From an uncultured Actinomycetes bacterium (lineage in GTDB: Bacteria > Chloroflexota > Dormibacteria > Dormibacterales > Dormibacteraceae), in assembly GCA_964383855.1 (NCBI GenBank), contig CAYLIP010000004.1:482-64481 (forward strand): a stretch of 64,000 nt of DNA, written 5' to 3'. The position numbers and the translations under genes were made by a program. Of this stretch, positions 1 through 64,000 are shown in pieces. Every line of letters begins with the position of its first letter. Positions within the stretch are counted from its first letter, which is position 1. The notes beneath the pieces are model-generated. The model saw only the letters and a program-made list of their open reading frames with translations. It made no database searches and was not told the DNA's origin.

Positions 1-2
1 AA

Positions 3-620
3 GTGCGCGAGGTGACGGATGACGAGTACCGGGAGGTCCTCGCCATCTGCGTCCGGGTGATGGCCGATTCAGGGATCCCCCACTGCTTCATCGGCGGCCT
101 CGCGTCGGCCATCTACGGCCGCCGGCGGTCGTCCCACGACCTCGATCTCTTCGTCAGGCCCGAGGACGCCGACCGCACTCTCAAGGCCCTGGCCGGGAAC
201 GGCTTCGAGGTCGAGCGATCCGACCCCGACTGGATCTTCAAGGCCGAGCGCGGCGGTCTCCTGGTCGACGTCATCTTCCGTTCCAGCGACGGCACTCTGC
301 TGGACCCCGAGCTCGAGAACCACATCCGGCTGGTCGACCACCTGGGCCTCCGGATCCCGGTGATTCCGCCAGAGGACCTCCTGATCACGAAGGTCTCGGC
401 CTTCCGCGAGGACACCCCGAGGCAGTGGTTCGACTGCCTCGCCGTCCTCGACCACCTGGAGCCGGACTGGGCCTACCTGGTCGAGCGCGCGCGGGGCAAG
501 CCCCATCGCGTGCTCTCCCTCCTGCTGTTTGCCGCCAGCAATGGCTGCCGCGTGCCCGGCGACGTCCTTAAGGAGCTGCTGGAAGCGGCGCTGCGGGTCG
601 ACCGGGAGCGCGCCGCTTGA
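3..620 (+). CDS. nucleotidyltransferase-fold protein (possibly 5'-truncated by the window edge)
   Basis: ORF starts with GTG at nt 3 and may extend upstream. GGLASAIYGRRRSSHDLDLFV fits the G-[GS]...D-x-D minimal nucleotidyltransferase core. Third codon positions are GC-rich. Confidence 0.6.
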   Translation: MREVTDDEYREVLAICVRVMADSGIPHCFIGGLASAIYGRRRSSHDLDLFVRPEDADRTLKALAGNGFEVERSDPDWIFKAERGGLLVDVIFRSSDGTLLDPELENHIRLVDHLGLRIPVIPPEDLLITKVSAFREDTPRQWFDCLAVLDHLEPDWAYLVERARGKPHRVLSLLLFAASNGCRVPGDVLKELLEAALRVDRERAA

Positions 621-1339
621 TCAGAGTCGCGGCCGTCGGGGACATTCATTACGGGGTGGGTGAGCGGGGAGTCCTCTCATCTCACCTGGAGGAGCTTCGC
701 AAGGAGGCCGACCTGCTCCTGATCGCGGGCGACCTGACCCGGCACGGCGAGCCCGAGGAGGCACAGGTGCTGGCCGGCGAACTGACAGAGCTGGAGATTC
801 CCACGATCGCCGTGCTGGGCAACCACGACTACCACCAGGACCGCCAGGGCGAAGTGACAGCGGTGCTCCGCGAGGCCGGCGTCTGCGTTCTGGAGGGCAC
901 CGCGCGCACGATCCAGCTCGATGGCATCCGGGTCGGGGTGGCGGGGGCCAAGGGCTTCGGCGGCGGTTTCGCCGGAGCCTGCGTGACCGAGTTCGGCGAG
1001 CCGGAGACCAAGGCCTTCGCGCACCACTCGGTCGTGGCCGCCGAGCAGATCAGCGCCGGGCTCGAGGAGGTGGCGGGCAGCGAGGTCGACATGCGGATCG
1101 CGCTCCTCCACTACTCGCCGATCGAGCAGACGCTGGTGGGCGAGCCGCTGCAGCTGTGGCCATTCCTCGGCAACTACCTCCTCGCAGAGGCCGTGGACCG
1201 GCTCGGCGCCGACCTCGTTCTCCACGGCCATGCCCACGCTGGATCCAGGGCAGGCGCCACGCCCAAGGGCATCCCGGTCTGGAACGTCGCCCAACCGGTG
1301 ATTCGCAGGCCGTACGAGCTGATCCAATTGGGGGCATGA
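617..1339 (+). CDS. calcineurin-like metallophosphoesterase
   Basis: TTG start overlaps the upstream stop (TTGA). Motifs GDIHYG, GDLTRHG, GNHDY and HGHAH are present. Confidence 0.85.
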   Translation: MIRVAAVGDIHYGVGERGVLSSHLEELRKEADLLLIAGDLTRHGEPEEAQVLAGELTELEIPTIAVLGNHDYHQDRQGEVTAVLREAGVCVLEGTARTIQLDGIRVGVAGAKGFGGGFAGACVTEFGEPETKAFAHHSVVAAEQISAGLEEVAGSEVDMRIALLHYSPIEQTLVGEPLQLWPFLGNYLLAEAVDRLGADLVLHGHAHAGSRAGATPKGIPVWNVAQPVIRRPYELIQLGA

Positions 1340-1965
1340 GAGCGGTTCGACTGGGAGGGGCTCTGGCCGGCTTGCTGCTGGCCGGCGCGGGGTGCTCGTC
1401 ACCCGATCTGCCGATCGTGGGGCCTCCCGCGCCGGAGGCGGTGGCGGTCCGCGCCGCCGACCTGCCGCAGGGCCTCAAGCAGTGCCCGGGATCGGGGGCG
1501 ATCGACGGCTATCTGAAGACGATCCGCGACCGTGACCCAGACTCCTACGGCCAGGTCTCCGACGCCTGGGCCGACTTCCGCCGCAACGGCGCCGACTCGG
1601 CCGCGATCACCTCGTTCACGCAGGATCCCTCGGCCTGCGTGGGCACGCTCGGAGCAGGCCAGGGCAGGAGCGCGGCCTCCTTCGTCATCCGCTACAAGGA
1701 CGCCGGTTCCGCGGCCGCCGCGTTCAAGAAGGGCATCATCGGGTTTCCCTCGCCCAGCGCGGACCAGCAGACGCCAGGCCTCACGGTGGGTACGGCGACC
1801 GGGCTGGGAGCCAATTCCTGGGTCTACGACCGCACCGTCGGCGGGCGCGCCGCGTACATAGCCTTCTGGCAGACAGGCCGCTACGACATCCTCGTCTTCA
1901 CCGCCGACCTGGACTCCAAGGCCTCGTCGCAGGCGGTCGATTCCGTCAACGGCCGGGCTCGCTAA
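1336..1965 (+). CDS. putative lipoprotein
   Basis: ATG at 1336 overlaps the upstream stop (ATGA). The N-terminus MRAVRLGGALAGLLLAGAGC is a signal peptide with a lipobox Cys. The track ORF from 1156 is an Arg/Pro-rich extension overlapping the previous gene. Confidence 0.7.
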   Translation: MRAVRLGGALAGLLLAGAGCSSPDLPIVGPPAPEAVAVRAADLPQGLKQCPGSGAIDGYLKTIRDRDPDSYGQVSDAWADFRRNGADSAAITSFTQDPSACVGTLGAGQGRSAASFVIRYKDAGSAAAAFKKGIIGFPSPSADQQTPGLTVGTATGLGANSWVYDRTVGGRAAYIAFWQTGRYDILVFTADLDSKASSQAVDSVNGRAR

Positions 1966-1999
1966 ACTTGGGGCTTCCGCGCCCTCCGCGCTTTCGTGC

Positions 2000-2075
2000 G
2001 CGCCTGTAGCTCACCGGATAGAGCGCATGCCTGCGGAGCATGAGGTAGCAGGTTCGATTCCTGCCAGGCGCACCA
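2000..2075 (+). tRNA. tRNA-Arg, anticodon GCG as read
   Basis: A 76-nt cloverleaf folded by hand. Acceptor stem GCGCCTG/CAGGCGC, D arm GCTC..GAGC with GG and A20, anticodon stem CATGC/GCATG with loop CTGCGGA, T arm GCAGG-TTCGATT-CCTGC, discriminator A, encoded CCA. Confidence 0.9.
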
Positions 2076-2088
2076 ACACACCGACTCG

Positions 2089-2805
2089 CTAGGCGGCGTA
2101 GTCGCTCGCGGGCTCGGTCCGCGCGGGCATTCTCGGGGTGTTGAATCCCTTCACGATCAGCCAGCTGGCGAAGGTCAGCTCCCAGAGGATGATCGGAATC
2201 ACGAGCACCTGGCCCGGCTCAAACCCACGCGTCGGATCGCCGACGCCCATCGCCAAACCGGCCGCGAGCATGCCGGCGGCCAGCAACCCCCAAACCGGGA
2301 GAAACCGGGGCACCAGGCGAGACGTGTAGAGCAGAACGTTCAGGATGGGGGTCGCTGCAAGATAGGCGAAGGTCGCCATGCGGCCGGCCCAGAACTGCTG
2401 CGCCAGCACCACGTCGGCCGATGCCCTGAGCGCGGCTTCGTCGGAGCCGCCGGCCGCCAGGTAGTGCTGGCTCAGCGGGATCAGCGACAGAAGCATTGCC
2501 GCGCTCGCCAGCAGGAGCACCCCCTCGACGGCCTTGAGGGCGGCGTAGCCGAGGGCCAGGCCTTCGCCATACCGCTTCAGGACCGGGAAGAGCAGCACCG
2601 CGTAGCCGATGAGCGCGACGTCGTTGACGTGGGTGATCAGCGTTCCCGCCACCACCCGCGTCGCGTGCGGATACATGCCGGCAAGGGCGTTCGTGCTGTT
2701 CGGGATGAACCCGGCGACCACGGCACCGACGAGGGTCACCAGGTTGCTGAGCCAGAAGAGCGCCCCCACCGCCACCGCCGTCCACCTCAAATCGCGAGTT
2801 CCCAT
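2089..2805 (-). CDS. multi-pass membrane protein (DUF4386-like by recall)
   Basis: The hydrophobic helices start at MGTRDLRWTAVAVGALFW (ATG at 2805). The 222 residues upstream in the track ORF are antisense to the TetR gene. Confidence 0.7.
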   Translation of the reverse strand: MGTRDLRWTAVAVGALFWLSNLVTLVGAVVAGFIPNSTNALAGMYPHATRVVAGTLITHVNDVALIGYAVLLFPVLKRYGEGLALGYAALKAVEGVLLLASAAMLLSLIPLSQHYLAAGGSDEAALRASADVVLAQQFWAGRMATFAYLAATPILNVLLYTSRLVPRFLPVWGLLAAGMLAAGLAMGVGDPTRGFEPGQVLVIPIILWELTFASWLIVKGFNTPRMPARTEPASDYAA

Positions 2806-2830
2806 GTCTTTCCCCCTCCAGTGACGCTGT

Positions 2831-2864
2831 TCGTACGTCGTACGATAACTCGTACACCGTACGA
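2831..2864. promoter_or_regulatory. two 15-bp palindromic operator candidates (TCGTAC-N3-GTACGA) in a divergent promoter region
   Basis: TCGTACgtcGTACGA at 2831..2845 and TCGTACaccGTACGA at 2850..2864, separated by taac. They lie between the membrane protein gene (-) and the TetR gene (+). Confidence 0.5.
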
Positions 2865-2877
2865 TGGTCAAGTCGAC

Positions 2878-3543
2878 ATGACGGCCATGGACCGGCTGAG
2901 CAGAAGCCTGGTGCTGAAAGCGGCGGTCGCTCTGGCGGACCGCGAAGGCATCGAGGCCGTCACCATGCGGAGGCTTGCGGCGGAGCTCGGCGCGGGCGCG
3001 ATGTCCCTCTATCACCATGTGCCCGGTAAGGGCGCGCTCCTCGACGGCATGGTCGATCTCGTCTTCGCCGAGATCGAGCCGCCCTCCCCAGGCGGCGACT
3101 GGAAGCTTGAGCTGCGCAAACGGGCGATCTCGACTCGCGAAGCCCTCCGTCGCCATCCCTGGGCGGTCGGCCGGATGGAATCGACGAGCAATCCCGGACC
3201 CAACGACCTGAAGCTGCACGAGGCCGTGCTCCGCTGCCTGAGGGAAGCCGGCTTCTCCGTTGAGATGGCGGTGCAGGCGTACTCGGTCCAGGACGCCTAC
3301 ATCTACGGCTACGCGCTGCAGGAACGCGGGATGGCCTACGCGACCCAGGACGAGTTCGCGGAAACGGCCGCGAAGCGAGCGGAGGAGGTCGGGGAGGCGA
3401 TGGAGGACATCGCCCGCGCCTATCCCTACCTGGCCGAGGTCGTCGCGGGCCACGTGGCGCAGCACGGCCACAGCCTTTCTGAGGCGTACGAGTTCGGCCT
3501 CGACGTCATTCTGTCCGGCCTCGATCGTCTCCGGACCCCGTGA
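2878..3543 (+). CDS. TetR/AcrR-family transcriptional regulator
   Basis: ATG at 2878. The N-terminal HTH is LKAAVALADREGIEAVTMRRLAAELGAGAMSLYHHVPGKGALL, followed by a tetracycline-repressor-like C-terminal region. Confidence 0.9.
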   Translation: MTAMDRLSRSLVLKAAVALADREGIEAVTMRRLAAELGAGAMSLYHHVPGKGALLDGMVDLVFAEIEPPSPGGDWKLELRKRAISTREALRRHPWAVGRMESTSNPGPNDLKLHEAVLRCLREAGFSVEMAVQAYSVQDAYIYGYALQERGMAYATQDEFAETAAKRAEEVGEAMEDIARAYPYLAEVVAGHVAQHGHSLSEAYEFGLDVILSGLDRLRTP

Positions 3544-3661
3544 ACGCCGTCGCCCTCACCGCCCCACCCTGGAGCCTGGCGCTCAAGGACGATGGCTCAA
3601 CCTGCGCCAGACCCCTCCATCGATTCGGAGATGACCCGGCGCCGATCCTGGGTGTGCTCGG

Positions 3662-4408
3662 TCAGCTGGTGAAGAGGTGAGTCAGCCCGGGGGATGCCGC
3701 GAGGACCACCGCAGCCGCGAGAGCCGCGACCGCGATCACGCGCGTTACGAGCTCCCCCCGCGGCAGCAGCTTTTCGGCCGCGATCGCCACCGTGAGCACC
3801 AGCATCACGACCAGGTTCATGACGCCTGCCGCGACCAGCAGCACCATCAATGGCCAGCAGCAGCCGGCACAGTACAACCCGTGACGAATGCCCACCTTCG
3901 CGTCGCGCAGCGGGCCCCTGAAGCTGGCATACCGGAGCAGCTGTGAGAGGGGCGATCGGCAGTGCGACAGACAGAGCCGCTTGAGCGGCGTGAGCTGGTA
4001 GACCGCGAGCCCCAGCAGGACGGCAATCAGCATGAACTGGATCAGGGCGGGGTCGAGCATCAACATTGAATCGACGGCCAGGGCGAGGAAGAAGGCAGGG
4101 ACGCCGAGCAGCGTCCAGACGAGCAGGTAGCCGAGCGAGAACTGAGCCAACCGCTCGGGTCGCTGCTCGCCCATGGCCCGGGCGTAAAGCCAGGCCACCG
4201 GGGCGACAGACGGCAGCATCATGGCGGCCATCATCAGCGCCCAGGCGCCGATGAATTCCACCGGTGCCATCCCCATCGTGGCCCCCATGCCCATGCTTGC
4301 GCTCCGGCTGAGAAGGACGACGCCCACCCAGGCGCAGGCGCCGATCATCGTCGCGAACAGCACGTGGCGGTAGGACGGCGCCTTCGCCGGGTGCAGCGAT
4401 TGCGCCAT
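3662..4408 (-). CDS. integral membrane protein, DUF2182-like (predicted metal-binding)
   Basis: Met-rich hydrophobic protein (MGMGATMGMAPVEF..MMAAMMLPS) with a C-terminal CAGCCWP. Its start overlaps the stop of the upstream DUF1326-like gene (TAATG). Confidence 0.75.
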   Translation of the reverse strand: MAQSLHPAKAPSYRHVLFATMIGACAWVGVVLLSRSASMGMGATMGMAPVEFIGAWALMMAAMMLPSVAPVAWLYARAMGEQRPERLAQFSLGYLLVWTLLGVPAFFLALAVDSMLMLDPALIQFMLIAVLLGLAVYQLTPLKRLCLSHCRSPLSQLLRYASFRGPLRDAKVGIRHGLYCAGCCWPLMVLLVAAGVMNLVVMLVLTVAIAAEKLLPRGELVTRVIAVAALAAAVVLAASPGLTHLFTS

Positions 4409-5010
4409 TAATCGCTCCAGGTGAAGGGCGACGAAAAGGCAGACCCATCCTCATTGTGGAAGGTCATGCCAAAGGCTTCGATCCGGGAGCTGACGGGCTT
4501 GTCCACGGTCAGCGTGGAGCTGGAGGGATGGAAGACACCGTCCAGCCGGGTGGGGCGACCGACCCCTTCGGGGATGAAGTCCTCGACCGCGACCTCGATG
4601 CCGGAGCCGATCCGGACCGAGTGCCGACCGCCCTCTGACGCGTAATCGATAGGGGCACGCTCGATGCCGAGAACCTTCCCGACGAGCGGTGCCAGCGCTG
4701 ACATGGGTCCTCCCTTCTGGCCGGAGAAGACGCCTGCGAGCGCGTCCGCCTGCTGGCCTGAGGCTCGTTCATCGATGATCAAGCCCAGGTTCCAGTTGCC
4801 GTCCGTCATCTGCTGCGGGGTGTCGGCGACCACTGCGACCGTGAGTCCCGACACGTCGGATCCCTCGATCTCGCCGCTGTCGACGTGGTAGACCAGGACC
4901 ACCTGGCACCGCTCCTGCGTGGCCGGCATGGTCAGGCTGGTGACCGAACAGGGGCAGACCCAGCGGCAGTTGCAGTTCTCGAAGTACGTTCCCTTCAGGT
5001 TCCAGCTCAT
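4408..5010 (-). CDS. DUF1326-like protein
   Basis: The N-terminal signature MSWNLKGTYFENCNCRWVCPC is characteristic of DUF1326 by recall. Translationally coupled to the DUF2182-like gene. Confidence 0.8.
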   Translation of the reverse strand: MSWNLKGTYFENCNCRWVCPCSVTSLTMPATQERCQVVLVYHVDSGEIEGSDVSGLTVAVVADTPQQMTDGNWNLGLIIDERASGQQADALAGVFSGQKGGPMSALAPLVGKVLGIERAPIDYASEGGRHSVRIGSGIEVAVEDFIPEGVGRPTRLDGVFHPSSSTLTVDKPVSSRIEAFGMTFHNEDGSAFSSPFTWSD

Positions 5011-5244
5011 CGGTCGAACCCCCTATTGGCGAATGGAAACGGACCGCTCGGTCGTCAGTTCGGGGAACATAACACGACAGGATCGCCAGTTCGAAGCCGC
5101 TGCCAGGTCTCATCGCATCATCGGCGCGGGCGGACGCATGTCCGGCGTCGCGCTTCGTGGGCTCCCGGTTCCTCGCCATGCATGGACCGCAGACCGCGGG
5201 CTTCTACGGTGCTGGAGGGGCGAGCGTGAGGCGCGTGCTTTCTT

Positions 5245-5826
5245 CTAGGGAGCACCGGGCGGGTCGGGGCCGTCGCCGAGCAGGCGCTCCAGCTCCAGCA
5301 GCGCCTGGTCGACCCGCGCGGGATCCTGTGCGGTGGCCGGGAACATCAGCAACCCGCGCAGCACGGCCTGGATCAAGGAGGCCCTCGCCGGCGCGCTCTC
5401 GTCCCCGCCCAGCAGCCGCACAAGCCAGCCGTGCCAGGCGGCATCGCTGCCCTGCAGCATTTCGGCGATCGCCGGATCCCGCACCGACCGCATCGCCAGC
5501 TCACCCATCACAGCCGCCAGCTCCGGTTCTTCGCGGAGCAGCCGGCGCAGACCCCTGAAGTGCGACCGCACCTGCTCCTCGCGGGAACCGGCGCTGCCGA
5601 GCGTGCTGGCGAAGCGGCTCACGGCGTGCGCCATCACCGCCCGGATCAACGCCTCCTTGGTCGGGAAGTAGTAGTGGAGCGTCGCGACGTTGACGCCGGC
5701 GTCCCCGGCCACGTCCCGGGTGCGGAGCCCCTCGAAGCCGGACACCGCCAGCCGCCGGTAGGCGGCCGCGACCAGGTCCGATCTCCGGCTTCGGGCGTCC
5801 TCCGGCCGCGGGTCGCTCACTTCCAT
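5245..5826 (-). CDS. TetR-family transcriptional regulator
   Basis: HTH FEGLRTRDVAGDAGVNVATLHYYFPTKEALI. ATG at 5826; the track start at 5829 is a TTG one codon upstream. Confidence 0.85.
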   Translation of the reverse strand: MEVSDPRPEDARSRRSDLVAAAYRRLAVSGFEGLRTRDVAGDAGVNVATLHYYFPTKEALIRAVMAHAVSRFASTLGSAGSREEQVRSHFRGLRRLLREEPELAAVMGELAMRSVRDPAIAEMLQGSDAAWHGWLVRLLGGDESAPARASLIQAVLRGLLMFPATAQDPARVDQALLELERLLGDGPDPPGAP

Positions 5827-5850
5827 CAATCAGTTGATTACAATGAGCAT

Positions 5851-6252
5851 ATGGCAACGCGAGCTTCCGCCCCTCGGCACCGGCTTCAGGCCCGCATCGC
5901 GCGGCGCGTCAACCCGAGCGTCGTCCGGCTGGCGCCATACATTCCGTTCTACTGCGTGCTCGATCACCGCGGGCGGTCCTCCGGCCGCAGCTTCCGGACG
6001 CCGCTGGCGGCGGTCCGGCTTGCGGATGGATTCCTGCTGCCGCTCGCCTTTGGCGAAGGCGCGAACTGGGTCCAGAACCTCACCCACGCCGGTTTCGCGG
6101 AACTCGAGTGGCGCGGACAGCGCTTCAAAGTGTCGAAGCCACGGCTGCTGGCCTGGGAAGAAGCGGCACTCTCATTGAACCCGGTCCAGCGTATCTTCGC
6201 GCCCGTCTTCGGGGCGCGCACCTTTCTCCGGGTCGAAGCCGGGACGGCCTGA
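5851..6252 (+). CDS. deazaflavin (F420H2)-dependent nitroreductase-family protein (DUF385-like)
   Basis: ATG at 5851. NPSVVRLAPYIPFYCVLDHRGRSSGRSFRTPL..GEGANWVQNL resembles the small split-barrel F420-dependent family. Divergent from the TetR gene. Confidence 0.7.
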   Translation: MATRASAPRHRLQARIARRVNPSVVRLAPYIPFYCVLDHRGRSSGRSFRTPLAAVRLADGFLLPLAFGEGANWVQNLTHAGFAELEWRGQRFKVSKPRLLAWEEAALSLNPVQRIFAPVFGARTFLRVEAGTA

Positions 6253-6314
6253 TTCGGGTCGGCGCGTCCAAAGCCTGGAGTGTTGTGCGCACTCCAAGCT
6301 CCGGCTGGCCGGCC

Positions 6315-6479
6315 TCAGCCTCCGTGATCGTGAGGCTGTTTCACTGTCTGACCGACAGCGACGTACAGGCAGCCGTAGCAGACGGCGGTTTCGCAGCCTG
6401 GCTCTTCGCAGCACTCGCAGATTTCGATCGAGCGGTTGCAATGGGAGCATGAGACCGGAACGTTCGGCGTAGTCATCAT
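6315..6479 (-). CDS. 54-aa Cys-rich mini-protein (zinc-ribbon-like), absent from the ORF track
   Basis: Hand translation gives MMTTPNVPVSCSHCNRSIEICECCEEPGCETAVCYGCLYVAVGQTVKQPHDHGG. It has 8 Cys (CxxC..CxCC..C..CxxC). The ATGATGA overlap with the stop of the upstream rhodanese-CBS gene implies translational coupling. Confidence 0.5.
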   Translation of the reverse strand: MMTTPNVPVSCSHCNRSIEICECCEEPGCETAVCYGCLYVAVGQTVKQPHDHGG

Positions 6480-7165
6480 GTCGCCGCCTTCTGTGCGGCC
6501 ACCGCGTCCTCCTGTCGCAGCAGGCCGACGAGCCGTCCATCGGACGTGGTTATCGGGGAGCTGGTGAGCTGGTGCTCAGCCATGAACTGCGCCATCTCTT
6601 TGGCGGAGGCGAAGGGCCTGAAGGTGCTGGGTCCAGGGCGCATCGCCTGCTCGATCAGCTGATCCGGGTCCTTCTCGAGTTCCCTGGCCCGCAGCAGGCC
6701 GAGCACGACCCGCTCGTCGTTGACGACCACGACGGCGTCCCAACGCTGGCCTTTCACCCGGTCGCGCACATCGCCAAGCCGCTCTTTCAGACCGCAGGTC
6801 GGCGCATCCTTTCGCGCGAGGTCACCGGCTCGGGGAAGCTGCGCATTCGTCCCCTCGGTGCGCAGCCCGGCGCCCATCCAATCCACCTTGCCGTCGACGT
6901 AGTCGTAGACCCCTTCGAATCCCAAACTTTCGAGCCGCCACGCGGCTCGCGGAGACATGTCTCAAACGGCATCCCAGCAGTAGACGACGGCCGGCCGGCC
7001 GGGATCCAGCAACCGCGCCGCCTCGGACTCGATGTGGCGAAGCGGGATGTTGATCGCGCCTGGCAGATGGTCCTCCTCGTACTCATCCTTAGGAAGCACC
7101 TCGACCAGCTGAGCGCCGCCTTCGAGCAGCCGTTGAAGCTCTTCGCGATGGATTGACCTCGGCAC
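6476..7165 (-). CDS. rhodanese-domain / CBS-pair fusion protein with in-frame UGA (6962..6964); predicted selenoprotein, or a disrupted gene
   Basis: Track ORFs 6962..7165 and 6476..6958 are in the same frame, separated only by TGA-GAC. The joined reading VVYCWDAV-U-DMSPRAAWRLESLGFEGVYDYVDGKVDW restores a complete rhodanese fold. GTG start at 7165 with an AGGAGGA RBS. Confidence 0.6.
6931..6949 (-). promoter_or_regulatory. SECIS-like hairpin downstream of UGA
   Basis: On the minus strand: UGA, then 12 nt, then CGAGCCGC-GUG-GCGGCUCG (8-bp stem). Confidence 0.4.
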
Positions 7166-7412
7166 GTCTCAGTCCTCCTCTCTGCCAGAACGTCATGACT
7201 TTCAGCTTTTGCCATGGTGGCACCCCCTCCGGGGGTCATGGCGTCGATCTTGAAACCATGCCCACGCTACGCGACGGCGCAGGAACGCTCTGTCACGGCC
7301 ATCACGACCTCCCTCCGCCGGCCATGGGTTTGGACCGGTGCGTTTCAGACCGTGGCCGGCCGGACATCATCTAAGGGTGATCCCGGGTCACAGCCGCGGA
7401 TCGACACGCTCC

Positions 7413-7703
7413 ATGAACCTGCGGCACATGTCCAAATCTGAACTGCCGGAAGAAACGATCGTCGTCTACGCGACGTCCTGGTGTGGCGACTGCCGCCTCG
7501 CCAAGGCCGTGCTCGACGAGCAGCGGGCGCCCTACACCTTGATCGACATCGATCGGGAGCCGTCCGCAGTCGAGACGGTGCTGAAGCTCAACGGCGGCTA
7601 TCGAACCGTGCCAACGATAATCTTCCCCGACGGCAGGATCCTGGTCGAGCCGTCGCGCCGTGAACTCGAGGAAGCTCTGAAGGATTCCGCTTCGGCGGCC
7701 TGA
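7413..7703 (+). CDS. glutaredoxin/mycoredoxin-like thiol-disulfide oxidoreductase
   Basis: IVVYATSWCGDCRLAKAVL (CxxC) followed by TVPTIIFPDG, the thioredoxin-fold cis-Pro region. Start is ATG 7413 or 7428; the track start at 7338 is unlikely. Confidence 0.8.
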   Translation: MNLRHMSKSELPEETIVVYATSWCGDCRLAKAVLDEQRAPYTLIDIDREPSAVETVLKLNGGYRTVPTIIFPDGRILVEPSRRELEEALKDSASAA

Positions 7704-7758
7704 CGTCTGGCGGGTGAGTGGCCGAGGCCGATCGCTTCGGGCAACCGGAGGTGAAGAC

Positions 7759-8598
7759 ATGACGACGCTGAGACTGCCCAGCGGTGACGAGCTCAGTCCT
7801 GAGGATCGCGAGGTGGTCGACGGCATCGCCAGACGGCTCGGGACGCCTCCGGACGAGATGTCGATGATCTGGCAAGCGCAGCTTCACTGGCCCCAGCACC
7901 TGGAGGCCAACTACCGGCAGATGCTCTACAGCTACCGCTTCCAGGGCAGGATCCCGGCGCTGGCCAAGGAGGCCATGCACGCGGCGGTCTCCATGCACAA
8001 CCGCTGCGAGTTTTGACTGACGACGCATACGGCCGGCGTGCTCCGGCTGGGAATCGGCGAAAGGGGTGTCAGCGAGATCGTCGCCGTCGCCGAGCACGTC
8101 GCGAGCCTCTGTGCCGCCGCTGAGGCGCTGCGTCTTCCGGTCGATGTTCCCGAGGCGTCCAGGACCGCCGGCGCCGTTCGGCCGCTGGAGGCGGTCTCTC
8201 TCCAGGGCGAAGCCCGCGCCGCCATGGAGGAGATCGCGAGTTGGACTCAGGCCGGCCTGGGCACCTCTCACGTGCCTCTGATCTGGCGAAGCCTCGCCCA
8301 TCAGCCGCGGATGTTCGTCAACACCTGGCGCAAGGACCGCCTCGTCATGTCGGCGGGGCGGCTGGAACCCGGAATAAAGGCGTGCATCGCCTTCGCGGTG
8401 GCCGCCGCCAGGCAGAGCCCGTACATGATCGCGTACACCACTTCGCAGGTGAAGAGGTCGCTCGACCTCGAGGACGGCGCCCTGGTGGAGCTGGTTGCCG
8501 CGGTGATGCACTACGTCTCCTTCAACACGATCTCGCATGCGATGCTGCTGGAGCCGAGCCACACCGAGATGCGTGCGGCTGACTTCACCCAGGACTGA
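7759..8598 (+). CDS. two-domain AhpD/carboxymuconolactone-decarboxylase-like protein with in-frame UGA (8014..8016); predicted CxxU selenoprotein
   Basis: ATG at 7759 follows a GGAGGTG RBS. Track ORFs 7714..8016 and 8038..8598 share one frame. The joined reading AVSMHNRCEF-U-LTTHTAGVLRLGIGERGVSEIVAV matches the CMD-family C-x-x-C-x3-H motif, with U at the second Cys. Confidence 0.65.
8030..8049 (+). promoter_or_regulatory. SECIS-like hairpin downstream of UGA
   Basis: UGA, then 13 nt, then CGGCCGG-CGUGCU-CCGGCUG (7-bp stem including one G-U pair). Confidence 0.4.
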
Positions 8599-8720
8599 AG
8601 CGCGCCACTCCCGCAAGGGTCGGCTGTCCCAAGCCCGGGACACGCACGAGTCACACTTCAGGCACTGATACGTCGCAGGAGCCGGCGAAAGATCCAAACC
8701 CCGTTGTGAGGTCAGCTGAA

Positions 8721-9128
8721 ATGCGCGAGAGATACACCGCCCCGTACGTCAACTTCCAGGGTCGCGCGCGAGAGGCGATGGAGTTCTATCACCGGGCCCT
8801 GGGAGGCGACCTTCAGCTCGTCGCCCAGGACGAGAACGGCCAGCCCCGGCCGGCCGGCCCCGGCGATCGCATCATGCACGCGCGCCTCGAGTCTGACGGC
8901 ATCCTGATAGTCGGCTCGGACGGCCATCCCCAGTTCCCGGCGAGGGTGGGCGAGAACCTGGCCATCGTTCTCGGCGGCAGTGACCGGGAAGGGCTGGCCA
9001 GGGCATTCGAGGCCTTGAGCGAGGGTGGCCAGGTCAAGATGCCACTGACGAAGACGCCGTGGGGCGAGGCGGCCTGGTTCGCGGACCGATTCGGCATCAA
9101 CTGGAACGTGGACATCGACGCCGGTTAG
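8721..9128 (+). CDS. VOC/PhnB-like (glyoxalase-fold) protein
   Basis: YVNFQGRAREAMEFYHRALGG..MHARLE..PWGEAAWFADRFGINW. ATG at 8721 follows a GAGG RBS; an alternative GTG lies at 8706. Confidence 0.8.
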   Translation: MRERYTAPYVNFQGRAREAMEFYHRALGGDLQLVAQDENGQPRPAGPGDRIMHARLESDGILIVGSDGHPQFPARVGENLAIVLGGSDREGLARAFEALSEGGQVKMPLTKTPWGEAAWFADRFGINWNVDIDAG

Positions 9129-9272
9129 AGGCAGCGGCCGACCCATCGGCCGGCGCCTGGGTGGAGGGCGGAGACGGCTTCGTCGGCATCGAAGTCATGA
9201 GCGCGGAGCAGTACGCAAAGCCGGCGCAGTAACCCGCCGCCGGGGACCCCTCGCCGGGGCCACCGGCCGGGC

Positions 9273-9872
9273 TCAGCCGGACCGGCCGGCCTCGTCGCGG
9301 CGGGTCAGGATCCCGAGCAAGGCCTTCCAGGGTCCGACGGCCTGGTCGCGGCTGCCTGCCAGCGCGGCATACATCTGCTGCACGTGGTCCAGGTCGTGCA
9401 CCGCCCAGGTTGAGACGAGCTGGCCCAGGGTCACCTCTCCGAATTCGGGGTGAACTCCGCGGCGCTCCAGGTCGGCCTCGTCGTCAACCAGAGCTGCCAG
9501 GCGGGCCAGGCTCTGGGCCCGAAGTGAGGCGAAGCGCTCCACCAGGTCGGCCAGCGGCACGCCCACGTCCCGCTCGACGTGGGCAAACCGGTCGAAGCCG
9601 TCGAAGGTCCGGCTCGTGCCCTCCGTGAGGATCATCTCAACCCGCGGGATCCAGTTCTGGACTTCGGCCGAAATCAGGTGACCCACGACATCGCGTGGCG
9701 TCCAGCCACCGGCGGTGTCCAGCTCCTCGAGCCAGCTCTCTGGGAGACCCACCAGCAGCTCGCGCACAACCGCCGGCGTCCGCCCCAGCAGGGCAATCGT
9801 ATCTTCCATGAAGGCGCCGGCGGCCACCGCGCCATGGTAAAAGGGCTTGCGCATCGGCGCCGTTCGGTCCAC
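9273..9872 (-). CDS. DinB-family (four-helix-bundle metal-binding) protein
   Basis: GHLISAE..WAVHDLDHVQQM gives the histidine pattern of DinB_2-type proteins. The start is uncertain (9872, 9854 or 9809). Confidence 0.7.
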   Translation of the reverse strand: MDRTAPMRKPFYHGAVAAGAFMEDTIALLGRTPAVVRELLVGLPESWLEELDTAGGWTPRDVVGHLISAEVQNWIPRVEMILTEGTSRTFDGFDRFAHVERDVGVPLADLVERFASLRAQSLARLAALVDDEADLERRGVHPEFGEVTLGQLVSTWAVHDLDHVQQMYAALAGSRDQAVGPWKALLGILTRRDEAGRSG

Positions 9873-9886
9873 TCTTTCCGGCGCCA

Positions 9887-10564
9887 GTGACCAAAGAGGT
9901 GTCCGGCCCGGCGGTTCGACCGGGCGCCCGGCGGCCGATGAAGACCCGCCAGCGAGCCTGGGCTCGCGCCACCGGAAGCTGGCTGGCGACGCGCCAAGTG
10001 CGCCCGAACTGGATCTCGATCGCCGGCGTGGCCGCGGCCGGGCTGGGCGCCGTCTGCCTGGCGCTGGTCCCGCACGCGGGCCGGCCGCTGCAGGCTGCGC
10101 TGCTCCTGCTCGCCGCCGGGTTGGTTCCCCTGCGGCTCCTGGCCAACATGCTCGACGGGCTGGTCGCGGTGGAGGGAGGCCTGCGGTCCCCGGTGGGCGA
10201 ACTCTTCAACGAGATCCCCGACCGGATCTCCGACGCGGTGCTTCTGGTCGCCGCGGGGTACGCGATCCCCGCCAACTACGGCCCGGCTCTCGGCTGGCTG
10301 GTCGCGCTGCTGGCGGTGGGAACCGCCTACGTGCGACTGCTGGGCGGTTCTCTGGGCCTGAAGCAGGACTTCGGCGGGCCGCTGGCAAAGCCGCAGCGCA
10401 TGGTGGTGCTGATCGTCGCCTGCCTCGCGTCGATCGGCGAGGTGGCGGTCTTCGGCTACCAGGGGCTGGTCATGACGGTCGCGCTGGCCATCCTCGCCGC
10501 GGGGACGGCGGTCACGCTGGTGAGGAGGACGCGACGGATCGCCGGCGGCCTGGCGCGCCCGTGA
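9887..10564 (+). CDS. CDP-alcohol phosphatidyltransferase-family protein
   Basis: Multi-pass membrane protein with NMLDGLVAVEGGLRSPVGELFNEIPDRISD, a variant of the DG..G..D-x3-D motif. Confidence 0.8.
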   Translation: MTKEVSGPAVRPGARRPMKTRQRAWARATGSWLATRQVRPNWISIAGVAAAGLGAVCLALVPHAGRPLQAALLLLAAGLVPLRLLANMLDGLVAVEGGLRSPVGELFNEIPDRISDAVLLVAAGYAIPANYGPALGWLVALLAVGTAYVRLLGGSLGLKQDFGGPLAKPQRMVVLIVACLASIGEVAVFGYQGLVMTVALAILAAGTAVTLVRRTRRIAGGLARP

Positions 10565-11187
10565 TGCAGCGCGTGATCGCGGCCCTTGCCCGCGTCGTCA
10601 TCGGCGCCACCGTCGCCTGGTCGCCGGAGCTCGCCGCCGACGCTCAGCGGATCTACGTGGCCAACCACTCGAGCCATTTCGATTTCGTTGCCATCTGGGC
10701 CGCGCTGCCCCAGCACCTGCGCGCTCGGACCCGGCCGGTCGCCGCCGAGGACTACTGGTCGCAGGGCCGGCTCCGGCGGTACTTCGCGCGCGACATCTTC
10801 AGGGCGGTGCTGATCAGGCGATCGGCGCCCGGGGCAGGAGCGGAGGAGGCGCGTAGGGCCGGCCAGGAAGGCGTGGCAAGGATGCGCCAGGCGCTCGACG
10901 AGGGGAGTTCCCTGATCCTGTTTCCGGAGGGCACGAGGGGATCGGGAGGCACGATGGGACCGTTCCGGAGCGGCCTCTACCACCTGTGCGGCGAACGGCC
11001 CGACGTCGACGTGGTGCCCGTGCACCTCCTCAACCTGAACCGCGTGCTTCCCAAGGGGCAGATGATCCCGCTGCCGATCGTCACCCGGGTCAGGTTCGGG
11101 CCGCCTTTCCGCCTCGGACCGGGAGAGTCGAGGGATGCCTTCCTGGAGCGAGCGCGCACGGCCGTGGCGGAGCTCGTGATCAGTTGA
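10564..11187 (+). CDS. lysophospholipid (1-acyl-glycerol-3-phosphate-type) acyltransferase
   Basis: ATG overlaps the upstream TGA (GTGATG). Motifs HSSHFD (H-x4-D) and FPEGTRG are present. Confidence 0.85.
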   Translation: MQRVIAALARVVIGATVAWSPELAADAQRIYVANHSSHFDFVAIWAALPQHLRARTRPVAAEDYWSQGRLRRYFARDIFRAVLIRRSAPGAGAEEARRAGQEGVARMRQALDEGSSLILFPEGTRGSGGTMGPFRSGLYHLCGERPDVDVVPVHLLNLNRVLPKGQMIPLPIVTRVRFGPPFRLGPGESRDAFLERARTAVAELVIS

Positions 11188-12134
11188 TGCTGCTGCACGA
11201 CCGCGCCTTCCAGACGCTCGCGGTCGGCGCCTTCGCATTCCTGCTGCTGGCGACCGTCGCCGGCCGACTCATCGCCTGGCGGGTTGCCAGCCCGGGCGCC
11301 GCCGAGACGGTGCGCAACCTGAATGCGCGCATCAACGCCTGGTGGGCGATGGCGGCGGTCTTCGCGCTGGCCGTCATCACCGGCGGCATCGGTTCATTCA
11401 TCCTCTTCGGACTCCTGTCGTTCCTGGCCCTCAGGGAGTTCATCGCCCTGACTCCAACCGGGACCGCCGATCACCAGGCGCTGGTCATCAGCTTCTTTGT
11501 CGTGACGCCGCTCCAGTACTTCCTGGTCTGGACCTACTGGGCCGACCTCTTCACGATCATGATCCCGGTCTACGCCTTCCTCTTCATCACGCTCCGGATG
11601 GTGGTGGCGGGCGACACGAGAGACTTCCTGGCCCGGGCGGCCAGCGTCCAGTGGGGCCTCATGATCTGTGTCTACCTGCTCAGCTACGCGCCCGCCCTGC
11701 TCGAGATCAATCTGCGCCGCTCCGGACACCAGGGCGCCAAGCTCCTGCTCTTCCTGGTCCTCATCACGCAGTTCAGCGACGTGTTCCAGTACATATTCGG
11801 CAAGCTCTTCGGCCGGCGCCCGGTGGCGCCCTCACTGAGCCCGAGCAAGACCTGGGAGGGCCTGATCGGAGGCATCGGCTGCGCCGTGCTGCTGGGTGCC
11901 GGGCTGTGGTGGGCGACTCCCTTCAACCCCTGGGAGGCAGCGATCATGGCGCTCCTGATTGCGGTCATCGGCTTTGGCGGCGGCCTGGTGATGTCGGCTG
12001 TGAAGCGCGATCGGGGCGTGAAGGATTGGGGCTCGCTGATCGCCGGTCACGGAGGAGTGCTCGACCGAATCGATTCGCTGACATTCGCGGCGCCCATCTT
12101 CTTCCACGCCACCCGCTTCTTCTTTGGCGGCTGA
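11187..12134 (+). CDS. cdsA: phosphatidate cytidylyltransferase
   Basis: ATG overlaps the upstream TGA (TGATG). Polytopic membrane protein with the SPSKTWEGLIGG..GHGGVLDRIDS signature. Confidence 0.85.
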   Translation: MLLHDRAFQTLAVGAFAFLLLATVAGRLIAWRVASPGAAETVRNLNARINAWWAMAAVFALAVITGGIGSFILFGLLSFLALREFIALTPTGTADHQALVISFFVVTPLQYFLVWTYWADLFTIMIPVYAFLFITLRMVVAGDTRDFLARAASVQWGLMICVYLLSYAPALLEINLRRSGHQGAKLLLFLVLITQFSDVFQYIFGKLFGRRPVAPSLSPSKTWEGLIGGIGCAVLLGAGLWWATPFNPWEAAIMALLIAVIGFGGGLVMSAVKRDRGVKDWGSLIAGHGGVLDRIDSLTFAAPIFFHATRFFFGG

Positions 12135-12280
12135 TCGGGAGTCTGCCCGCCGCCGGCTAGGATTGCAGAGCGCCGCCCGCGATACCACCTCCCCGCCGCC
12201 CCACGGCGGCCGGAGGCCCGCAGGGTAACCGAGGGTTGCGGACGGCGCCCCCTCCGCCTCAGCCTCCGCCTGGCCGAGCC

Positions 12281-14065
12281 TCAGTCACGCCGGCCGCTTC
12301 TCAGCCGCTCGTAACCGGGTCCCCGGTCGATCAAAGGCCGCGGCGAGCGACCCTCGCGCCGCAGCCCGGCGATCGCGCCCTCCCGGACGATCACGCCGTA
12401 GTCGCGCTCCGCCGCCGCCTCCGAGACCAGTCCGCGGAGCACGTCCTGGAGCACCAGCTCGGGCTCCCGCTCGAAGGGGTTCCCCCAGCCGCCGCCGCCG
12501 GTCGTGCGCAGGCGCAGCAGGGTCCCGGCGGGGAGGGCCACATCGTCGTTCATCCCCGGCAGCACCTCGCCGTCGACGCTCGCCTGGTAGGGCAGGCCGG
12601 CCATACCGCCGGCCACGCCGTAGGGGCCGAGCTCGCACCGATCGGCCGTGGAGACGAAGGCCGCGTCGCGGAGCAGCCGGATGTGCTTGTCGTAGCCGAG
12701 ACCGCCCCGCCGCCGGCCGGGGCCGCCAGAGTCGGTGGCCAGCGCCAGCTTCTCGATCAGGACCGGAAACCGGGTCTCGGCAAACTCCGCGGGCAGGTTC
12801 TTCGAGTCGGGCACGATGTGAATCGCGTCCGAGCCGTCGGCGTAGAAGCGACCACCTGAGCCTCCGCCGAGGACCTCGCGAAGCAGGTACCAGCCGCCGC
12901 CGGCGTCGGTGCCGTGGATGCCCCAGTAGCGGATCGTCTCCTGATCGGCCGGCATCCGCCCGCCCACGGCCTGGGCCAGGCAGCCGGCGAAGACGCCGAG
13001 CAGCCGCAGGATGAGGAAGGAGCGGGCGTTGGTGGGCGCCGGGAAGACGGGCGTCACGAGCGTCCCCTTGGGCGGAAACCGCAGCTCGAGGATGTCGCAG
13101 ATGCCCTCGTTGATGTCGAGCTGGGCGGCGCGCTCGGGCGACCCGGCCAGGTTGCGGAGGATGCAGGCCATCCACTTGCGCAGGAAGAGGCCGTCGGCAT
13201 AGTCGCCGGCGTGGTTGATGGGGCCGCGGGCCTGCGGCCCGGTGCCGGTGAGGTCGCAGACGATGCGGTCGGCCGTCTTGGTCATGGTCAGCCTGAGCAC
13301 GTGCAGGCGCTGATCGGTGACGCCGTCCTGCTCGATGTAGTCCTCGAACTCGTAGACGCCATCGGGAATGCGGGGCAGGATCTCGGTCCGAAAAGTGGCG
13401 GCGCAGCGCTCGATGAGCGCGTCAAAGCAGGCCTCCACGGTCTCGGTCCCGTACGTCTCGAAGAGGCGCTGGAGGCGCCGGGCGCCCATCTGGCACGCGG
13501 CCACCTCGCTGTCGAGATCGCCCGCGAAGGATTCGGGGGTCCGCGAGTTGCGCACGATCACGCGATAGAGGTCCTCGTTGCGCCGGCCCGCGTCGAAGAG
13601 CTTGACCGGAGGCACCATCAGCCCCTCCTGGAAGGCGCTGGTGGCGTGGGCGGGCATCGATCCCGGGACCATGCCGCCGATGTCGTCGTGGTGGCCGAAG
13701 GCCTGCACGAAAGCGACCACCTCGCCCTCGTGGAAGACCGGCACCGTGGTCGTCAGGTCGGGCAGGTGGCCGACCGATCCCTCCGAGAGATAGACGTCGT
13801 TGTGGTAGTACACGTCGCCCTCGCGCATGGCCATGGGCGGAAAGTCGCGGACCACCGGCTGCACCATGGCCGAGTAGGAGCGCCCGGTCAGCTTGCGGCA
13901 GCGACGGTCATGGATTCCGGCCCGGTAGTCGTGCTGGTCGCGGATCATGGGCGAGCGCGCGGTGCGCTCGATCGCCGCCTCGACCTCGGCCTCGACCGAC
14001 CGCAGGGTGCCGTCAACGACCTCGAGCACGATCGGGTCGACCGCGGCGCGGCTAGCGGTGCTCAA
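12281..14065 (-). CDS. hyuB: hydantoinase B / oxoprolinase-family subunit
   Basis: 594 aa. The N-terminus DPIVLEVVDGTLRSVEAEVEAAIERTARSPMIRDQHDYRAG is typical of HyuB. Overlaps the HyuA stop by 14 nt. Confidence 0.9.
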   Translation of the reverse strand: MSTASRAAVDPIVLEVVDGTLRSVEAEVEAAIERTARSPMIRDQHDYRAGIHDRRCRKLTGRSYSAMVQPVVRDFPPMAMREGDVYYHNDVYLSEGSVGHLPDLTTTVPVFHEGEVVAFVQAFGHHDDIGGMVPGSMPAHATSAFQEGLMVPPVKLFDAGRRNEDLYRVIVRNSRTPESFAGDLDSEVAACQMGARRLQRLFETYGTETVEACFDALIERCAATFRTEILPRIPDGVYEFEDYIEQDGVTDQRLHVLRLTMTKTADRIVCDLTGTGPQARGPINHAGDYADGLFLRKWMACILRNLAGSPERAAQLDINEGICDILELRFPPKGTLVTPVFPAPTNARSFLILRLLGVFAGCLAQAVGGRMPADQETIRYWGIHGTDAGGGWYLLREVLGGGSGGRFYADGSDAIHIVPDSKNLPAEFAETRFPVLIEKLALATDSGGPGRRRGGLGYDKHIRLLRDAAFVSTADRCELGPYGVAGGMAGLPYQASVDGEVLPGMNDDVALPAGTLLRLRTTGGGGWGNPFEREPELVLQDVLRGLVSEAAAERDYGVIVREGAIAGLRREGRSPRPLIDRGPGYERLRSGRRD

Positions 14066-16040
14066 GCACCAGGTTCCCCAGGCCGTCGACGCGGAAGTCG
14101 AAGCCGGCCTCGATCACGGTCGTCGAGCCGTACTCCTCGACGATCGCCGGTCCCTCCGCGCCGAACCCGACCGGGAGATCGTCGCGGCGGTAGACCACAA
14201 AGCCCGCCCGCTTCCCGGTCGGCCGCCCGCTCCCGGCAGGCGGCGCCAGCTCCAGCGGCGGGCGGTCGATCAGGCCGATGCCCGTGACCTTCCAGTTCAC
14301 GAACTCGACGACCTGCCGGTCGCGGTAGGCGTAGCCGTAGGAGCGCTCGTGAAGGTCGTGGAAGCCGGCGGCGGCGAGCGCCGGATCGAAGGCGGAGCCC
14401 ACGTCGACCGACAGCTCGTGCGCCTCGCCCAGATAGCGCGCGTCGACCGACCGGCGCAGCCGCATGCGCTCCTCGGGGATGCCCTGCCGTTGCAGCGACT
14501 CACGAGCCAGCTCCTCGAGGCTTGCGAAGGCGGCGGCCACGGCGCCGGCGTCGACCGCGTCGTGGCGCTGAACCCGGGTCAGGACGTACTCGTCCTTGAA
14601 GTCGACTGCGAGCAGTCCAAACGCGGAAACGTTGCCCGGGTTGGGCGGGATCATGACGCTCCGCAGCCCCAGCAGCTGGGCGATCCGGGCAGCCTGCAGC
14701 GGGCCGGCGCCACCGAAGGCGACAAGGGTGTCTCCGGCCGGGTCGATGCCGCGCTTGACGGTCAGCTGGAGCACGGCGTTGGCCTGGTTGTGCGCGGAGA
14801 TCTCGAGGATGCCCTCGGCGGTCCGCTCCGGCGTCAGGCCGAGGGAACCGGCCAGGCGCCGGATGCCCTCGGCGGCCAGCTCGGACCGGAGTGACACCGC
14901 CCCGCCCGCCAGGCGCTCGGGCAGCCGCCCCAGGACGAGCTGAGCGTCGGTCACGGTCGGCTGCTCGCCGCCCCGCCCGTAGGCCATCGGTCCCGGGAAG
15001 GCGCCCGCGCTCCGGGGACCGACGCGCAGCCCGCCCTCGGGGCTCAACCAGGCGATCGAGCCGCCGCCGGTCCCCACCGAGACGATGTCGATCATCGGGA
15101 CCCGCACCGGGAATTCGCCGATGTGGCCCTCGCGGGTCAGCTGGGGCTCGGCCGCCTCGACCAGGCAGACGTCGGTCGAGGTGCCGCCGGTGTCAATCGT
15201 GATCACGCGCTCGAAGCCGGCCTGGCGGGCCAGCCAGGAGGCTCCCAGCGCCCCCGCGGCCGGCCCGGAGAGCGCCGTCGCGATCGGGCGCCGCGCCACC
15301 GCGGCCGCCGGCAGCACGCCACCGTTCGACTTCATGATCAGGAGCGGCGCGCCCGGCGTCAGTTCCTCGAGCTGCGCCGCGGCCCGTTCCAGGTACCCGT
15401 TCACATGCGGCTTGACGAAGGCGTCGACCAGGGTCGTCATCGCCCGCTCGTACTCCCTGTACTCGGGCCACACCTCGCTCGAGATCGAGACGACCGCCCC
15501 CGGATGCTCCTCGAGCAGGAGCTCGCGCATCCGCACCTCGTGGGCGGGGTTGGCGTACGAGTGCAGGAAGCAGATCCCCACCGCCGTGACGCCGTCTTCC
15601 CGGAGACGCCGGCCGGCGGCGCGCGCCTCCGCCTCGTCGAGCGGCGTCAGCACCTCGCCGGTGTAGAGCAGCCTCTCGGTCACCTCGAAGACGCGCTCAA
15701 GGGGCACGATCCGCTCGGGCTTGACCCAGAAGTAGGAGTTGCCGTATCCGCTGGGAACGCTCTGCCGGGCGATCTCGAGCACGTGCCGGAATCCCCTCGT
15801 GGTGACCAGCGCCAGCGACTGAAAGCGGTGCTCGAGCATCGCGTTGGTGGCGACCGTCGTCCCGTGGGCGACCGCTCCCACGCGGCGCCCGGAGGCGATC
15901 TCGCGCAGGCCGTCGACCAGCGCCCGGGCGGGGTCGGAAGGGGTGCTGGGAACCTTCAGCTGCACCGCCTTACCCGACTCCTCGAGGAGCACCAGGTCGG
16001 TGAAGGTCCCCCCCGTGTCTATTCCGACCCGAACCGGCAC
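14052..16040 (-). CDS. hyuA: hydantoinase A / oxoprolinase-family subunit
   Basis: VRVGIDTGGTFTDLV begins at GTG 16040, just after the upstream response regulator stop at 16051. The track start at 16166 would overlap that gene. Confidence 0.9.
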   Translation of the reverse strand: MPVRVGIDTGGTFTDLVLLEESGKAVQLKVPSTPSDPARALVDGLREIASGRRVGAVAHGTTVATNAMLEHRFQSLALVTTRGFRHVLEIARQSVPSGYGNSYFWVKPERIVPLERVFEVTERLLYTGEVLTPLDEAEARAAGRRLREDGVTAVGICFLHSYANPAHEVRMRELLLEEHPGAVVSISSEVWPEYREYERAMTTLVDAFVKPHVNGYLERAAAQLEELTPGAPLLIMKSNGGVLPAAAVARRPIATALSGPAAGALGASWLARQAGFERVITIDTGGTSTDVCLVEAAEPQLTREGHIGEFPVRVPMIDIVSVGTGGGSIAWLSPEGGLRVGPRSAGAFPGPMAYGRGGEQPTVTDAQLVLGRLPERLAGGAVSLRSELAAEGIRRLAGSLGLTPERTAEGILEISAHNQANAVLQLTVKRGIDPAGDTLVAFGGAGPLQAARIAQLLGLRSVMIPPNPGNVSAFGLLAVDFKDEYVLTRVQRHDAVDAGAVAAAFASLEELARESLQRQGIPEERMRLRRSVDARYLGEAHELSVDVGSAFDPALAAAGFHDLHERSYGYAYRDRQVVEFVNWKVTGIGLIDRPPLELAPPAGSGRPTGKRAGFVVYRRDDLPVGFGAEGPAIVEEYGSTTVIEAGFDFRVDGLGNLVLEHR

Positions 16041-16050
16041 ACGCCGATTA

Positions 16051-16656
16051 TCAGGCCCGGCGGCGGACCCGCCGGCGGCGCTCCGGGCGCCCGGCGGCGT
16101 CCCGGTTGACGATCTCGGCGACCTGCGCCCGGAGGGTCGCCATATCGGGCGCCGCAAAGGGCGCAATCCCCCGGGCCGCCAGCAGAGCCGCCGCGCCCAG
16201 CGGCAGCTCCGAGACCGCCAAGCTGGTGGTCGCCCGCAGCATCTGGAGAACGTCGTCCAGCCTGCGCGGCTGCCGGCGGCGATCGGCCGGACGGCCGACC
16301 GCGTTCTCGATCAGCGAGACCAGCTGGGCCGGCGTCGTCCGGCTCTTCACGATGAACGGGGCCCCGAGCCTGAGCACATCCTCCCGCAGCTCGGGGAGCT
16401 CGCTGTTGGAGACGACAAGCGCGGGCAGCGCCGCGGTCGTCGAACTGGCCCGGATGTGCCTCAGCACCTCGGCTCCGCTGAGCCCGGGCAGCGAGAGGTC
16501 GAGGATCACGGCCGCGTGAGCCTCCTCCCCGACCAGGGCGACGCCCGCATCCCCGCTGGACGCGATGTCGACCTGCCAGCCGGCGTTGCGCAGGGCGAGC
16601 GCGTACATGCCGGCGATGCTGGCATCGTCTTCGACCAGGAGCAGCCGTGAGGGCAC
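16051..16656 (-). CDS. response regulator receiver protein with uncharacterised C-terminal extension
   Basis: RLLLVEDDASIAGMY..AVILDLSLPGLSG..VVSN..K matches a receiver (REC) domain. No recognisable output domain follows. Confidence 0.8.
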   Translation of the reverse strand: MPSRLLLVEDDASIAGMYALALRNAGWQVDIASSGDAGVALVGEEAHAAVILDLSLPGLSGAEVLRHIRASSTTAALPALVVSNSELPELREDVLRLGAPFIVKSRTTPAQLVSLIENAVGRPADRRRQPRRLDDVLQMLRATTSLAVSELPLGAAALLAARGIAPFAAPDMATLRAQVAEIVNRDAAGRPERRRRVRRRA

Positions 16657-16864
16657 CAGCAGAGGGTGGCCGGAGGCGCCTGCCTATCGGCTGCAGAGCC
16701 TTTACTTCGCTTGATGCCACGCTTCGCCGCCTGGCCGGGCGACCCGGCAAATGCACGGAAGTGGCTGTAAGCCGTTGGCAGTCGGGGCGCCAGGGGCTAC
16801 CTTTCCGGCGGCGACGTCAGTCGTCCAAGTCACCGTTCGGACCAGGAAGGGAGAGGGGCAGCAT

Positions 16865-17083
16865 ATGGCCGGTGCGCCGGCGGAATCTGAGTTCATATTT
16901 CTCGACGGGCGCCCTGAGGGCGCTGCGGTCGACTGGATGACCGCGGCCGAGGTGGCCGAGGTCTTCGGCTACGGGCCGGCGGTCGCCTCCGGCTCGGCCC
17001 CGGTTTGGGGCGAGCCGGCCCAGCCGCCCGCCGCAACCGACACCGAGTGGGGGCGCTGCCCGGGCTGCTTGCGCCGGGCCTGA
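16865..17083 (+). CDS. hypothetical small protein
   Basis: ATG follows GGAAGGGAGAGG. 72 aa ending in CPGC. No family recognised. Confidence 0.3.
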   Translation: MAGAPAESEFIFLDGRPEGAAVDWMTAAEVAEVFGYGPAVASGSAPVWGEPAQPPAATDTEWGRCPGCLRRA

Positions 17084-17127
17084 CCAGCGCCGCCATGCGG
17101 CGCGCCGCGTTCTGAGAAGCTGCGGCC

Positions 17128-18231
17128 ATGCGGATCGCGGTCATCGGGGGCGGCATCGCCGGCGTCTCGATCGGCTACGAGCTTGCCGGGCGGGCCAGCG
17201 TGACGCTGCTGGAGGCCGAGCCCCAGCTCGCGTACCACACCACCGGGCGCTCGGCCGCCATGTACCTGCAGAGCTACGGCAACGCGCCGGTCCGGGCGAT
17301 CACGCTGGCCAGCCGCCCCGACTTCGACAGCCTGGCGGCCCGCTACCAGACGCCGCCCCTGCTCGTTTCCCGATCGCTGCTCTGGACGGCCGATGCCGGC
17401 GGCCAGGAGGAGCTGGAAGAGCTGCTCGGCCAGGGCGGCCCGCTGGTCCCGGTCTCGCCGGAGGAGGCGATCAGGATGTGCCCGGTCCTGCGCCGGGATC
17501 GCCTGGCCGGCGCCGCGCTCGACACCCAGGCCATGACCATCGACGTCCCCTCCCTCCACCAGGCCTACGTGCGCGGCCTGCTCGAGCGTGGGGGCGAGAT
17601 CCGCAGAGGTCAGCCGGTCACGGCGCTCGAGCGGACGGCCGGTGGCTGGGCCGTGGCCGCCGGGCTGGAGCGGCTGGAGTTCGACGCGGTCGTCAACGCG
17701 GCCGGCGCCTGGGCCGACGTCCTGGCCGCCAGGGCCGGGGTGCGGCCGGTCGGCCTGCGGCCGATGCGCCGGACCATCTTCACGAGCCCGCTGCACGGGC
17801 AGGGCGACGTCTCCGGCTGGCCCTTCGTCAGCGATGTCGGGGAGCGCTTCTACTTCTTCGCCGAGCACGACCAGGTGATCGTGTCGCCCGCCGACGAGGT
17901 CCCCGACGAGCCCCGGGATGCCCGGCCCGAAGAACTGGACATCGCCGCCGCCATCGAGGTGGTCAACGAGTTCACGACCCTTGGCCTCCGCAGCGTGCGC
18001 CGAGCCTGGGCCGGCCTCCGTTCATTCGTCGCCGACCGCTCGCCGGTGGTGGGGTCCCGGCCCGAGGAGGAGGGCTTCTTCTGGTTCGCCGCCCAGGGCG
18101 GCTACGGCATCCAGATGGCTCCGGGCCTCGCGCGCGCGGGGGCGTCGCTCCTCCTTGACGGCACATTGCCGGACGACATCGAGGCGCTCGGGATCACCGC
18201 GAGTGCCCTCTCCCCGGTACGGCTCGCCTAA
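17128..18231 (+). CDS. FAD-dependent oxidoreductase (DAO/glycine-oxidase-like)
   Basis: MRIAVIGGGIAGVSIGYELA is a dinucleotide-binding motif. Length is about 367 aa. Confidence 0.85.
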   Translation: MRIAVIGGGIAGVSIGYELAGRASVTLLEAEPQLAYHTTGRSAAMYLQSYGNAPVRAITLASRPDFDSLAARYQTPPLLVSRSLLWTADAGGQEELEELLGQGGPLVPVSPEEAIRMCPVLRRDRLAGAALDTQAMTIDVPSLHQAYVRGLLERGGEIRRGQPVTALERTAGGWAVAAGLERLEFDAVVNAAGAWADVLAARAGVRPVGLRPMRRTIFTSPLHGQGDVSGWPFVSDVGERFYFFAEHDQVIVSPADEVPDEPRDARPEELDIAAAIEVVNEFTTLGLRSVRRAWAGLRSFVADRSPVVGSRPEEEGFFWFAAQGGYGIQMAPGLARAGASLLLDGTLPDDIEALGITASALSPVRLA

Positions 18232-18241
18232 GCTTTTTCAC

Positions 18242-18763
18242 ATGGTCCGCTGGCCCTTCTTCGAGCCGAGCCCGATGCGCGACGTCCTGGAGGCGCTGCT
18301 GCAGGACGAGCGCCGCCGCGGCCCCGCGCCTCGCGGGCGCCGGGGCGAGACCAGAGGCGAGCCGATGCCCGTCAACGTCCATCAGGAAGCAGACGCCATG
18401 GTCGTGCAGGCGATGATTCCGGGCGCCCTGCCCGACGACGTCGAGATCCAGTGCTCCGACGGCGTCCTCACGATCCGCGCGCGCACCCGCGTCGCCGAGC
18501 GCGAGTACGTGCACCAGGAGATCGGCCCCACCGAGTGGTTCCGGCAGCTCGCCCTGCCCGCCGACCTCCGCTACGAGGAGGCGCAGGCCGACGCCGACAA
18601 CGGCATTCTGACCATCCGCATCCCGAGGGCCAAGCCACAGGCGCCCGAGAAGATAAGGATCCAGGTCACGCGGCGAGACACCGGCCCGGCCACCATCGAA
18701 GCCGAGCCGGGCAAGGGCTACTCCGAGGTCAAGCCCAAGCGGAGGCCTCGGGCTTCGCAGTAG
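18242..18763 (+). CDS. Hsp20/alpha-crystallin-family small heat-shock protein
   Basis: ATG at 18242. PVNVHQEADAMVVQAMIPGALPDDVEIQCSDGVLTIRA..ADADNGILTIRIP. Confidence 0.85.
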   Translation: MVRWPFFEPSPMRDVLEALLQDERRRGPAPRGRRGETRGEPMPVNVHQEADAMVVQAMIPGALPDDVEIQCSDGVLTIRARTRVAEREYVHQEIGPTEWFRQLALPADLRYEEAQADADNGILTIRIPRAKPQAPEKIRIQVTRRDTGPATIEAEPGKGYSEVKPKRRPRASQ

Positions 18764-18853
18764 CCGCGTCGGAGGCGCACGCCGTCACGACGCTCGTTCC
18801 GGGCTGACCCGGGCGATGGCCGTCACCCACGAGGCGCCTGGAGGCCTGGCTCC

Positions 18854-19546
18854 TCAGGACATGTCGGTTCGCCGCAGACGGACCTCGATGCCGACCCCGT
18901 CCTCGATCACGTCCGCGTTCGAGAAGATGCTCTCGGCGACCAGGCGCTCGAACTGAGCGCGCGTGTAGGCCCGCCGGCGAAGCCCGGCCAGGATCAGCTT
19001 CGTGATGAACCCGTTGAGTCCGGCCAGCCCCTGAGCGTCGACCTCGCGGTCGATGGCGGCGGTGGAGGCGTCCTTGCACAGGTCCTGGATGACCGCCACG
19101 CCGCCGCTCCGCAGTACGCGATGCATCTCGTTCAGAGCGTTCACCGGCCGCCGGAAGTTCTTGAACGCGGCCTGGCAGATGATGAGGTCGAAGCTCCCGT
19201 CCGGAAAGGGCATCGCGGCGACGTCGCCCTCGCGGAAGTCGACGTTCACTCCCGCCTTGCGCGCGGTCTCGCCCGCGATCTGGACCATCGTCCGGCTGAT
19301 GTCGAGACCGGTGACCTGGACCCCGCCCCGCCGGGCCACCTCGACGGCCAGGTAGCCAGGTCCGGGCGCCACCTCCAGCACCGATGCGCCGTCAGGCAGG
19401 CCGGCGGTGAGCTGTGCCGCCTGCTTCCGCCAGGCCTCGACCTGCCTGGACGTACCCCGCTGGCGCGCGTACCAGCGGGCGGTCAAGCCTTCCATCTCCG
19501 GCAGCAGGAGCCGCCGCTGCGTCGGGACCGCGGTCGTCTGAGTCAT
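18854..19546 (-). CDS. class I SAM-dependent methyltransferase
   Basis: ATG at 19546 follows an AAGGAGGTG RBS. Motif I is VLEVAPGPGYL; motif post-I is VTGLDIS. Confidence 0.85.
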   Translation of the reverse strand: MTQTTAVPTQRRLLLPEMEGLTARWYARQRGTSRQVEAWRKQAAQLTAGLPDGASVLEVAPGPGYLAVEVARRGGVQVTGLDISRTMVQIAGETARKAGVNVDFREGDVAAMPFPDGSFDLIICQAAFKNFRRPVNALNEMHRVLRSGGVAVIQDLCKDASTAAIDREVDAQGLAGLNGFITKLILAGLRRRAYTRAQFERLVAESIFSNADVIEDGVGIEVRLRRTDMS

Positions 19547-19639
19547 CGGGTTGCACCTCCTTGAATCGAGCTTTACGCTGTTAGGGAATTTGGACGCTCG
19601 AATAATCCCATACACCGTTAGGGGCTGTCAACAGAGGTA

Positions 19640-20812
19640 ATGCCTGTGCCTGAATCCGACCAGCGGCAATCCGGCCTGAGCCGCGCGCGCATGGCGGCGG
19701 CGGCTCTCGACCTGGTTCAGGAGGAGGGCCTGGCCGCGCTCTCGATGCGGCCGCTGGCCGACCGCCTGGGCGTCAAGGCGGCGTCGCTCTACTGGCACGT
19801 GCGTGACCGCGATGAACTCCTCGGGCTGGTGGCGGCTGCGCTCCTGGCCGAGATCCGTTGGACCGGCACCGGGGGCGGATGGCGAGCCGAAGCGCTGGCT
19901 GTCTGCGGTGCCCTCGAGCGGCTGACGGCGAGCCGGCGCGATGCCGCCCGCGTCCTGCTGGAGGTGCCCGAGGCGCTCGAGGAAAGCGATCTCCACGCGA
20001 GGCTGACTCAGGTGCTCTCGGAGGCCGGGCTCCCGCCGCCAGAAGCCATCGAAACCGCGACCATGATGCTGTCGGCTGTCCTGGTCGCTTCGCTGAGGCC
20101 GGTCGATCCGCAGGCTTCCGAGCCTGGACGGCCGGTCCTCCTTGCCATCGACAGCGGCTCTCGCGGCGTCACGATCCGCGCTGGTTCAGGCATGAGCGGC
20201 CTGATTCGGGCCGCGCAAGATCCCCAGGTGGCCGCACCCGCGGTCATCCAAGGCGACCGCGTGATAGTTCGCCGGCTCCGCGGCGGCCGCCGGGCCGAGC
20301 TTGAGCTCAATCCGGCTCATGCCTGGCGCTTCCAGGTCCAGGCACCCACCTGGAACACGAGGCTCGACCTGTCCGGCCTCGACGTCCGGAGCATCATGGT
20401 CGACAGTGGCGCCGCTCGCGTCGAATGCCTTCTCCCGGCGCCGCGCGGCATCGTGCCCATAGACATCTCCAGCGGCGTGGCCGGCGTCCGCCTGCGCCGG
20501 GCGCCAGGCGTTCCCATCGTCGCCGACGTCAGTCCAGGTTCCCTCCAGCTGCGCCTGGATGGCCGACTGGTCTCCGCCTCGACCGCGGACACGCGTTGGG
20601 AGAGCCGCGACGGCGCGTCCTCCGGCAGCCACTACCGCCTGAAGGTCAACAGCGGGACGATGCGGGTGACGGTCGAGGAGGACGCCTCGATCGGTCAACC
20701 CGGGACGGGATCGGCGGCGCCGATCGCCCGGGCCGGTGTCAGCGCCGCTTTGGACGTGGCCCTGGACGGGGTGGCGGCCCGGTTACCGGCTCCGCCCCAG
20801 CTCAACGGCTAG
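19640..20812 (+). CDS. TetR-family HTH fused to a toast-rack/DUF4097-like beta-rich C-terminal domain
   Basis: The N-terminus ALDLVQEEGLAALSMRPLADRLGVKAASLYWHVRDRDELL is a TetR HTH. The C-terminal ~200 aa carry repetitive G-x-G/beta-strand patterns (VDSGAARVECLLP..DISSGVAGVRLRRAPG..KVNSGTMRVTV). Confidence 0.7.
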   Translation: MPVPESDQRQSGLSRARMAAAALDLVQEEGLAALSMRPLADRLGVKAASLYWHVRDRDELLGLVAAALLAEIRWTGTGGGWRAEALAVCGALERLTASRRDAARVLLEVPEALEESDLHARLTQVLSEAGLPPPEAIETATMMLSAVLVASLRPVDPQASEPGRPVLLAIDSGSRGVTIRAGSGMSGLIRAAQDPQVAAPAVIQGDRVIVRRLRGGRRAELELNPAHAWRFQVQAPTWNTRLDLSGLDVRSIMVDSGAARVECLLPAPRGIVPIDISSGVAGVRLRRAPGVPIVADVSPGSLQLRLDGRLVSASTADTRWESRDGASSGSHYRLKVNSGTMRVTVEEDASIGQPGTGSAAPIARAGVSAALDVALDGVAARLPAPPQLNG

Positions 20813-21648
20813 AAGAAGGGCGTCGTCCGGCGGGCACGGAGCTGGTCGACCCTTCGCTGCACCCAACCGCGGACCTCGTCGGCGATGTCGAGCGCCAGAC
20901 CGTGGTCCTCGGCGGCCTCGGGGCCGAGGCTGCGGGTATCGATGGGCGGCCCAAAGCTGATGAACCACTTGGAGGGCAGCGGCACCAGCCCGAGCGCGCC
21001 CAGCCAGGGGAAGGTGAGCGTGAGCGGAACCGTGCCGGTTCCCAGCGCGCGTCCCAGCGAGGCGAGGTCGTAGACGACCGGGTGCACCTCCTCGGCGCCG
21101 ACCACGGCCACCGGGATCACGGGGGCGCCCGTTCGCAGGGCCACGGAGACGAAGCCGCCGCGCCCGAAGCGCCGGATCTTGTACCGCTCGGTGTAGCGCT
21201 TGGCGGCGCCCTTCACCCCCTCGGGGAAGACTCCGACCAGCTGGTCGCGCTCGAGCAGCGTGCGCGCGTTGTCAGGGTGCGCGAGGACGTTCCCGGTTCG
21301 GAGCAGGAACTGCGATAGGCCGGGGGTGGCAAACGCGAAGTTGACGACCAGCATGCGAGCGTGGCGCGGCTCCGGGTGCTCGAGCATGATGCCGGTCCGG
21401 ATCATCGCCCCGTCCCACGGCACGACGCCGGCATGGTTGGACGCGAGCAGGGCGCGCCCGCTTCCGGGAACGTTCTCGAGGCCGTCGACCTCCACGCGCC
21501 AGTAGCGGCGGTAGAGCCACTCGAACACCGGCAGCATCCGCTCGGTGAATGCCGGATCGAAGCCGAAATCGTCCCGCGCCGGCAGCCCGGCCCCGCCGCG
21601 CCCTGACGGTCGGCCGGCCTGGTCGACGAGCCTCAGCGCCCTCGCCAC
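20809..21648 (-). CDS. lysophospholipid acyltransferase-family protein
   Basis: NHAGVVPWD (H-x4-D) and FPEGVKG. Confidence 0.8.
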   Translation of the reverse strand: MARALRLVDQAGRPSGRGGAGLPARDDFGFDPAFTERMLPVFEWLYRRYWRVEVDGLENVPGSGRALLASNHAGVVPWDGAMIRTGIMLEHPEPRHARMLVVNFAFATPGLSQFLLRTGNVLAHPDNARTLLERDQLVGVFPEGVKGAAKRYTERYKIRRFGRGGFVSVALRTGAPVIPVAVVGAEEVHPVVYDLASLGRALGTGTVPLTLTFPWLGALGLVPLPSKWFISFGPPIDTRSLGPEAAEDHGLALDIADEVRGWVQRRVDQLRARRTTPFF

Positions 21649-21689
21649 TCCCTCCGATTATTCACCTCAAGAGATAAGCGCAGGTTAGG

Positions 21690-22643
21690 ATGCAGGCGGC
21701 CTCGCTCATGCCTCTCGATTTCCAGGCCGCCGCCTCCGAATACCTCAGCTGGCTGCAGCTGGAGGCGAACAAGAGTCCCAACACCGTCCGGGCGTATGAC
21801 GGCGAGATCCGCCGCCTGGGCGGCTTCCTGGCTGCTCGCGGCCATTCGCTGCAGATGGACGAGGTTGCCTACGAGGACATCCGCGCCTACCAGCGGCATC
21901 TGGCGGAGGCGCTTCCCAAGGCGTCGTCGCGTCACCGCGCCCTGGTCGCGATCCGCTCCTGGCTGCGCTGGCTGGCCCGGGAGGAGCTGATCCCAAAGGA
22001 TTTCTCGAACCGGATCACGCTGCCCAAACTCGAGCAGCGGCTGCCCAAGCCGATGCCGCCCGAGGAGATGACCCGGCTTTTGTCGGCGCTGCCCGGAGCG
22101 AGCCCGATCGAGAAGCGAGACCGGGCGCTGGTTCACTTCCTGATCAGCACCGGCTGCCGCATCAGCGAGGCGCTGAACCTGGATCGCAACGACGTGCCCG
22201 CCCAGGGCAACCGGCTGGTGGTCACCGGCAAGGGCTCCAAGCAGCGCGCCGTCTACCTGACCGAGGACGCTCGAGAAATGCTCGACGACTACCTGCGCAG
22301 CCGCGAGGACACCTCACTGGCGCTCTTCGTCAACTACGACCGCAAACTCGGGCGCGGCGCCGACCGCCGGCTCACGCCGGCCGGCGCGCGCCATGTCGTC
22401 AACCGGATCCGAAAGGAACTGGGCGCCTGGTCCTTCCGGTCGCCGCACGTGGCCAGGCACACGGCGGCGACGACCCTCCTCGAGGTCACCGGCGGCGACG
22501 TCCGCCTGGTGCAGGAGGTCCTCGGGCACGCCAACCTGAACACCCTGCAGGGGTACACGCGGATCGTCGATGCCCGCAAACAGGACGCCTACCGGGCTTA
22601 TCAGCGGTTCCTGGAGGAGAAGCGAGCCCTACCGCCCGAGTGA
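21690..22643 (+). CDS. tyrosine recombinase (XerC/XerD-like / phage-integrase family)
   Basis: An N-terminal SAM-like domain is followed by the catalytic set: R in TGCRISE, GKGSKQR, HVARHTAAT, LGHANL, QGYTRI. Confidence 0.85.
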   Translation: MQAASLMPLDFQAAASEYLSWLQLEANKSPNTVRAYDGEIRRLGGFLAARGHSLQMDEVAYEDIRAYQRHLAEALPKASSRHRALVAIRSWLRWLAREELIPKDFSNRITLPKLEQRLPKPMPPEEMTRLLSALPGASPIEKRDRALVHFLISTGCRISEALNLDRNDVPAQGNRLVVTGKGSKQRAVYLTEDAREMLDDYLRSREDTSLALFVNYDRKLGRGADRRLTPAGARHVVNRIRKELGAWSFRSPHVARHTAATTLLEVTGGDVRLVQEVLGHANLNTLQGYTRIVDARKQDAYRAYQRFLEEKRALPPE

Positions 22644-22717
22644 GTTCAGCCTCCTGCCGGCTCGGCGGGGTGTGCGCCCCGGCCAGGCCGGGGCACAGTC
22701 GCGGGGCGAGAACCTCC

Positions 22718-23581
22718 TCAGGTCTGAGCGCCGAAGATGACGACCGCCCTCAGGGCGAGGACGCCCACCAGGACCGCCGCCGGGGCGAGCAGCGGTGAGC
22801 GGCCGCGCAGGAAGAACGGCGTGGCCAGGCCGGCCAGGACCAGCAGCCAGAGCACGATCATGAGGGGCGAGAAGAGCCGCGCCACCGTCCCCGCGACCGC
22901 CACGGCGGCCAGGAAGATGACGATCAGCACGGCCTCGAGGAGGACGAAGTAGCGGTCGGCCCCCTCGACCCGAAGCACGCTCGGCCGCAGCTCGCGCCGC
23001 CAGCCGGCGAGCAGCAGGAGGAGCGCGGCCGAGCCGGAGAGGCCGGAAGCCAGGAAGAGCCCGCCCAGCGGCCAGGCGTCTGACCAGACAGGCTGGTTGG
23101 AGACCGCGAGCAGGACGCCGGTGTAGGCGGCGACGTAGAGTCCGGCCAGCGAGCCGGCGACCATCCAGGCCGCCGCCAGGGGACCTGTGAAGAAGCCGAG
23201 CGGCGAGCCCCGCAGGCCCATGAAGGCGTCGACGGCCGAGACGAACGCGAACAGCCCGAAGAGGAGCAGCGCGTAGGCGCCGACCGACATCGGCGACCAG
23301 GCCTTGAAGGCGGGCGTGCCGGCGCCGGTGTCGACCAGCATGTGCCAGAAGCGGAGCGGCTGGCCGAGGTCGACGGTCAGGAAGACCGGGCAGAGGGCGA
23401 CCGCCAGCAGCGACACGATGAAGGCGGTGCGGGAGGCACTGACGTCTTCCGGGCCGCCCCAGAGGCGCAGCATCGTACCCATCACGTACGACCCGCCGGC
23501 TATCCCGGCCAGAAAGAAATAGGCGAGGATCCACCACTCCCAGGCCGGCGCGCGGACGAAATGCTCGGCGGCCAGGTACAT
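22718..23581 (-). CDS. NrfD/PsrC-type polytopic membrane subunit of the formate dehydrogenase complex
   Basis: ATG at 23581 overlaps the fdnH stop. EWWILAYFFLAGIAGGSY..DLGQPLRFWHML is typical of the NrfD family. The track ORF's first 167 aa are an out-of-frame overlap. Confidence 0.8.
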   Translation of the reverse strand: MYLAAEHFVRAPAWEWWILAYFFLAGIAGGSYVMGTMLRLWGGPEDVSASRTAFIVSLLAVALCPVFLTVDLGQPLRFWHMLVDTGAGTPAFKAWSPMSVGAYALLLFGLFAFVSAVDAFMGLRGSPLGFFTGPLAAAWMVAGSLAGLYVAAYTGVLLAVSNQPVWSDAWPLGGLFLASGLSGSAALLLLLAGWRRELRPSVLRVEGADRYFVLLEAVLIVIFLAAVAVAGTVARLFSPLMIVLWLLVLAGLATPFFLRGRSPLLAPAAVLVGVLALRAVVIFGAQT

Positions 23582-24513
23582 CACCTCTTCCTCCTCGTGC
23601 CCGCACCGTCGCCGCCGCCGTCGCCGTCGCCGCCTTCGCCCCCGCCCCGCGGCCGGCCCGCCGCCGGCGCCGGCTCCCTGGCCGGCTCGACCGGCACCGT
23701 CTCGGTCATGGCCGGCGGCGACCCTCCGCGGCGGCGAAGGGCTATCAAGCCGCCGACCACGGCCAGCACCGCCGTCACGACCGCGCCCAGGTAGCCGGGA
23801 ATGTTGTTGCGGCTGGGCAGCACCGCATTGGCGGCGCTGGGCAGCTTGTATGTCTCCGGCTCGTCCATGAGCAGGAAGAAAGAGTTGAGGCCGCCGTAGA
23901 CGCTGGTGTCGCGCCCGTAGAGCTGCGCCTTCTTGAAGCCCTGTCCCTGGAGCAGAGCCAGCCGGGCGTCGGCCGCCTTGTGGAGATCGGCGAGCGTGCC
24001 GAACTGGATCGACTGCGTGGGGCAGGCCTTGGCGCAGGCGGGCATGAGGTTGTTCTGGAGCCGGTCGTAGCAGAGCGTGCACTTGTGCGCGGTCCCGGTC
24101 GTCGAACTGAAGCCGATCACCGAGTACGGGCAGGCGGAGATGCAGTCGCGGCAGCCGTTGCAGACCGGCTGCTGGATGAAAACGGTGTCGAACTCGGTCC
24201 GGATGATGGCACCGGTCGGGCAGACCTCCATGCAGGAGGCGTGCTGGCAGTGCTTGCAGACGTCGGACATCATGAGGAACGCCTGGCCGCCCGCCGCCGT
24301 CGGCTGCTTGATCTCGCCGCCGGCGGGAACGGTCTCGATGAACCGGACATGGCGCCAGTTCTGAGCGTCGAGCTGGCCCGTGTTGTCGAAGGAGTCGAGC
24401 AGCAGGTTGGGCTCATTGCCCTCGAGCTGGTTCCACTCCTTGCAGGCCACCTCGCACGCCTTGCATCCGATGCAGACGGAGGTGTCGGTGAAGAACCCGA
24501 CCGGCTCGGCCAC
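23581..24513 (-). CDS. fdnH: formate dehydrogenase iron-sulfur (beta) subunit with C-terminal TM anchor and Gly/Asp-rich tail
   Basis: Several ferredoxin Cys clusters are present (CIGCKACEVACKEWN, CKHCQHASCMEVCP, CNGCRDCISACP, CTLC..CAKACP). Confidence 0.9.
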   Translation of the reverse strand: MAEPVGFFTDTSVCIGCKACEVACKEWNQLEGNEPNLLLDSFDNTGQLDAQNWRHVRFIETVPAGGEIKQPTAAGGQAFLMMSDVCKHCQHASCMEVCPTGAIIRTEFDTVFIQQPVCNGCRDCISACPYSVIGFSSTTGTAHKCTLCYDRLQNNLMPACAKACPTQSIQFGTLADLHKAADARLALLQGQGFKKAQLYGRDTSVYGGLNSFFLLMDEPETYKLPSAANAVLPSRNNIPGYLGAVVTAVLAVVGGLIALRRRGGSPPAMTETVPVEPAREPAPAAGRPRGGGEGGDGDGGGDGAGTRRKR

Positions 24514-24529
24514 TCTGCTGCTTACCTCC

Positions 24530-25321
24530 TCAAAACCCCATCAGGTTGGGCGTGATCTTGGCCAGCCCGCGGTCGCGCGCGTAGAGGTCGAGGGGGATGG
24601 CCGCCAGCTCGTCAACCACGGGAACCGCCCGTCCGTCCTTGGCGCAGTCGACGGTGACCAGGTACCGGCGGCAGGACGCGCAGGCGTCGACGCGCAGGCT
24701 CGGAAAGACGTCGTGGTCGGCGTAGACGGGGAGATTCCGGCTCTCCGATTCACCGCAGCCGGCGCAGACCATGCGCGCGACCGGCCAGGCCCGCGCGCAG
24801 CGCGAGCACTCGAGCATGCGCTGGCCGGTCAGCAGCGCCTCGCCGCCGGCCGTGAAGACGGAGACCTGGGGCGGCGCGCCGCACTCAGGGCAGTGCAGCC
24901 GATCCGGCGCTTGAGGACGCGGCATGACGCCGGGCAGCGCCTCCAGCACCGGCGCGCACGAGGCTCGCGCGAGATACCGCGCGGCCGGCTCCTGCTCGGC
25001 CCCGGTCAGCCAACCGCCGATCGCATCCTGCACGCCGCCCGCATAGACCAGCGCCTGGAGGGCGGTCACCAGCGTCTCCGGACCCACCGCCGCGGTGACG
25101 GTGACCACGGCGGGCGCCACCGCCTCGGCCACCCAGCGGGGCAGCTCGTCGAAGCCGGGGCCGGCCTCGGTGGCGGCGGTGCCCGCCCGCTCCTGCACAT
25201 CCAGCAGCGATGCGTAGAGGCGCAGCATCTCGCCGGCGTGAGGGTAGCGTTCGGCCAGCTCGCGGGCGCGCGTCCTGCGCGCCTGGTAGGTCGCGATCGG
25301 GGTCCCCAGTGCGGTGCTCAC
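24530..25321 (-). CDS. fdhE: formate dehydrogenase accessory protein FdhE
   Basis: Paired CxxC motifs (CPECG, CSRC, CAGCG, CASCRRYL) in the FdhE-like order. Located between the fdnG and fdnH genes. Confidence 0.8.
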   Translation of the reverse strand: MSTALGTPIATYQARRTRARELAERYPHAGEMLRLYASLLDVQERAGTAATEAGPGFDELPRWVAEAVAPAVVTVTAAVGPETLVTALQALVYAGGVQDAIGGWLTGAEQEPAARYLARASCAPVLEALPGVMPRPQAPDRLHCPECGAPPQVSVFTAGGEALLTGQRMLECSRCARAWPVARMVCAGCGESESRNLPVYADHDVFPSLRVDACASCRRYLVTVDCAKDGRAVPVVDELAAIPLDLYARDRGLAKITPNLMGF

Positions 25322-28300
25322 AGCTTCTTGATGTTGACGAGGAACGACTTGAACTCGGGGGTGCGCGAGTTGGCGTCGCCCACGAACGGGGTGAGGGCGT
25401 TGGCAAGCCAGTTCTTCGAGCGGTCGGGGTTCTGCTCGGCCGATACGCCGACGAAGCCCCAGTGGATGGGGATCCCGATGTGATAGACCTTCTTGCCGCC
25501 GACCGTGAGCGGCCCCAGTCGCTTGGTCACAAGCGCGGCCACCGTCAGCTTGCCGCGGGGGTTGAACACCTCGACCGCGTCACCGTTGGCGATGCCAAGC
25601 TTGGCGGCCAGCTCCTCGGGCACCTCGACGAAGGCCTGGGGCTGCAGGCCGACCAGCAGCGGCACGTGCTGCGTCACGTAGTGCTCGTGCTCCGTCAGGC
25701 GGTAGCTGGTGGCGATGTACGGGTAGTCCTTGGCGGTGCCGAACCGGCTCTTACGGCCCGCCTGCTGGTCGTACAGGAAGGCCACCGGGGACTCGCTCTG
25801 GCCGGGATGGAGCGGGTTCGGGATCGGCGACTCGATGGGCTCGTAGTGCTCGGGAAAGGGCCCGTCGTTGAGCGAGTTGCTGAAGAGCCGGCCCACCCCC
25901 TCGCCGTTCATGATGAAAGGCAGCCAGGCGACCGGATCCTGGGTGATCGGCTTCATGGTGGGCGGGTAGTCGGGCACGTCGCCCACCCACTTGGAGCCGT
26001 CCCACTGGATGCCGGCGCGCTTGGGGTCCCAGGGCTTGCCGTCCAGGTCGGCGGAGGCGCGGTTGTAGAGGATCCGCCGGTTGAGCGGCCACGTCCAGCC
26101 CCACTGGTGGTAGAAGCCAAGGCCGGTCGGATCGTTCTTGGCCGGGTCCTGGATGCCGTCGCGGCGCTTCATGAGGTTGCCGGCGTCGGGATAGGAGCCG
26201 GTGTAGATCCAGTCGCCGGCGGTGGTGGAGCCGTCGTCCTTCAGGTTGGCGAAGGTCGTCAGCTGCTTGCCGGTCGTGAGGTCCTGGCCATTGATCTCGC
26301 GGGCGAGCTCGTCCAGGTCGGGCTTGACCGGGTCCTTGTAATTGAAGGTCAGCGCCTTGATCGGGTCGGGAAACTTGCCGCCTGACTGGTAGAGCTTGCG
26401 CACCCGCTGAAAGAGATCGGCCAGGATCCAGTGGTCGTGCCGCGATTCACCCTCGGGCGGGATCACGGCGTCCTTCCACTGGCCCATCCGCCCGCTGTTG
26501 ACGAAGGAGCCCTCCTTCTCGATCCAGTGCGTCGCGGGCAGCATGAAGACCTCGGTCTGGATGTTCTTGGGGTCGAGGCCGGGCGCATGCCAGAACTCGC
26601 TGGACGTCGTCTTGAGCGGGTCCATCACGACCAGCCACTTGAGGTTGGACAGCGCTTGCAGGACCTGGTTGGAGTCGGGACCGATGCTGGTCGCCGTCAT
26701 CCCGCTCAGGATCACCCCCTGCATCTTTCCCTTCAGCGCCTGGTCGTAGATCGAGATCCAGCTCGAGTTGGCCGCCGGCTTGGGGATGTAGGAGTACGCG
26801 AAGTCGTTGTCCTTGGTCGCGGCATCGCCGTACCAGGTCTTCAGCAGCGAGACCAGGAACTTCTTGTAGTTGAGACCGAAAAAGTTCCAGGAGTTGGGGT
26901 CGCTCTTCTTGGGCGGCGCTTTGTCGTTGTACTGGGCGACCGTCTGCCATGCGGGATCGGGGATCTTGAGATAGCCGGGAAGGATCTCCCAGGAGATGGC
27001 GTTGTCCGTGTTGCCCTGGATGTTGGCGTGTCCGCGCTCGGCGTTCATGCCGCCGCCGGGCATGCCCATGTTGCCCAGCAGCAGCTGGAGGACGGCGCCG
27101 CTGCGGATCAGCTGGACGCCGGTGGTGTGGTGCGTCAGGCCGACCGCGTAGACGATCGTCATCACCTTGTCCGGCTTCCCCATCTCGCCGACCAGCCTGG
27201 CGACCTCCAGGAACTGGTCCTTAGGTATGCCGGTGACCTGCTCCACCATCTCCGGCGTGTAGCGCGAGTAGTGCTTCTTCATGAGCTGGAAGACGGTCTG
27301 CGGGTCCTGCAGCGTCATGTCGCGGGCGGCGTAGCTGTCGCTGCCGGTGGTCTGCGGTCCCTGGCCCTGCCCCAACCCTGCGTTCTGGTCGTTCTGGCTG
27401 GGCGGCGTGGCGTTCTGGTACGCCCAGGTCGAGATGTCGTAGCTGCGCTTGGCCTTGTCGTAGCCGCTGAACAGCCCGTCCGTGAAGCCGAAGCCCTCCT
27501 TAACCAGGAAGGAGGCGTTGGTGTAGTGCTTGACGTACTCGGCCTGGTGGAGGTTGTTCGAGAGCACGTAGTTGATCAGTCCGCCGAAGTAGGCGACGTC
27601 GCTACCCGTGCGAATGCGCAGGTAGATGTCGGCCATCGCCGAAGTCCGCGTGAAGCGCGGGTCGGCGTGGACGATCCGGGCACCGCCGCCGCTGCCCGGA
27701 CCCCGCTTGGGATCGAGCTTGGCCTTGACGAACCACTGGAACCCGACCGGGTGCGCCTCCGCCGGGTTGGCGCCGTTGATCAGGATCAGGTCGGCGTTCT
27801 TGATGTCGCGCCAGTGGTTGGTCATGGCGCCTCTCCCGAACGTGGCCGCCAAACTGACGACCGTCGGGCCGTGTCAAACGCGGGCCTGTTGCTCTATGTG
27901 CACCACGCCAAGGCCACGCATGACCTTGGCGGCGAAGTAGCCCTCCTCGCTGCTGAAGGCGGCCCCGCCGGCGAAGGCGATGCCCTCGGTCCGGTTGACC
28001 GTGTTGCCGGCCGCATCCTGGGCGACGAACGTCGCGTCCCGCGAAGCCTTGATGTTCTGCGCGATCTTGTCGAGCACGAAGTCCCAGGACTTCTCCTGCC
28101 AGGCGGAGCTGCCGGGAGCCCGGTAGAGCGGCTTCTGAACGCGGCGGGCGGACACGGCCAGCTGCATGGAGCTGGCGCCCTTGGGACACAGCCGGCCCTC
28201 GTTGACCGGGCTGTTGGGGTCGCCTTCGATCTGCAGGAGCTCGGTCTTGCCGCCGGCGCCGGTCCGCGTGTAGGCGACCAGCGAGCAGCCCACCGCGCAG

Positions 28301-28458
28301 TAGGGGCAGACGCTGTGCGATTCCCTGGCGTCGGCGATCCGCAGGCCCTGGCTCACGGTGCGTGCCTGAGCGAGATCAAAGCCGAGCCCGGCCACGCCCA
28401 GGGCGGCGGTGGAGGCTGCTCCAATCTTGATGAAGTCACGCCTGGAGACGTGAGTCAT
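25318..28458 (-). CDS. fdnG: formate dehydrogenase-N-type catalytic (alpha) subunit, selenocysteine-containing (UGA at 27874..27876), Tat-exported
   Basis: Track ORFs 27874..28458 and 25318..27852 are in one frame (3141 nt). The junction IEQQARV-U-HGPTVVSLAATFGRGAMTNHW matches the E. coli FdnG Sec site (ARVUHGPTV). Also has the twin-arginine signal SRRDFIK and a CPYCAVGC FeS motif. Confidence 0.9.
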
Positions 28459-28508
28459 TTACGCCCTCCTGTTACCCGCGGATCGTGCGCCCCGACAATA
28501 TCCCGCGG

Positions 28509-29396
28509 TCAGGCAAGCGTCAACGGACCGGTTTGGGTGAGCGCGGCCGCGCCCGAGTAGATGTTGAAGCGGCCGTCCCTGACGAACCCGGCGAGCGTCA
28601 GGCCGAACCGCCTCGCCGCCTCGACCGCGAGGCTGGAGGGGGCGCCGACCGCGATCACCGCCGGGATCCCGGCCACGATCGCCTTCTGGGCGACCTCGTA
28701 GCCCACTCGGCCGCTCACCGCGAGCACCAGCGCCGAGAGGTCGCGAGCATCGAGCATCGAGCGGCCCACGACCTTGTCGACGGCGTTGTGGCGCCCGATG
28801 TCCTCGCGCACCACCACCGCTTCGCCGGCGGCCGTGAAGAGGCCGGCACCGTGCAGCCCGCCCGTTCGCTCGAAGATGCCCTGAGCCGCCCGAAGCCGGT
28901 GGGCGAGCCGGGGCAGCAGCGCCGCCTCCAGGCGGGGTGCCGGCCCCAGGGCGCGCACATCGTGGGCCAGCTCCTCCACCGTCGTCTGGCCGCAGACGCC
29001 GCACGCCGAGCTGACCGGCAGCGCCCGCGCCCGTACCCTCCCCGCCGCCGCCGGCGCCAGCCGGACGTCGACCGCGTTCGACTCGAGCAGGCTGCGTTCG
29101 ATCGTGACCGCCGTCTCGGACACCTCGGAATCCGGAAGCTCGGCCGAGGCGGCCAGGCTCTTCACGTCGGGCAGCGCCTGGATGACGCGCTCGCTGCGGA
29201 GCAGCCCCAACGCCAGCTCCACGTCCGAGCCCGGCGTGCGCATCACGATCGACCACGGGCTGCCGTCGATCAGCAGCTGGAGCGGCTCCTCGGCCGCCAC
29301 CTGGTCGTCCTCGACCGTGAATGCCCCCTCGATCCAGCGGGTCACCGTGATCGGCGGGGCCTGCGGCCGCGGCATGGCGCTGATCCTATACTCCAC
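28509..29396 (-). CDS. fdhD: formate dehydrogenase sulfurtransferase accessory protein FdhD
   Basis: SSACGVCG and GRHNAVDKVVG motifs. The start may be the internal Met at 29375. Confidence 0.9.
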   Translation of the reverse strand: MEYRISAMPRPQAPPITVTRWIEGAFTVEDDQVAAEEPLQLLIDGSPWSIVMRTPGSDVELALGLLRSERVIQALPDVKSLAASAELPDSEVSETAVTIERSLLESNAVDVRLAPAAAGRVRARALPVSSACGVCGQTTVEELAHDVRALGPAPRLEAALLPRLAHRLRAAQGIFERTGGLHGAGLFTAAGEAVVVREDIGRHNAVDKVVGRSMLDARDLSALVLAVSGRVGYEVAQKAIVAGIPAVIAVGAPSSLAVEAARRFGLTLAGFVRDGRFNIYSGAAALTQTGPLTLA

Positions 29397-29402
29397 GCTC
29401 CG

Positions 29403-29819
29403 ATGCTCCCAGTCGTGGTCGAGCTGCCGGGTGAGTTCGAGTCGGCCGGGGAGTGGCTGGCCGACGCCCAGGCCATGGAGTCAGCGGGCGCCGCGGCCCT
29501 GCTCGTCAAGGCCGGGTCACTCGATCGCCAGGCCCTGCTCGCCGCGCTGGCCGCCTCGACCCTTCGCGTGACCATCGCCGCCGCTGATGCTTCCCCGACC
29601 GTTCGGCTCCTGGGCCGCGGACGCGTCGTCGCCGAGGACGACGGGTGGCGACGCCTTCCCGAGCCCGAGAGCCGGGCTCACTGGCGCGAACTGCACGCGG
29701 AGGCCGAGGCCGGCGGCGCAACCGGCGTCGTCGCAGCCTTCAGCCCGCGGCTGCTCGACCTCCTCCGCAACGACGACGTGGAGGAGGATCGCTCCGACCT
29801 CCGGCTCGCGCAGGGCTGA
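29403..29819 (+). CDS. hypothetical protein
   Basis: 138 aa with strong GC3 bias and no recognised family. It starts only 6 nt from the divergent fdhD track start, so one of the two starts is probably wrong. Confidence 0.45.
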   Translation: MLPVVVELPGEFESAGEWLADAQAMESAGAAALLVKAGSLDRQALLAALAASTLRVTIAAADASPTVRLLGRGRVVAEDDGWRRLPEPESRAHWRELHAEAEAGGATGVVAAFSPRLLDLLRNDDVEEDRSDLRLAQG

Positions 29820-29859
29820 CCGCCGAGGCCGTTCGGCGCTAAATTCTCTTGCCGTGAGC

Positions 29860-30189
29860 ATGGATTCCGTAAACGAGCCCAGGAACGGCACGGTCCTGCG
29901 GTTGGTGGCGGACGACCGCGGCAACTACGTCGAGGTCAACGACGAGGCCGTCCGGGTTCTCGGCTACAGCCGCGAGGAGCTCCTGCAGATGAGCGTGTGG
30001 GACCTCACTCCGGGCGCCCGCGAGCTCGACGGCCTGGCCATGTGGCAGGACTTCATTCGCAGCGGCGAGCAGTCCGGGGAGTACGTGATGAAGACCAAGG
30101 GCGGTGCCCTGCTCAAGCTGTACTACCGCGCGCGCGCCAACATCGCGCCCGGCCGCCACGAGTCGATCCTGACGCTGATCCCGAGTTAG
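29860..30189 (+). CDS. stand-alone PAS-domain protein
   Basis: ATG at 29860. YVEVNDEAVRVLGYSREELLQMSVWDLTP..GEYVMKTKGGALLKLYYRA is a PAS core. Confidence 0.7.
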   Translation: MDSVNEPRNGTVLRLVADDRGNYVEVNDEAVRVLGYSREELLQMSVWDLTPGARELDGLAMWQDFIRSGEQSGEYVMKTKGGALLKLYYRARANIAPGRHESILTLIPS

Positions 30190-30225
30190 CGAGCCGGTCA
30201 GCGGGCGGGGCTATCCTCGGCGCAA

Positions 30226-31695
30226 ATGCGCCGCCTTGCTCCGTACCTGGCGGGCGCCGCCGGCGTCATCCTGGTCACCGCCGCGATCGGCGCCGTCCGG
30301 CGCTGGCTCGACACGCCCGCCCTCACCGTCGCCTACATCGTGCTCGTGATCTATGTCGGGGCACGCTCGGGACGTCTGCCGGCGCTGGCGACCGCGGTGC
30401 TCGGCTTCGCCGTCTACGAGTTCTTCTTCGTACCCCCGTACGGCTCGCCGGCGATCAGCGCGCCGCGCGACGCCGTCAGCCTGGTCCTGCTGCTGGCCGC
30501 CGCAGCCCTCAGCGAGCGAATCGTCGGCGCCCTCGTGCAGCGAAGCATGGGCGCGGAGGCCAAGGCGCGGGAGTCACAGAGCCTTTACGAGGTGGCGTTC
30601 GCCGCGCTCGGCAAGGCCGAGCCCGCGGCCGCCCTCGAGCTGCTCTGCCATCGCGCCGCGCACGAGCCGGGGATCCTCTCCATGACCATCCTCGAGGAGA
30701 AGGACGGCAGGCTCGAGGTGCTGGCCGGCCCGGCGCCGAGCGCGCCCGAGTCTTCACGGGCGGGCTGGGTGGCGGCGCACGGGCAATCGCTCGGGGTGCG
30801 CCTGGACGGTGGCGGGCTCGCACTCCTGAAGACCTTCCCGACCGAGCCGGCGTACGTCCGGCTCCCGGCCGGGGTGGCTGTCATCCGGGTGGCGGCGTCC
30901 GGGCCTTCGTCGGAGTCGGCGCGCGTCCTGGCGGCGCTGGCGGCCATGGCCGGCCTGCTCCTCGACCGCCGTCGCGTCGGCGAGCAGGCCGAACGCGCGC
31001 GCTCGGCCGAGGAATCCGACCGGCTCAAGACGAGCGTTCTCTCTGCCCTCACCCACGACGTCAAGACGCCGCTCGCCTCGCTCCAGACCGGCCTCGGCGC
31101 GATGGAGCTCGATCCGCGGCTGAACGAGGAGCAGCGACAGATGCTGCAGGGCCTCGAGTCGCAGGCAGCGCGCCTCGACCGCATCGTCCACAACGTGCTG
31201 ACGCTGACTCGGCTGGACGTGGGGCCACCCGGCGTGAGCGCCCCGGTGTCCCTGCCCGAGGTCGTCGGCTCGGCGGTCACATCGCTGGAGCGGGTCCTCT
31301 CGCCTTTCAAGCTCGACGTCAGGGTGCCGGAAGATCTGCCACCGGTGCTGGCCGACGAGGTGGAGCTCGACCGGGTGTTCACCAACCTGCTCGACAACGC
31401 CGCCCACTGGGCGCCCGCGGGCGCTCACATCGAGGTCGGCGCGCGGGCGCGCGAGGCGCGGGTGGAGGCCTGGGTCGAGAACGAGGGCCCGGATATCCCG
31501 CCCCAGGCGCTGAGCGAGATCTTCGCCAGCTACTGGACGCAGCGGCCGGAGGGTTCCGGCCTCGGACTCGCCATCTGCCGCCGGATCCTGGAGAGGCATG
31601 GTGGCTCGATCAGCGTCCGCAACACGCGGCGCGGGCCCCGGTTCACCCTCCGGCTCCCGATCGCCGGCGAGGCCCGGGCGGACAAGCAGCCTTGA
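30226..31695 (+). CDS. sensor histidine kinase, KdpD C-terminal type (DUF4118 membrane module + HisKA + HATPase)
   Basis: The membrane module TVAYIVLVIYVGARSG..GFAVYEFFFVPPYGS is DUF4118-like. H-box LTHDVKTPL, N-box NLLDNA, G-box GSGLGLAI. No KdpD N-terminal sensor domain. Confidence 0.9.
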   Translation: MRRLAPYLAGAAGVILVTAAIGAVRRWLDTPALTVAYIVLVIYVGARSGRLPALATAVLGFAVYEFFFVPPYGSPAISAPRDAVSLVLLLAAAALSERIVGALVQRSMGAEAKARESQSLYEVAFAALGKAEPAAALELLCHRAAHEPGILSMTILEEKDGRLEVLAGPAPSAPESSRAGWVAAHGQSLGVRLDGGGLALLKTFPTEPAYVRLPAGVAVIRVAASGPSSESARVLAALAAMAGLLLDRRRVGEQAERARSAEESDRLKTSVLSALTHDVKTPLASLQTGLGAMELDPRLNEEQRQMLQGLESQAARLDRIVHNVLTLTRLDVGPPGVSAPVSLPEVVGSAVTSLERVLSPFKLDVRVPEDLPPVLADEVELDRVFTNLLDNAAHWAPAGAHIEVGARAREARVEAWVENEGPDIPPQALSEIFASYWTQRPEGSGLGLAICRRILERHGGSISVRNTRRGPRFTLRLPIAGEARADKQP

Positions 31696-32372
31696 GCGGT
31701 CGGGTCCTGGTCGTCGACGACGAGGAGGAGATGCGCCGCGCCCTGCGCACGGGCCTCATGCATTCGGAGTTCGAAGTCCGGGCGGTGGCCAGCGGCGAGG
31801 AGGCGCTCGAGGTGCTCGGCAGCTGGAGGCCGGACGTGCTGCTGCTCGACCTCGGCCTCCCGGGCATCGGCGGCCTGGAGGTCCTGCGCAGGCTGCGCAG
31901 GCGCGGCGACCGGGTGGCCGTGCTCGTGGTCAGCGTCATGCCCGACGAGCGAGACAAGGTCGAGGCGCTGGAGCTCGGGGCCGACGACTACGTCGTCAAG
32001 CCGTTTGGGATGCGCGAGCTGCTGGCCCGGATCCGGGCCGTGCTCCGCCGCCAGGCCGGCGCACGCGAGCCCGTGCTCGAGGCGGGCGACCTGCGCATCG
32101 ACCTCGCGCGCCGCGAGGTCACCCGGGCCGGGCGGCCGGTCCGGCTGACCCCGACCGAGTACGAGGTGCTGCGCACCCTGGCCATGCGCGCGGGCCGTCC
32201 GATCACCCACACCGCCCTGCTCCGCGAGGTGTGGGGAGAGTACGCGGTCGGCGACCGCTACAACACGCGCTACGTGGTGGCGCAACTGCGCAAAAAGCTC
32301 GGCGACGACGCCGCCCGCCCGCGGTACATAACCAGCGTGCCGGGAGTCGGCTACCGCCTGGAAACCGGATAG
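31692..32372 (+). CDS. OmpR/KdpE-type response regulator
   Basis: The probable TTG start overlaps the kinase stop (CTTGA). REC domain (VLVVDDEEE..LLLDLGLPGIGG..K) followed by a winged helix (LTPTEYEVLRTL..VPGVGYRL). Confidence 0.9.
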   Translation: MSGRVLVVDDEEEMRRALRTGLMHSEFEVRAVASGEEALEVLGSWRPDVLLLDLGLPGIGGLEVLRRLRRRGDRVAVLVVSVMPDERDKVEALELGADDYVVKPFGMRELLARIRAVLRRQAGAREPVLEAGDLRIDLARREVTRAGRPVRLTPTEYEVLRTLAMRAGRPITHTALLREVWGEYAVGDRYNTRYVVAQLRKKLGDDAARPRYITSVPGVGYRLETG

Positions 32373-32383
32373 CCGCTCGCGAT

Positions 32384-32434
32384 CCCCGCGCCGTCCGATC
32401 CATACGGGATCCATACGGGAGCGCGGGGTTTTCT
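32384..32434 (+). terminator. candidate intrinsic terminator with internal 11-nt direct repeat
   Basis: CCCCGCGC (32384..32391) pairs with GCGCGGGG (32421..32428) and is followed by TTTTCTC. The loop contains GATCCATACGG twice. Confidence 0.45.
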
Positions 32435-32471
32435 CACGGCCTGCATACGCGCCCCGACCTAGTTTGGAAGC

Positions 32472-32699
32472 ATGAAGGACGCTCTTCGAGTGGTGGCCGA
32501 GGACAGGGTCCGCGCCTCCCGGTATCGGAAGCGGAACCTGCGCATCGCCGTCCGCCAGCTGGAGCGGGCCGAGCTCTACATCGAAGCGCTCAACTCGCTC
32601 GACGTCGACGACGAAGGAGCGGGTGAGAGCGTCGCCCAGCTCGTCGACGACCTCCGGGGGCTTCGGCGGTACCTGCTGGCGCGAAAGGCCAGCGTGTGA
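32472..32699 (+). CDS. small helical hypothetical protein, translationally coupled to the downstream permease
   Basis: 75 aa. Its stop overlaps the GTG start of the next gene (GTGTGA). Confidence 0.5.
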   Translation: MKDALRVVAEDRVRASRYRKRNLRIAVRQLERAELYIEALNSLDVDDEGAGESVAQLVDDLRGLRRYLLARKASV

Positions 32700-34552
32700 C
32701 AGCGCACGCGGCCGCCCGGCCGCGGCGCCGGGTGAAGGTCCGCGGCGGACACCTCGGGCCCCTGCTCTGCTGGGGCGTCGTATTCGCCGACATCGGCACC
32801 TCGGTCTACTACGTGCCGGGCATCCTCTACGGGCATTTCGGCACCCGGTCGGCGCTCTTCGTCGGCATGACCCTGATCGTGTTCGTGCTGCTCACGATCA
32901 AGTACGCCGAGGTGGCATGGCGCTACCCGGAGGGGGGCGGCGTGGTGACGGTCGCCTCGCGCGGGCTGCATCCCTTCGCGGGGCTCGTCGGCGGCCTCTT
33001 CATCACCGTCGACTACTACCTGACGGCCGCCCTCAGCGCGCTCTCGGGAATGTTCTACCTATCGGTCGTCGTCCCCAGCCTCAAGCCCTACGTCCTGGCC
33101 GCCACCGTGATCGCCCTCGTCGCCCTCGGCCTGCTCAACGTGATCGGGATCAAGGAGAGCGCGGTCGTCAGCTTCGCCTTCGCGACGCTGGCCGGCGCCG
33201 GCCAGCTGCTGGTGGTGGCGGCGGTCGCGGTGCACCTGGGACCGGGCGGCATCGCGGAGACGTTCCGGGCGCTCGGGCACGGCCAGGCGCTCACGCCGCT
33301 GGCCATGATCACCGGCTATGGGGCAGCATTTCTCGCCTTCTCAGGCCTGGAGAGCATCGCCCAGGTCTCGCCGGCGATGCTCGAGCCCCGCAAGCGGGTG
33401 GCGGCGCGCGCCATGGCGCTGGTCGTGCTCACCATCGCCATCACCAGCCCGCTGCTGACGCTGTGGTCGACGGTCCTCATCAACGACCCGAGCGCCGACC
33501 CCAACCAGTTCATCTCGCTGCTCGGGGCCAAGGTTTCCGGCTACGCGCTGGGGGCCTACGTCGCTGTCAGCGGCTCCCTTCTCCTGGTCTTCGCCAGCAA
33601 TACGGCCATCATCGGCTGCTACCACGTCTTTCTGGCCCTGACGCGGATGGGGTTCATGCCCCGGGCGCTCGAGCGCCGGAACCGGCTGCGCAAGACGCCC
33701 CAGTGGGCGATCCTGGCCGCGGTCTCGGTGCCGATCGCGGTGGTGATCCTGTCCAACGGCCAGGTCGATCTTCTCGGCGACCTCTACGCCTTCGGACTGC
33801 TCGCCGCCTTCGTGCTCACCTGCTTTGCCCTGGACGTCGTCCGCTGGCGTGACCCGGTGAAGGATGTGACCCTGCTCCAGCGGCTGGGCTACGGACTGGG
33901 CGTCGCCACCACGCTGGCGGTGCTCGTGGCCTGGTGCGTCAACCTGGTCGCCAAGCCGCTGGCCACCGAGTTCGGTGGCGGCCTGACCGTCTTCGGGCTG
34001 ATCGTCGGCTTTGCGACGTATTACTACAACCGCCGCCGCCGGCCCGCCGTCTTCCCGGTTCCATACCGGCGCGCGTCGGCGGCCATCCGGCGCGAGTTCA
34101 GCCGCCAGCCGGCCGAGGTCCTCGTGATCCTGCCCCATGACCCCGAGGACGCCCAGGTGGTCCTGAACGAGGCGGTCCGGGTGACCGGTGCCCGAGGCGC
34201 GGTCTTCCTCTTCCGGGGCGGCCGCCAGCCGACCGACCATGCCGATCTCTGGGAGGTCAACGACCCGTATCTGAAGGACTACCACGCCCAGGATGCGTTT
34301 GCGCGGGCCGAGCAGGCCGCGCGAAGGGCCCGGATCTCGTCGCGACGCTATGTGTACGTGTCGGGCTCGCACCCCCGCGACGTGGTCGGAGACGTCTGGC
34401 GGGAGATCCATCCCCGGGAGACGGTCGCCGGAGACGTGGACTTCGACGTCATGCCCCCGATCGCCCTGGACCGGGTGCGCCGCCACCGGGTGGAGGACCA
34501 GACCGTGCTCCACATGTTCACGGGGCGGCTGCCCAGAGCTGCCGGAGCCTAG
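32696..34552 (+). CDS. APC-superfamily permease with a long cytoplasmic C-terminal domain
   Basis: About 12 predicted TM helices. YPEGGGVVTVAS..FITVDYYLTAALS is the APC signature region. A soluble tail of roughly 150-170 aa follows. Confidence 0.85.
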   Translation: MTAHAAARPRRRVKVRGGHLGPLLCWGVVFADIGTSVYYVPGILYGHFGTRSALFVGMTLIVFVLLTIKYAEVAWRYPEGGGVVTVASRGLHPFAGLVGGLFITVDYYLTAALSALSGMFYLSVVVPSLKPYVLAATVIALVALGLLNVIGIKESAVVSFAFATLAGAGQLLVVAAVAVHLGPGGIAETFRALGHGQALTPLAMITGYGAAFLAFSGLESIAQVSPAMLEPRKRVAARAMALVVLTIAITSPLLTLWSTVLINDPSADPNQFISLLGAKVSGYALGAYVAVSGSLLLVFASNTAIIGCYHVFLALTRMGFMPRALERRNRLRKTPQWAILAAVSVPIAVVILSNGQVDLLGDLYAFGLLAAFVLTCFALDVVRWRDPVKDVTLLQRLGYGLGVATTLAVLVAWCVNLVAKPLATEFGGGLTVFGLIVGFATYYYNRRRRPAVFPVPYRRASAAIRREFSRQPAEVLVILPHDPEDAQVVLNEAVRVTGARGAVFLFRGGRQPTDHADLWEVNDPYLKDYHAQDAFARAEQAARRARISSRRYVYVSGSHPRDVVGDVWREIHPRETVAGDVDFDVMPPIALDRVRRHRVEDQTVLHMFTGRLPRAAGA

Positions 34553-34580
34553 CCGGCCGGCCCTGTCGAGCGTGCCCCCT

Positions 34581-35264
34581 CTAGCTCTCCGGCGCCAGGA
34601 GCTCCTTCACCTCGGGATGCCGGGCGATCAGTGACGGCGGAGCCGCCAGCGTGGTGATCGGCTGCGGCGAGCGGACCCAGTTCCAGACCATCTCGGCGAG
34701 CACGGCCTTGGCGGTGGCGACGGGGAACTCCGCCGCCTGGAAGCGCTCGAGCATGGCATCGACGCTGAAGTGCATGCTCGCGATCAGGGCCTCCGCCAGG
34801 GGCTGCAGCCGCCGCTCGCGCTCGTCGTCGGAAAGCCGCGCCGCATCGCGCTGCTCGGCGAGGAAGGCGTCGAGCTGCGTGCGTGAGGCGGCGACCAGGG
34901 CCAGCCGGATCTGGCTGACGATCTCCCGTCGGGGACCAACGCTCTCGGCCCACCGCTCACGGGCTGCCGCGTCTCCGATGCGGCACCGCGGGTAGGCGGT
35001 CCCCTGGCGGAAGGCGGAGGCTTCCAGGTTGCGGCAGGTCCAGGCCCGCTGCAGGGGCCTACCCAAAGAATCGGTGGGAATGAAGCTGATCGGCTGGTAG
35101 GCCTCGCAGTCACCGAACTCGGGCGGGAACGGCCGCGGGTACGGGCAGCGATCGGTCGCCGGCTGGAGGTGGCCCGGGTGCGGGAGCGGCTCGGCTGCAG
35201 GCGGATTCATATCAGCGCGCGGGGTCTCGGCCGGCGGGCGCGACGGCTGCTTCTTCATCGGCAT
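34581..35264 (-). CDS. hypothetical protein
   Basis: Start at MPMKKQ (35264). Pro-rich N-terminus followed by a helical domain. No family recognised. Confidence 0.55.
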   Translation of the reverse strand: MPMKKQPSRPPAETPRADMNPPAAEPLPHPGHLQPATDRCPYPRPFPPEFGDCEAYQPISFIPTDSLGRPLQRAWTCRNLEASAFRQGTAYPRCRIGDAAARERWAESVGPRREIVSQIRLALVAASRTQLDAFLAEQRDAARLSDDERERRLQPLAEALIASMHFSVDAMLERFQAAEFPVATAKAVLAEMVWNWVRSPQPITTLAAPPSLIARHPEVKELLAPES

Positions 35265-35351
35265 GTCGTCGCCCGAAGTGTATGGCGGCCGGATTCCTTC
35301 CCTCCCCAGCCTTAGGCGTCCAGGGGGCTGTACTGGGGCGCTCGGTAGTGT

Positions 35352-36437
35352 GTGGGTATGCCGCGCTCGCGAGAGGCAGCGGCGCGCCGGCGGCGCATCG
35401 CCCTCATCTCTCCGCCGTGGTACTCGGTCCCTCCAGACGGGTACGGGGGCATCGAGCTGGTCATCTACCTGCTGGCCAAGGAGCTTGGCCGGTGGGGCCA
35501 CGACGTCACCGTGTTTGCGGCCCAGGGCTCAGACCCGGGCGTCAGGGTGGAGGCGCTCGCCGACGCCGGCTGGGCCCGGGACCTGGGCACGCGCAATCAG
35601 CGGGCGCGCGAGGCAACCTACCTTCGCCGCGTCTACGACCGGCTGAAGAGGGATCAGTTCGACGTCGTCCATGAGCACAACGAGTACCCGGGGATGATGG
35701 TCGCGCACACGCTCGGCCTGCCCGGGCCGGTGGTGGCGACGGTGCACGGCCCGATCGGAGAACCCGAGGCCACCTTCCTGCGCGAGATCGATTCGGAGAT
35801 CGGCCTGGTGGCGATCAGCGAGGCCCAGGCGAGCGCCGCTCCCGGGGTCGCCTGGGACGCCGTCGTCCACAACGCGATCGATACCTCGCAGCTCGACTTC
35901 TCGGCCGAGAAGGACGAGTACCTGATTCAGCTTGCGCGCATCAACCCGGACAAGGGCCAGCACACCGCCATCGAGGTGAGCCGAGCCGTCGGGATGCCGC
36001 TGGTCCTGGCCGGAAAGCTGGATCACGATCCGCGGTCGCGCGAGTACTTCGAAAAAGAGATCAAGCCGAATCTGGGCGAAGACGTCCGCTGGATCGAGAA
36101 CGTCCAGGGCGACGAAAAGCGCCGGCTGCTCGCGCGCGCCCGCGCCATGCTCTTCCCTCTCGAATGGGACGAACCGTTCGGACTCGCCATGGTCGAGGCG
36201 ATGGCCTCCGGGACGCCGGTCGTCGCCTTCCCGAAAGGCGCCGCGGCGGAGCTCGTCGAGCCTGGCGTCTCCGGCTTCCTGGCCGCGGACGTGGGGGAGA
36301 TGGTCGACCTGGTGCGCCGCGTCGGGGAGATAGATCCGCACACCTGCCGCCAGCACGTCGAAAACGGCTTCGACGCCGAGCGCATGGCGAGCGGCTACGA
36401 GGCGGCCTACGAGCTCGCCCGGCAGCGCTACCGATGA
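35352..36437 (+). CDS. GT4-family (GT-B fold) glycosyltransferase
   Basis: ISPPWYSVPPDGYGGIELVIYLLAKELGRWGHDV at the N-terminus and the C-terminal E-x7-E region FPLEWDEPFGLAMVEAMASGTPVV. Confidence 0.85.
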   Translation: MGMPRSREAAARRRRIALISPPWYSVPPDGYGGIELVIYLLAKELGRWGHDVTVFAAQGSDPGVRVEALADAGWARDLGTRNQRAREATYLRRVYDRLKRDQFDVVHEHNEYPGMMVAHTLGLPGPVVATVHGPIGEPEATFLREIDSEIGLVAISEAQASAAPGVAWDAVVHNAIDTSQLDFSAEKDEYLIQLARINPDKGQHTAIEVSRAVGMPLVLAGKLDHDPRSREYFEKEIKPNLGEDVRWIENVQGDEKRRLLARARAMLFPLEWDEPFGLAMVEAMASGTPVVAFPKGAAAELVEPGVSGFLAADVGEMVDLVRRVGEIDPHTCRQHVENGFDAERMASGYEAAYELARQRYR

Positions 36438-37876
36438 CCGCACATGCCCGGAAGCACGGCGCGGCGGATCGCGGAGACCGTGGCCGAAGTTGCCACGGCG
36501 GCCGCCTCAGCTCGTCTTTTCAAGAGGTAGCAGGGCTCGCAGGCTGCTCGCGCCTGGGCGGGCGCCGGGCGATCCAGGCGGCGGATGACCCGGGCCGGCA
36601 CAAGCATCGTGAAGGTGCTTCCCTCCCCCGGCTCGCTGACGACCTCGAGCGTGCCGCCCATCAGCTCCATCAGGCGCCGGCTGATGGGAAGCCCGAGGCC
36701 CGTGCCGGAGGCGGAATCGCCGCCGGTGTCGAGCTGGACGAACTCCTCGAAGATCCGCCCGACGTCGGCGCGAGCGATTCCCGGCCCGGTGTCCTGGACG
36801 TCCACCCGCACCTTCTCGCCGCTCTCGACCTCCTGGCAGCGAACGGCCACGCGGCCGCCGGCTGGAGTGAACTTGACCGCGTTGCTGACCAGGTTGGTCA
36901 GGACCTGGCGCAGCCGGATCGGATCCGCATAGACCGGCGACTCGCCAGGCGCGCTGACATCAAAGACCAGCGATTTCTGCGCCGCCAGGGGCGCCGCCTC
37001 CGCTGCCACCCCCCGCACGACCGCCGCCATGTCCACCCAGGCCGGCTCCATGGTGGTGCGGCCGGACTGGACCTTGGCCAGGTCGAGGACCTCGTTGATG
37101 ACGGACAGGAGGTGGTTGCCGCTGACCTCGATGTTGCGGACGTAGCGGCGCTGCTGGGAGTTGAGCGGGCCGAAGTCCCCCGACGCCAGGAGCTGCGCGA
37201 AGCCGAGGATTGAGTTGAGCGGCGTCCGCAGCTCGTGGCTCATGGCGGTCAGAAACTGGCTTTTGGCCACGCTCTCCCGGCGCGCCTGCATCGCCTCGAG
37301 CCGGTCGGAGACGTCGCGCAGCGAGGCGCAGAAGAGGGGGCCTCGCTCAGTCGCCAGCACGGTCACCGAGAGATCGAGCGGAAACGTGGTCCCATCGGTC
37401 CGCCGGCCCACGGCCGTGACCCGATGGTCTCGGCGGCTGTCCTGCGGCGTGGCCAGGAAGTCCGAGAATGCCTGCCGTTGAGCCGCGATCAGGCTCTCGG
37501 GATCGAGCAGCATGGCCACCGGCCGGCCGGCGACGTCACGCGCGGGGCGCCCGAACGCGAGCTCGGCGGCGCGGTTGAAGTCGACCACCCGCCCGCTTCC
37601 GTCGACCGAGATGATGGGATCCAGCGCCGCCTCCATCAGCTCGCGCCTGAGCTCGGTCTCGACCAGCGCCCGGCCCTCGGCGGGGCGGCCGGCGACGAGT
37701 TCTCGGCCCATCAGCCGAAGCGCCGTCCAGGGGTCGGCGGGTGCGCCGGCCAGAGCGCTGCCCGCGACCGACGTGATGGCGCGCGCGAGCCTCACGTGGG
37801 CGATGACGGCGACCGCCGCCACCGCAATCGATACCAGCGCCACAAGCATGAAGAACACGGGCGGCATCGAGCCCAA
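36428..37876 (-). CDS. membrane-anchored PAS sensor histidine kinase
   Basis: N-terminal TM helix, PAS region, H-box MSHELRTPLNSI, N-box NLVSNAVKF, G-box GTGLGLPI. Confidence 0.9.
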   Translation of the reverse strand: MGSMPPVFFMLVALVSIAVAAVAVIAHVRLARAITSVAGSALAGAPADPWTALRLMGRELVAGRPAEGRALVETELRRELMEAALDPIISVDGSGRVVDFNRAAELAFGRPARDVAGRPVAMLLDPESLIAAQRQAFSDFLATPQDSRRDHRVTAVGRRTDGTTFPLDLSVTVLATERGPLFCASLRDVSDRLEAMQARRESVAKSQFLTAMSHELRTPLNSILGFAQLLASGDFGPLNSQQRRYVRNIEVSGNHLLSVINEVLDLAKVQSGRTTMEPAWVDMAAVVRGVAAEAAPLAAQKSLVFDVSAPGESPVYADPIRLRQVLTNLVSNAVKFTPAGGRVAVRCQEVESGEKVRVDVQDTGPGIARADVGRIFEEFVQLDTGGDSASGTGLGLPISRRLMELMGGTLEVVSEPGEGSTFTMLVPARVIRRLDRPAPAQARAACEPCYLLKRRAEAAAVATSATVSAIRRAVLPGMCGHR

Positions 37877-38129
37877 CCTTAGACCGCTACCGCCGCCTGC
37901 ACTTGACAGCGCCTGCGACGGCTGCGCCCTGTCCCAGACCGGCGGTTGAAGCTTGAAAGCGACATGACCCTTGCCCTCTCCTCGGCGTCATTTCAGCACC
38001 GGGTGGGCCTGACCGAGCGTCATTTCGCCGTCAATCCACCGTCTTCGAGGGAGCGTCCAAAAGAGGCTTCGTCACGCAGGTCACTTGACGGCGGATACTC
38101 GTCCGACCAATACCACTGGAGGTGCGCAG

Positions 38130-38225
38130 ATGCGCTCGACCCTGATCCGCCTTTCGTTCGCCGCCCTGACCGTCTTCGCCTTCGCCCACACGGCGACGGC
38201 AGCATGGGTTTCCAACTGGCCATAA
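38130..38225 (+). CDS. 31-codon ORF: signal peptide + C-terminal heptapeptide AWVSNWP (candidate secreted signalling pro-peptide), absent from the ORF track
   Basis: GGAGGTG lies 6 nt upstream of the ATG. The product is MRSTLIRLSFAALTVFAFAHTATA/AWVSNWP, with a basic n-region, a hydrophobic core and an A-x-A-like cleavage site. It ends 51 nt upstream of the HTH-TPR gene. Confidence 0.45.
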   Translation: MRSTLIRLSFAALTVFAFAHTATAAWVSNWP

Positions 38226-38251
38226 CCTCGTAAACAAGGGGTTACACCGGG

Positions 38252-38281
38252 GGCATGGGCGACTTAACATCCGCCCATGCC
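38252..38281 (+). promoter_or_regulatory. 10-bp stem-loop that sequesters the start codon of the HTH-TPR gene
   Basis: GGCATGGGCG (38252..38261) pairs with CGCCCATGCC (38272..38281) across a 10-nt loop. The ATG at 38277 lies inside the 3' arm. Confidence 0.4.
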
Positions 38282-39644
38282 TGAACGTCGCCGGCGTCGA
38301 GCCGGCGTCCACGTGCGGCCGGAGGCCGTCCGTCAAGCACGGCGCGAAGCCGGGCTGTCGCTCGCCCAGGTCGCCGGCGGCGAGGTGAGCCGGAACGCGA
38401 TTCACCTCGTTGAGAGCGGTCGCGCGCGCCCGTCAATCGCCACCCTTCGCCTGATCGCCCAGCGCACGGGCCGGCCGGTGGAGTTCTTCCTGGCCACCGC
38501 GCCCGACGCCGCCGCGGAGACCTGGGCGGCCGACAACCTGCAGCTGGTCGAGCTCGAGAGCCGACTGGCGCGCGCCGAGCTGGCAGCCGCGCTCGAGCTC
38601 GGTGAGCGGCTGCTCGAGCAGGTCGGAGAGGGCCCGCTGGCCGCCACTGTCAAGCTCCGGCTGGCAGAGGCCTGCTGCCGGCTGCGGCGGCCCGAGGCGG
38701 CACTCGAGCACCTGTCGGGAGTGCGGGCCGCGCTCGAGGCGACCGGCGACGACTGGGCCGCGATCGAGGCCCTCGACTGGGAGGCGGCCGCCTACTTCCT
38801 GCTCGAGGACCCGAGCGCCGTCGACCTGCTCGAGGAAGCACGCAGGCGCTGCCTGGCGCTCGCGGCGCCCGCTCCCTGGCTCCTCGCACGCATCGAGACT
38901 CACCTGGCCACCGTCCACGTCCACCGCCATTCCTGGCGCAATGCCATCCGGGCCTTCGAGGCCGCTATCAGCGCTGGCGGCGGCCTGTTCGACCTGCTCG
39001 AGCTGGCCCACGCCCACAGCGGCCTGGGCACCGCCTACCAACACTTGGGCCAGCCGGCCAAGGCACTCGTCCATGCGTCGAAGGCGCTCGCGCTCTACGA
39101 GCTGCGCGCCGAAGCCCGCATGCGGGCCAACGCCCACAACAACATCGGCGACCTGCTGCTACACGAAGGTCAGCTCGACGCGGCGGAGCGTCACATCCGG
39201 GAGGCGTTGACGGCTTACGCGGAGCTGAAGGCCGAGCGGCAGGGGCTGGGTTACGCGCTGACCAGCCTGGCCGAGCTCGAGGTGCGCCGCGGCAACGGCC
39301 TGGCGGCGCTCGAAGCGGCACTGGAGGCGATCGAGACGGCGCGCGAGGCGGGCGAGAAGGTGGTCATCGGGATGGCCCACATCGAGCTGGGGGCCGCCCA
39401 TGAGCTGCTGGGCCGGACGCGCGATGCGGATGGCGCCTTCGACCAGGCCCTCGCCGTCCTGGCCGCGGTCGACCAGCCGCTGCACCTCCGGGATGCGCAC
39501 ATGCGGGTGGCGGAGATCCTCGAGGCCCGCGGAAGGGTCGACCAGGCGGCCGCCCACTGGCGGGCGGCCGCGCAGCTCGGACGTGACCATGGGACCGGCA
39601 TCGCCCAGCCGGCCGGTTGGCTGGGAGCCGCCGCAGCCGGCTAG
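38277..39644 (+). CDS. XRE-type HTH transcriptional regulator with a large TPR domain
   Basis: The HTH is VRQARREAGLSLAQVAGGEVSRNAIHLVESGRARPSIATLRLIAQRTG. About 380 aa of Ala/Leu-rich TPR-like repeats follow. Confidence 0.85.
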   Translation: MPERRRRRAGVHVRPEAVRQARREAGLSLAQVAGGEVSRNAIHLVESGRARPSIATLRLIAQRTGRPVEFFLATAPDAAAETWAADNLQLVELESRLARAELAAALELGERLLEQVGEGPLAATVKLRLAEACCRLRRPEAALEHLSGVRAALEATGDDWAAIEALDWEAAAYFLLEDPSAVDLLEEARRRCLALAAPAPWLLARIETHLATVHVHRHSWRNAIRAFEAAISAGGGLFDLLELAHAHSGLGTAYQHLGQPAKALVHASKALALYELRAEARMRANAHNNIGDLLLHEGQLDAAERHIREALTAYAELKAERQGLGYALTSLAELEVRRGNGLAALEAALEAIETAREAGEKVVIGMAHIELGAAHELLGRTRDADGAFDQALAVLAAVDQPLHLRDAHMRVAEILEARGRVDQAAAHWRAAAQLGRDHGTGIAQPAGWLGAAAAG

Positions 39645-39732
39645 CCAGAACAGCCCTCGCCACTTGGCCTGGCGGGCCGGCCGCCACCTCCAGGCCGCGC
39701 AGCGGCGACGGAGGGCAATCCCCTACTCTGGC

Positions 39733-40257
39733 TCAGGGCTGGTGGGCGCGCTCCACCCGCTCTGCGGCGGCCATCACCTCGCGCTGTCCAGCCTCCAGGT
39801 GCTGCAGGATCTGCACCGTGATCTCGGTGTTGCGCCGGATCTCGTCGAGGATGGTCAGCGTCCGCTCCTCGGTCTGCTGCGCCTCGTCGGCCGCATGCTC
39901 CAGCGTCAGCCGGTCCTTTTGCGCCTGGCGGTTGCCGGCCAGCAGCAGGACCGGGCCCGTGTAGGCAGCCTGAACACTGAACATCAGGTTCAGCAGGATG
40001 AACGGGTAGGGGTCCCACCGCAGCGTCAGCCCGATCAGGTTTAACCCGACCCAGGCCAGCACCAGGATCGTCTGGACGATGAGGAAGGTCCAGGAGCCGA
40101 TCCCCGTCGCGACCCTGTCTGCAATGCGCTCGCCGAGCGTCGCCTCGTCGTGGTGGACGACATTCACCGGGTGGGAGTGCGCCTCCTCTCCCGACTTGTG
40201 ACGCCTCAGATGTCCAACCGGCTTGGCGGCCATCTCGGCTGCCTCTGCATCCGCCAT
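39733..40257 (-). CDS. DUF1003-like membrane protein
   Basis: GSWTFLIVQTILVLAWVGLN..WDPYPFILLNLMFSVQAAYTGPVLLLAGNRQ is the DUF1003 signature by recall. Confidence 0.8.
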   Translation of the reverse strand: MADAEAAEMAAKPVGHLRRHKSGEEAHSHPVNVVHHDEATLGERIADRVATGIGSWTFLIVQTILVLAWVGLNLIGLTLRWDPYPFILLNLMFSVQAAYTGPVLLLAGNRQAQKDRLTLEHAADEAQQTEERTLTILDEIRRNTEITVQILQHLEAGQREVMAAAERVERAHQP

Positions 40258-40423
40258 CAGTTCCTCCAGGTGTTGCGTGCTCTGCTCGCGCAGGCCCGCG
40301 AAGTATGTACCGAGGATGCCCTATTCCAGGTCTGATGCGCCGAAATCGGCGGCCGGCAGCCGCCCGGCAGCTTCCGATCGTGCCGATCACCGGCACTAAA
40401 CATGATATAAGTGATATCAGAGA

Positions 40424-41962
40424 ATGTCCCAGTCCCAACGCCGCAACAACCGCGGGCCCGGCGTCGAGTCAAAGCCTGGCTCTCACCGACGACCCAGGCC
40501 GGGCGCCGGCGGTGGCTCCGCCGCCAACGGCGGGCCGGTCAACGATCCCGTGCTTTCCGCCCTGCCCGTGGGCCCCGACCAGGAGCCCGAGCTTGACGAG
40601 CTCCTGAAGGAGAAGGGGGAGCGGTCGGGGCAGGCCGCGGCCACCGGCGTCCCCCCCGCCGGGCGCACGACCCTCGACGAGGCGCGGCGGCGGGGCCCGG
40701 TCGGGTGGCTCCAGCTCCTCGGCCCCGGGCTGATCACCGGTGCCAGCGACGATGACCCGAGCGGGATCGGTACGTACTCCCAGGTCGGCAGCCAGTTCGG
40801 CTTCGGCATGCTCTGGATGGCGCTCTTCACCTTTCCTCTCATGGCGGCCATCCAGGAACTCTGCGGACGGATCGCGCTCGAAACTGGCGTCGGGCTCGGC
40901 GTCGCGCTCAGGCGCAAGTTTCCGACCTGGCTGATCGGCGTCTGCATCCTGGCGCTCTTCGTGGCCAACACCTTCAACATCGGCGCCGACATCGGCGCGG
41001 TCGCGACCGGCGGCTCGATGCTCACTCGTGGCCACGTCCCTGAGGGCTGGCTCGTGGTGCCGGTGGCGCTGCTGGTGCTGGGACTCCAGTTCTTCGTCAG
41101 CTACCGGCGGATCTTCTCGATCTTCAAGTGGCTGACGCTCGCCCTCTTTGCCTACATCGTCACCGGGCTTATCGCGCACCCCGACGCGCTGACCGTGCTG
41201 AAGTCCACCCTCGTCCCTCACGTCGAGCTGTCGAAGGACTTCATCACGGCGATGGTCGCGGTGCTCGGCACCACCATCTCGCCCTACCTGTTCTTCTGGC
41301 AGGCCTCCTCAGAGGTCGACGAGATGCGAGCCGCCGGAATGCAGACGGAGGCCGACCGGCGGGGCGTCAAGATCTCCGAGCTGAAGGCGGCCAGGACCGA
41401 CATCCTGATCGGGATGTTCTTCTCGCAGGTGGTGATGTACTTCATCATCTTCACCACCGCCTCCGTGCTGCATGCGCACGGCAAGACCGACATCCAGACC
41501 GGCGAGCAGGCGGCGGCGGCGCTGACGCCCTTCCTCGGACCGTTTGCCTTCGTCGCCTTCGCGGTCGGGCTGATCGGGACCGGGCTCCTCGCCGTCCCCA
41601 TCCTCTCCGGCTCGGCGGCCTACGCCGCCAAGGAGTTCTTCGGGATCAAGGGCGCGCTCTCGACGCGGCCGATCTACCGTCCGACCTTCTACGGGATCCT
41701 CGCCCTGGCCACGCTCGCCGGCCTGACCATGAACTTTCTGCACCTCGACCCGATCAAGGCGCTCTTCTACACGGCGGTGATCAACGGCGTCGTGGCGCCA
41801 CCGCTGATGGTGCTGATCATCCTGCTCGGGTCCGACCCGGCCTACATGAACGACAAGGTGAGCGGACGGCTGTCGAAGGCGCTGACCTGGATCGGCGCCG
41901 CCGCCATGGCGGTGGCCGCGGTGGCGATGCTGGTCCTGGTGATCCCGGGCATCAAGCTCTGA
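40424..41962 (+). CDS. Nramp-family divalent metal transporter (distant clade, long disordered N-terminus)
   Basis: [21 protein letters not shown] is the DPGN-like region, followed by about 11 TM helices. Confidence 0.85.
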
Positions 41963-41983
41963 CCGCCGCCGAGGCGGAGGCCG

Positions 41984-42643
41984 TCAGCAGCAGCGTACGC
42001 GGCCCTCGCGCGCGCCCTCGATCGCCTCGCGCGTCTCGGGCACAAGCCAGACCAGCATTAGGATCGCGCCCGCGTAGTCGGCCCACCACCAGCCCAGGAA
42101 GGTGTTGAGCGCCACGGCGGCCAGCACGGCCCCGGCCAGGTAGGCGCAGGCGATCGACTCCGCGATGTCGGCCTGCAGCGCGGCACTGCCGAGGACCCGG
42201 TTGGCCCGCCGCTTGGCCGCCGCCAGCAGCGGCATCCCGACCAGGGCCGCCCCGGCGACGAGGAGGCCGGGCACCGATCCCTCCGGACGGAGGCGGAGCG
42301 CGAGCCCGCCCGCGGCCGCCGCCAGCACGTAGAGGCAGAGCAGCACGAGCAGCCCCGCCGCCAGCCAGGCCGCCCGAGCCTCGACCGCGTTGACGCGGGC
42401 CGGCGAGCTGGCGCGCTGCTCAACCGCAAGCCTCCAGAGGAGCAGGGCGCCGCTCAGCAGCTCGATCAAGCTGTCGGTGCCGAAGGCGCCGAGGGCGACG
42501 CTTCGGGCGCCCGCCGCGGCCGCGATGGCGACCCCCGATTCGACCGCCATCCAGGCCACGGTGAGCACTTCCAGGAGGAGGGCGGCGCGAACCGCCTGGC
42601 GCCGCCCCGGCGAGTTCACTTGAGCTAGTTCTGGTATCTGCAT
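41984..42643 (-). CDS. cation-efflux (CDF-like) membrane protein lacking a cytoplasmic domain
   Basis: Six hydrophobic helices; FGTDSLIELLSG resembles the CDF TM2 metal site. Divergent from the DtxR-family gene. Confidence 0.65.
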   Translation of the reverse strand: MQIPELAQVNSPGRRQAVRAALLLEVLTVAWMAVESGVAIAAAAGARSVALGAFGTDSLIELLSGALLLWRLAVEQRASSPARVNAVEARAAWLAAGLLVLLCLYVLAAAAGGLALRLRPEGSVPGLLVAGAALVGMPLLAAAKRRANRVLGSAALQADIAESIACAYLAGAVLAAVALNTFLGWWWADYAGAILMLVWLVPETREAIEGAREGRVRCC

Positions 42644-42645
42644 TC

Positions 42646-42678
42646 GGTTAGCCTAGCAGCCATGTTAGGGTATCCTAA
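42646..42678. promoter_or_regulatory. candidate DtxR/IdeR/MntR-type operator
   Basis: The perfect inverted repeat TTAGG-GTAT-CCTAA lies at 42665..42678, with a TTAGCCTA half-site at 42648..42655. Both resemble the TTAGG..CCTAA arms of iron boxes. They lie between the divergent CDF-like and regulator genes. Confidence 0.45.
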
Positions 42679-42683
42679 AAGAC

Positions 42684-43360
42684 GTGGTGGAGACGAGGAC
42701 CAGCTTCACGCAGGCGCAGGAGGACCATCTGAAGGCCCTCTACCACCTGGGCGGCGCGGATCATGCCGTGCCGACCGGGGAGCTCGCGGTGCGTCTTGGC
42801 ATCTCGCCCGCCTCGGTCAGCGAGATGGTCGGGCGACTGGCCGCCCAGGGCCTGGTCACCCATGACCGCTACCGCGGGCAGCAGCTCACAGAGGAGGGCC
42901 GCTCGGCCGCCCTCGAGCTGGTCCGGCACCACCGCCTGATCGAGATGTTCCTGGTCCAGGTCCTTGGCTACGGCTGGGACGAGGTTCACGAGGAGGCCGA
43001 GCGCCTAGAGCACGTGATCTCGGAGCGGATGGAGGAGCGGATCTTCGAGCTGCTCGGCCGGCCTGATCTCGATCCGCACGGCCACGCCATACCCACCCGC
43101 CAGGGCCGGCTGCGGGAGGTCGCCTCGCGCCCGCTCAGCGGCTGCACCGCCGGCGAGAACGTGGTCGTCCGCGTGGTCGCCGACGACGACGCGGCGCGGC
43201 TGCGCGAGCTCCGCCGGCGGGGATTGGTTCCGGGCGCTCGACTCGAGGTGCTGCTGGGGACCGCCTACGACAGCCCGATCGAGGCGCGGCTCGGGGGTCA
43301 CCGGATCAGCGTTCCTCTCGGACTGGCGCGGGGGGTCTTCGTGGAGGGCACCGCGACCTG

Positions 43361-43361
<1 letters not shown>
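42684..43361 (+). CDS. DtxR/IdeR/MntR-family metal-dependent transcriptional regulator with C-terminal SH3/FeoA-like domain
   Basis: EDHLKALYHL..GELAVRLGISPASVSEMVGRLAAQGLV..RHHRLIEMFL..HEEAERLEH. GTG start. Confidence 0.9.
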
Positions 43362-44659
<1,298 letters not shown>

Positions 44660-44712
44660 GTCCCCGGCGGGCCTATGGGAACCGCCTGCTCTCCGGTCTT
44701 CTGTCGCGGCCT

Positions 44713-45021
44713 CTATGCGGGCTCGCGGGTCCGCATGGCTTGGTGGAGAACGCTCCCATCGTGCCAGTCCGGGTCGGCGACCAGGCGCTCCCGCAGCTTG
44801 CGGTAGGTCGCGTCCATCTCGGGGCTGTCCGCGTTGGCCCGGTAGAGATCCTCGCTCTCGAACACGACGCTGATCCAGATCTCGTCGGGATCGGCGGTGC
44901 TCCGGTAGATGGTGTGGTAGAGCCATCCCTCCGGCGCCGAGCTCTCGAAGCGCTTGAGCTCGTCGATCAGCCCGTCCACCTGACCGGGCCGGCAGCGATA
45001 CCTGGCGATGGTTCCGAACAT
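44713..45021 (-). CDS. small ABM/dimeric alpha-beta-barrel-like protein
   Basis: ATG at 45021 (MFGTIARYRCRPGQ...). 102 aa with a ferredoxin-like pattern. The family call is tentative. Confidence 0.5.
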   Translation of the reverse strand: MFGTIARYRCRPGQVDGLIDELKRFESSAPEGWLYHTIYRSTADPDEIWISVVFESEDLYRANADSPEMDATYRKLRERLVADPDWHDGSVLHQAMRTREPA

Positions 45022-45165
45022 GTTCGTCACCCCCTGTATGACCAGCCGGAAAGCGGCCGGTTCGGAGATGGTAGTCCCAAATTTGGCCGCGTGCCCGTGG
45101 ATCTCGGACTGCCCGATGGGCCGGCCGGGCACGCGATCGCTGCCTGTGCCATCATCTGTGGCCTC

Positions 45166-47085
45166 ATGGCCGACCAGCGGCCGCCGCCGGCTGACAAGCG
45201 TCCGGCACCCCAAGGCGCGCCTCCTCGGAGCGCGATGCAGTCGCCGCGATTCTGGCTCGTGTTCCTGCTCGTGCTGGTGCTCAACGTCCTCATCACCAAC
45301 GTCTTCTTCGGTCCCTCACAGCCGGCCTCGGTCGCTCTCTCCTACAACGACTTCAAGGCGCAGCTGGCGAGCGGCAATGTGGTCGGCGTCACCACCACCG
45401 GGAACGCCATCAGCGGTTTGACCCGCCACCCCGTCAAGGAGTCCTCCTCAAAGTCGACCGCCACGCACTTCACGACCGAACGGCCCTCCTTCGCAGCTGA
45501 CGACCTCGAGGGACTGCTCGAGGCGCACGACGTCACCGTCAACGCCAAGCCCGAGAACCCGCCGCCGCCCTTCTGGGAGACGCTGCTGCTGAGCTTCGGC
45601 CCGACCGCGTTGATCATCCTTGGGCTGCTCTACTTCCTGAACCGCGCCGCTCGCGGCGGTGCCGGCGGCATCCTGGGCTCCTTTGGCCAGAGCCGAGCGC
45701 GCGTCTATGACCCGGAGACCCCGGGCACGACCTTTGCCGACGTCGCCGGGATCGACGAGGTCAAAGAGCAGCTGCAGGAGGTCGTCGACTTCCTTCGCGA
45801 GCCTCAGAAGTACGAGCGCCTGGGCGGCAGGATCCCCAAGGGCGTCCTGCTCATAGGTCCGCCCGGCACCGGCAAGACGCTGCTCGCCCGCGCGGTGGCG
45901 GGCGAGGCGCGGGTCCCGTTCTTCAGCCAGTCGGCATCGGAATTCGTGGAGGCGATCGTCGGCGTGGGGGCCTCCCGCGTCCGCGACCTTTTCGCCAAGG
46001 CTCGGGCCGCCGCACCGGCGATCATCTTCATCGACGAGCTCGACGCCATCGGGCGCAGCCGCAGCGCCGCGATGCGCCTGGGCGGTAACGACGAGCAGGA
46101 GCAGACCCTCAATCAGATCCTCACCGAGATGGACGGCTTCGATGTTCGCCAGGGCGTGATCGTGCTGGCGGCGACCAACCGGGGCGACGTCCTCGACCAG
46201 GCGCTGCTGCGTCCCGGCCGCTTTGACCGGCGGATCACGGTGCAGCCGCCCGACCGGCGCGGCCGCGCGGCGATCCTCCGGATACACAGCAAGGCCGTGC
46301 CTCTGAACGCCGACGTCGATCTCGATGACATCGCGAGCCAGACGGCGGGCTGGGTCGGCGCCGACCTCGCCAACCTGGTCAATGAGGCGGCCCTCGGCGC
46401 GGCGCGGCGCGGCGTGTCCCAGGTCGCAACGCAGGATTTCAACGAGGCGGTCGAGCGGGTGCTGCTCGGCGCCGAACGGAACCTCACGCTCACGCTGCAG
46501 GACCGGGAGCGCATCGCCTACCACGAATCGGGCCATGCCCTGCTGGGGCTCCTGGTGCCCGGCGCCGACCCCGTCCGGAAGGTCACGATCATCCCGCGCG
46601 GCATGGCGCTCGGCGTCACGGTTCAGAGCCCGATCGACGACCGCTTCAACTACGGCGAGGACTACTTGCGCTCACGGATCGTCGGGGCGCTGGGCGGGCG
46701 GGCGGCCGAGAAGCTGGTCTACGGGGTGGTCAGCACGGGCGCCGAGAACGACCTCCAGCAGGTGACCCAGATCGCGCACCAGATGGTGGTGCGCTGGGGC
46801 ATGAGCCCCCGGATCGGGCCGGTCGGCTTCTCAGAGGATGGCGGGACCGCTGGCGCCGGGATCCAGCGGCCCTACAGCGAGGCCACCGCTCGGGAGGTGG
46901 ACGCCGAGGTCAAGCGCATCGCCGAGGAGTGCTTCGCGGACGCCAGCCGCCTGCTGGCCTCCAACCGGGAGCGCCTGGATGCGCTGGCGGCGGCGCTGCT
47001 CAAGGAGGACTCGCTCGACGAGGCGCAGGTGCTCGAGGTGACCGGACTTCAGCCGGCCACGCAATCTGGTGTGAGCGCTGGCTGA
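45166..47085 (+). CDS. ftsH: ATP-dependent zinc metalloprotease FtsH
   Basis: Walker A GPPGTGKT, Walker [12 protein letters not shown] region, zinc site HESGHAL. ATG at 45166 (alternative 45235). The track ORF from 43555 is an out-of-frame read through mntH. Confidence 0.9.
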
Positions 47086-47208
47086 CGGCGCCACCGAACG
47101 GCCTGGCCGGCGGCAGCGACGCGGCGACCATTTCGCAAGCGACGCGAACGCGCCGTCCAGCTCGAGTCGGAACCAGACCTCGAGGTCGTCGGCGTCTCCG
47201 GGCCGGCG

Positions 47209-47482
47209 TCACCGTCCGGCGCGAGGGTCGCGACCCGATGCCCGAACCAGCCCGGACTCATAGGCGGCGACAACAGCCTGTACCCGATCGCGCAGCTCGA
47301 GCTTGTCGAGGATGGTCCGACATGGGTCTTCACAGTGGCCTCGCTGAGGAACAGCCTTGACGCGATCTCCGAATTCGAGAGCCCCGGCCTACCAGCCGTA
47401 GAACCTCGAGCTCTCGCTCGGTGAGAGAGTCGACTGCGATCCCTGCCGCTCGCAGGCAATGCTGCGGCGTCGTCATGGACAT
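47209..47482 (-). pseudogene. stand-alone LuxR/GerE-type HTH gene interrupted by two -1 frameshifts
   Basis: Three frames carry consecutive pieces. LTERELEVLRLVGRG is followed by a shift near 47382..47385 in a G/C run, then LSNSEIASRLFLSEATVKTHVG, a second shift near 47314..47321, then ILDKLELRDRVQAVVAAYESGLV. Confidence 0.6.
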
Positions 47483-47499
47483 CGTCCGCACTGACGCCG

Positions 47500-48747
47500 C
47501 TACCCTTCCGCCCGAGATTGCTCCGCGAGCGGCAACCACAGCGTGAAGACGCTGCCCTCCCTGGGCCGCGAGCTGACGGTGATGTCGCCTCCATGCATTC
47601 GGGCGAGGTCGCGGCTGAGATGGAGACCCAAGCCGGTACCGGGAATGTGGCTGTTCTCAGACGTCACGATGCGTCCGAATCGGGTGAAAAGGTCGGGCAG
47701 GTTCTCCTCTGCGATCCCCAATCCGCGGTCCCGGACCTCGACGTACGCGCGCCCATCCTTCACGCCCGCCCGACAGTGCACGGCACCGCCGTCAGGTGAG
47801 TACTTGATGGCATTGTCGACAAGGTTCGAAATGATGGTTCCCAGGCGTTCGGCGTCGCCTTCAACGCGGATCGCGCCGGCCGGCCGCTCAAGGAAGACGG
47901 ATATACCGGATGGCGCGATCAGCCCGGCCACGTCAACAGCCTGCCGGCAGATCGTGCCCAGGTCGACGATCTCCCGCCTCAGCTCCAGGCGACCTTCGTC
48001 GAGGCGCGCGACCTCGAGCATCTGGGTGACGAGCGCGTCCATCTGGGCGGCCTTGCCGTTCAGAATCGGCAGCACCCGGCGGAGCGCGCTCTCGTCCAGG
48101 GAGCCGTCGGCGAGCATCTCGAGGTATCCGCGAATGACGGTGACGGGCCCCCGGAGCTCGTGCGCCGCAAGGTTGAGGATCCGCCGCTTCATCTCCTCCA
48201 ACTCCAGTGCGCGGTCGGCGATCGAGCGAGCGCGTCCAGCCTCGTCGCGCCGCATCGCGACGATGCGTTGGACGAACTGCCTCTGCCGGCAGACGACGGC
48301 TGCCGCCGAGGCCGCAATGTCGAAAGCTTGACGGTCGGCGTCCGTGAACCCGTCCGCGGTCGAATCCAGGACCGCCACCGCCCCGAGCTTGATATCACCG
48401 CTCTGCCAGGGCGCGACGAGCATGTCGCCGAACGGCTCGTGACGTCTCGCTTCCGGCTGTATCTGCGTGGCGCGGTACGCGTCCACCGCCGTGCGAAGCC
48501 GATCGGATGGAACCCCTCCAGATTCGCCGACCGGCCGAAGCTGGCCGGCCTCATCGAGAAGCAGTGCGCCGGCTCGCGCGCGCGCCACGCGCGCGATCAC
48601 CTTGGCGAGGCGCGCGTAGAACTCGCTTTCCGTGTCGTCCACCGGTTGAAGCTGGTTCGCGACCTCATCGACCGCCCGGCGAAGGCTTGAGGTCTCGCCG
48701 CTCATGACGCCGTCAAGCGCCGCGTTCGATGTAGAGGGGGCTCCCAT
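47500..48747 (-). CDS. cytoplasmic GAF-domain sensor histidine kinase
   Basis: The N-terminal ~170 aa are GAF-like. H-box AAHELRGPVTVI, N-box NLVDNAIKY, G-box GTGLGLHL. Confidence 0.85.
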   Translation of the reverse strand: MGAPSTSNAALDGVMSGETSSLRRAVDEVANQLQPVDDTESEFYARLAKVIARVARARAGALLLDEAGQLRPVGESGGVPSDRLRTAVDAYRATQIQPEARRHEPFGDMLVAPWQSGDIKLGAVAVLDSTADGFTDADRQAFDIAASAAAVVCRQRQFVQRIVAMRRDEAGRARSIADRALELEEMKRRILNLAAHELRGPVTVIRGYLEMLADGSLDESALRRVLPILNGKAAQMDALVTQMLEVARLDEGRLELRREIVDLGTICRQAVDVAGLIAPSGISVFLERPAGAIRVEGDAERLGTIISNLVDNAIKYSPDGGAVHCRAGVKDGRAYVEVRDRGLGIAEENLPDLFTRFGRIVTSENSHIPGTGLGLHLSRDLARMHGGDITVSSRPREGSVFTLWLPLAEQSRAEG

Positions 48748-49294
48748 GCAGGCTGCGGTCGTTGAGGAAGACGACGGGATGCGTGCCCAGGCCGCCCTCG
48801 ATGAGCTGCCGGCCCGTAAGCCGGGGCACTCCGTACGTGCAGATGATCACGGCGGGATAAGCCATGACCGCTTCGTTAACCTGCGACTCGAATTCGAGAA
48901 GCTCGTCTTCATCCGGCCACCCCTCGGCTCCCCAGGCAATGAAGCCCAGGAATCGAACGAGCTGTGCTCCTCTTTCCATGGCGGCGTCGAGCTCGGCGGC
49001 GATGCGCGAGAGGAGCCCCTCGCGCGTCGCCGCGCCACCGATCAACGCAAGGCGTCGTTCCTCCAGCGCCTGATCGACGTCGCCGTGGTAGCCGTCCTGG
49101 AGCCAGCCAAGCAGCTCTCTGTGCCGCGCCTCGTCCGCGAAGATGACATTGAAGGTGTCGCCTTCGTCGAGGCCGGTTCGAACGAACGTCAGCGTCTGCT
49201 TCACGGTCGGCTCGTCGGTGTAGTAGAAGCAGGCATGGGTGTGCAGTGGCACCACCTCATCGGACCAGCCCAGCGTCACCTGTCTTACGGCCAT
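48713..49294 (-). CDS. MEDS-domain protein
   Basis: HACFYYTDEPTVKQTLTFVRTGLDEGD..VRFLGFIAWG..VIICTY matches the MEDS sensory domain by recall. It overlaps the kinase start by 35 nt. The start is placed at 49294. Confidence 0.65.
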   Translation of the reverse strand: MAVRQVTLGWSDEVVPLHTHACFYYTDEPTVKQTLTFVRTGLDEGDTFNVIFADEARHRELLGWLQDGYHGDVDQALEERRLALIGGAATREGLLSRIAAELDAAMERGAQLVRFLGFIAWGAEGWPDEDELLEFESQVNEAVMAYPAVIICTYGVPRLTGRQLIEGGLGTHPVVFLNDRSLHGSPLYIERGA

Positions 49295-49612
49295 CGTTGT
49301 CAGGATATCCCCGGTCGGCGATCGGGTACGTGAGTCAAGCCTCCCGCGAGAGGGGTCGTGGCTCATCCTCGCGGACCGTCATGCAACCTCGTGGTCCGTC
49401 TGTACGCACCGTAGCCGGCGACGGTACGGCCTTCCGTCCAGCTCATGGATGCGAAGGACCTTCAGCCTCGGCGTACTCATCGGATCGGTCACGACCGGCG
49501 TCCCGGAGAATTCTGCAAAGAAATCCGGTAGGCGGTGTCGGATCGGGGCGGTGGTGTTCGTAGCAGGGGTGAGGTTGCCCGCATGGGGCGGCCAAGGCAA
49601 AGGAGCCACATC

Positions 49613-50221
49613 ATGAAGCTCACGACCATGACTCAGGTCACCATCGATGGAGTGATGCAGGGAAACGGCGCCGCGTCGGATGACCGCGGGAACGGATTCG
49701 AGCGCGGCGGATGGGCCCGGGGGAAGGGCGATGACGAGACCAGGACGCTCATCACGCAGACCTACCAGCGCGCAGAGGCGTTTTTGTTCGGCCGGCGCAC
49801 CTACGAGCTGTTCGCCGGCTCCTGGGGATCGATCGACCAGATGCGCGCACATCCCATCGGCGTGGCCTTGAACGAGGCCCCCAAGTACGTTGCCTCGACC
49901 ACGCTCACCGCGCCGCGTTGGAAGGACACGACCGTTCTCCGCGGTGACCTCGCGGCGGCCATCAGTGAGCTGAAGGCCAAGCCCGGGGGCGAGCTGCAGG
50001 TGCACGGCAGTGGCGCCCTGACCCGGTGGCTGCTGGAGAACGATCTGGTCGACGAGATGACTCTGATCGTGATCCCGGTGATCCTCGGCCAGGGCGCGAG
50101 ACTGTTTCCGGAGACCGGCCCGGATCTCGCGCTCGAACTGCTCGAGTCGCGAGTCGACTCGAAGGGCGTGACGATCCAGGTCTACCGGCCGGCCGGGCGC
50201 CCGCAGTACGCGACCGCCTGA
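49613..50221 (+). CDS. dihydrofolate-reductase-family (RibD C-terminal domain) protein
   Basis: ATG follows an AAGGAG RBS. FGRRTYELF..GELQVHGSGALTRWLLENDLVDEMTLIVIPVILGQG. Confidence 0.85.
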   Translation: MKLTTMTQVTIDGVMQGNGAASDDRGNGFERGGWARGKGDDETRTLITQTYQRAEAFLFGRRTYELFAGSWGSIDQMRAHPIGVALNEAPKYVASTTLTAPRWKDTTVLRGDLAAAISELKAKPGGELQVHGSGALTRWLLENDLVDEMTLIVIPVILGQGARLFPETGPDLALELLESRVDSKGVTIQVYRPAGRPQYATA

Positions 50222-50274
50222 AGTCCCTCACCACCGAACCACGCCGTCTTGAAACCACAGGAGATGATTTTCAG

Positions 50275-50598
50275 ATGCAGTACCTGGTTTCCGTGATCGA
50301 TGACAAGAGCAATCCCGGCAGCACGGACAGGCAGCCTGCGATCAGCGCCTTCAACGAACGACTGATCGCCGAGGGCTACTGGGTTTTCGCGGGCGGACTC
50401 GCGGACACCGACGCGGCCACGGTGATCGACAACCGGGGCGAGCAGGCGGTGTTCAGCGACGGGCCCTTCCTGGAGTCGAAGGAGTACATCGCGGGCGTCT
50501 GGGTGTGGGAGGCCCCCAACCTGGACGTGGCTCTCGAGCTGGGCACCGAGGCGTCGAAGGTCTGCGATCGAAAGATTGAGGTGCGGCCGTTCCAGTGA
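50275..50598 (+). CDS. YCII-related domain protein
   Basis: MQYLVSVIDD..FNERLIAEGYWVFAGGL..GPFLESKEYIAGVWVWEA. Confidence 0.8.
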   Translation: MQYLVSVIDDKSNPGSTDRQPAISAFNERLIAEGYWVFAGGLADTDAATVIDNRGEQAVFSDGPFLESKEYIAGVWVWEAPNLDVALELGTEASKVCDRKIEVRPFQ

Positions 50599-51917
50599 GC
50601 GACGTCGAGCAGGCGATCACCCAGGCCCACCACGACGAGTGGCCGCGGGTGGTGGCGGCCCTGACCAGGCGCTTCGGTGACCTCGACATCGCCGAGGAGG
50701 CAGCGGCCGAGGCGTTCACGACCGCCGTCGAGCGGTGGCCGGCCGGCGGCGTACCGCCCAACCCAGGCGCCTGGCTGACCACCACCGCCAACCGCAAGGC
50801 CATCGACCGGATCCGGCGCGAGAACAAGCGCGACGACAAGCAGAGGGAGGCTCAGATGGCGAACCACGACGACCTGCCCGAGCCTCCCGGCGCCATGGAC
50901 GACGACCGCCTGCGGCTTATCTTCACCTGCTGTCACCCAGCGCTTGGGATGGAAGCCCGGGTGGCGCTGACGCTGCGCATGGTCGGCGGTCTGACGGTGC
51001 CCGAGATCGCCCGCGCCTTCCTGGTGGCCGAGAGTGCCATGGGGCAGCGGATCACCCGCGCGAAGGCCAAGATCAAAGCGGCACGCATCCCGTATCGCGT
51101 GCCGTCCGCCGTGGACCTCCCGGCACGCGTCTCCGGCGTACTCACCGTCCTCTTCCTCATCTTCAACGAGGGATACCTTGCGACCGGGCCCGACACCGAT
51201 CCCCTGCGTCACGACCTGACCGCCGAGGCGATCCGGCTCACCCGGCTGATCCGTACCCTCCTGCCGGACGACGGTGAGGTGGCCGGGTTGCTGGCGCTGA
51301 TGCTCCTCACCGAGGCCCGCCGCAGCGCCCGGGTGTCAGGCAGCGGTGAACTGGTCTCCCTCGACGAGCAGGACCGTGCGGCCTGGGACGCGGCGCTGAT
51401 CGCCGAGGGGCACCGGCTGGTGCGCGAGCGCCTCGCGGCTGCCGCCGCCGGGGTCGCTCCCGGCCGCTATCAGATCCTCGCCGCCATCAACGCGGTGCAC
51501 ACCTCCGCCCGCGCCATGCGCGACACCGACTGGTCGCAGGTCCTCGCGCTCTACGACCAGCTCGTCCGGCTCGACCCCTCGCCGGTCATCGCCCTCAACC
51601 GGGCCATCGCAGTCGCCGAGCTCGAGGGCCCGGAGGTGGGTCTTGCAGCCGTTGACCGTCTCGAGCAGAGGTTGGCCGGCTATCACGCCTACCACGCCAC
51701 CCGCGCCGCCCTGCTGCGCCGGCTGGGCCGCGGCCAGGAGTCGCGAGAGGCCTACGACAAAGCCATCGACCTGGCGGGCAACACCGCCGAGGCCGCCTAC
51801 CTGACCCGCCGCCGCGACCAACTCCTAATCCCGCATGAGGTTGCGACATATGTAAGCCCAGCAGCCAGAAAAAGAAAAACGCCCGATCCGTGTTCGAATC
51901 GGGCGTCAGAGTGTTAA
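50595..51917 (+). CDS. ECF-type RNA polymerase sigma factor with long C-terminal (DUF6596/TPR-like) domain
   Basis: The start overlaps the YCII gene stop. Sigma-2 region PGAWLTTTANRKAIDRIRRE and sigma-4 region LTVPEIARAFLVAESAMGQRITRAK. The last ~30 codons run through low-GC DNA and a terminator hairpin. Confidence 0.8.
   Translation: MSDVEQAITQAHHDEWPRVVAALTRRFGDLDIAEEAAAEAFTTAVERWPAGGVPPNPGAWLTTTANRKAIDRIRRENKRDDKQREAQMANHDDLPEPPGAMDDDRLRLIFTCCHPALGMEARVALTLRMVGGLTVPEIARAFLVAESAMGQRITRAKAKIKAARIPYRVPSAVDLPARVSGVLTVLFLIFNEGYLATGPDTDPLRHDLTAEAIRLTRLIRTLLPDDGEVAGLLALMLLTEARRSARVSGSGELVSLDEQDRAAWDAALIAEGHRLVRERLAAAAAGVAPGRYQILAAINAVHTSARAMRDTDWSQVLALYDQLVRLDPSPVIALNRAIAVAELEGPEVGLAAVDRLEQRLAGYHAYHATRAALLRRLGRGQESREAYDKAIDLAGNTAEAAYLTRRRDQLLIPHEVATYVSPAARKRKTPDPCSNRASEC
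51864..51906 (-). terminator. rho-independent terminator for the minus-strand gene 51942..52304
   Basis: A 9-bp stem (ACGCCCGAT/ATCGGGCGT, 51879..51906, 10-nt loop) is followed on the minus strand by TTTTTCTTTTTCT. Confidence 0.65.
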
Positions 51918-51941
51918 CGAATGCTGGACGAGACGAGAGGC

Positions 51942-52304
51942 CTACTCGTCCTCGATCTGGTTGTACATGAGGCTGTCCTGGATCTCGTAGAGGAGGTCCA
52001 TCGCCGTGATCACGCTCTCCGGCCGGACCTCGACCTCGAGCTCCGACTCCGACAGGAGCGTGTCGACCGCGTTGCCGAGCGCGCTCGGGAGCTCCGTGCG
52101 ATCGGCAAGGTTGAGCATCTCGAGCTCGTTCAGGAGCCGGTCGATGTAGCGCATCTTGTTCCGGCGCGCGTACTTCAGCTCCTGCTGACGTGTCTCGCGC
52201 TCACTGGCGCTCTCGATGGCTACGTTGGCTTCGCTGAGCATGACGTTCTCTCCGCTTGTGCTGTCCCGACTCCGCCATTCTATGACCGCCCACCCTTTTG
52301 TCAA
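51942..52304 (-). CDS. small acidic helical hypothetical protein in a lower-GC patch
   Basis: The ORF has visibly lower GC than its neighbours. The likely start is MLSEANV at 52241. It has its own terminator. No family recognised. Confidence 0.5.
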   Translation of the reverse strand: MTKGWAVIEWRSRDSTSGENVMLSEANVAIESASERETRQQELKYARRNKMRYIDRLLNELEMLNLADRTELPSALGNAVDTLLSESELEVEVRPESVITAMDLLYEIQDSLMYNQIEDE

Positions 52305-52406
52305 TAAGACTATGGAGAAAATCAGGTGGCGACCGGCGGGCCTGTGCTACGCTCCGATTGGCGAGCCTGGCTGATGCCCTCCATGATCTCCGGCCGCTCG
52401 ACGAGG

Positions 52407-53030
52407 ATGGAGATCCTCGAACACCTGCGCCGCAACCGCTCGGCGAGTGCCGAGGCGATCAGCGCCGAGCTGGGGATCACCCCCAACGCTGTCCGCCAGC
52501 ACCTGACCAATCTCGAGCGGGACGGGTATGTGGTGAGCACGCCCCTGAAGAGCATGCGCGGCCGGCCCGCCCTGATGTTCTCCCTGACCGACAAGGCCGA
52601 CCAGGCCTTTCCCAAGCGCTACGGGCAGCTGGCGACCATGGTGCTCAACGAGATCCAGGAGATGGGTGGCGAGGCGGCGCTCGATGAAGTCTTCCGGCGC
52701 ATCGCCCTGCGGCACGCCGGCGAGGTCGAGCCTCAGCTCTCCGGTCTCTCCTTCGACGCCAAGCTGCGGCGGATCGTCGACTGGATCGGCCGCGCCGGCA
52801 CTCTGGCCGAGCAGGAGACCCTGCCCGACGGCTCGACGCGGGTGACCATTCACAACTGCCCGTTCCGGACCACCGCGCTCAAGTTCCCGCAGGTCTGCAC
52901 CATCACCCCCCACCTCCTCCACCGGCTGCTGGACGCCCCCGTCTCCCAGGACGAGAGCATCCACCGCGCCGACCCGCACTGCTCGTTCATTGTCCAGCGA
53001 CCCCGGCGCCGCGCTGCCCGCGCTCACTAG
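52407..53030 (+). CDS. ArsR/SufR-like winged-helix transcriptional regulator with C-terminal Cys-containing domain
   Basis: MEILEHLRRNRSASAEAISAELGITPNAVRQHLTNLERDGYV, then C-terminal NCPF..VCTITPH..HC. The start is uncertain (52326-52407). Confidence 0.65.
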   Translation: MEILEHLRRNRSASAEAISAELGITPNAVRQHLTNLERDGYVVSTPLKSMRGRPALMFSLTDKADQAFPKRYGQLATMVLNEIQEMGGEAALDEVFRRIALRHAGEVEPQLSGLSFDAKLRRIVDWIGRAGTLAEQETLPDGSTRVTIHNCPFRTTALKFPQVCTITPHLLHRLLDAPVSQDESIHRADPHCSFIVQRPRRRAARAH

Positions 53031-53694
53031 CGCCCAGGTCCGCGAGGTCGACCGGCTCTCGGCCGAGCGCTTCGGGATTCCTGTGGAATGGCTGATGGAG
53101 GCCGCCGGCTGGCAGCTGGCGCGGCACTGCCGGGGGCGCACGGCGGTCGTCTGCGGCCGTGGCAACAACGGGGGCGACGGCCTGGCCGCCGCCCGCCACC
53201 TGCACCGGTGGGGCCGGCTGCACTCGGTCAGCTGCCCCGACGTTGGAGCGCTGCATGGCCCGGCGGCGGCCGAGGCGCTGGCCCTGACCGGGGCCGGGGT
53301 CGAGATCCAGGAGCGGCCGCAGCTTGGCGGCGCCCAGGTTGTGCTCGACGCCGTGCTGGGCACCGGGCTGACGCGGCCGCCGGAGGGCGCCCTGGCCGAG
53401 GCGATCGAGCTGATCAACGCTTCCGGGAAGCGAGTGCTGGCGGCGGACATCCCCTCGGGTCTGGAGGCAGACACCGGCCGCGCGCTCGAGCCGGCGGTCA
53501 GCGCCGACCTCACCATCACCCTCGGGCTGCCCAAGGTCGGCATGCTGACCGGGGACGGGCCGCGCCTCTGCGGCGAGATCTGGGTGGCGGACATCGGGAT
53601 CCCGATGGCGGCTTACGAGGCGCTGGGCCTGGCGGTGCCCGATCATGTCTTCGGCATGCACGACCGCCTCCAGCTGGGAGCCCTCCGACTGTGA
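52990..53694 (+). CDS. nnrE: NAD(P)H-hydrate epimerase (YjeF N-terminal domain)
   Basis: LMEAAG..VVCGRGNNGGDGLAAARHL..DAVLGTGL..DIPSGL. Confidence 0.8.
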   Translation: MSSDPGAALPALTSAQVREVDRLSAERFGIPVEWLMEAAGWQLARHCRGRTAVVCGRGNNGGDGLAAARHLHRWGRLHSVSCPDVGALHGPAAAEALALTGAGVEIQERPQLGGAQVVLDAVLGTGLTRPPEGALAEAIELINASGKRVLAADIPSGLEADTGRALEPAVSADLTITLGLPKVGMLTGDGPRLCGEIWVADIGIPMAAYEALGLAVPDHVFGMHDRLQLGALRL

Positions 53695-54659
53695 CCCACC
53701 CCGTCACCTGGGACCGGGGCATCTCGCTGGTCGGGCACGACCTCTGGCTCGACCCGCCCGTGGTGCGGGCGGCGGCGGTTGTGACCCATGCCCACTCGGA
53801 CCATGCCCGCCGGCACCGCCACGCCCTCCTGACCGCGGCCACCCTGGCGCTGGCGCCCGGGCCCAGGCGGCCGCACGGCTGCGCGGTGCTCGAGTACGGC
53901 GAGCCGCACCGGCTGGGGACGGCGAGCGTCACCCTCCACGACGCCGGCCACATGCTGGGCTCGGCCCAGGTGGTGTTCGAGCACCACGGCACGAAGATCC
54001 TCTACACGGGCGACCTGAAGCTGCGACGGGCCGGGGCCCTGCCCGACACGCCGATTCCCACCTGCGACGTGCTGATCTTGGAGAGCACCTACGGCCGCCC
54101 CCACTTCCGTTTCCCCGACGCGGGAAGCGTGGTCGAGGCGCTGGGCACGTGGTGCCGGCGCTGCCTGGACGCGGGCACGACACCGGTCCTCCTGGCGCAC
54201 GCGTTGGGCAAGGCGCAGGAGCTGATGCTGGCCCTAGGCGCATACGGGTTCCGGTTCGCGGTCGAAGAGCGCGCCGTCGACCCGGCGCGCGCCTACCAGG
54301 CATGTGGCGTGTCCCTGCCCGACTGGGTGCCGCTCGGCGAGGAGGAGCCGGTGGGACGGGTGGTGATCACCCCGCCGGCAGGCAAGGAGCGCATCCGGCG
54401 GCTGCGCCGTTACCGGACGGCGCTGGTGTCGGGTTGGGCGCAGGATCCCTCCTTCGCACGTCTCTTCGGCGCCGACGTCACCTTTCCCCTCTCCGACCAC
54501 TGCGACTTCCTGGAGCTCCTCGACGTGGTCGAGCGCTCAGGCGCGCGGCAGGTTTACACGGTGCACGGCTTCACCGACGACCTCGCCCGCCAGCTTCGAA
54601 AGCGCGGTCACCGCGCCCACGCGCTGGCCGCGACCGAGCAGCTGGCGCTCGCGCTCTGA
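53691..54659 (+). CDS. MBL/beta-CASP-type exonuclease (ligase-associated DNA damage response exonuclease-like)
   Basis: The GTG start overlaps the upstream TGA. THAHSDHA, DAGHMLGS, ESTYG and a C-terminal LSDHCD..VHG. Confidence 0.7.
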   Translation: MTHPVTWDRGISLVGHDLWLDPPVVRAAAVVTHAHSDHARRHRHALLTAATLALAPGPRRPHGCAVLEYGEPHRLGTASVTLHDAGHMLGSAQVVFEHHGTKILYTGDLKLRRAGALPDTPIPTCDVLILESTYGRPHFRFPDAGSVVEALGTWCRRCLDAGTTPVLLAHALGKAQELMLALGAYGFRFAVEERAVDPARAYQACGVSLPDWVPLGEEEPVGRVVITPPAGKERIRRLRRYRTALVSGWAQDPSFARLFGADVTFPLSDHCDFLELLDVVERSGARQVYTVHGFTDDLARQLRKRGHRAHALAATEQLALAL

Positions 54660-54672
54660 CCGGGCCACCTGC

Positions 54673-55035
54673 CTACCGGGGCGCGAAGTCCCAGCCCGAG
54701 CGGCTCAGCGCCTGGCGCAGATCGTGGTTGTAGGAGGCCTCGAACCGCAGCGCGCTCAGCAGCTGCTCGCACCACTGCGCCGGCTCGGTGCGCGGCTCGA
54801 CCTCCAGCGCCTGCTTGCGCAGCCGGGCACGAAAGCGCCGCCCGGCCGCCGTGATCTCGAAAGAGCGGACGGGACCCCGGCGCAGCACCCCCCGCCGCGC
54901 GCGACCCTGAGGCAGGCGGCTCGCCAGGTAGTCGAGGAGGCCGGTGGAGTCGGGTTCGACTTCCAGCGGAGACCGGCAGAAGACGCAGACGCCACCCGAT
55001 GGCAGCGCGGGCGCCGAGCAGACCGGGCACTTCAT
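54673..55035 (-). CDS. hypothetical protein with N-terminal zinc-ribbon
   Basis: MKCPVCSAPALPSGGVCVFC (CxxC-x11-CxxC). Overlaps the stop of the upstream peptidase gene. Confidence 0.5.
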   Translation of the reverse strand: MKCPVCSAPALPSGGVCVFCRSPLEVEPDSTGLLDYLASRLPQGRARRGVLRRGPVRSFEITAAGRRFRARLRKQALEVEPRTEPAQWCEQLLSALRFEASYNHDLRQALSRSGWDFAPR

Positions 55036-55859
55036 CCGGCCGCCGTCCCCGCCAGGTCGACCAGCGCCAGAAAGAGCCGGAAAGCCTCCAGGTAGTCGGC
55101 TGATCCGAAGGCGACGGTCCTCGGACCCTCGCGCCGCACGCCGGGGATTCGCAGGCAGGCTTCGGCCAGAGCCACGGACTGGAAGTCAACCTCGAACTCG
55201 GAGGTGGCAGCCGGCGCCAGCGCGGGGATGTTGGAGAGCCGCTCGAGCGCTCGCCGGGCGCCGGTCCGGATGCGGGCCTGCGCGACCGAGGGGTGCAGGG
55301 AGCGGGCCGCCTCGCGGCCCACCGCCTCCTTGACCACCACGCCCTCGACCTCGAGGCAGTACTCGTGCATCTGGGAAACGGCCGTCGAGTCACCGGTGAA
55401 GAGCGCGACCGGGCAGTCGAAGGCGCCGCAGACGTAGCCGTTGAGAGAGCCCTCGCTCTGCGGCCTGCCGTTGAGGCGGACCTCCATGACCTGAGCCGGG
55501 TCGGCATAGGTGTGATCGAGAACGGCGTCCAGGGTGCCCGCCGAAGCGTGGTAGCCGACGAAGAAGGCGGCGTCGAAGTTGGGACCCATGCCCTCCGCCA
55601 TCGAGAGGGGCCGGCCGTGGCCGGTCACGACCTCGACCGCCGGGTTGAGCTCCTCGAGCAGCAGGTTGTTGCCGTTCCAGTGGCCGTCGTTGACCACGAT
55701 CTCCTGCGCGCCGCCCTCCAGCGCCCCCTCGACGGCCGCGCTCACCTCCCCGGTCATAAGCCGGCAGGAGCGCTCCCAGCCAGGCTGGAAGGGCGCCGTT
55801 TCGGCGCCGCGGCTGACTCCGGCCACGCCCTCCATGTCGGCCGAGATGAAGACGCGCAC
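55032..55859 (-). CDS. M55-family D-aminopeptidase (DppA-like)
   Basis: The MRVFISADMEGVAGV N-terminus is diagnostic of peptidase family M55. Confidence 0.85.
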   Translation of the reverse strand: MRVFISADMEGVAGVSRGAETAPFQPGWERSCRLMTGEVSAAVEGALEGGAQEIVVNDGHWNGNNLLLEELNPAVEVVTGHGRPLSMAEGMGPNFDAAFFVGYHASAGTLDAVLDHTYADPAQVMEVRLNGRPQSEGSLNGYVCGAFDCPVALFTGDSTAVSQMHEYCLEVEGVVVKEAVGREAARSLHPSVAQARIRTGARRALERLSNIPALAPAATSEFEVDFQSVALAEACLRIPGVRREGPRTVAFGSADYLEAFRLFLALVDLAGTAAG

Positions 55860-55885
55860 GCCCGGAACTTTAGCCTTGGGAGCCG

Positions 55886-57541
55886 GTGCTCTCGTTCGCC
55901 GGAACTGCAGCCAGCATCGGCTCGACCTCCTCGACCCTCGAGAAGGCTCGCATCCTCGCCGAATACCTCCGTGGGCTCGACGAGGCCGACCTGCGGCGGG
56001 CCTGCGTGTGGTTCTCGGGGCAGCCCTACGGGCGCGCCGAGCGCAAGAGCATCAACCTCGGGTGGGCGGCCATCAGCAAGGCGGTCAACGCGCTCTCGCC
56101 TCGCTCGGCCGGCGACCTGACGGAGATGTTCCTCAGGCACTCCGACCTCGGCGACTGGGCGGGCGAAGCGCTCCAGGGCGCCACCCGGCCGGAGCCCTTG
56201 ACCATCCGCGAGGTGGAGGCCGAGATCGACCGGATGCGCGCGCTGCGGAGCGCGGATTCCCGCCAGGAAGCCCTCCAGGCACTGCTCTCTCGTCTCGACC
56301 CGCGGGCCGCGCGCTTTCTGGTCAAGGTGCTCAGCGGCGAGCTCCGGATCGGCCTCCAGGAAGGCATCGTCGAGGCCGCCACCGCGCGGGCCTTCGAGGT
56401 GCCTCTGGAGACGGTCCGGCGCGTCCACATGCTGACCGGCGACATCGGCGAGACGGCGGTCCGCGTAAGGCGCGGGGAGGTGGCGGGCACAGGGATCGTG
56501 CTCTTCCAGCCCCTGCGGTTCATGCTCGCCAGCCCGGTCGAGACCGCGCAGGAGGCGATCGACCGGATGGCCACGGAGACGGTCTGGACCGAGGAGAAGT
56601 ACGACGGGGTGCGCTGCCAGCTGCACCTGGCGGCCGGCCGCTGCGAGCTCTTCAGCCGCGACCTGAAGGAGACCACCGCCAGCTTCCCGGAGATCGTCGA
56701 GGCCGCCGGCGGGCTAAAGCACGAGCTGATCCTTGACGGCGAGGTTCTGGCCCACCGCGGCGACCGCGTGCTGCCCTTCTTCGACCTCCAGCGGCGGCTG
56801 GGCCGCAAGGTGGTCGGCGAGCGGCTGCGCCGGGAGGTGCCGCTCGTCTTCGTGGCCTTCGACCTGCTCCAGCTGGATGGCGAAATCCAGCTCGACCACC
56901 CCCTGCGGGAGAGAAGGGCGAGGCTCGAGGCTCTCGGCCTGGAGCCGCCGTTCCTGCTCGCGCGCGTGGAGACCGCGGTCAGCGCCGAGGACCTCGACCG
57001 GATCTTCGCCGAGACCCGCGACCGGGGCAACGAGGGGCTGATGCTGAAGAACCCCGAGTCGGCCTATCAGCCCGGGCGCCGGGGCATGGCCTGGCTCAAG
57101 CTCAAGCGCCCGCTGGCCACGCTCGACTGCGTCGTCACCGCCGTCGAGTGGGGCCACGGCAAGCGGCGCGGGGTGCTCTCCGACTACACCTTCGCGGTGC
57201 GGGACGTGGATTCGGGCCGGCTCGTCAACGTCGGCAAGGCCTATTCCGGCCTGACCGACGCCGAGATCGCCGAGATGACGCGCTGGTTCCTCGAGCACAC
57301 GGTGACCGACCATGGACGGGTGCGCCTGGTCGAGCCCGCGATCGTGGTCGAGATCGCGTTCGACTCGATCCAGCGCTCCAACCGCCATCGCAGCGGTTTC
57401 GCCATGCGCTTCCCGCGGATCCTCCACCTGCGCGCCGACAAGGCTCCAGAGGAAGCCGATACGCTCGACCGCGTGCGCGAGCTCTACGACCGCTACTTCG
57501 GAACGCTGACGCCGCTGTCGGAGGTTGCCGAGACCGAGTGA
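55886..57541 (+). CDS. ATP-dependent DNA ligase
   Basis: Adenylation motif I EEKYDGVR, motifs LDGEV, FDLL and EGLMLK, plus a C-terminal OB domain. GTG start. Confidence 0.9.
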   Translation: MLSFAGTAASIGSTSSTLEKARILAEYLRGLDEADLRRACVWFSGQPYGRAERKSINLGWAAISKAVNALSPRSAGDLTEMFLRHSDLGDWAGEALQGATRPEPLTIREVEAEIDRMRALRSADSRQEALQALLSRLDPRAARFLVKVLSGELRIGLQEGIVEAATARAFEVPLETVRRVHMLTGDIGETAVRVRRGEVAGTGIVLFQPLRFMLASPVETAQEAIDRMATETVWTEEKYDGVRCQLHLAAGRCELFSRDLKETTASFPEIVEAAGGLKHELILDGEVLAHRGDRVLPFFDLQRRLGRKVVGERLRREVPLVFVAFDLLQLDGEIQLDHPLRERRARLEALGLEPPFLLARVETAVSAEDLDRIFAETRDRGNEGLMLKNPESAYQPGRRGMAWLKLKRPLATLDCVVTAVEWGHGKRRGVLSDYTFAVRDVDSGRLVNVGKAYSGLTDAEIAEMTRWFLEHTVTDHGRVRLVEPAIVVEIAFDSIQRSNRHRSGFAMRFPRILHLRADKAPEEADTLDRVRELYDRYFGTLTPLSEVAETE

Positions 57542-58275
57542 AGGTGACCTTCATGGGCACCGCCGGCGCGCGCTTCATGGTGGCCAAGCAGCTGGCCGCG
57601 TCGGGCGGCCTCTACATCGAGGAGGGGCAGACTCGACTCGCCTGCGACCCCGGGCCGGGAGCGATCGTCCAGTACGCCAAGCGCAAGATCGACCTGACCC
57701 GACTCGACGGCATCCTGGTCAGCCACCGGCACCTGGACCACTCCGGGGACGTCAACGTGATGGTCGAGGCGATGACAGAGGGCGGCTTTCGCCCCCGGGG
57801 CCGGCTGCTGTGCCCGTCGGACGCTCTCGACGACGACCCGGTCGTGCTCCGGTATCTGCGCGAGTGGCCGGACGAGGTGGTCCGGCTGGAGCCGGAGAAG
57901 AGCTACCGGGTGGGAGCGATCGAGTTCACGACCTCGCCGCGGCACGTCCACGGCGCCGAGACCTACGGCTTCCGATTCGGCGACCGGCTGGGCTGGGTGA
58001 CCGATTCCGGCTACTACCCGGGGCTCTCCGAGCAGCACCGGGCCCGCGTCATGATCCTGCATACGGTGCTCATCGAGCATCGCCCGGAGCTGCCCCATCT
58101 GGGCATCGACGACGCCGCCCGGATCATCACGGAGGCGCGGCCGGAGCTGGCCATCATCACGCACTTCGGGATGACGGTCTGGCGCGCGCATCCCTGGGAG
58201 GTGGCGGCGAAGCTGACCGAGGCGACCGGGGTCCAGGTGAAAGCGGCGCGGGACGGGATGACGATCGAGGTCTGA
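57538..58275 (+). CDS. MBL-fold metallo-hydrolase
   Basis: The GTG start overlaps the ligase stop (GTGA). SHRHLDHSGD motif. Confidence 0.8.
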   Translation: MKVTFMGTAGARFMVAKQLAASGGLYIEEGQTRLACDPGPGAIVQYAKRKIDLTRLDGILVSHRHLDHSGDVNVMVEAMTEGGFRPRGRLLCPSDALDDDPVVLRYLREWPDEVVRLEPEKSYRVGAIEFTTSPRHVHGAETYGFRFGDRLGWVTDSGYYPGLSEQHRARVMILHTVLIEHRPELPHLGIDDAARIITEARPELAIITHFGMTVWRAHPWEVAAKLTEATGVQVKAARDGMTIEV

Positions 58276-58359
58276 CCGGTTAGGCTTCCCGGGCAGGGCG
58301 TGCCGGGAAGTCTGGTCGGCATTTTGCGGCGCTGACGCGCCGGAATCGAATCGAAAGCC

Positions 58360-59556
58360 ATGTCCCAAGCCCAGACCTTCCTGCTCTTCCTGCTGATCCT
58401 GGCCGGCATCGCCGCCGTGCTGCGGCTGGTCGCCCACGACCGGCTGCCCGTGCCCTACCAGGTCGTTCTCGCCTCGGCCGGCATCGCGCTCGGCCTGATC
58501 CCGGGGCTGCCGCTGCCGAGGATCCAGCCCGACCTGATCCTGCTCGCCTTCGTGCCCGGGCTGGTCTTCGAGGCGGCCATCACGCTCGACCTGAGCGAGC
58601 TGCGCCGCGTGGCGGCGCCGGTGGGGTTGCTGGCGACGCTCGGCGTGGCCATGACCGTGGTCGGGATGGGCTTCCTGCTCCATCTCCTGCTCGGGCTCAG
58701 CTGGCCTGGCGCCTTTCTGCTGGGCGCGATCATGGCTCCCACCGACCCGATCGCGGTGGTCAGCATCCTGCGCCGCCTGCGGGCCCCCGCGGGCCTGGCC
58801 GCCATCCTGGAGGGCGAGAGCCTCTTCAACGACGGCACCGGGGTGGCGCTCTTCGCGGCCGTGTCGGCCTCCCTCGCCTCCGGCGCGCCCACGGCCGGCG
58901 ACGCCGTGTCGCGCTTCCTGCTGCTGGCGGTCGGAGGCGTGGCGGTCGGGCTCGTCGCCGGGGTGGCCAGCGTGGCGCTCGTGCGCCTGGCGCCGGGCGC
59001 CGAGCTTGAGATCCTGGCCACCGGCCTGGCGGCCTACGGCAGCTACCTGGGCGCCGACCTGCTCCACCTCTCCGGGGTGCTGGCGGTCGTTGTGGCGGGG
59101 CTGGTGGTGGCACGGCTCGGGATCCGGCGCGACCCCGCCCGCCCGAACACGCAGCTGCTCGGCTTCTGGGGCCTGCTCGCCTTCGTGCTCAACGCGATCC
59201 TCTTCGTGCTGGTCGGCGCCGCCCTGCCCACCGGGCGGGTGCTCGGGATGGTGGGGGCGGTCGGCGTCGCCTGGGCGGTGATGATGGCCGCCCGGCTGCC
59301 ACCTGTCTACGCGCTGCTGGCGGCGAGCGACCCGGCGGCCCGAAAGATCGTGTGGCCATGGCGCCACATCACCTGGTGGGGTGGCATACGGGGCGCGCTC
59401 TCGGTGGCGCTGGCGCTCGTGGTGGCGGGGACTCCCGGCGTGGAGCCCTCGGTCTCCACGATCGCCTACGGCGTGGTGGTCGTCTCCCTGCTCGCGCAGG
59501 GCGCGCTCATCGTTCCGCTGACGCGCTGGCTGCTGCCAGCTCGGGCGACTGGATGA
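58360..59556 (+). CDS. cation:proton (NhaP/CPA1-type) antiporter
   Basis: About 11 TM helices, [21 protein letters not shown] motif. Confidence 0.85.
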
Positions 59557-60133
59557 CGGCGTCGATGACGCCGTACTCGATCGCCTCCTCGGGCGACATG
59601 TAGAAGTCGCGGTCGGTATCGCGTTCGATGCGCTCGATCGGCTGACCGGTGTGGCGGGCGATCAGCTCGTTCAGCTCCTGCTTGATCCGGATGATCTCGC
59701 GCGCGTGGATGTCGAGGTCGGTGGCCTGCCCCGAGATGCCCCGGCCCGAGATCAGCGGCTGATGAATGTGGATCCGGGCGTTGGGCAGCGCAAAGCGGCG
59801 GCCCTTGCGCCCGGCCATCAGCACGATGGTGCCGAAGCTGGCCGCCCGTCCGACGGCAACCGTCGACACCGGCGCCTTTATGTACTGAATGGTGTCGTAG
59901 ATGGCAAAGCCGGAGGCCACCTGGCCGCCCGGGCTGTTGACGTAGATCTGGATCTCCTTGTCCGGGTCGTCGGCAGCCAGGTAGATCAGCTGGGCGACGA
60001 CCAGGTTGGCGACGGCGTCGTTGATCGGGCGGCCGAGGAGGATGATCCGGTCTCGGAGCAGGCGCGAATAGATATCGAAGGAGCGCTCACGGTTGCCGCC
60101 CTCGTTCTCGACGACGGTGGGAATCAGGGCCAT
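59507..60133 (-). CDS. clpP: ATP-dependent Clp protease proteolytic subunit
   Basis: [39 protein letters not shown], with the Ser-His-Asp catalytic triad in context. Confidence 0.9.
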
Positions 60134-60159
60134 GGGCCGCTCACAGGATACTGATCCCT

Positions 60160-60600
60160 GTGCGACCGGCGGCCCGCCACGCCCTCAGCCCCCGGCAGTT
60201 CTTCGAGGTGCTGCCGACCGCGGTCGCCTCCCGGGTGCCCGCCGAGCTGCGGGGGTTCGAGACACTGGGCGGCCGGGGCCGGCTGCTCAAGTTCCACTAC
60301 GGCGATCCTGGCGTGCATTTCGAGGGCTGGCACCATGCCGGGGCGGGCCGCTTCGAGGTGGGGCTCCACCTGGAGGCCGATCCGGCGACCAACCAGCGCC
60401 GGTTTGAGGCGCTGAGGGGGCGGATGGTGGAGGTAAAGGGGGCGCTGCCGCGCGCCGAGCTGGAGCCGTGGGATCGCGGCTGGTGCCGGCTCTATGAGAC
60501 GTTTCCGGCTCCCGTCCTCGATCACGCGGTGGTGGCGGAGGCGGGGGAGCGGCTGGCCGCTTACATCAGCGTGCTGCAACCGCTGCTGGAGGGGCTGTAG
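60160..60600 (+). CDS. hypothetical protein
   Basis: 146-aa ORF with a GTG start and coding-like GC3. No family recognised. Confidence 0.5.
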
Positions 60601-60620
60601 GCAGGCCCGCTCGAGTTGAT

Positions 60621-60780
60621 AAAGGGCGCATGCGCCCGCACATGTGCCGTATCGGGGAGCGGGAAAGGCGCAGGCGCCCGCACATGCGCGTTATGGGGGC
60701 GCGGGAAAGGCGCAGGCCCCCGCACATGCGCGTTATGGGGACGCTCGAAAGGCTCTGGCGCCCGCACATGCGCTTCAGCC
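60621..60780. repeat. four tandem copies of a 42-nt repeat
   Basis: Copies start at 60621, 60663, 60705 and 60747. The core is GAAAGGCGCAGGCGCCCGCACATGCGCGTTATGGGG. Copy 4 decays into the moaD-moaE stop codon. Confidence 0.85.
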
Positions 60781-61443
60781 GCCTGACTCCTCCACCCAGG
60801 TCGCACCAGAGGCCGCATGCTCCTTCTTCCAGATCGGCACCGACTCCTTGAGCCGGTCGATCCCCCACCTGCAGGCGGCGATCGCCTCCGCCCGGTGCGG
60901 CGCCGACGCGGAGACGACCACCGACGCCTCACCGACCTCGAGCCGGCCCGTCCGGTGCGCCATCGCCACCCGCACGTCCGGCCACCGCTCACCGATCTCG
61001 GCCGCGATCCTCGCCATCTCCCGCTCCGCCATCCCCGCGTACGCCTCGTACTCGAGGTGCGTCACCGCCTCACCCCGGGAGAAGTCGCGGACGATGCCGG
61101 TGAAGCTGCAGATCGCCCCCGCCCCCGCATGCGCCACCGCCGCCTCGAGGCGGCGCGCATCCAGCGGCTCCTCGGTCAGCTCAACGAGGACCGGCTCGCT
61201 GCCCCCGCTCACGGGCGGGATGAAAGCCAGCTCGTCGCCCTCCTCGAGGCGCTCGTCCCAGGCGCAGAAGTCCTGGTTGCGGGCGGGCCGGACACCGGAG
61301 GGTTCGGCCGGCAGCGCGGGGTGGCGGCGGTGCAGCTCGTTCCAGGCGTCGCGCGCGGTGGCGCCCTCGCTCAGCTCGAGCTCGTCCTGGCCGGTCCCCG
61401 CCAGCTCCCGGAAGCGGGCGAAGAGCCGCGCCGTGGCCATCAT
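60775..61443 (-). CDS. fused MoaD-MoaE molybdopterin synthase (MoaX-like)
   Basis: The N-terminal ~85 aa end in AFIPPVSGG, the MoaD C-terminal GG. A MoaE domain follows (ICSFTGIVRD..VAMAHRTGRLEVGE..PIWKKE). The start overlaps the upstream stop. Confidence 0.85.
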   Translation of the reverse strand: MMATARLFARFRELAGTGQDELELSEGATARDAWNELHRRHPALPAEPSGVRPARNQDFCAWDERLEEGDELAFIPPVSGGSEPVLVELTEEPLDARRLEAAVAHAGAGAICSFTGIVRDFSRGEAVTHLEYEAYAGMAEREMARIAAEIGERWPDVRVAMAHRTGRLEVGEASVVVSASAPHRAEAIAACRWGIDRLKESVPIWKKEHAASGATWVEESGG

Positions 61444-61787
61444 GCCCGCGCCCTGAACACGTGCACCTCGCGACCGCTGTCCAGCGCCCGCTCGACGGTG
61501 GCCCGGGTGCCGCCCGAGGATCCGTCCCAGAAGGCGACCAGCACGTCGCACTGGTCGACCAGGCGCTGGTTGCGGGCCGCCGCCGCCTGCTGGTCGCCCG
61601 CCTCCTCGAAGGAGGCGGGAACGACCCGCACGGCCAGCCCGCGCTCCCGCGCGGCCCGGGTCACGGCGGCATCGACTCCACTCGCGCTGCCGGTCACCAG
61701 GCGCGCATCCGCGGGCAGGGCCCGGACGTAGCTCTCGACCTGGGTCAGGTCGGAAAAGTGGCGGCTGCCAATGATGGCGACCCGCAA
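61440..61787 (-). CDS. DUF2493 / SLOG-family (YspA-like) protein
   Basis: MRVAIIGSRHFSD..LVTGSASGVDAAVTRAARERGL..RNQRLVDQCDVLVAFWDGSSGGT matches the DUF2493 pattern by recall. Confidence 0.65.
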   Translation of the reverse strand: MRVAIIGSRHFSDLTQVESYVRALPADARLVTGSASGVDAAVTRAARERGLAVRVVPASFEEAGDQQAAAARNQRLVDQCDVLVAFWDGSSGGTRATVERALDSGREVHVFRARA

Positions 61788-61798
61788 ACTGCCGGCCG

Positions 61799-63367
61799 TC
61801 AGCCCGCGGTCGAGCCGCCCCGGCCCACGTTCCCGTAGTTCTCGTCGAACATCTGGCGCAGCTTGCGGGCCTGGCGGTCGTAAGCCTCGGCATCGGGCCA
61901 GGCGCGGCGCGGGTCGAGCACCTCGGCCGGCACGTCCGGCACGGCGTCCGGGATGTGCACGCCAAAGACCGGGTCCTGGTGAGTCGGGACGCCGCGCAGC
62001 CGGCCCTCAACCACCGCGCGCACGATGGCGCGGGTGTGCGCGATCGAGATCCTCTCGCCGACGCCGTAGGGCCCACCGACCCAGCCCGTGTTGAGCATCC
62101 AGACCTCGGCGCCGTGCTTCCTCACCCGCTCGATCAGCATGTCGGCGTAGGTGTCCGGCGGCAGCACCAGGAAGGGCGATGCAAAGCAGGTGCTGAACGT
62201 CGGCTCGGGCTCGGTGACGCCGCGCTCGGTACCCGCCACCTTGGCCGTGTAACCGGATAGGAAGAAGTAGCGCATCTGGTCGGCGTCCAGCCGGGCCACC
62301 GGCGGCAGTACACCGAATGCGTCGGCGGACAGGAAGAGCACGTTGCTGGGATGGCCGGCCCGGCCCGAGAGGTCGGCATTGGGGATCAGGTCGACCGGAT
62401 AGGCCGACCGGGTGTTCTCGGTCCGGCTCTCGTCGTCGTAATCCGGGATCCGCGTGTTGGGGTCGAAGGCGACGTTCTCGAGGATGGTGCCGAAATGCTC
62501 GGTGGCGGCATAGATCTCGGGCTCCGCCTGCTTCGAGATGCGGATCGTCTTGGCGTAGCAGCCGCCCTCGAAATTGAAAACGCCCTCGTCCGACCAGCCG
62601 TGCTCGTCGTCTCCGATAAGCCGGCGCGTGGGCTCCGAGGAGAGCGTGGTCTTGCCCGTCCCGGAGAGACCGAAGAAGAGGGCGACGTCGCCGTCGGCGC
62701 CGACGTTGGCCGAGCAGTGCATGGGCATCGCGCCCTGCTCGGGCATCAGGTAGTTGAGCGCGGTGAAGATCGATTTCTTGATCTCGCCCGCGTACTGGGT
62801 GCCGCCGATGATGACCATCCGGCGCTGGAAGTTGACCAGGATGAAGGTCTCGCTGCGGGTGCCGTCGGAGGCGGGGTCGGCCGTGACCGAGGGCAGCGAC
62901 ATCACCGTGAAGTCGGGCTCGAAGTTTTCGCGCTCCTCGCTCGAGGGCCGGATGAAGAGGTTGTGGGCGAAGATGCTGTGCCACGCCAGCTCGGTGACGA
63001 CCCTCACCCGAAGCCGGTAGCGGGGGTCTGCGCAGGCGAAGACGTCCTGGACGTAGATCTCGTGCTCGGCTATGAAGTCGGTCATCTTCTGGAGCAGGCG
63101 ATCGAACTTGTCCGGCCCGATCGGCCGGTTGCCGGCATGCCACCAGATCTTGTCTTTGGAGCCGGGCTCCTCGACGAAGAACTTGTCCTTCGGCGATCTG
63201 CCGGTGTGCTTCCCGGTCTCCGCCGTGAGGGCGCCGCTCTCGACGACCGTGCCTTCACCGCGCCGGACGGCATGCTCGTAGAGCTCGGCGACCGAGAGGT
63301 TGTGCCAGCTGCGGGTCGGCTTGGCGAGTCCGACGTGCCTCAGGACAGGCTCGTTCTTGATCTGCAT
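61799..63367 (-). CDS. pckA: phosphoenolpyruvate carboxykinase (ATP)
   Basis: 522 aa. Kinase-1a motif GLSGTGKTTLS; FNFEGGCYAK and LPPDTYA regions. Confidence 0.95.
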   Translation of the reverse strand: MQIKNEPVLRHVGLAKPTRSWHNLSVAELYEHAVRRGEGTVVESGALTAETGKHTGRSPKDKFFVEEPGSKDKIWWHAGNRPIGPDKFDRLLQKMTDFIAEHEIYVQDVFACADPRYRLRVRVVTELAWHSIFAHNLFIRPSSEERENFEPDFTVMSLPSVTADPASDGTRSETFILVNFQRRMVIIGGTQYAGEIKKSIFTALNYLMPEQGAMPMHCSANVGADGDVALFFGLSGTGKTTLSSEPTRRLIGDDEHGWSDEGVFNFEGGCYAKTIRISKQAEPEIYAATEHFGTILENVAFDPNTRIPDYDDESRTENTRSAYPVDLIPNADLSGRAGHPSNVLFLSADAFGVLPPVARLDADQMRYFFLSGYTAKVAGTERGVTEPEPTFSTCFASPFLVLPPDTYADMLIERVRKHGAEVWMLNTGWVGGPYGVGERISIAHTRAIVRAVVEGRLRGVPTHQDPVFGVHIPDAVPDVPAEVLDPRRAWPDAEAYDRQARKLRQMFDENYGNVGRGGSTAG

Positions 63368-63414
63368 CTCCGACCGATGATACGGGTGGGTGGATCGCTG
63401 TGAGAGGGCTTAGG

Positions 63415-63765
63415 TCACCTCGGCAGGCGCGATTCGACCCGGTCGATTCTCTCCTCGAGCTTGCGCAGGCGGGCGTCGACGCCGCCGGGCAGGGAAGCCC
63501 CCTCCTCGGTTCCGTTGGCGGCCGCGGCGAGCAGGGCGTCGATCGAGAGGCGCGACATGTTGGCGGCCGCCACCAGCGCGACCGCGGGAATCCGGGTCGT
63601 CCCCGCCTCCCACGCATAGACCGCGGCCATCGAGAGCGATGACCACCCGATCTCGCGGCGGAGGTCGTTGGTGAATTCCCGCATGGTCCCATAGCGCTTG
63701 CGGGCCAGCTTCAGGGCGCGAGCCACCAGGTCCCGGCGGCGCGCCGCAGAGTCGTCGTCCGTCAC
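63415..63765 (-). CDS. small HTH-domain protein
   Basis: RKRYGTMREFTNDLRREIGWSSLSMAAVYAWEAGTTRIP is XRE-like. The tail is coiled-coil. Confidence 0.6.
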   Translation of the reverse strand: MTDDDSAARRRDLVARALKLARKRYGTMREFTNDLRREIGWSSLSMAAVYAWEAGTTRIPAVALVAAANMSRLSIDALLAAAANGTEEGASLPGGVDARLRKLEERIDRVESRLPR

Positions 63766-63853
63766 TTGACAGCGAGTCCTAACAGCCGCCGGCGGCCAAA
63801 GACAACGCTTTCAGCTCAAATTGAGGGCCCTCAGGATTCCCTTACGATGAGCC

Positions 63854-64000
63854 ATGGGCGTGAGCGTCGACTCGAGCGTGGGTTTCAGTGGCACCCTGGC
63901 CGAGGATCCGTCCGGCCGCCTCTACGACCGAAGGACCCGGGAGCAGTTGGGGCGGTCTCCCCACTTCGCCGATGAGCGCCAGCGGACGGCGGCAGAGACG
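63854..64000 (+). CDS. hypothetical protein, 3'-truncated by the window end
   Basis: The reading frame from ATG 63854 stays open to the window end (MGVSVDSSVGFSGTLAEDPSGRLYDR...). Confidence 0.3.
   Translation, partial: MGVSVDSSVGFSGTLAEDPSGRLYDRRTREQLGRSPHFADERQRTAAET

Follow-up and report, generated by a model that had tools for sequence, protein, structure and literature searches.

We report a two-gene cassette in which a 31-codon gene, apparently encoding a secreted heptapeptide, is followed by the gene of an HTH-TPR regulator, and we lean towards reading it as a self-contained, RRNPP-type system of peptide signalling in a soil bacterium resembling Dormibacterota, with secretion, import and binding of the peptide all being inferred. 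The cassette lies in a 64,000-nt stretch of DNA from an uncultured bacterium (hereafter the window), and its features are collected in Table 1.

Table 1. Features of the cassette and its surroundings, in window coordinates
Feature	Position	Strand	Remarks
PAS-HisKA-HATPase histidine kinase	36428..37876	-	divergently transcribed; Pfam
CGTCA box array	37986..38033	.	boxes at 37986, 38018 and 38029, the last two 11-nt spaced; shared intergenic region
Candidate operator CGTCACG-N7-CTTGACG	38070..38090	.	imperfect inverted repeat; 3 nt upstream of -10-like hexamer
-10-like hexamer GATACT	38094..38099	+	aligned with GACACT of GPTP clade
Shine-Dalgarno of peptide ORF, GGAGGTG	38118-38124	+	GGAGG conserved across loci
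Peptide ORF	ATG 38130 to TAA 38223-38225	+	31 codons, product MRSTLIRLSFAALTVFAFAHTATAAWVSNWP
Predicted Sec-type signal peptide, codons 1-24	38130..38201	+	MRSTLIRLSFAALTVFAFAHTATA; n-region MR, h-region, A-T-A site
Predicted mature heptapeptide AWVSNWP, codons 25-31 + stop	38202..38225	+	tail classes follow receptor clades
RNA hairpin	38251..38282	+	arms 38252-38261 and 38272-38281; 10-nt loop; encloses receptor ATG 38277-38279
Receptor/regulator	38277..39644	+	455 aa, cytoplasmic; XRE-type HTH, helical linker, TPR superhelix

Results

The small open reading frame, which gene callers predict independently and which is present without a name in a protein collection, is, judged by its pattern of substitutions, a real and translated gene under purifying selection. 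Its entropy by codon position is 0.76/0.39/1.32, and pN/pS amounts to 0.43 in the signal part (codons 1-24) and 0.32 in the tail, compared with 1.04 and 2.07 in the shifted frames. The length stays at 30-32 aa in 66 distinct homologues, although most third positions differ. Outside the coding region, the strongest conservation among 59 distinct loci is that of GGAGG at -12 to -8 (entropy 0.4-0.9 vs ~1.6 in the flanks). A preliminary description of this DNA had made the case for the gene depend on a translation signal and on conservation of amino acids rather than of nucleotides only. Both are found, the former as a ribosome-binding site kept in 66/66 distinct homologues and the latter as codon periodicity with an in-frame pN/pS well below 1; the site GGAGGTG itself is where it had been placed, with a spacer to the ATG of 5 nt and not, as stated then, 6 nt.

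As predicted from its sequence, the product is built like a Sec/SPase-I signal peptide of 24 aa with a 7-aa tail directly after it. Our heuristic for signal peptides asks for a basic n-region, a 12-residue hydrophobic window, a small-x-small site and at least 4 residues beyond. The two strands of the window hold 225 ORFs of 25-45 aa that start with ATG, and of these the peptide ORF alone passed the heuristic; this ORF also has a Shine-Dalgarno sequence. The heuristic was passed by 66/66 distinct homologous peptides as well. Their common plan is MR(K), a hydrophobic core, Pro/Gly, [VA]-x-A and then 7-8 residues: position -1 is Ala in 65/66 and -3 is V/A/T in all 66, Pro/Gly occurs at -7 to -4 in 55/66, and M1, R2 and A24 (the -1 cleavage residue) are the sole invariant or nearly invariant residues. 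The Sec signal-peptide layout leaving a heptapeptide, already proposed in the preliminary description, is supported by the heuristic, with 66/66 homologues keeping this n-h-c layout; export and cleavage are inferred. Because a 31-aa precursor would still lie wholly within the ribosome tunnel at termination, export would have to be post-translational. Consisting of a 24-aa signal peptide and a 7-aa signal without a pro-region, such a precursor would be the smallest possible of the Sec type, and we know of no Sec-dependent RRNPP propeptide as short as 31 aa. A lipoprotein reading of the 'ADC' variants was rejected, as Asp at -1 is unfit for a lipobox and the Cys is not conserved.

The receptor gene starts exactly 51 nt past the peptide stop codon on the same strand and encodes a 455-aa protein with an N-terminal XRE HTH and a long TPR domain, just as had been described. 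Pfam places HTH_3 at residues 18-70 (nt 38328-38486, E 2e-7) and matches TPR_12 (E 1.8e-21), TPR_1 (5.5e-17) and TPR_2 (1.4e-14); the TPR superhelix comprises ~9-10 repeats, at residues about 78-438, and family members have 426-477 aa. Third-position wobble in codons 7-20 shows that translation starts at ATG 38277. The AF2 model (pLDDT 87.5) is all-helical, with 22 helices after the HTH. When compared with the PDB by Foldseek, it matched the LGN/Pins TPR best (E 6e-9, TMt up to 0.79), and LGN/Pins and designed TPRs ranked above Rap (E 1e-7 to 2e-6, TM 0.6-0.78), for which the matched structures include RapF, RapI, Rap-phi3T and Rap-pLS20 in complex with peptides; NprR, PlcR, Rgg and AimR were all absent from the best 50 Foldseek matches. 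In a profile search of the PDB, LGN was found at E 1e-28 (hmmsearch) and Rap at ~1e-12, below LGN, kinesin light chain, OGT and AfsR. The RRNPP subfamily profiles (RNPP_C, Rgg/TIGR01716, AimR, ComR) gave no match at E<=10 in Pfam or E<=0.1 in NCBIfam, only generic TPR and HTH profiles doing so. The LGN match stems from generic TPR_12-type repeats and shows that a similar fold is not sufficient for placing the receptor in RRNPP.

The operational signature of RRNPP systems consists of five criteria (Bernard et al. 2023, PMC10075063): a propeptide of 10-100 aa that carries a Sec/SPase-I signal by SignalP or is SHP-like, and a receptor of 250-500 aa with HMM-detectable TPRs, its gene being a direct neighbour of the propeptide gene. 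With a propeptide of 31 aa, a receptor of 455 aa, detected TPRs and genes 51 nt apart, the cassette fulfils the criteria of size, repeats and neighbourhood, and the Sec/SPase-I criterion was assessed with the heuristic (not SignalP), which 66/66 peptides passed. Of the RRNPP-like pair claimed in the preliminary description, the sizes, TPRs, adjacency and conserved design stand, whereas homology to RRNPP subfamilies was not detected, so that a convergent analogue remains open. We judge the cassette to be a variant of RRNPP-type signalling that is either convergent or anciently diverged.

The peptide ORF is almost always found immediately upstream of the HTH_3 + TPR gene and on the same strand. 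An ORF of 30-32 aa and like design precedes the receptor in 74/76 related metagenome loci with upstream DNA, and further clades, down to ~35% receptor identity, have it as well; the adjacency to orthologous HTH-TPR genes that the earlier proposal called for is kept across clades. The spacing of the two genes is 29-59 nt (mode 55 nt) in 79/80 measured loci and 248 nt in the other. The most distant relatives (P0034, P0037 and P0241) are without a peptide ORF.

The tail classes, [A/E]WVSNWP, D[YF]xxxWP, xx[IV]GPTP(K), xxGxCC and DGIPxGW, change with the receptor clade. Receptor identity is at least 53% within a tail class and at most 45% between classes, save for 53-55% between the two WP classes, and the window and GPTP clades share 62% identity in the HTH vs 40% in the TPR region. 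In these alignments, tail classes track receptor clades and the HTH is more conserved than the TPR domain. For a ligand-receptor pair, one expects the tail to change in step with the TPR domain and the HTH to remain conserved; the support that this lends to binding is indirect only.

The genes on either side have unrelated housekeeping roles and are not conserved across the family, and no neighbouring target genes are shared; the cassette is modular, a self-contained unit of two genes without conserved flanks. Among its relatives, those with a name are MAGs of Candidatus Dormibacteraeota and Chloroflexota and a single contig assigned by binning to Terriglobales. This agrees with the non-Firmicute host suspected before, and the hosts are not Bacillota or their mobile elements. 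No relatives were found in IMG/VR viral contigs, and a BFVD search gave generic TPR matches only; a phage or mobile origin was rejected on these grounds.

The intergenic region shared with the divergent kinase gene holds five CGTCA/TGACG in 170 nt vs 0.53 expected from the density in the window (P = 2e-4), and a direct repeat, GCGTCATTTC, is present twice. CGTCA-like arrays also occur in L003, L086, L087 and L088. By sequence alignment, the peptide promoter region bears clade-specific inverted repeats on a common GTCA/TGAC core, with GTCAA/TTGAC occurring 1.95 times per 85-nt promoter vs 0.12 in the background (65 loci). The repeat of the window is conserved in 5/5 members of the window and 54-56% clades, while the equivalent position is taken by TGAGTTGAC-N6-GTCAACTCA in the GPTP clade and by GTCAAGTGG-N4-CCACTTGAC in the 36-38% clade. 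It is no more than a candidate operator, and nothing ties it to the receptor; further copies are lacking in the 64-kb window, where looser matches are at chance level. Since it overlaps the -35/spacer region, it would fit repression as well as activation. The assignment of a sigma-70-like promoter is likewise an inference, drawn from cross-clade alignment only: the GPTP clade has GACACT 17 nt after TTGACA, and ~30 nt, including the Shine-Dalgarno sequence, separate the -10-like hexamer from the ATG equally in the window and GPTP clades. A strict consensus scan found no canonical sigma-70 promoter here and no intrinsic terminator between the genes.

The start codon of the receptor has no Shine-Dalgarno sequence ahead of it and is buried in a conserved RNA hairpin, the arms of which form a perfect 10-bp inverted repeat. 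The hairpin folds with -21.8 kcal/mol (50 distinct loci span -19 to -34 kcal/mol) and is present in both the MFE and the centroid fold when the predicted transcript is taken as a whole. Pairing holds for 95.5% of cells over 52 distinct sequences, many of the pairs being G.U, and 12 of these sequences have CG to UA double changes. Neither the hairpin nor the intergenic region matches an Rfam family, and a known RNA element there was rejected on this ground.

By tblastn, kinases 61-89% identical to the one in the window occupy the same divergent position in L083, L003, L086 and L087. This synteny is limited to the window and 54-56% clades, with no linkage of kinase and cassette in the GPTP and 36-38% clades; possibly, the kinase is a regulon member rather than a core part. 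No Opp/Dpp-type binding protein, permease or SBP_bac_5 was found among the 37 window ORFs scanned.

Discussion

According to the mechanism we propose, the pre-peptide would be exported and cut after A24, and AWVSNWP would be released outside a monoderm cell; Dormibacteraeota have been placed in a monoderm clade by inference (bioRxiv 10.1101/2021.05.31.446380). At high density, the heptapeptide would be taken up again, presumably through an oligopeptide permease with its genes in another part of the genome, and would bind the concave face of the TPR superhelix. Peptide binding may then alter the receptor's hold on the inverted repeat over the peptide promoter, leading to autoregulation, and may also change its binding at the promoters of an unknown regulon. 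The hairpin would hold translation of the receptor low relative to that of the peptide from the shared transcript.

The signal-peptide design and the adjacency of the genes would be explained equally well if the secreted peptide were not the receptor's ligand, that is, if the HTH-TPR protein regulated an adjacent effector-peptide gene or a membrane kinase sensed the peptide extracellularly. The synteny of the PAS histidine kinase in the window and 54-56% clades and the absence of an importer among the window ORFs scanned speak for such a role. Effectors of this kind could be antimicrobial, surface-active or metal-binding peptides, and the divergent PAS kinase is one example of a sensor. We consider this unlikely, without neglecting it: the kinase is unlinked from the cassette in the large GPTP clade and the 36-38% clade, its PAS domains follow a single N-terminal hydrophobic stretch with no obvious extracytoplasmic sensor domain, and in a mere target gene the tail class would not have to shift along with the TPR domain against the background of a conserved HTH. 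An antimicrobial role is unlikely for an unmodified 7-aa peptide without modification or immunity genes nearby, and a RiPP precursor was rejected, there being no adjacent modification, transport or immunity genes but only unrelated housekeeping flanks. As cleavage is inferred only, the very short and very hydrophobic product (mean Kyte-Doolittle score of 2.3 for residues 4-21) might instead stay uncleaved, as a signal-anchor micro-protein whose role would lie in the membrane itself or in tethering or antagonising the regulator. This seems improbable to us, given that a permanent anchor needs neither Ala at -1 and V/A/T at -3 nor a helix breaker at -4 to -7, and that an N-in/C-out orientation puts the conserved tail outside, away from the cytoplasmic TPR protein that co-varies with it.

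A different concern is that the ORF is a regulatory leader peptide (uORF), which controls the receptor in cis via the start-codon hairpin and whose product has no function. It does lie on the same strand, 29-59 nt before a receptor start that lacks a Shine-Dalgarno sequence and sits in a conserved hairpin, and most tails end in Pro-stop or Pro-Lys-stop, a C-terminal Pro being known to slow termination (TnaC/SecM-type arrest). However, the hairpin begins 25-28 nt past the stop, out of the terminating ribosome's reach, no alternative anti-hairpin pairing appears in MFE or centroid folds, and some tails end in CC, GW or PPM. Arrest peptides, which make contact with the conserved ribosome tunnel, would not be expected to diversify along receptor clades as the tails do, nor would a leader need an n-h-c layout with an invariant or near-invariant Ala at -1 and V/A/T at -3; we hence regard this as very improbable. 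To a chance open frame in GC-rich DNA, with conservation reflecting promoter or UTR nucleotides, we attach practically no weight. Spurious ORFs are indeed plentiful in GC-rich genomes (55 ORFs in 6 kb here), yet variation follows a three-base periodicity, pN/pS is well below 1 solely in the peptide frame, the length is fixed at 30-32 aa, the Shine-Dalgarno sequence is conserved and no other of the 225 small window ORFs passes the signal-peptide heuristic. Codon periodicity and pN/pS effectively refute it.

We thus return to the cassette as a peptide-signalling system and to what it would mean for its hosts. Dormibacterota, abundant in soil and uncultured, are a lineage that is sister to Chloroflexota or belongs to them. 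The chances appear about even to us that they use an independent or anciently diverged form of cytoplasmic-receptor peptide quorum sensing, with a minimal 24+7 Sec-type precursor, several co-diversified pherotypes and a dosage-setting hairpin; the pherotype classes would have co-diversified with the TPR domain of the receptor. Peptide quorum sensing through cytoplasmic HTH/TPR receptors has been described as a trait of Bacillota, plus plasmids and phages (PMC10075063, PMC9765709, PMC12700828), and no paper in the literature searched ties RRNPP to Chloroflexota or Dormibacterota. If true, RRNPP-style signalling would be a feature of monoderm Terrabacteria broadly rather than a Bacillota speciality, and a conserved Dormibacterota cassette would carry its logic into another phylum, known only from metagenomes. 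Two design features would be new for systems of this type, namely the fixed 24+7 precursor and the hairpin over the receptor start codon. Synthetic heptapeptides (AWVSNWP, DxIGPTP, DGIPPGW), soluble receptor and the candidate operator are exact and cheap reagents, with which the hypothesis can be put to a direct test in vitro, no cultured host being needed. If decisions on growth or dormancy are under the control of the peptides, these might also be of use in attempts at cultivation.

Comparison with known peptide systems

LGN/Pins of animals, the top structural and profile match, also has a TPR superhelix, and its inner groove binds extended peptides; it is, however, a eukaryotic scaffold without an HTH and without a tie to signalling peptides. 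Arrest and leader peptides (TnaC, SecM, Erm leaders) resemble the cassette in the short upstream ORF, the Pro-rich C-terminus and the hairpinned downstream start. They differ in that here a ribosome at the uORF stop cannot open the hairpin, and in the signal-peptide design and clade-specific tails found here.

Rap-Phr, known from Bacillus, plasmids and phages, provides the best bacterial structural match to the TPR superhelix of the receptor (RapI 4i1a, TMt 0.78; RapF-PhrF 4i9c; Rap-phi3T 8rsv; pLS20 Rap 6t46), and shares with the cassette a Sec-type propeptide, predicted in our case, and clade-specific peptides. Variability in Rap-Phr peptides is focused on single positions (PMC9765709, which also sets out the general model of RRNPP-type signalling), and here it is focused on tail position 2. 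Unlike our receptor, Rap has a 3-helix bundle in place of the HTH and acts on response regulators; extracellular proteases excise Phr from a longer pro-peptide, and phr is a downstream gene that overlaps rap.

Rgg-SHP and PrgX-PrgQ/iCF10 of streptococci and enterococci come close in the size of their precursors (~21-35 aa), of which the C-terminal 7-8 residues are the signal, and in their XRE-HTH repeat-domain regulators, with Rgg and PrgX binding at the peptide promoter. Mature SHPs commonly start with an acidic residue (Asp/Glu), and in our family Asp/Glu stands at +1 of the predicted mature peptide in 50/66 peptides. Rgg differs in its length of ~280 aa and in matching TIGR01716/RNPP_C, neither of which matches our receptor. 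A Sec/SPase-I signal is missing from SHP and PrgQ, which make use of Eep and PptAB instead (PMC10075063); for our peptides, a canonical n-h-c layout that includes an A-x-A site is predicted.

From NprR-NprX of the Bacillus cereus group, the cassette differs in its host, which is Dormibacterota and not Bacillota, in the peptide gene being upstream rather than downstream, in the hairpin at the receptor start codon, and in the precursor, which has 31 aa instead of ~43 aa and, being without a pro-region, passes directly from the predicted signal peptidase site into the mature peptide. NprR has no profile relationship to the receptor beyond generic HTH_3/TPR and is not among the best 50 fold matches. 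The NprX heptapeptide is reportedly SKPDIVG. Both systems nevertheless combine a cytoplasmic XRE-HTH protein with about nine TPRs (~420 aa in NprR, 455 aa here) with an adjacent small gene for an exported pre-peptide, as predicted here, whose C-terminal 7-8 residues are the signal.

A conserved pair of peptide and receptor genes

That a conserved pair exists, made up of a gene for a secreted-type mini-peptide and a gene for an HTH-TPR regulator, is essentially certain. In the window (69.8% G+C), the preliminary description had placed a 31-codon ORF with a GGAGGTG ribosome-binding site 51 nt before a gene for a 455-aa XRE-HTH/TPR protein, and this arrangement stands, except that the spacer is 5 nt and not 6 nt long. 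Pfam locates an XRE-type HTH_3 domain at receptor residues 18–70, followed by multiple TPR families. Only the peptide ORF, out of 225 ATG-initiated window ORFs of 25–45 aa, passes a simple signal-peptide filter.

Features of the cassette (peptide ORF plus receptor gene) and of its surroundings
Feature	Position	Strand	Remarks
NrfD-like gene	22718-24082		adjoins oxidoreductase
FdhE-like gene	24530-25321		adjoins oxidoreductase
Formate-dehydrogenase-like molybdopterin oxidoreductase	25318-28458	-	TAT signal, Fe4S4 and molybdopterin domains
CGTCA-box array	37986-38033		in the intergenic region shared with the divergent PAS histidine kinase; two boxes 11 nt apart
Inverted repeat CGTCACG-N7-CTTGACG (window clade)	38070-38090		followed by gcg
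-10-like hexamer GATACT (window clade)	38094-38099		same distance to ATG as in GPTP clade
Shine-Dalgarno GGAGGTG	38118-38124	+	5 nt to peptide ATG
Peptide ORF	38130-38225	+	ATG, 31 codons, product MRSTLIRLSFAALTVFAFAHTATAAWVSNWP
Hairpin	38251-38282	+	receptor start codon in 3' arm; perfect 10-bp repeat
Receptor ORF	38277-39644	+	455 codons; 51 nt past peptide stop codon
Metal-homeostasis cluster	39733-43361		DUF1003 (-), Nramp/MntH-like transporter (+), cation-efflux protein (-), DtxR/MntR-type repressor with FeoA domain (+)
FtsH-like ORF	43555-47085		FtsH_ext, AAA, Peptidase_M41

A word-indexed profile search retrieved 48 receptor-family clusters above 300 bits (283–477 aa), below which scores fall to at most 130 bits, the level of generic TPR proteins; by profile score, the family is sharply bounded. 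Among the best 150 matches of an exhaustive profile search, distinct representatives at 50% identity that match full-length in a single stretch number well over 100. Named members stem from MAGs of Candidatus Dormibacteraeota or Chloroflexota and, in one case, from a contig binned as Terriglobales. We compared 80 soil-metagenome loci, 2 genome loci and 16 more obtained through exact protein look-up. The search for conserved small ORFs 5' of orthologous HTH-TPR genes, proposed earlier, proved positive: an ORF of 30–32 codons lies on the same strand, 29–59 nt 5' of the receptor gene, in 74 of the 76 soil-metagenome and genome loci with sufficient upstream DNA, the exceptions being a TTG start (L002) and an internally deleted copy that keeps the end GPIGPTP (L071). 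In several assemblies gene callers had already picked up the 31-aa ORF, and the protein collection contains the peptides as unnamed entries.

The L071 ORF (L071:643-717, MRKLFSSAISKAPKRSRGPIGPTP) is shortened, apparently by internal deletion or frameshift; since its hydrophobic core is lost while the GPTP tail remains, a pseudogene or assembly error is possible. Among the most distant receptor relatives, three (P0034, P0037, P0241) lack a peptide ORF. At P0037 and P0241 (L096:21-1052, L098:1261-2445) a TPR-only protein of 340–390 aa precedes the receptor on the same strand, which is a different two-gene arrangement. The contig binned as Terriglobales (Acidobacteriota) carries a GTG-initiated 31-aa ORF (L094/L095:4859-4954) with the end ...SQA-EFIPPM and a 39% identical receptor, reflecting either mis-binning or horizontal transfer beyond Dormibacterota.

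Coding evidence and peptide design

For the largest clade (59 distinct sequences), nucleotide entropy at the three codon positions amounts to 0.76/0.39/1.32; 5' of the ORF, GGAGG at -12 to -8 is better conserved than any other element. pN/pS (Nei-Gojobori) is 0.43 for codons 2–24 and 0.32 for codons 25–31, against 1.04 and 2.07 in the shifted frames. Entropy and pN/pS thus exclude conservation at the nucleotide level only, which would have refuted the proposed pair, and, judged from sequence, the peptide ORF is a translated gene.

All 66 distinct peptides start with Met-Arg-(Lys), and their hydrophobic core spans about 18 residues that average 2.3 on the Kyte-Doolittle scale; Pro/Gly stands at -7 to -4 in 55, Val, Ala or Thr at -3 in all, and Ala at -1 in 65; across all clades only M1 and A24 are invariant, R2 nearly so. 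These shared n-h-c and -3/-1 features agree with the Sec signal-peptide design with short tail claimed before: heuristically, without SignalP, the layout is that of a textbook signal peptide for signal peptidase I, export being inferred. A cut would leave just 7 residues (8 in some peptides).

The predicted tails, i.e. the residues after A24, are AWVSNWP in the window and EWVSNWP in its 92% relative; DYNPGWP, DFVQTWP, DYVPTWP and DFVPTWP in the 54–56% clade; [DGESA]-x-[IVP]-GPTP(K/R) in the large 42–46% clade (GPTP clade); STGGPCC, DVVGPCCA and DTMGSCC in relatives of about 36–40%; and DGIPSGW or DGIPPGW in the 36–38% clade. As far as alignments can tell, tail classes track receptor clades, receptor identity being at least 53% inside a class and at most 45% across classes, with the exception of the two WP classes (53–55%). 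Window and GPTP clade share 62% identity in the HTH and only 40% in the TPR region. Within the GPTP clade, GPTP is invariant and tail position 2 is as variable as non-coding DNA, a pattern reminiscent of Phr peptides, for which variability at a single position has been described (PMC9765709).

Promoter region and start-codon hairpin

The GPTP-clade upstream region reads TGAGTTGAC-N6-GTCAACTCA-gac-GACACT, a 9-bp inverted repeat that contains TTGACA 17 nt 5' of the -10-like hexamer GACACT, after which about 29 nt follow, SD included; the repeat of the 36–38% clade is GTCAAGTGG-N4-CCACTTGAC. GTCAA/TTGAC averages 1.95 copies per 85-nt promoter region versus 0.12 in the flanks (65 loci), and one 170-nt stretch of the window has five CGTCA boxes where 0.53 are expected. 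The common GTCA/TGAC core fits the well-conserved HTH; receptor binding at these repeats is inferred. The CGTCA-box array could represent extra receptor sites or the control region of the kinase promoter. Similar arrays occur at loci L003, L086, L087 and L088, and the intergenic region in the window also holds a direct repeat, GCGTCATTTC, with copies 32 nt apart.

The hairpin folds with -19 to -34 kcal/mol at 50 distinct loci and is retained when the whole predicted transcript is folded; no Rfam family matches it. Aligning 52 distinct sequences gives 95.5% paired cells; double changes from CG to UA, together with numerous G.U pairs, speak for an RNA structure of the coding strand and against a DNA palindrome. 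Because receptor codons 7–20 wobble at the third position while codons 1–3 are frozen, we take the ATG as the true start; no SD lies 5' of it. The hairpin starts 25–28 nt past the peptide stop codon, hence beyond opening by a terminating ribosome. We interpret it, without proof, either as a brake on receptor translation or as the 3'-end structure of a short, abundant mRNA for the peptide.

Receptor structure

In the AlphaFold2 model of the receptor (36-sequence alignment), which is confident (pLDDT 87.5), a linker joins a short helical HTH to a TPR superhelix built from 22 additional helices. When the PDB was searched with Foldseek, LGN/Pins came out on top (E 6e-9), followed by designed TPRs and OGT; next come RapF-PhrF, RapI (TMt 0.78), the phage phi3T Rap with its pheromone, pLS20 Rap-Phr* and RapJ, the Rap matches having E 1e-7 to 2e-6; a PDB sequence profile search gives the same picture. 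A viral structure library returned generic TPRs only, and no RRNPP-specific Pfam or NCBIfam model matched the receptor, permissive thresholds included. Since fold and profile matches are to LGN and Rap and RRNPP-specific models do not match, the model suggests a receptor that works like a peptide-binding TPR regulator, peptide binding being inferred, without demonstrated RRNPP-subfamily homology. The RRNPP receptor architecture assumed in the preliminary description holds for the HTH and the TPR superhelix, yet lacks a subfamily profile match.

Genomic context and host

The genes flanking the cassette vary by locus (cytochrome bd, SDR, cupin, MFS, luciferase-like and others), so that the cassette is a self-contained module; the divergent PAS histidine kinase is common to the closest clades only. 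The window looks chromosomal; it encodes PEPCK, DNA ligase, FtsH and formate dehydrogenase. IMG/VR contains no cassette relatives. For the metal-homeostasis cluster directly 3' of the cassette no link to it was found, and its genes are not conserved as neighbours in related loci. The oxidoreductase gene is interrupted by one in-frame TGA (27876-27874) in the context QQARV-TGA-HGPTVV, which we take to be the classic selenocysteine site of FdhA/FdnG and hence probably a selenoprotein, not two genes. The FtsH-like ORF has been called with about 560 extra N-terminal aa, and its GC3 is below that of its neighbours, so that the annotated start is probably over-extended.

No oligopeptide-binding protein or permease was detected in the 37 window ORFs scanned. 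Dormibacteraeota have been placed with Chloroflexi and CPR in a monoderm clade (bioRxiv 10.1101/2021.05.31.446380), and in such a host a Sec-exported peptide would reach the exterior directly, as in Firmicutes.

Comparison with RRNPP systems

Surveys assign the RRNPP(A) family to Bacillota and their mobile elements (PMC10075063, PMC9765709, PMC12700828), and no paper in the literature searched links RRNPP with Chloroflexota or Dormibacterota. The five-point signature of Bernard et al., whose scan covered Firmicutes and viruses, demands a small propeptide, a Sec signal, a 250–500-aa receptor, TPRs and adjacency (PMC10075063). The window pair satisfies it, the Sec point on a heuristic basis, and can thus be called RRNPP-like, as proposed. 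The best-supported mechanism, which rests on inference and which we consider moderately probable, is quorum sensing by a peptide that is re-imported and binds the TPR domain.

The pair differs from known RRNPP systems in its phylum, in a peptide gene that precedes the receptor gene in the same orientation, in a 24+7 precursor without pro-region, in a receptor without detectable subfamily homology and in the start-codon hairpin on the latter. SHP and PrgQ resemble the window peptide in their short precursor and C-terminal 7-8-mer, but both lack a Sec signal. The nearest bacterial structural matches of the receptor are Rap proteins, while the nearest functional analogue is NprR-NprX, which combines an HTH and about 9 TPRs with a heptapeptide signal.
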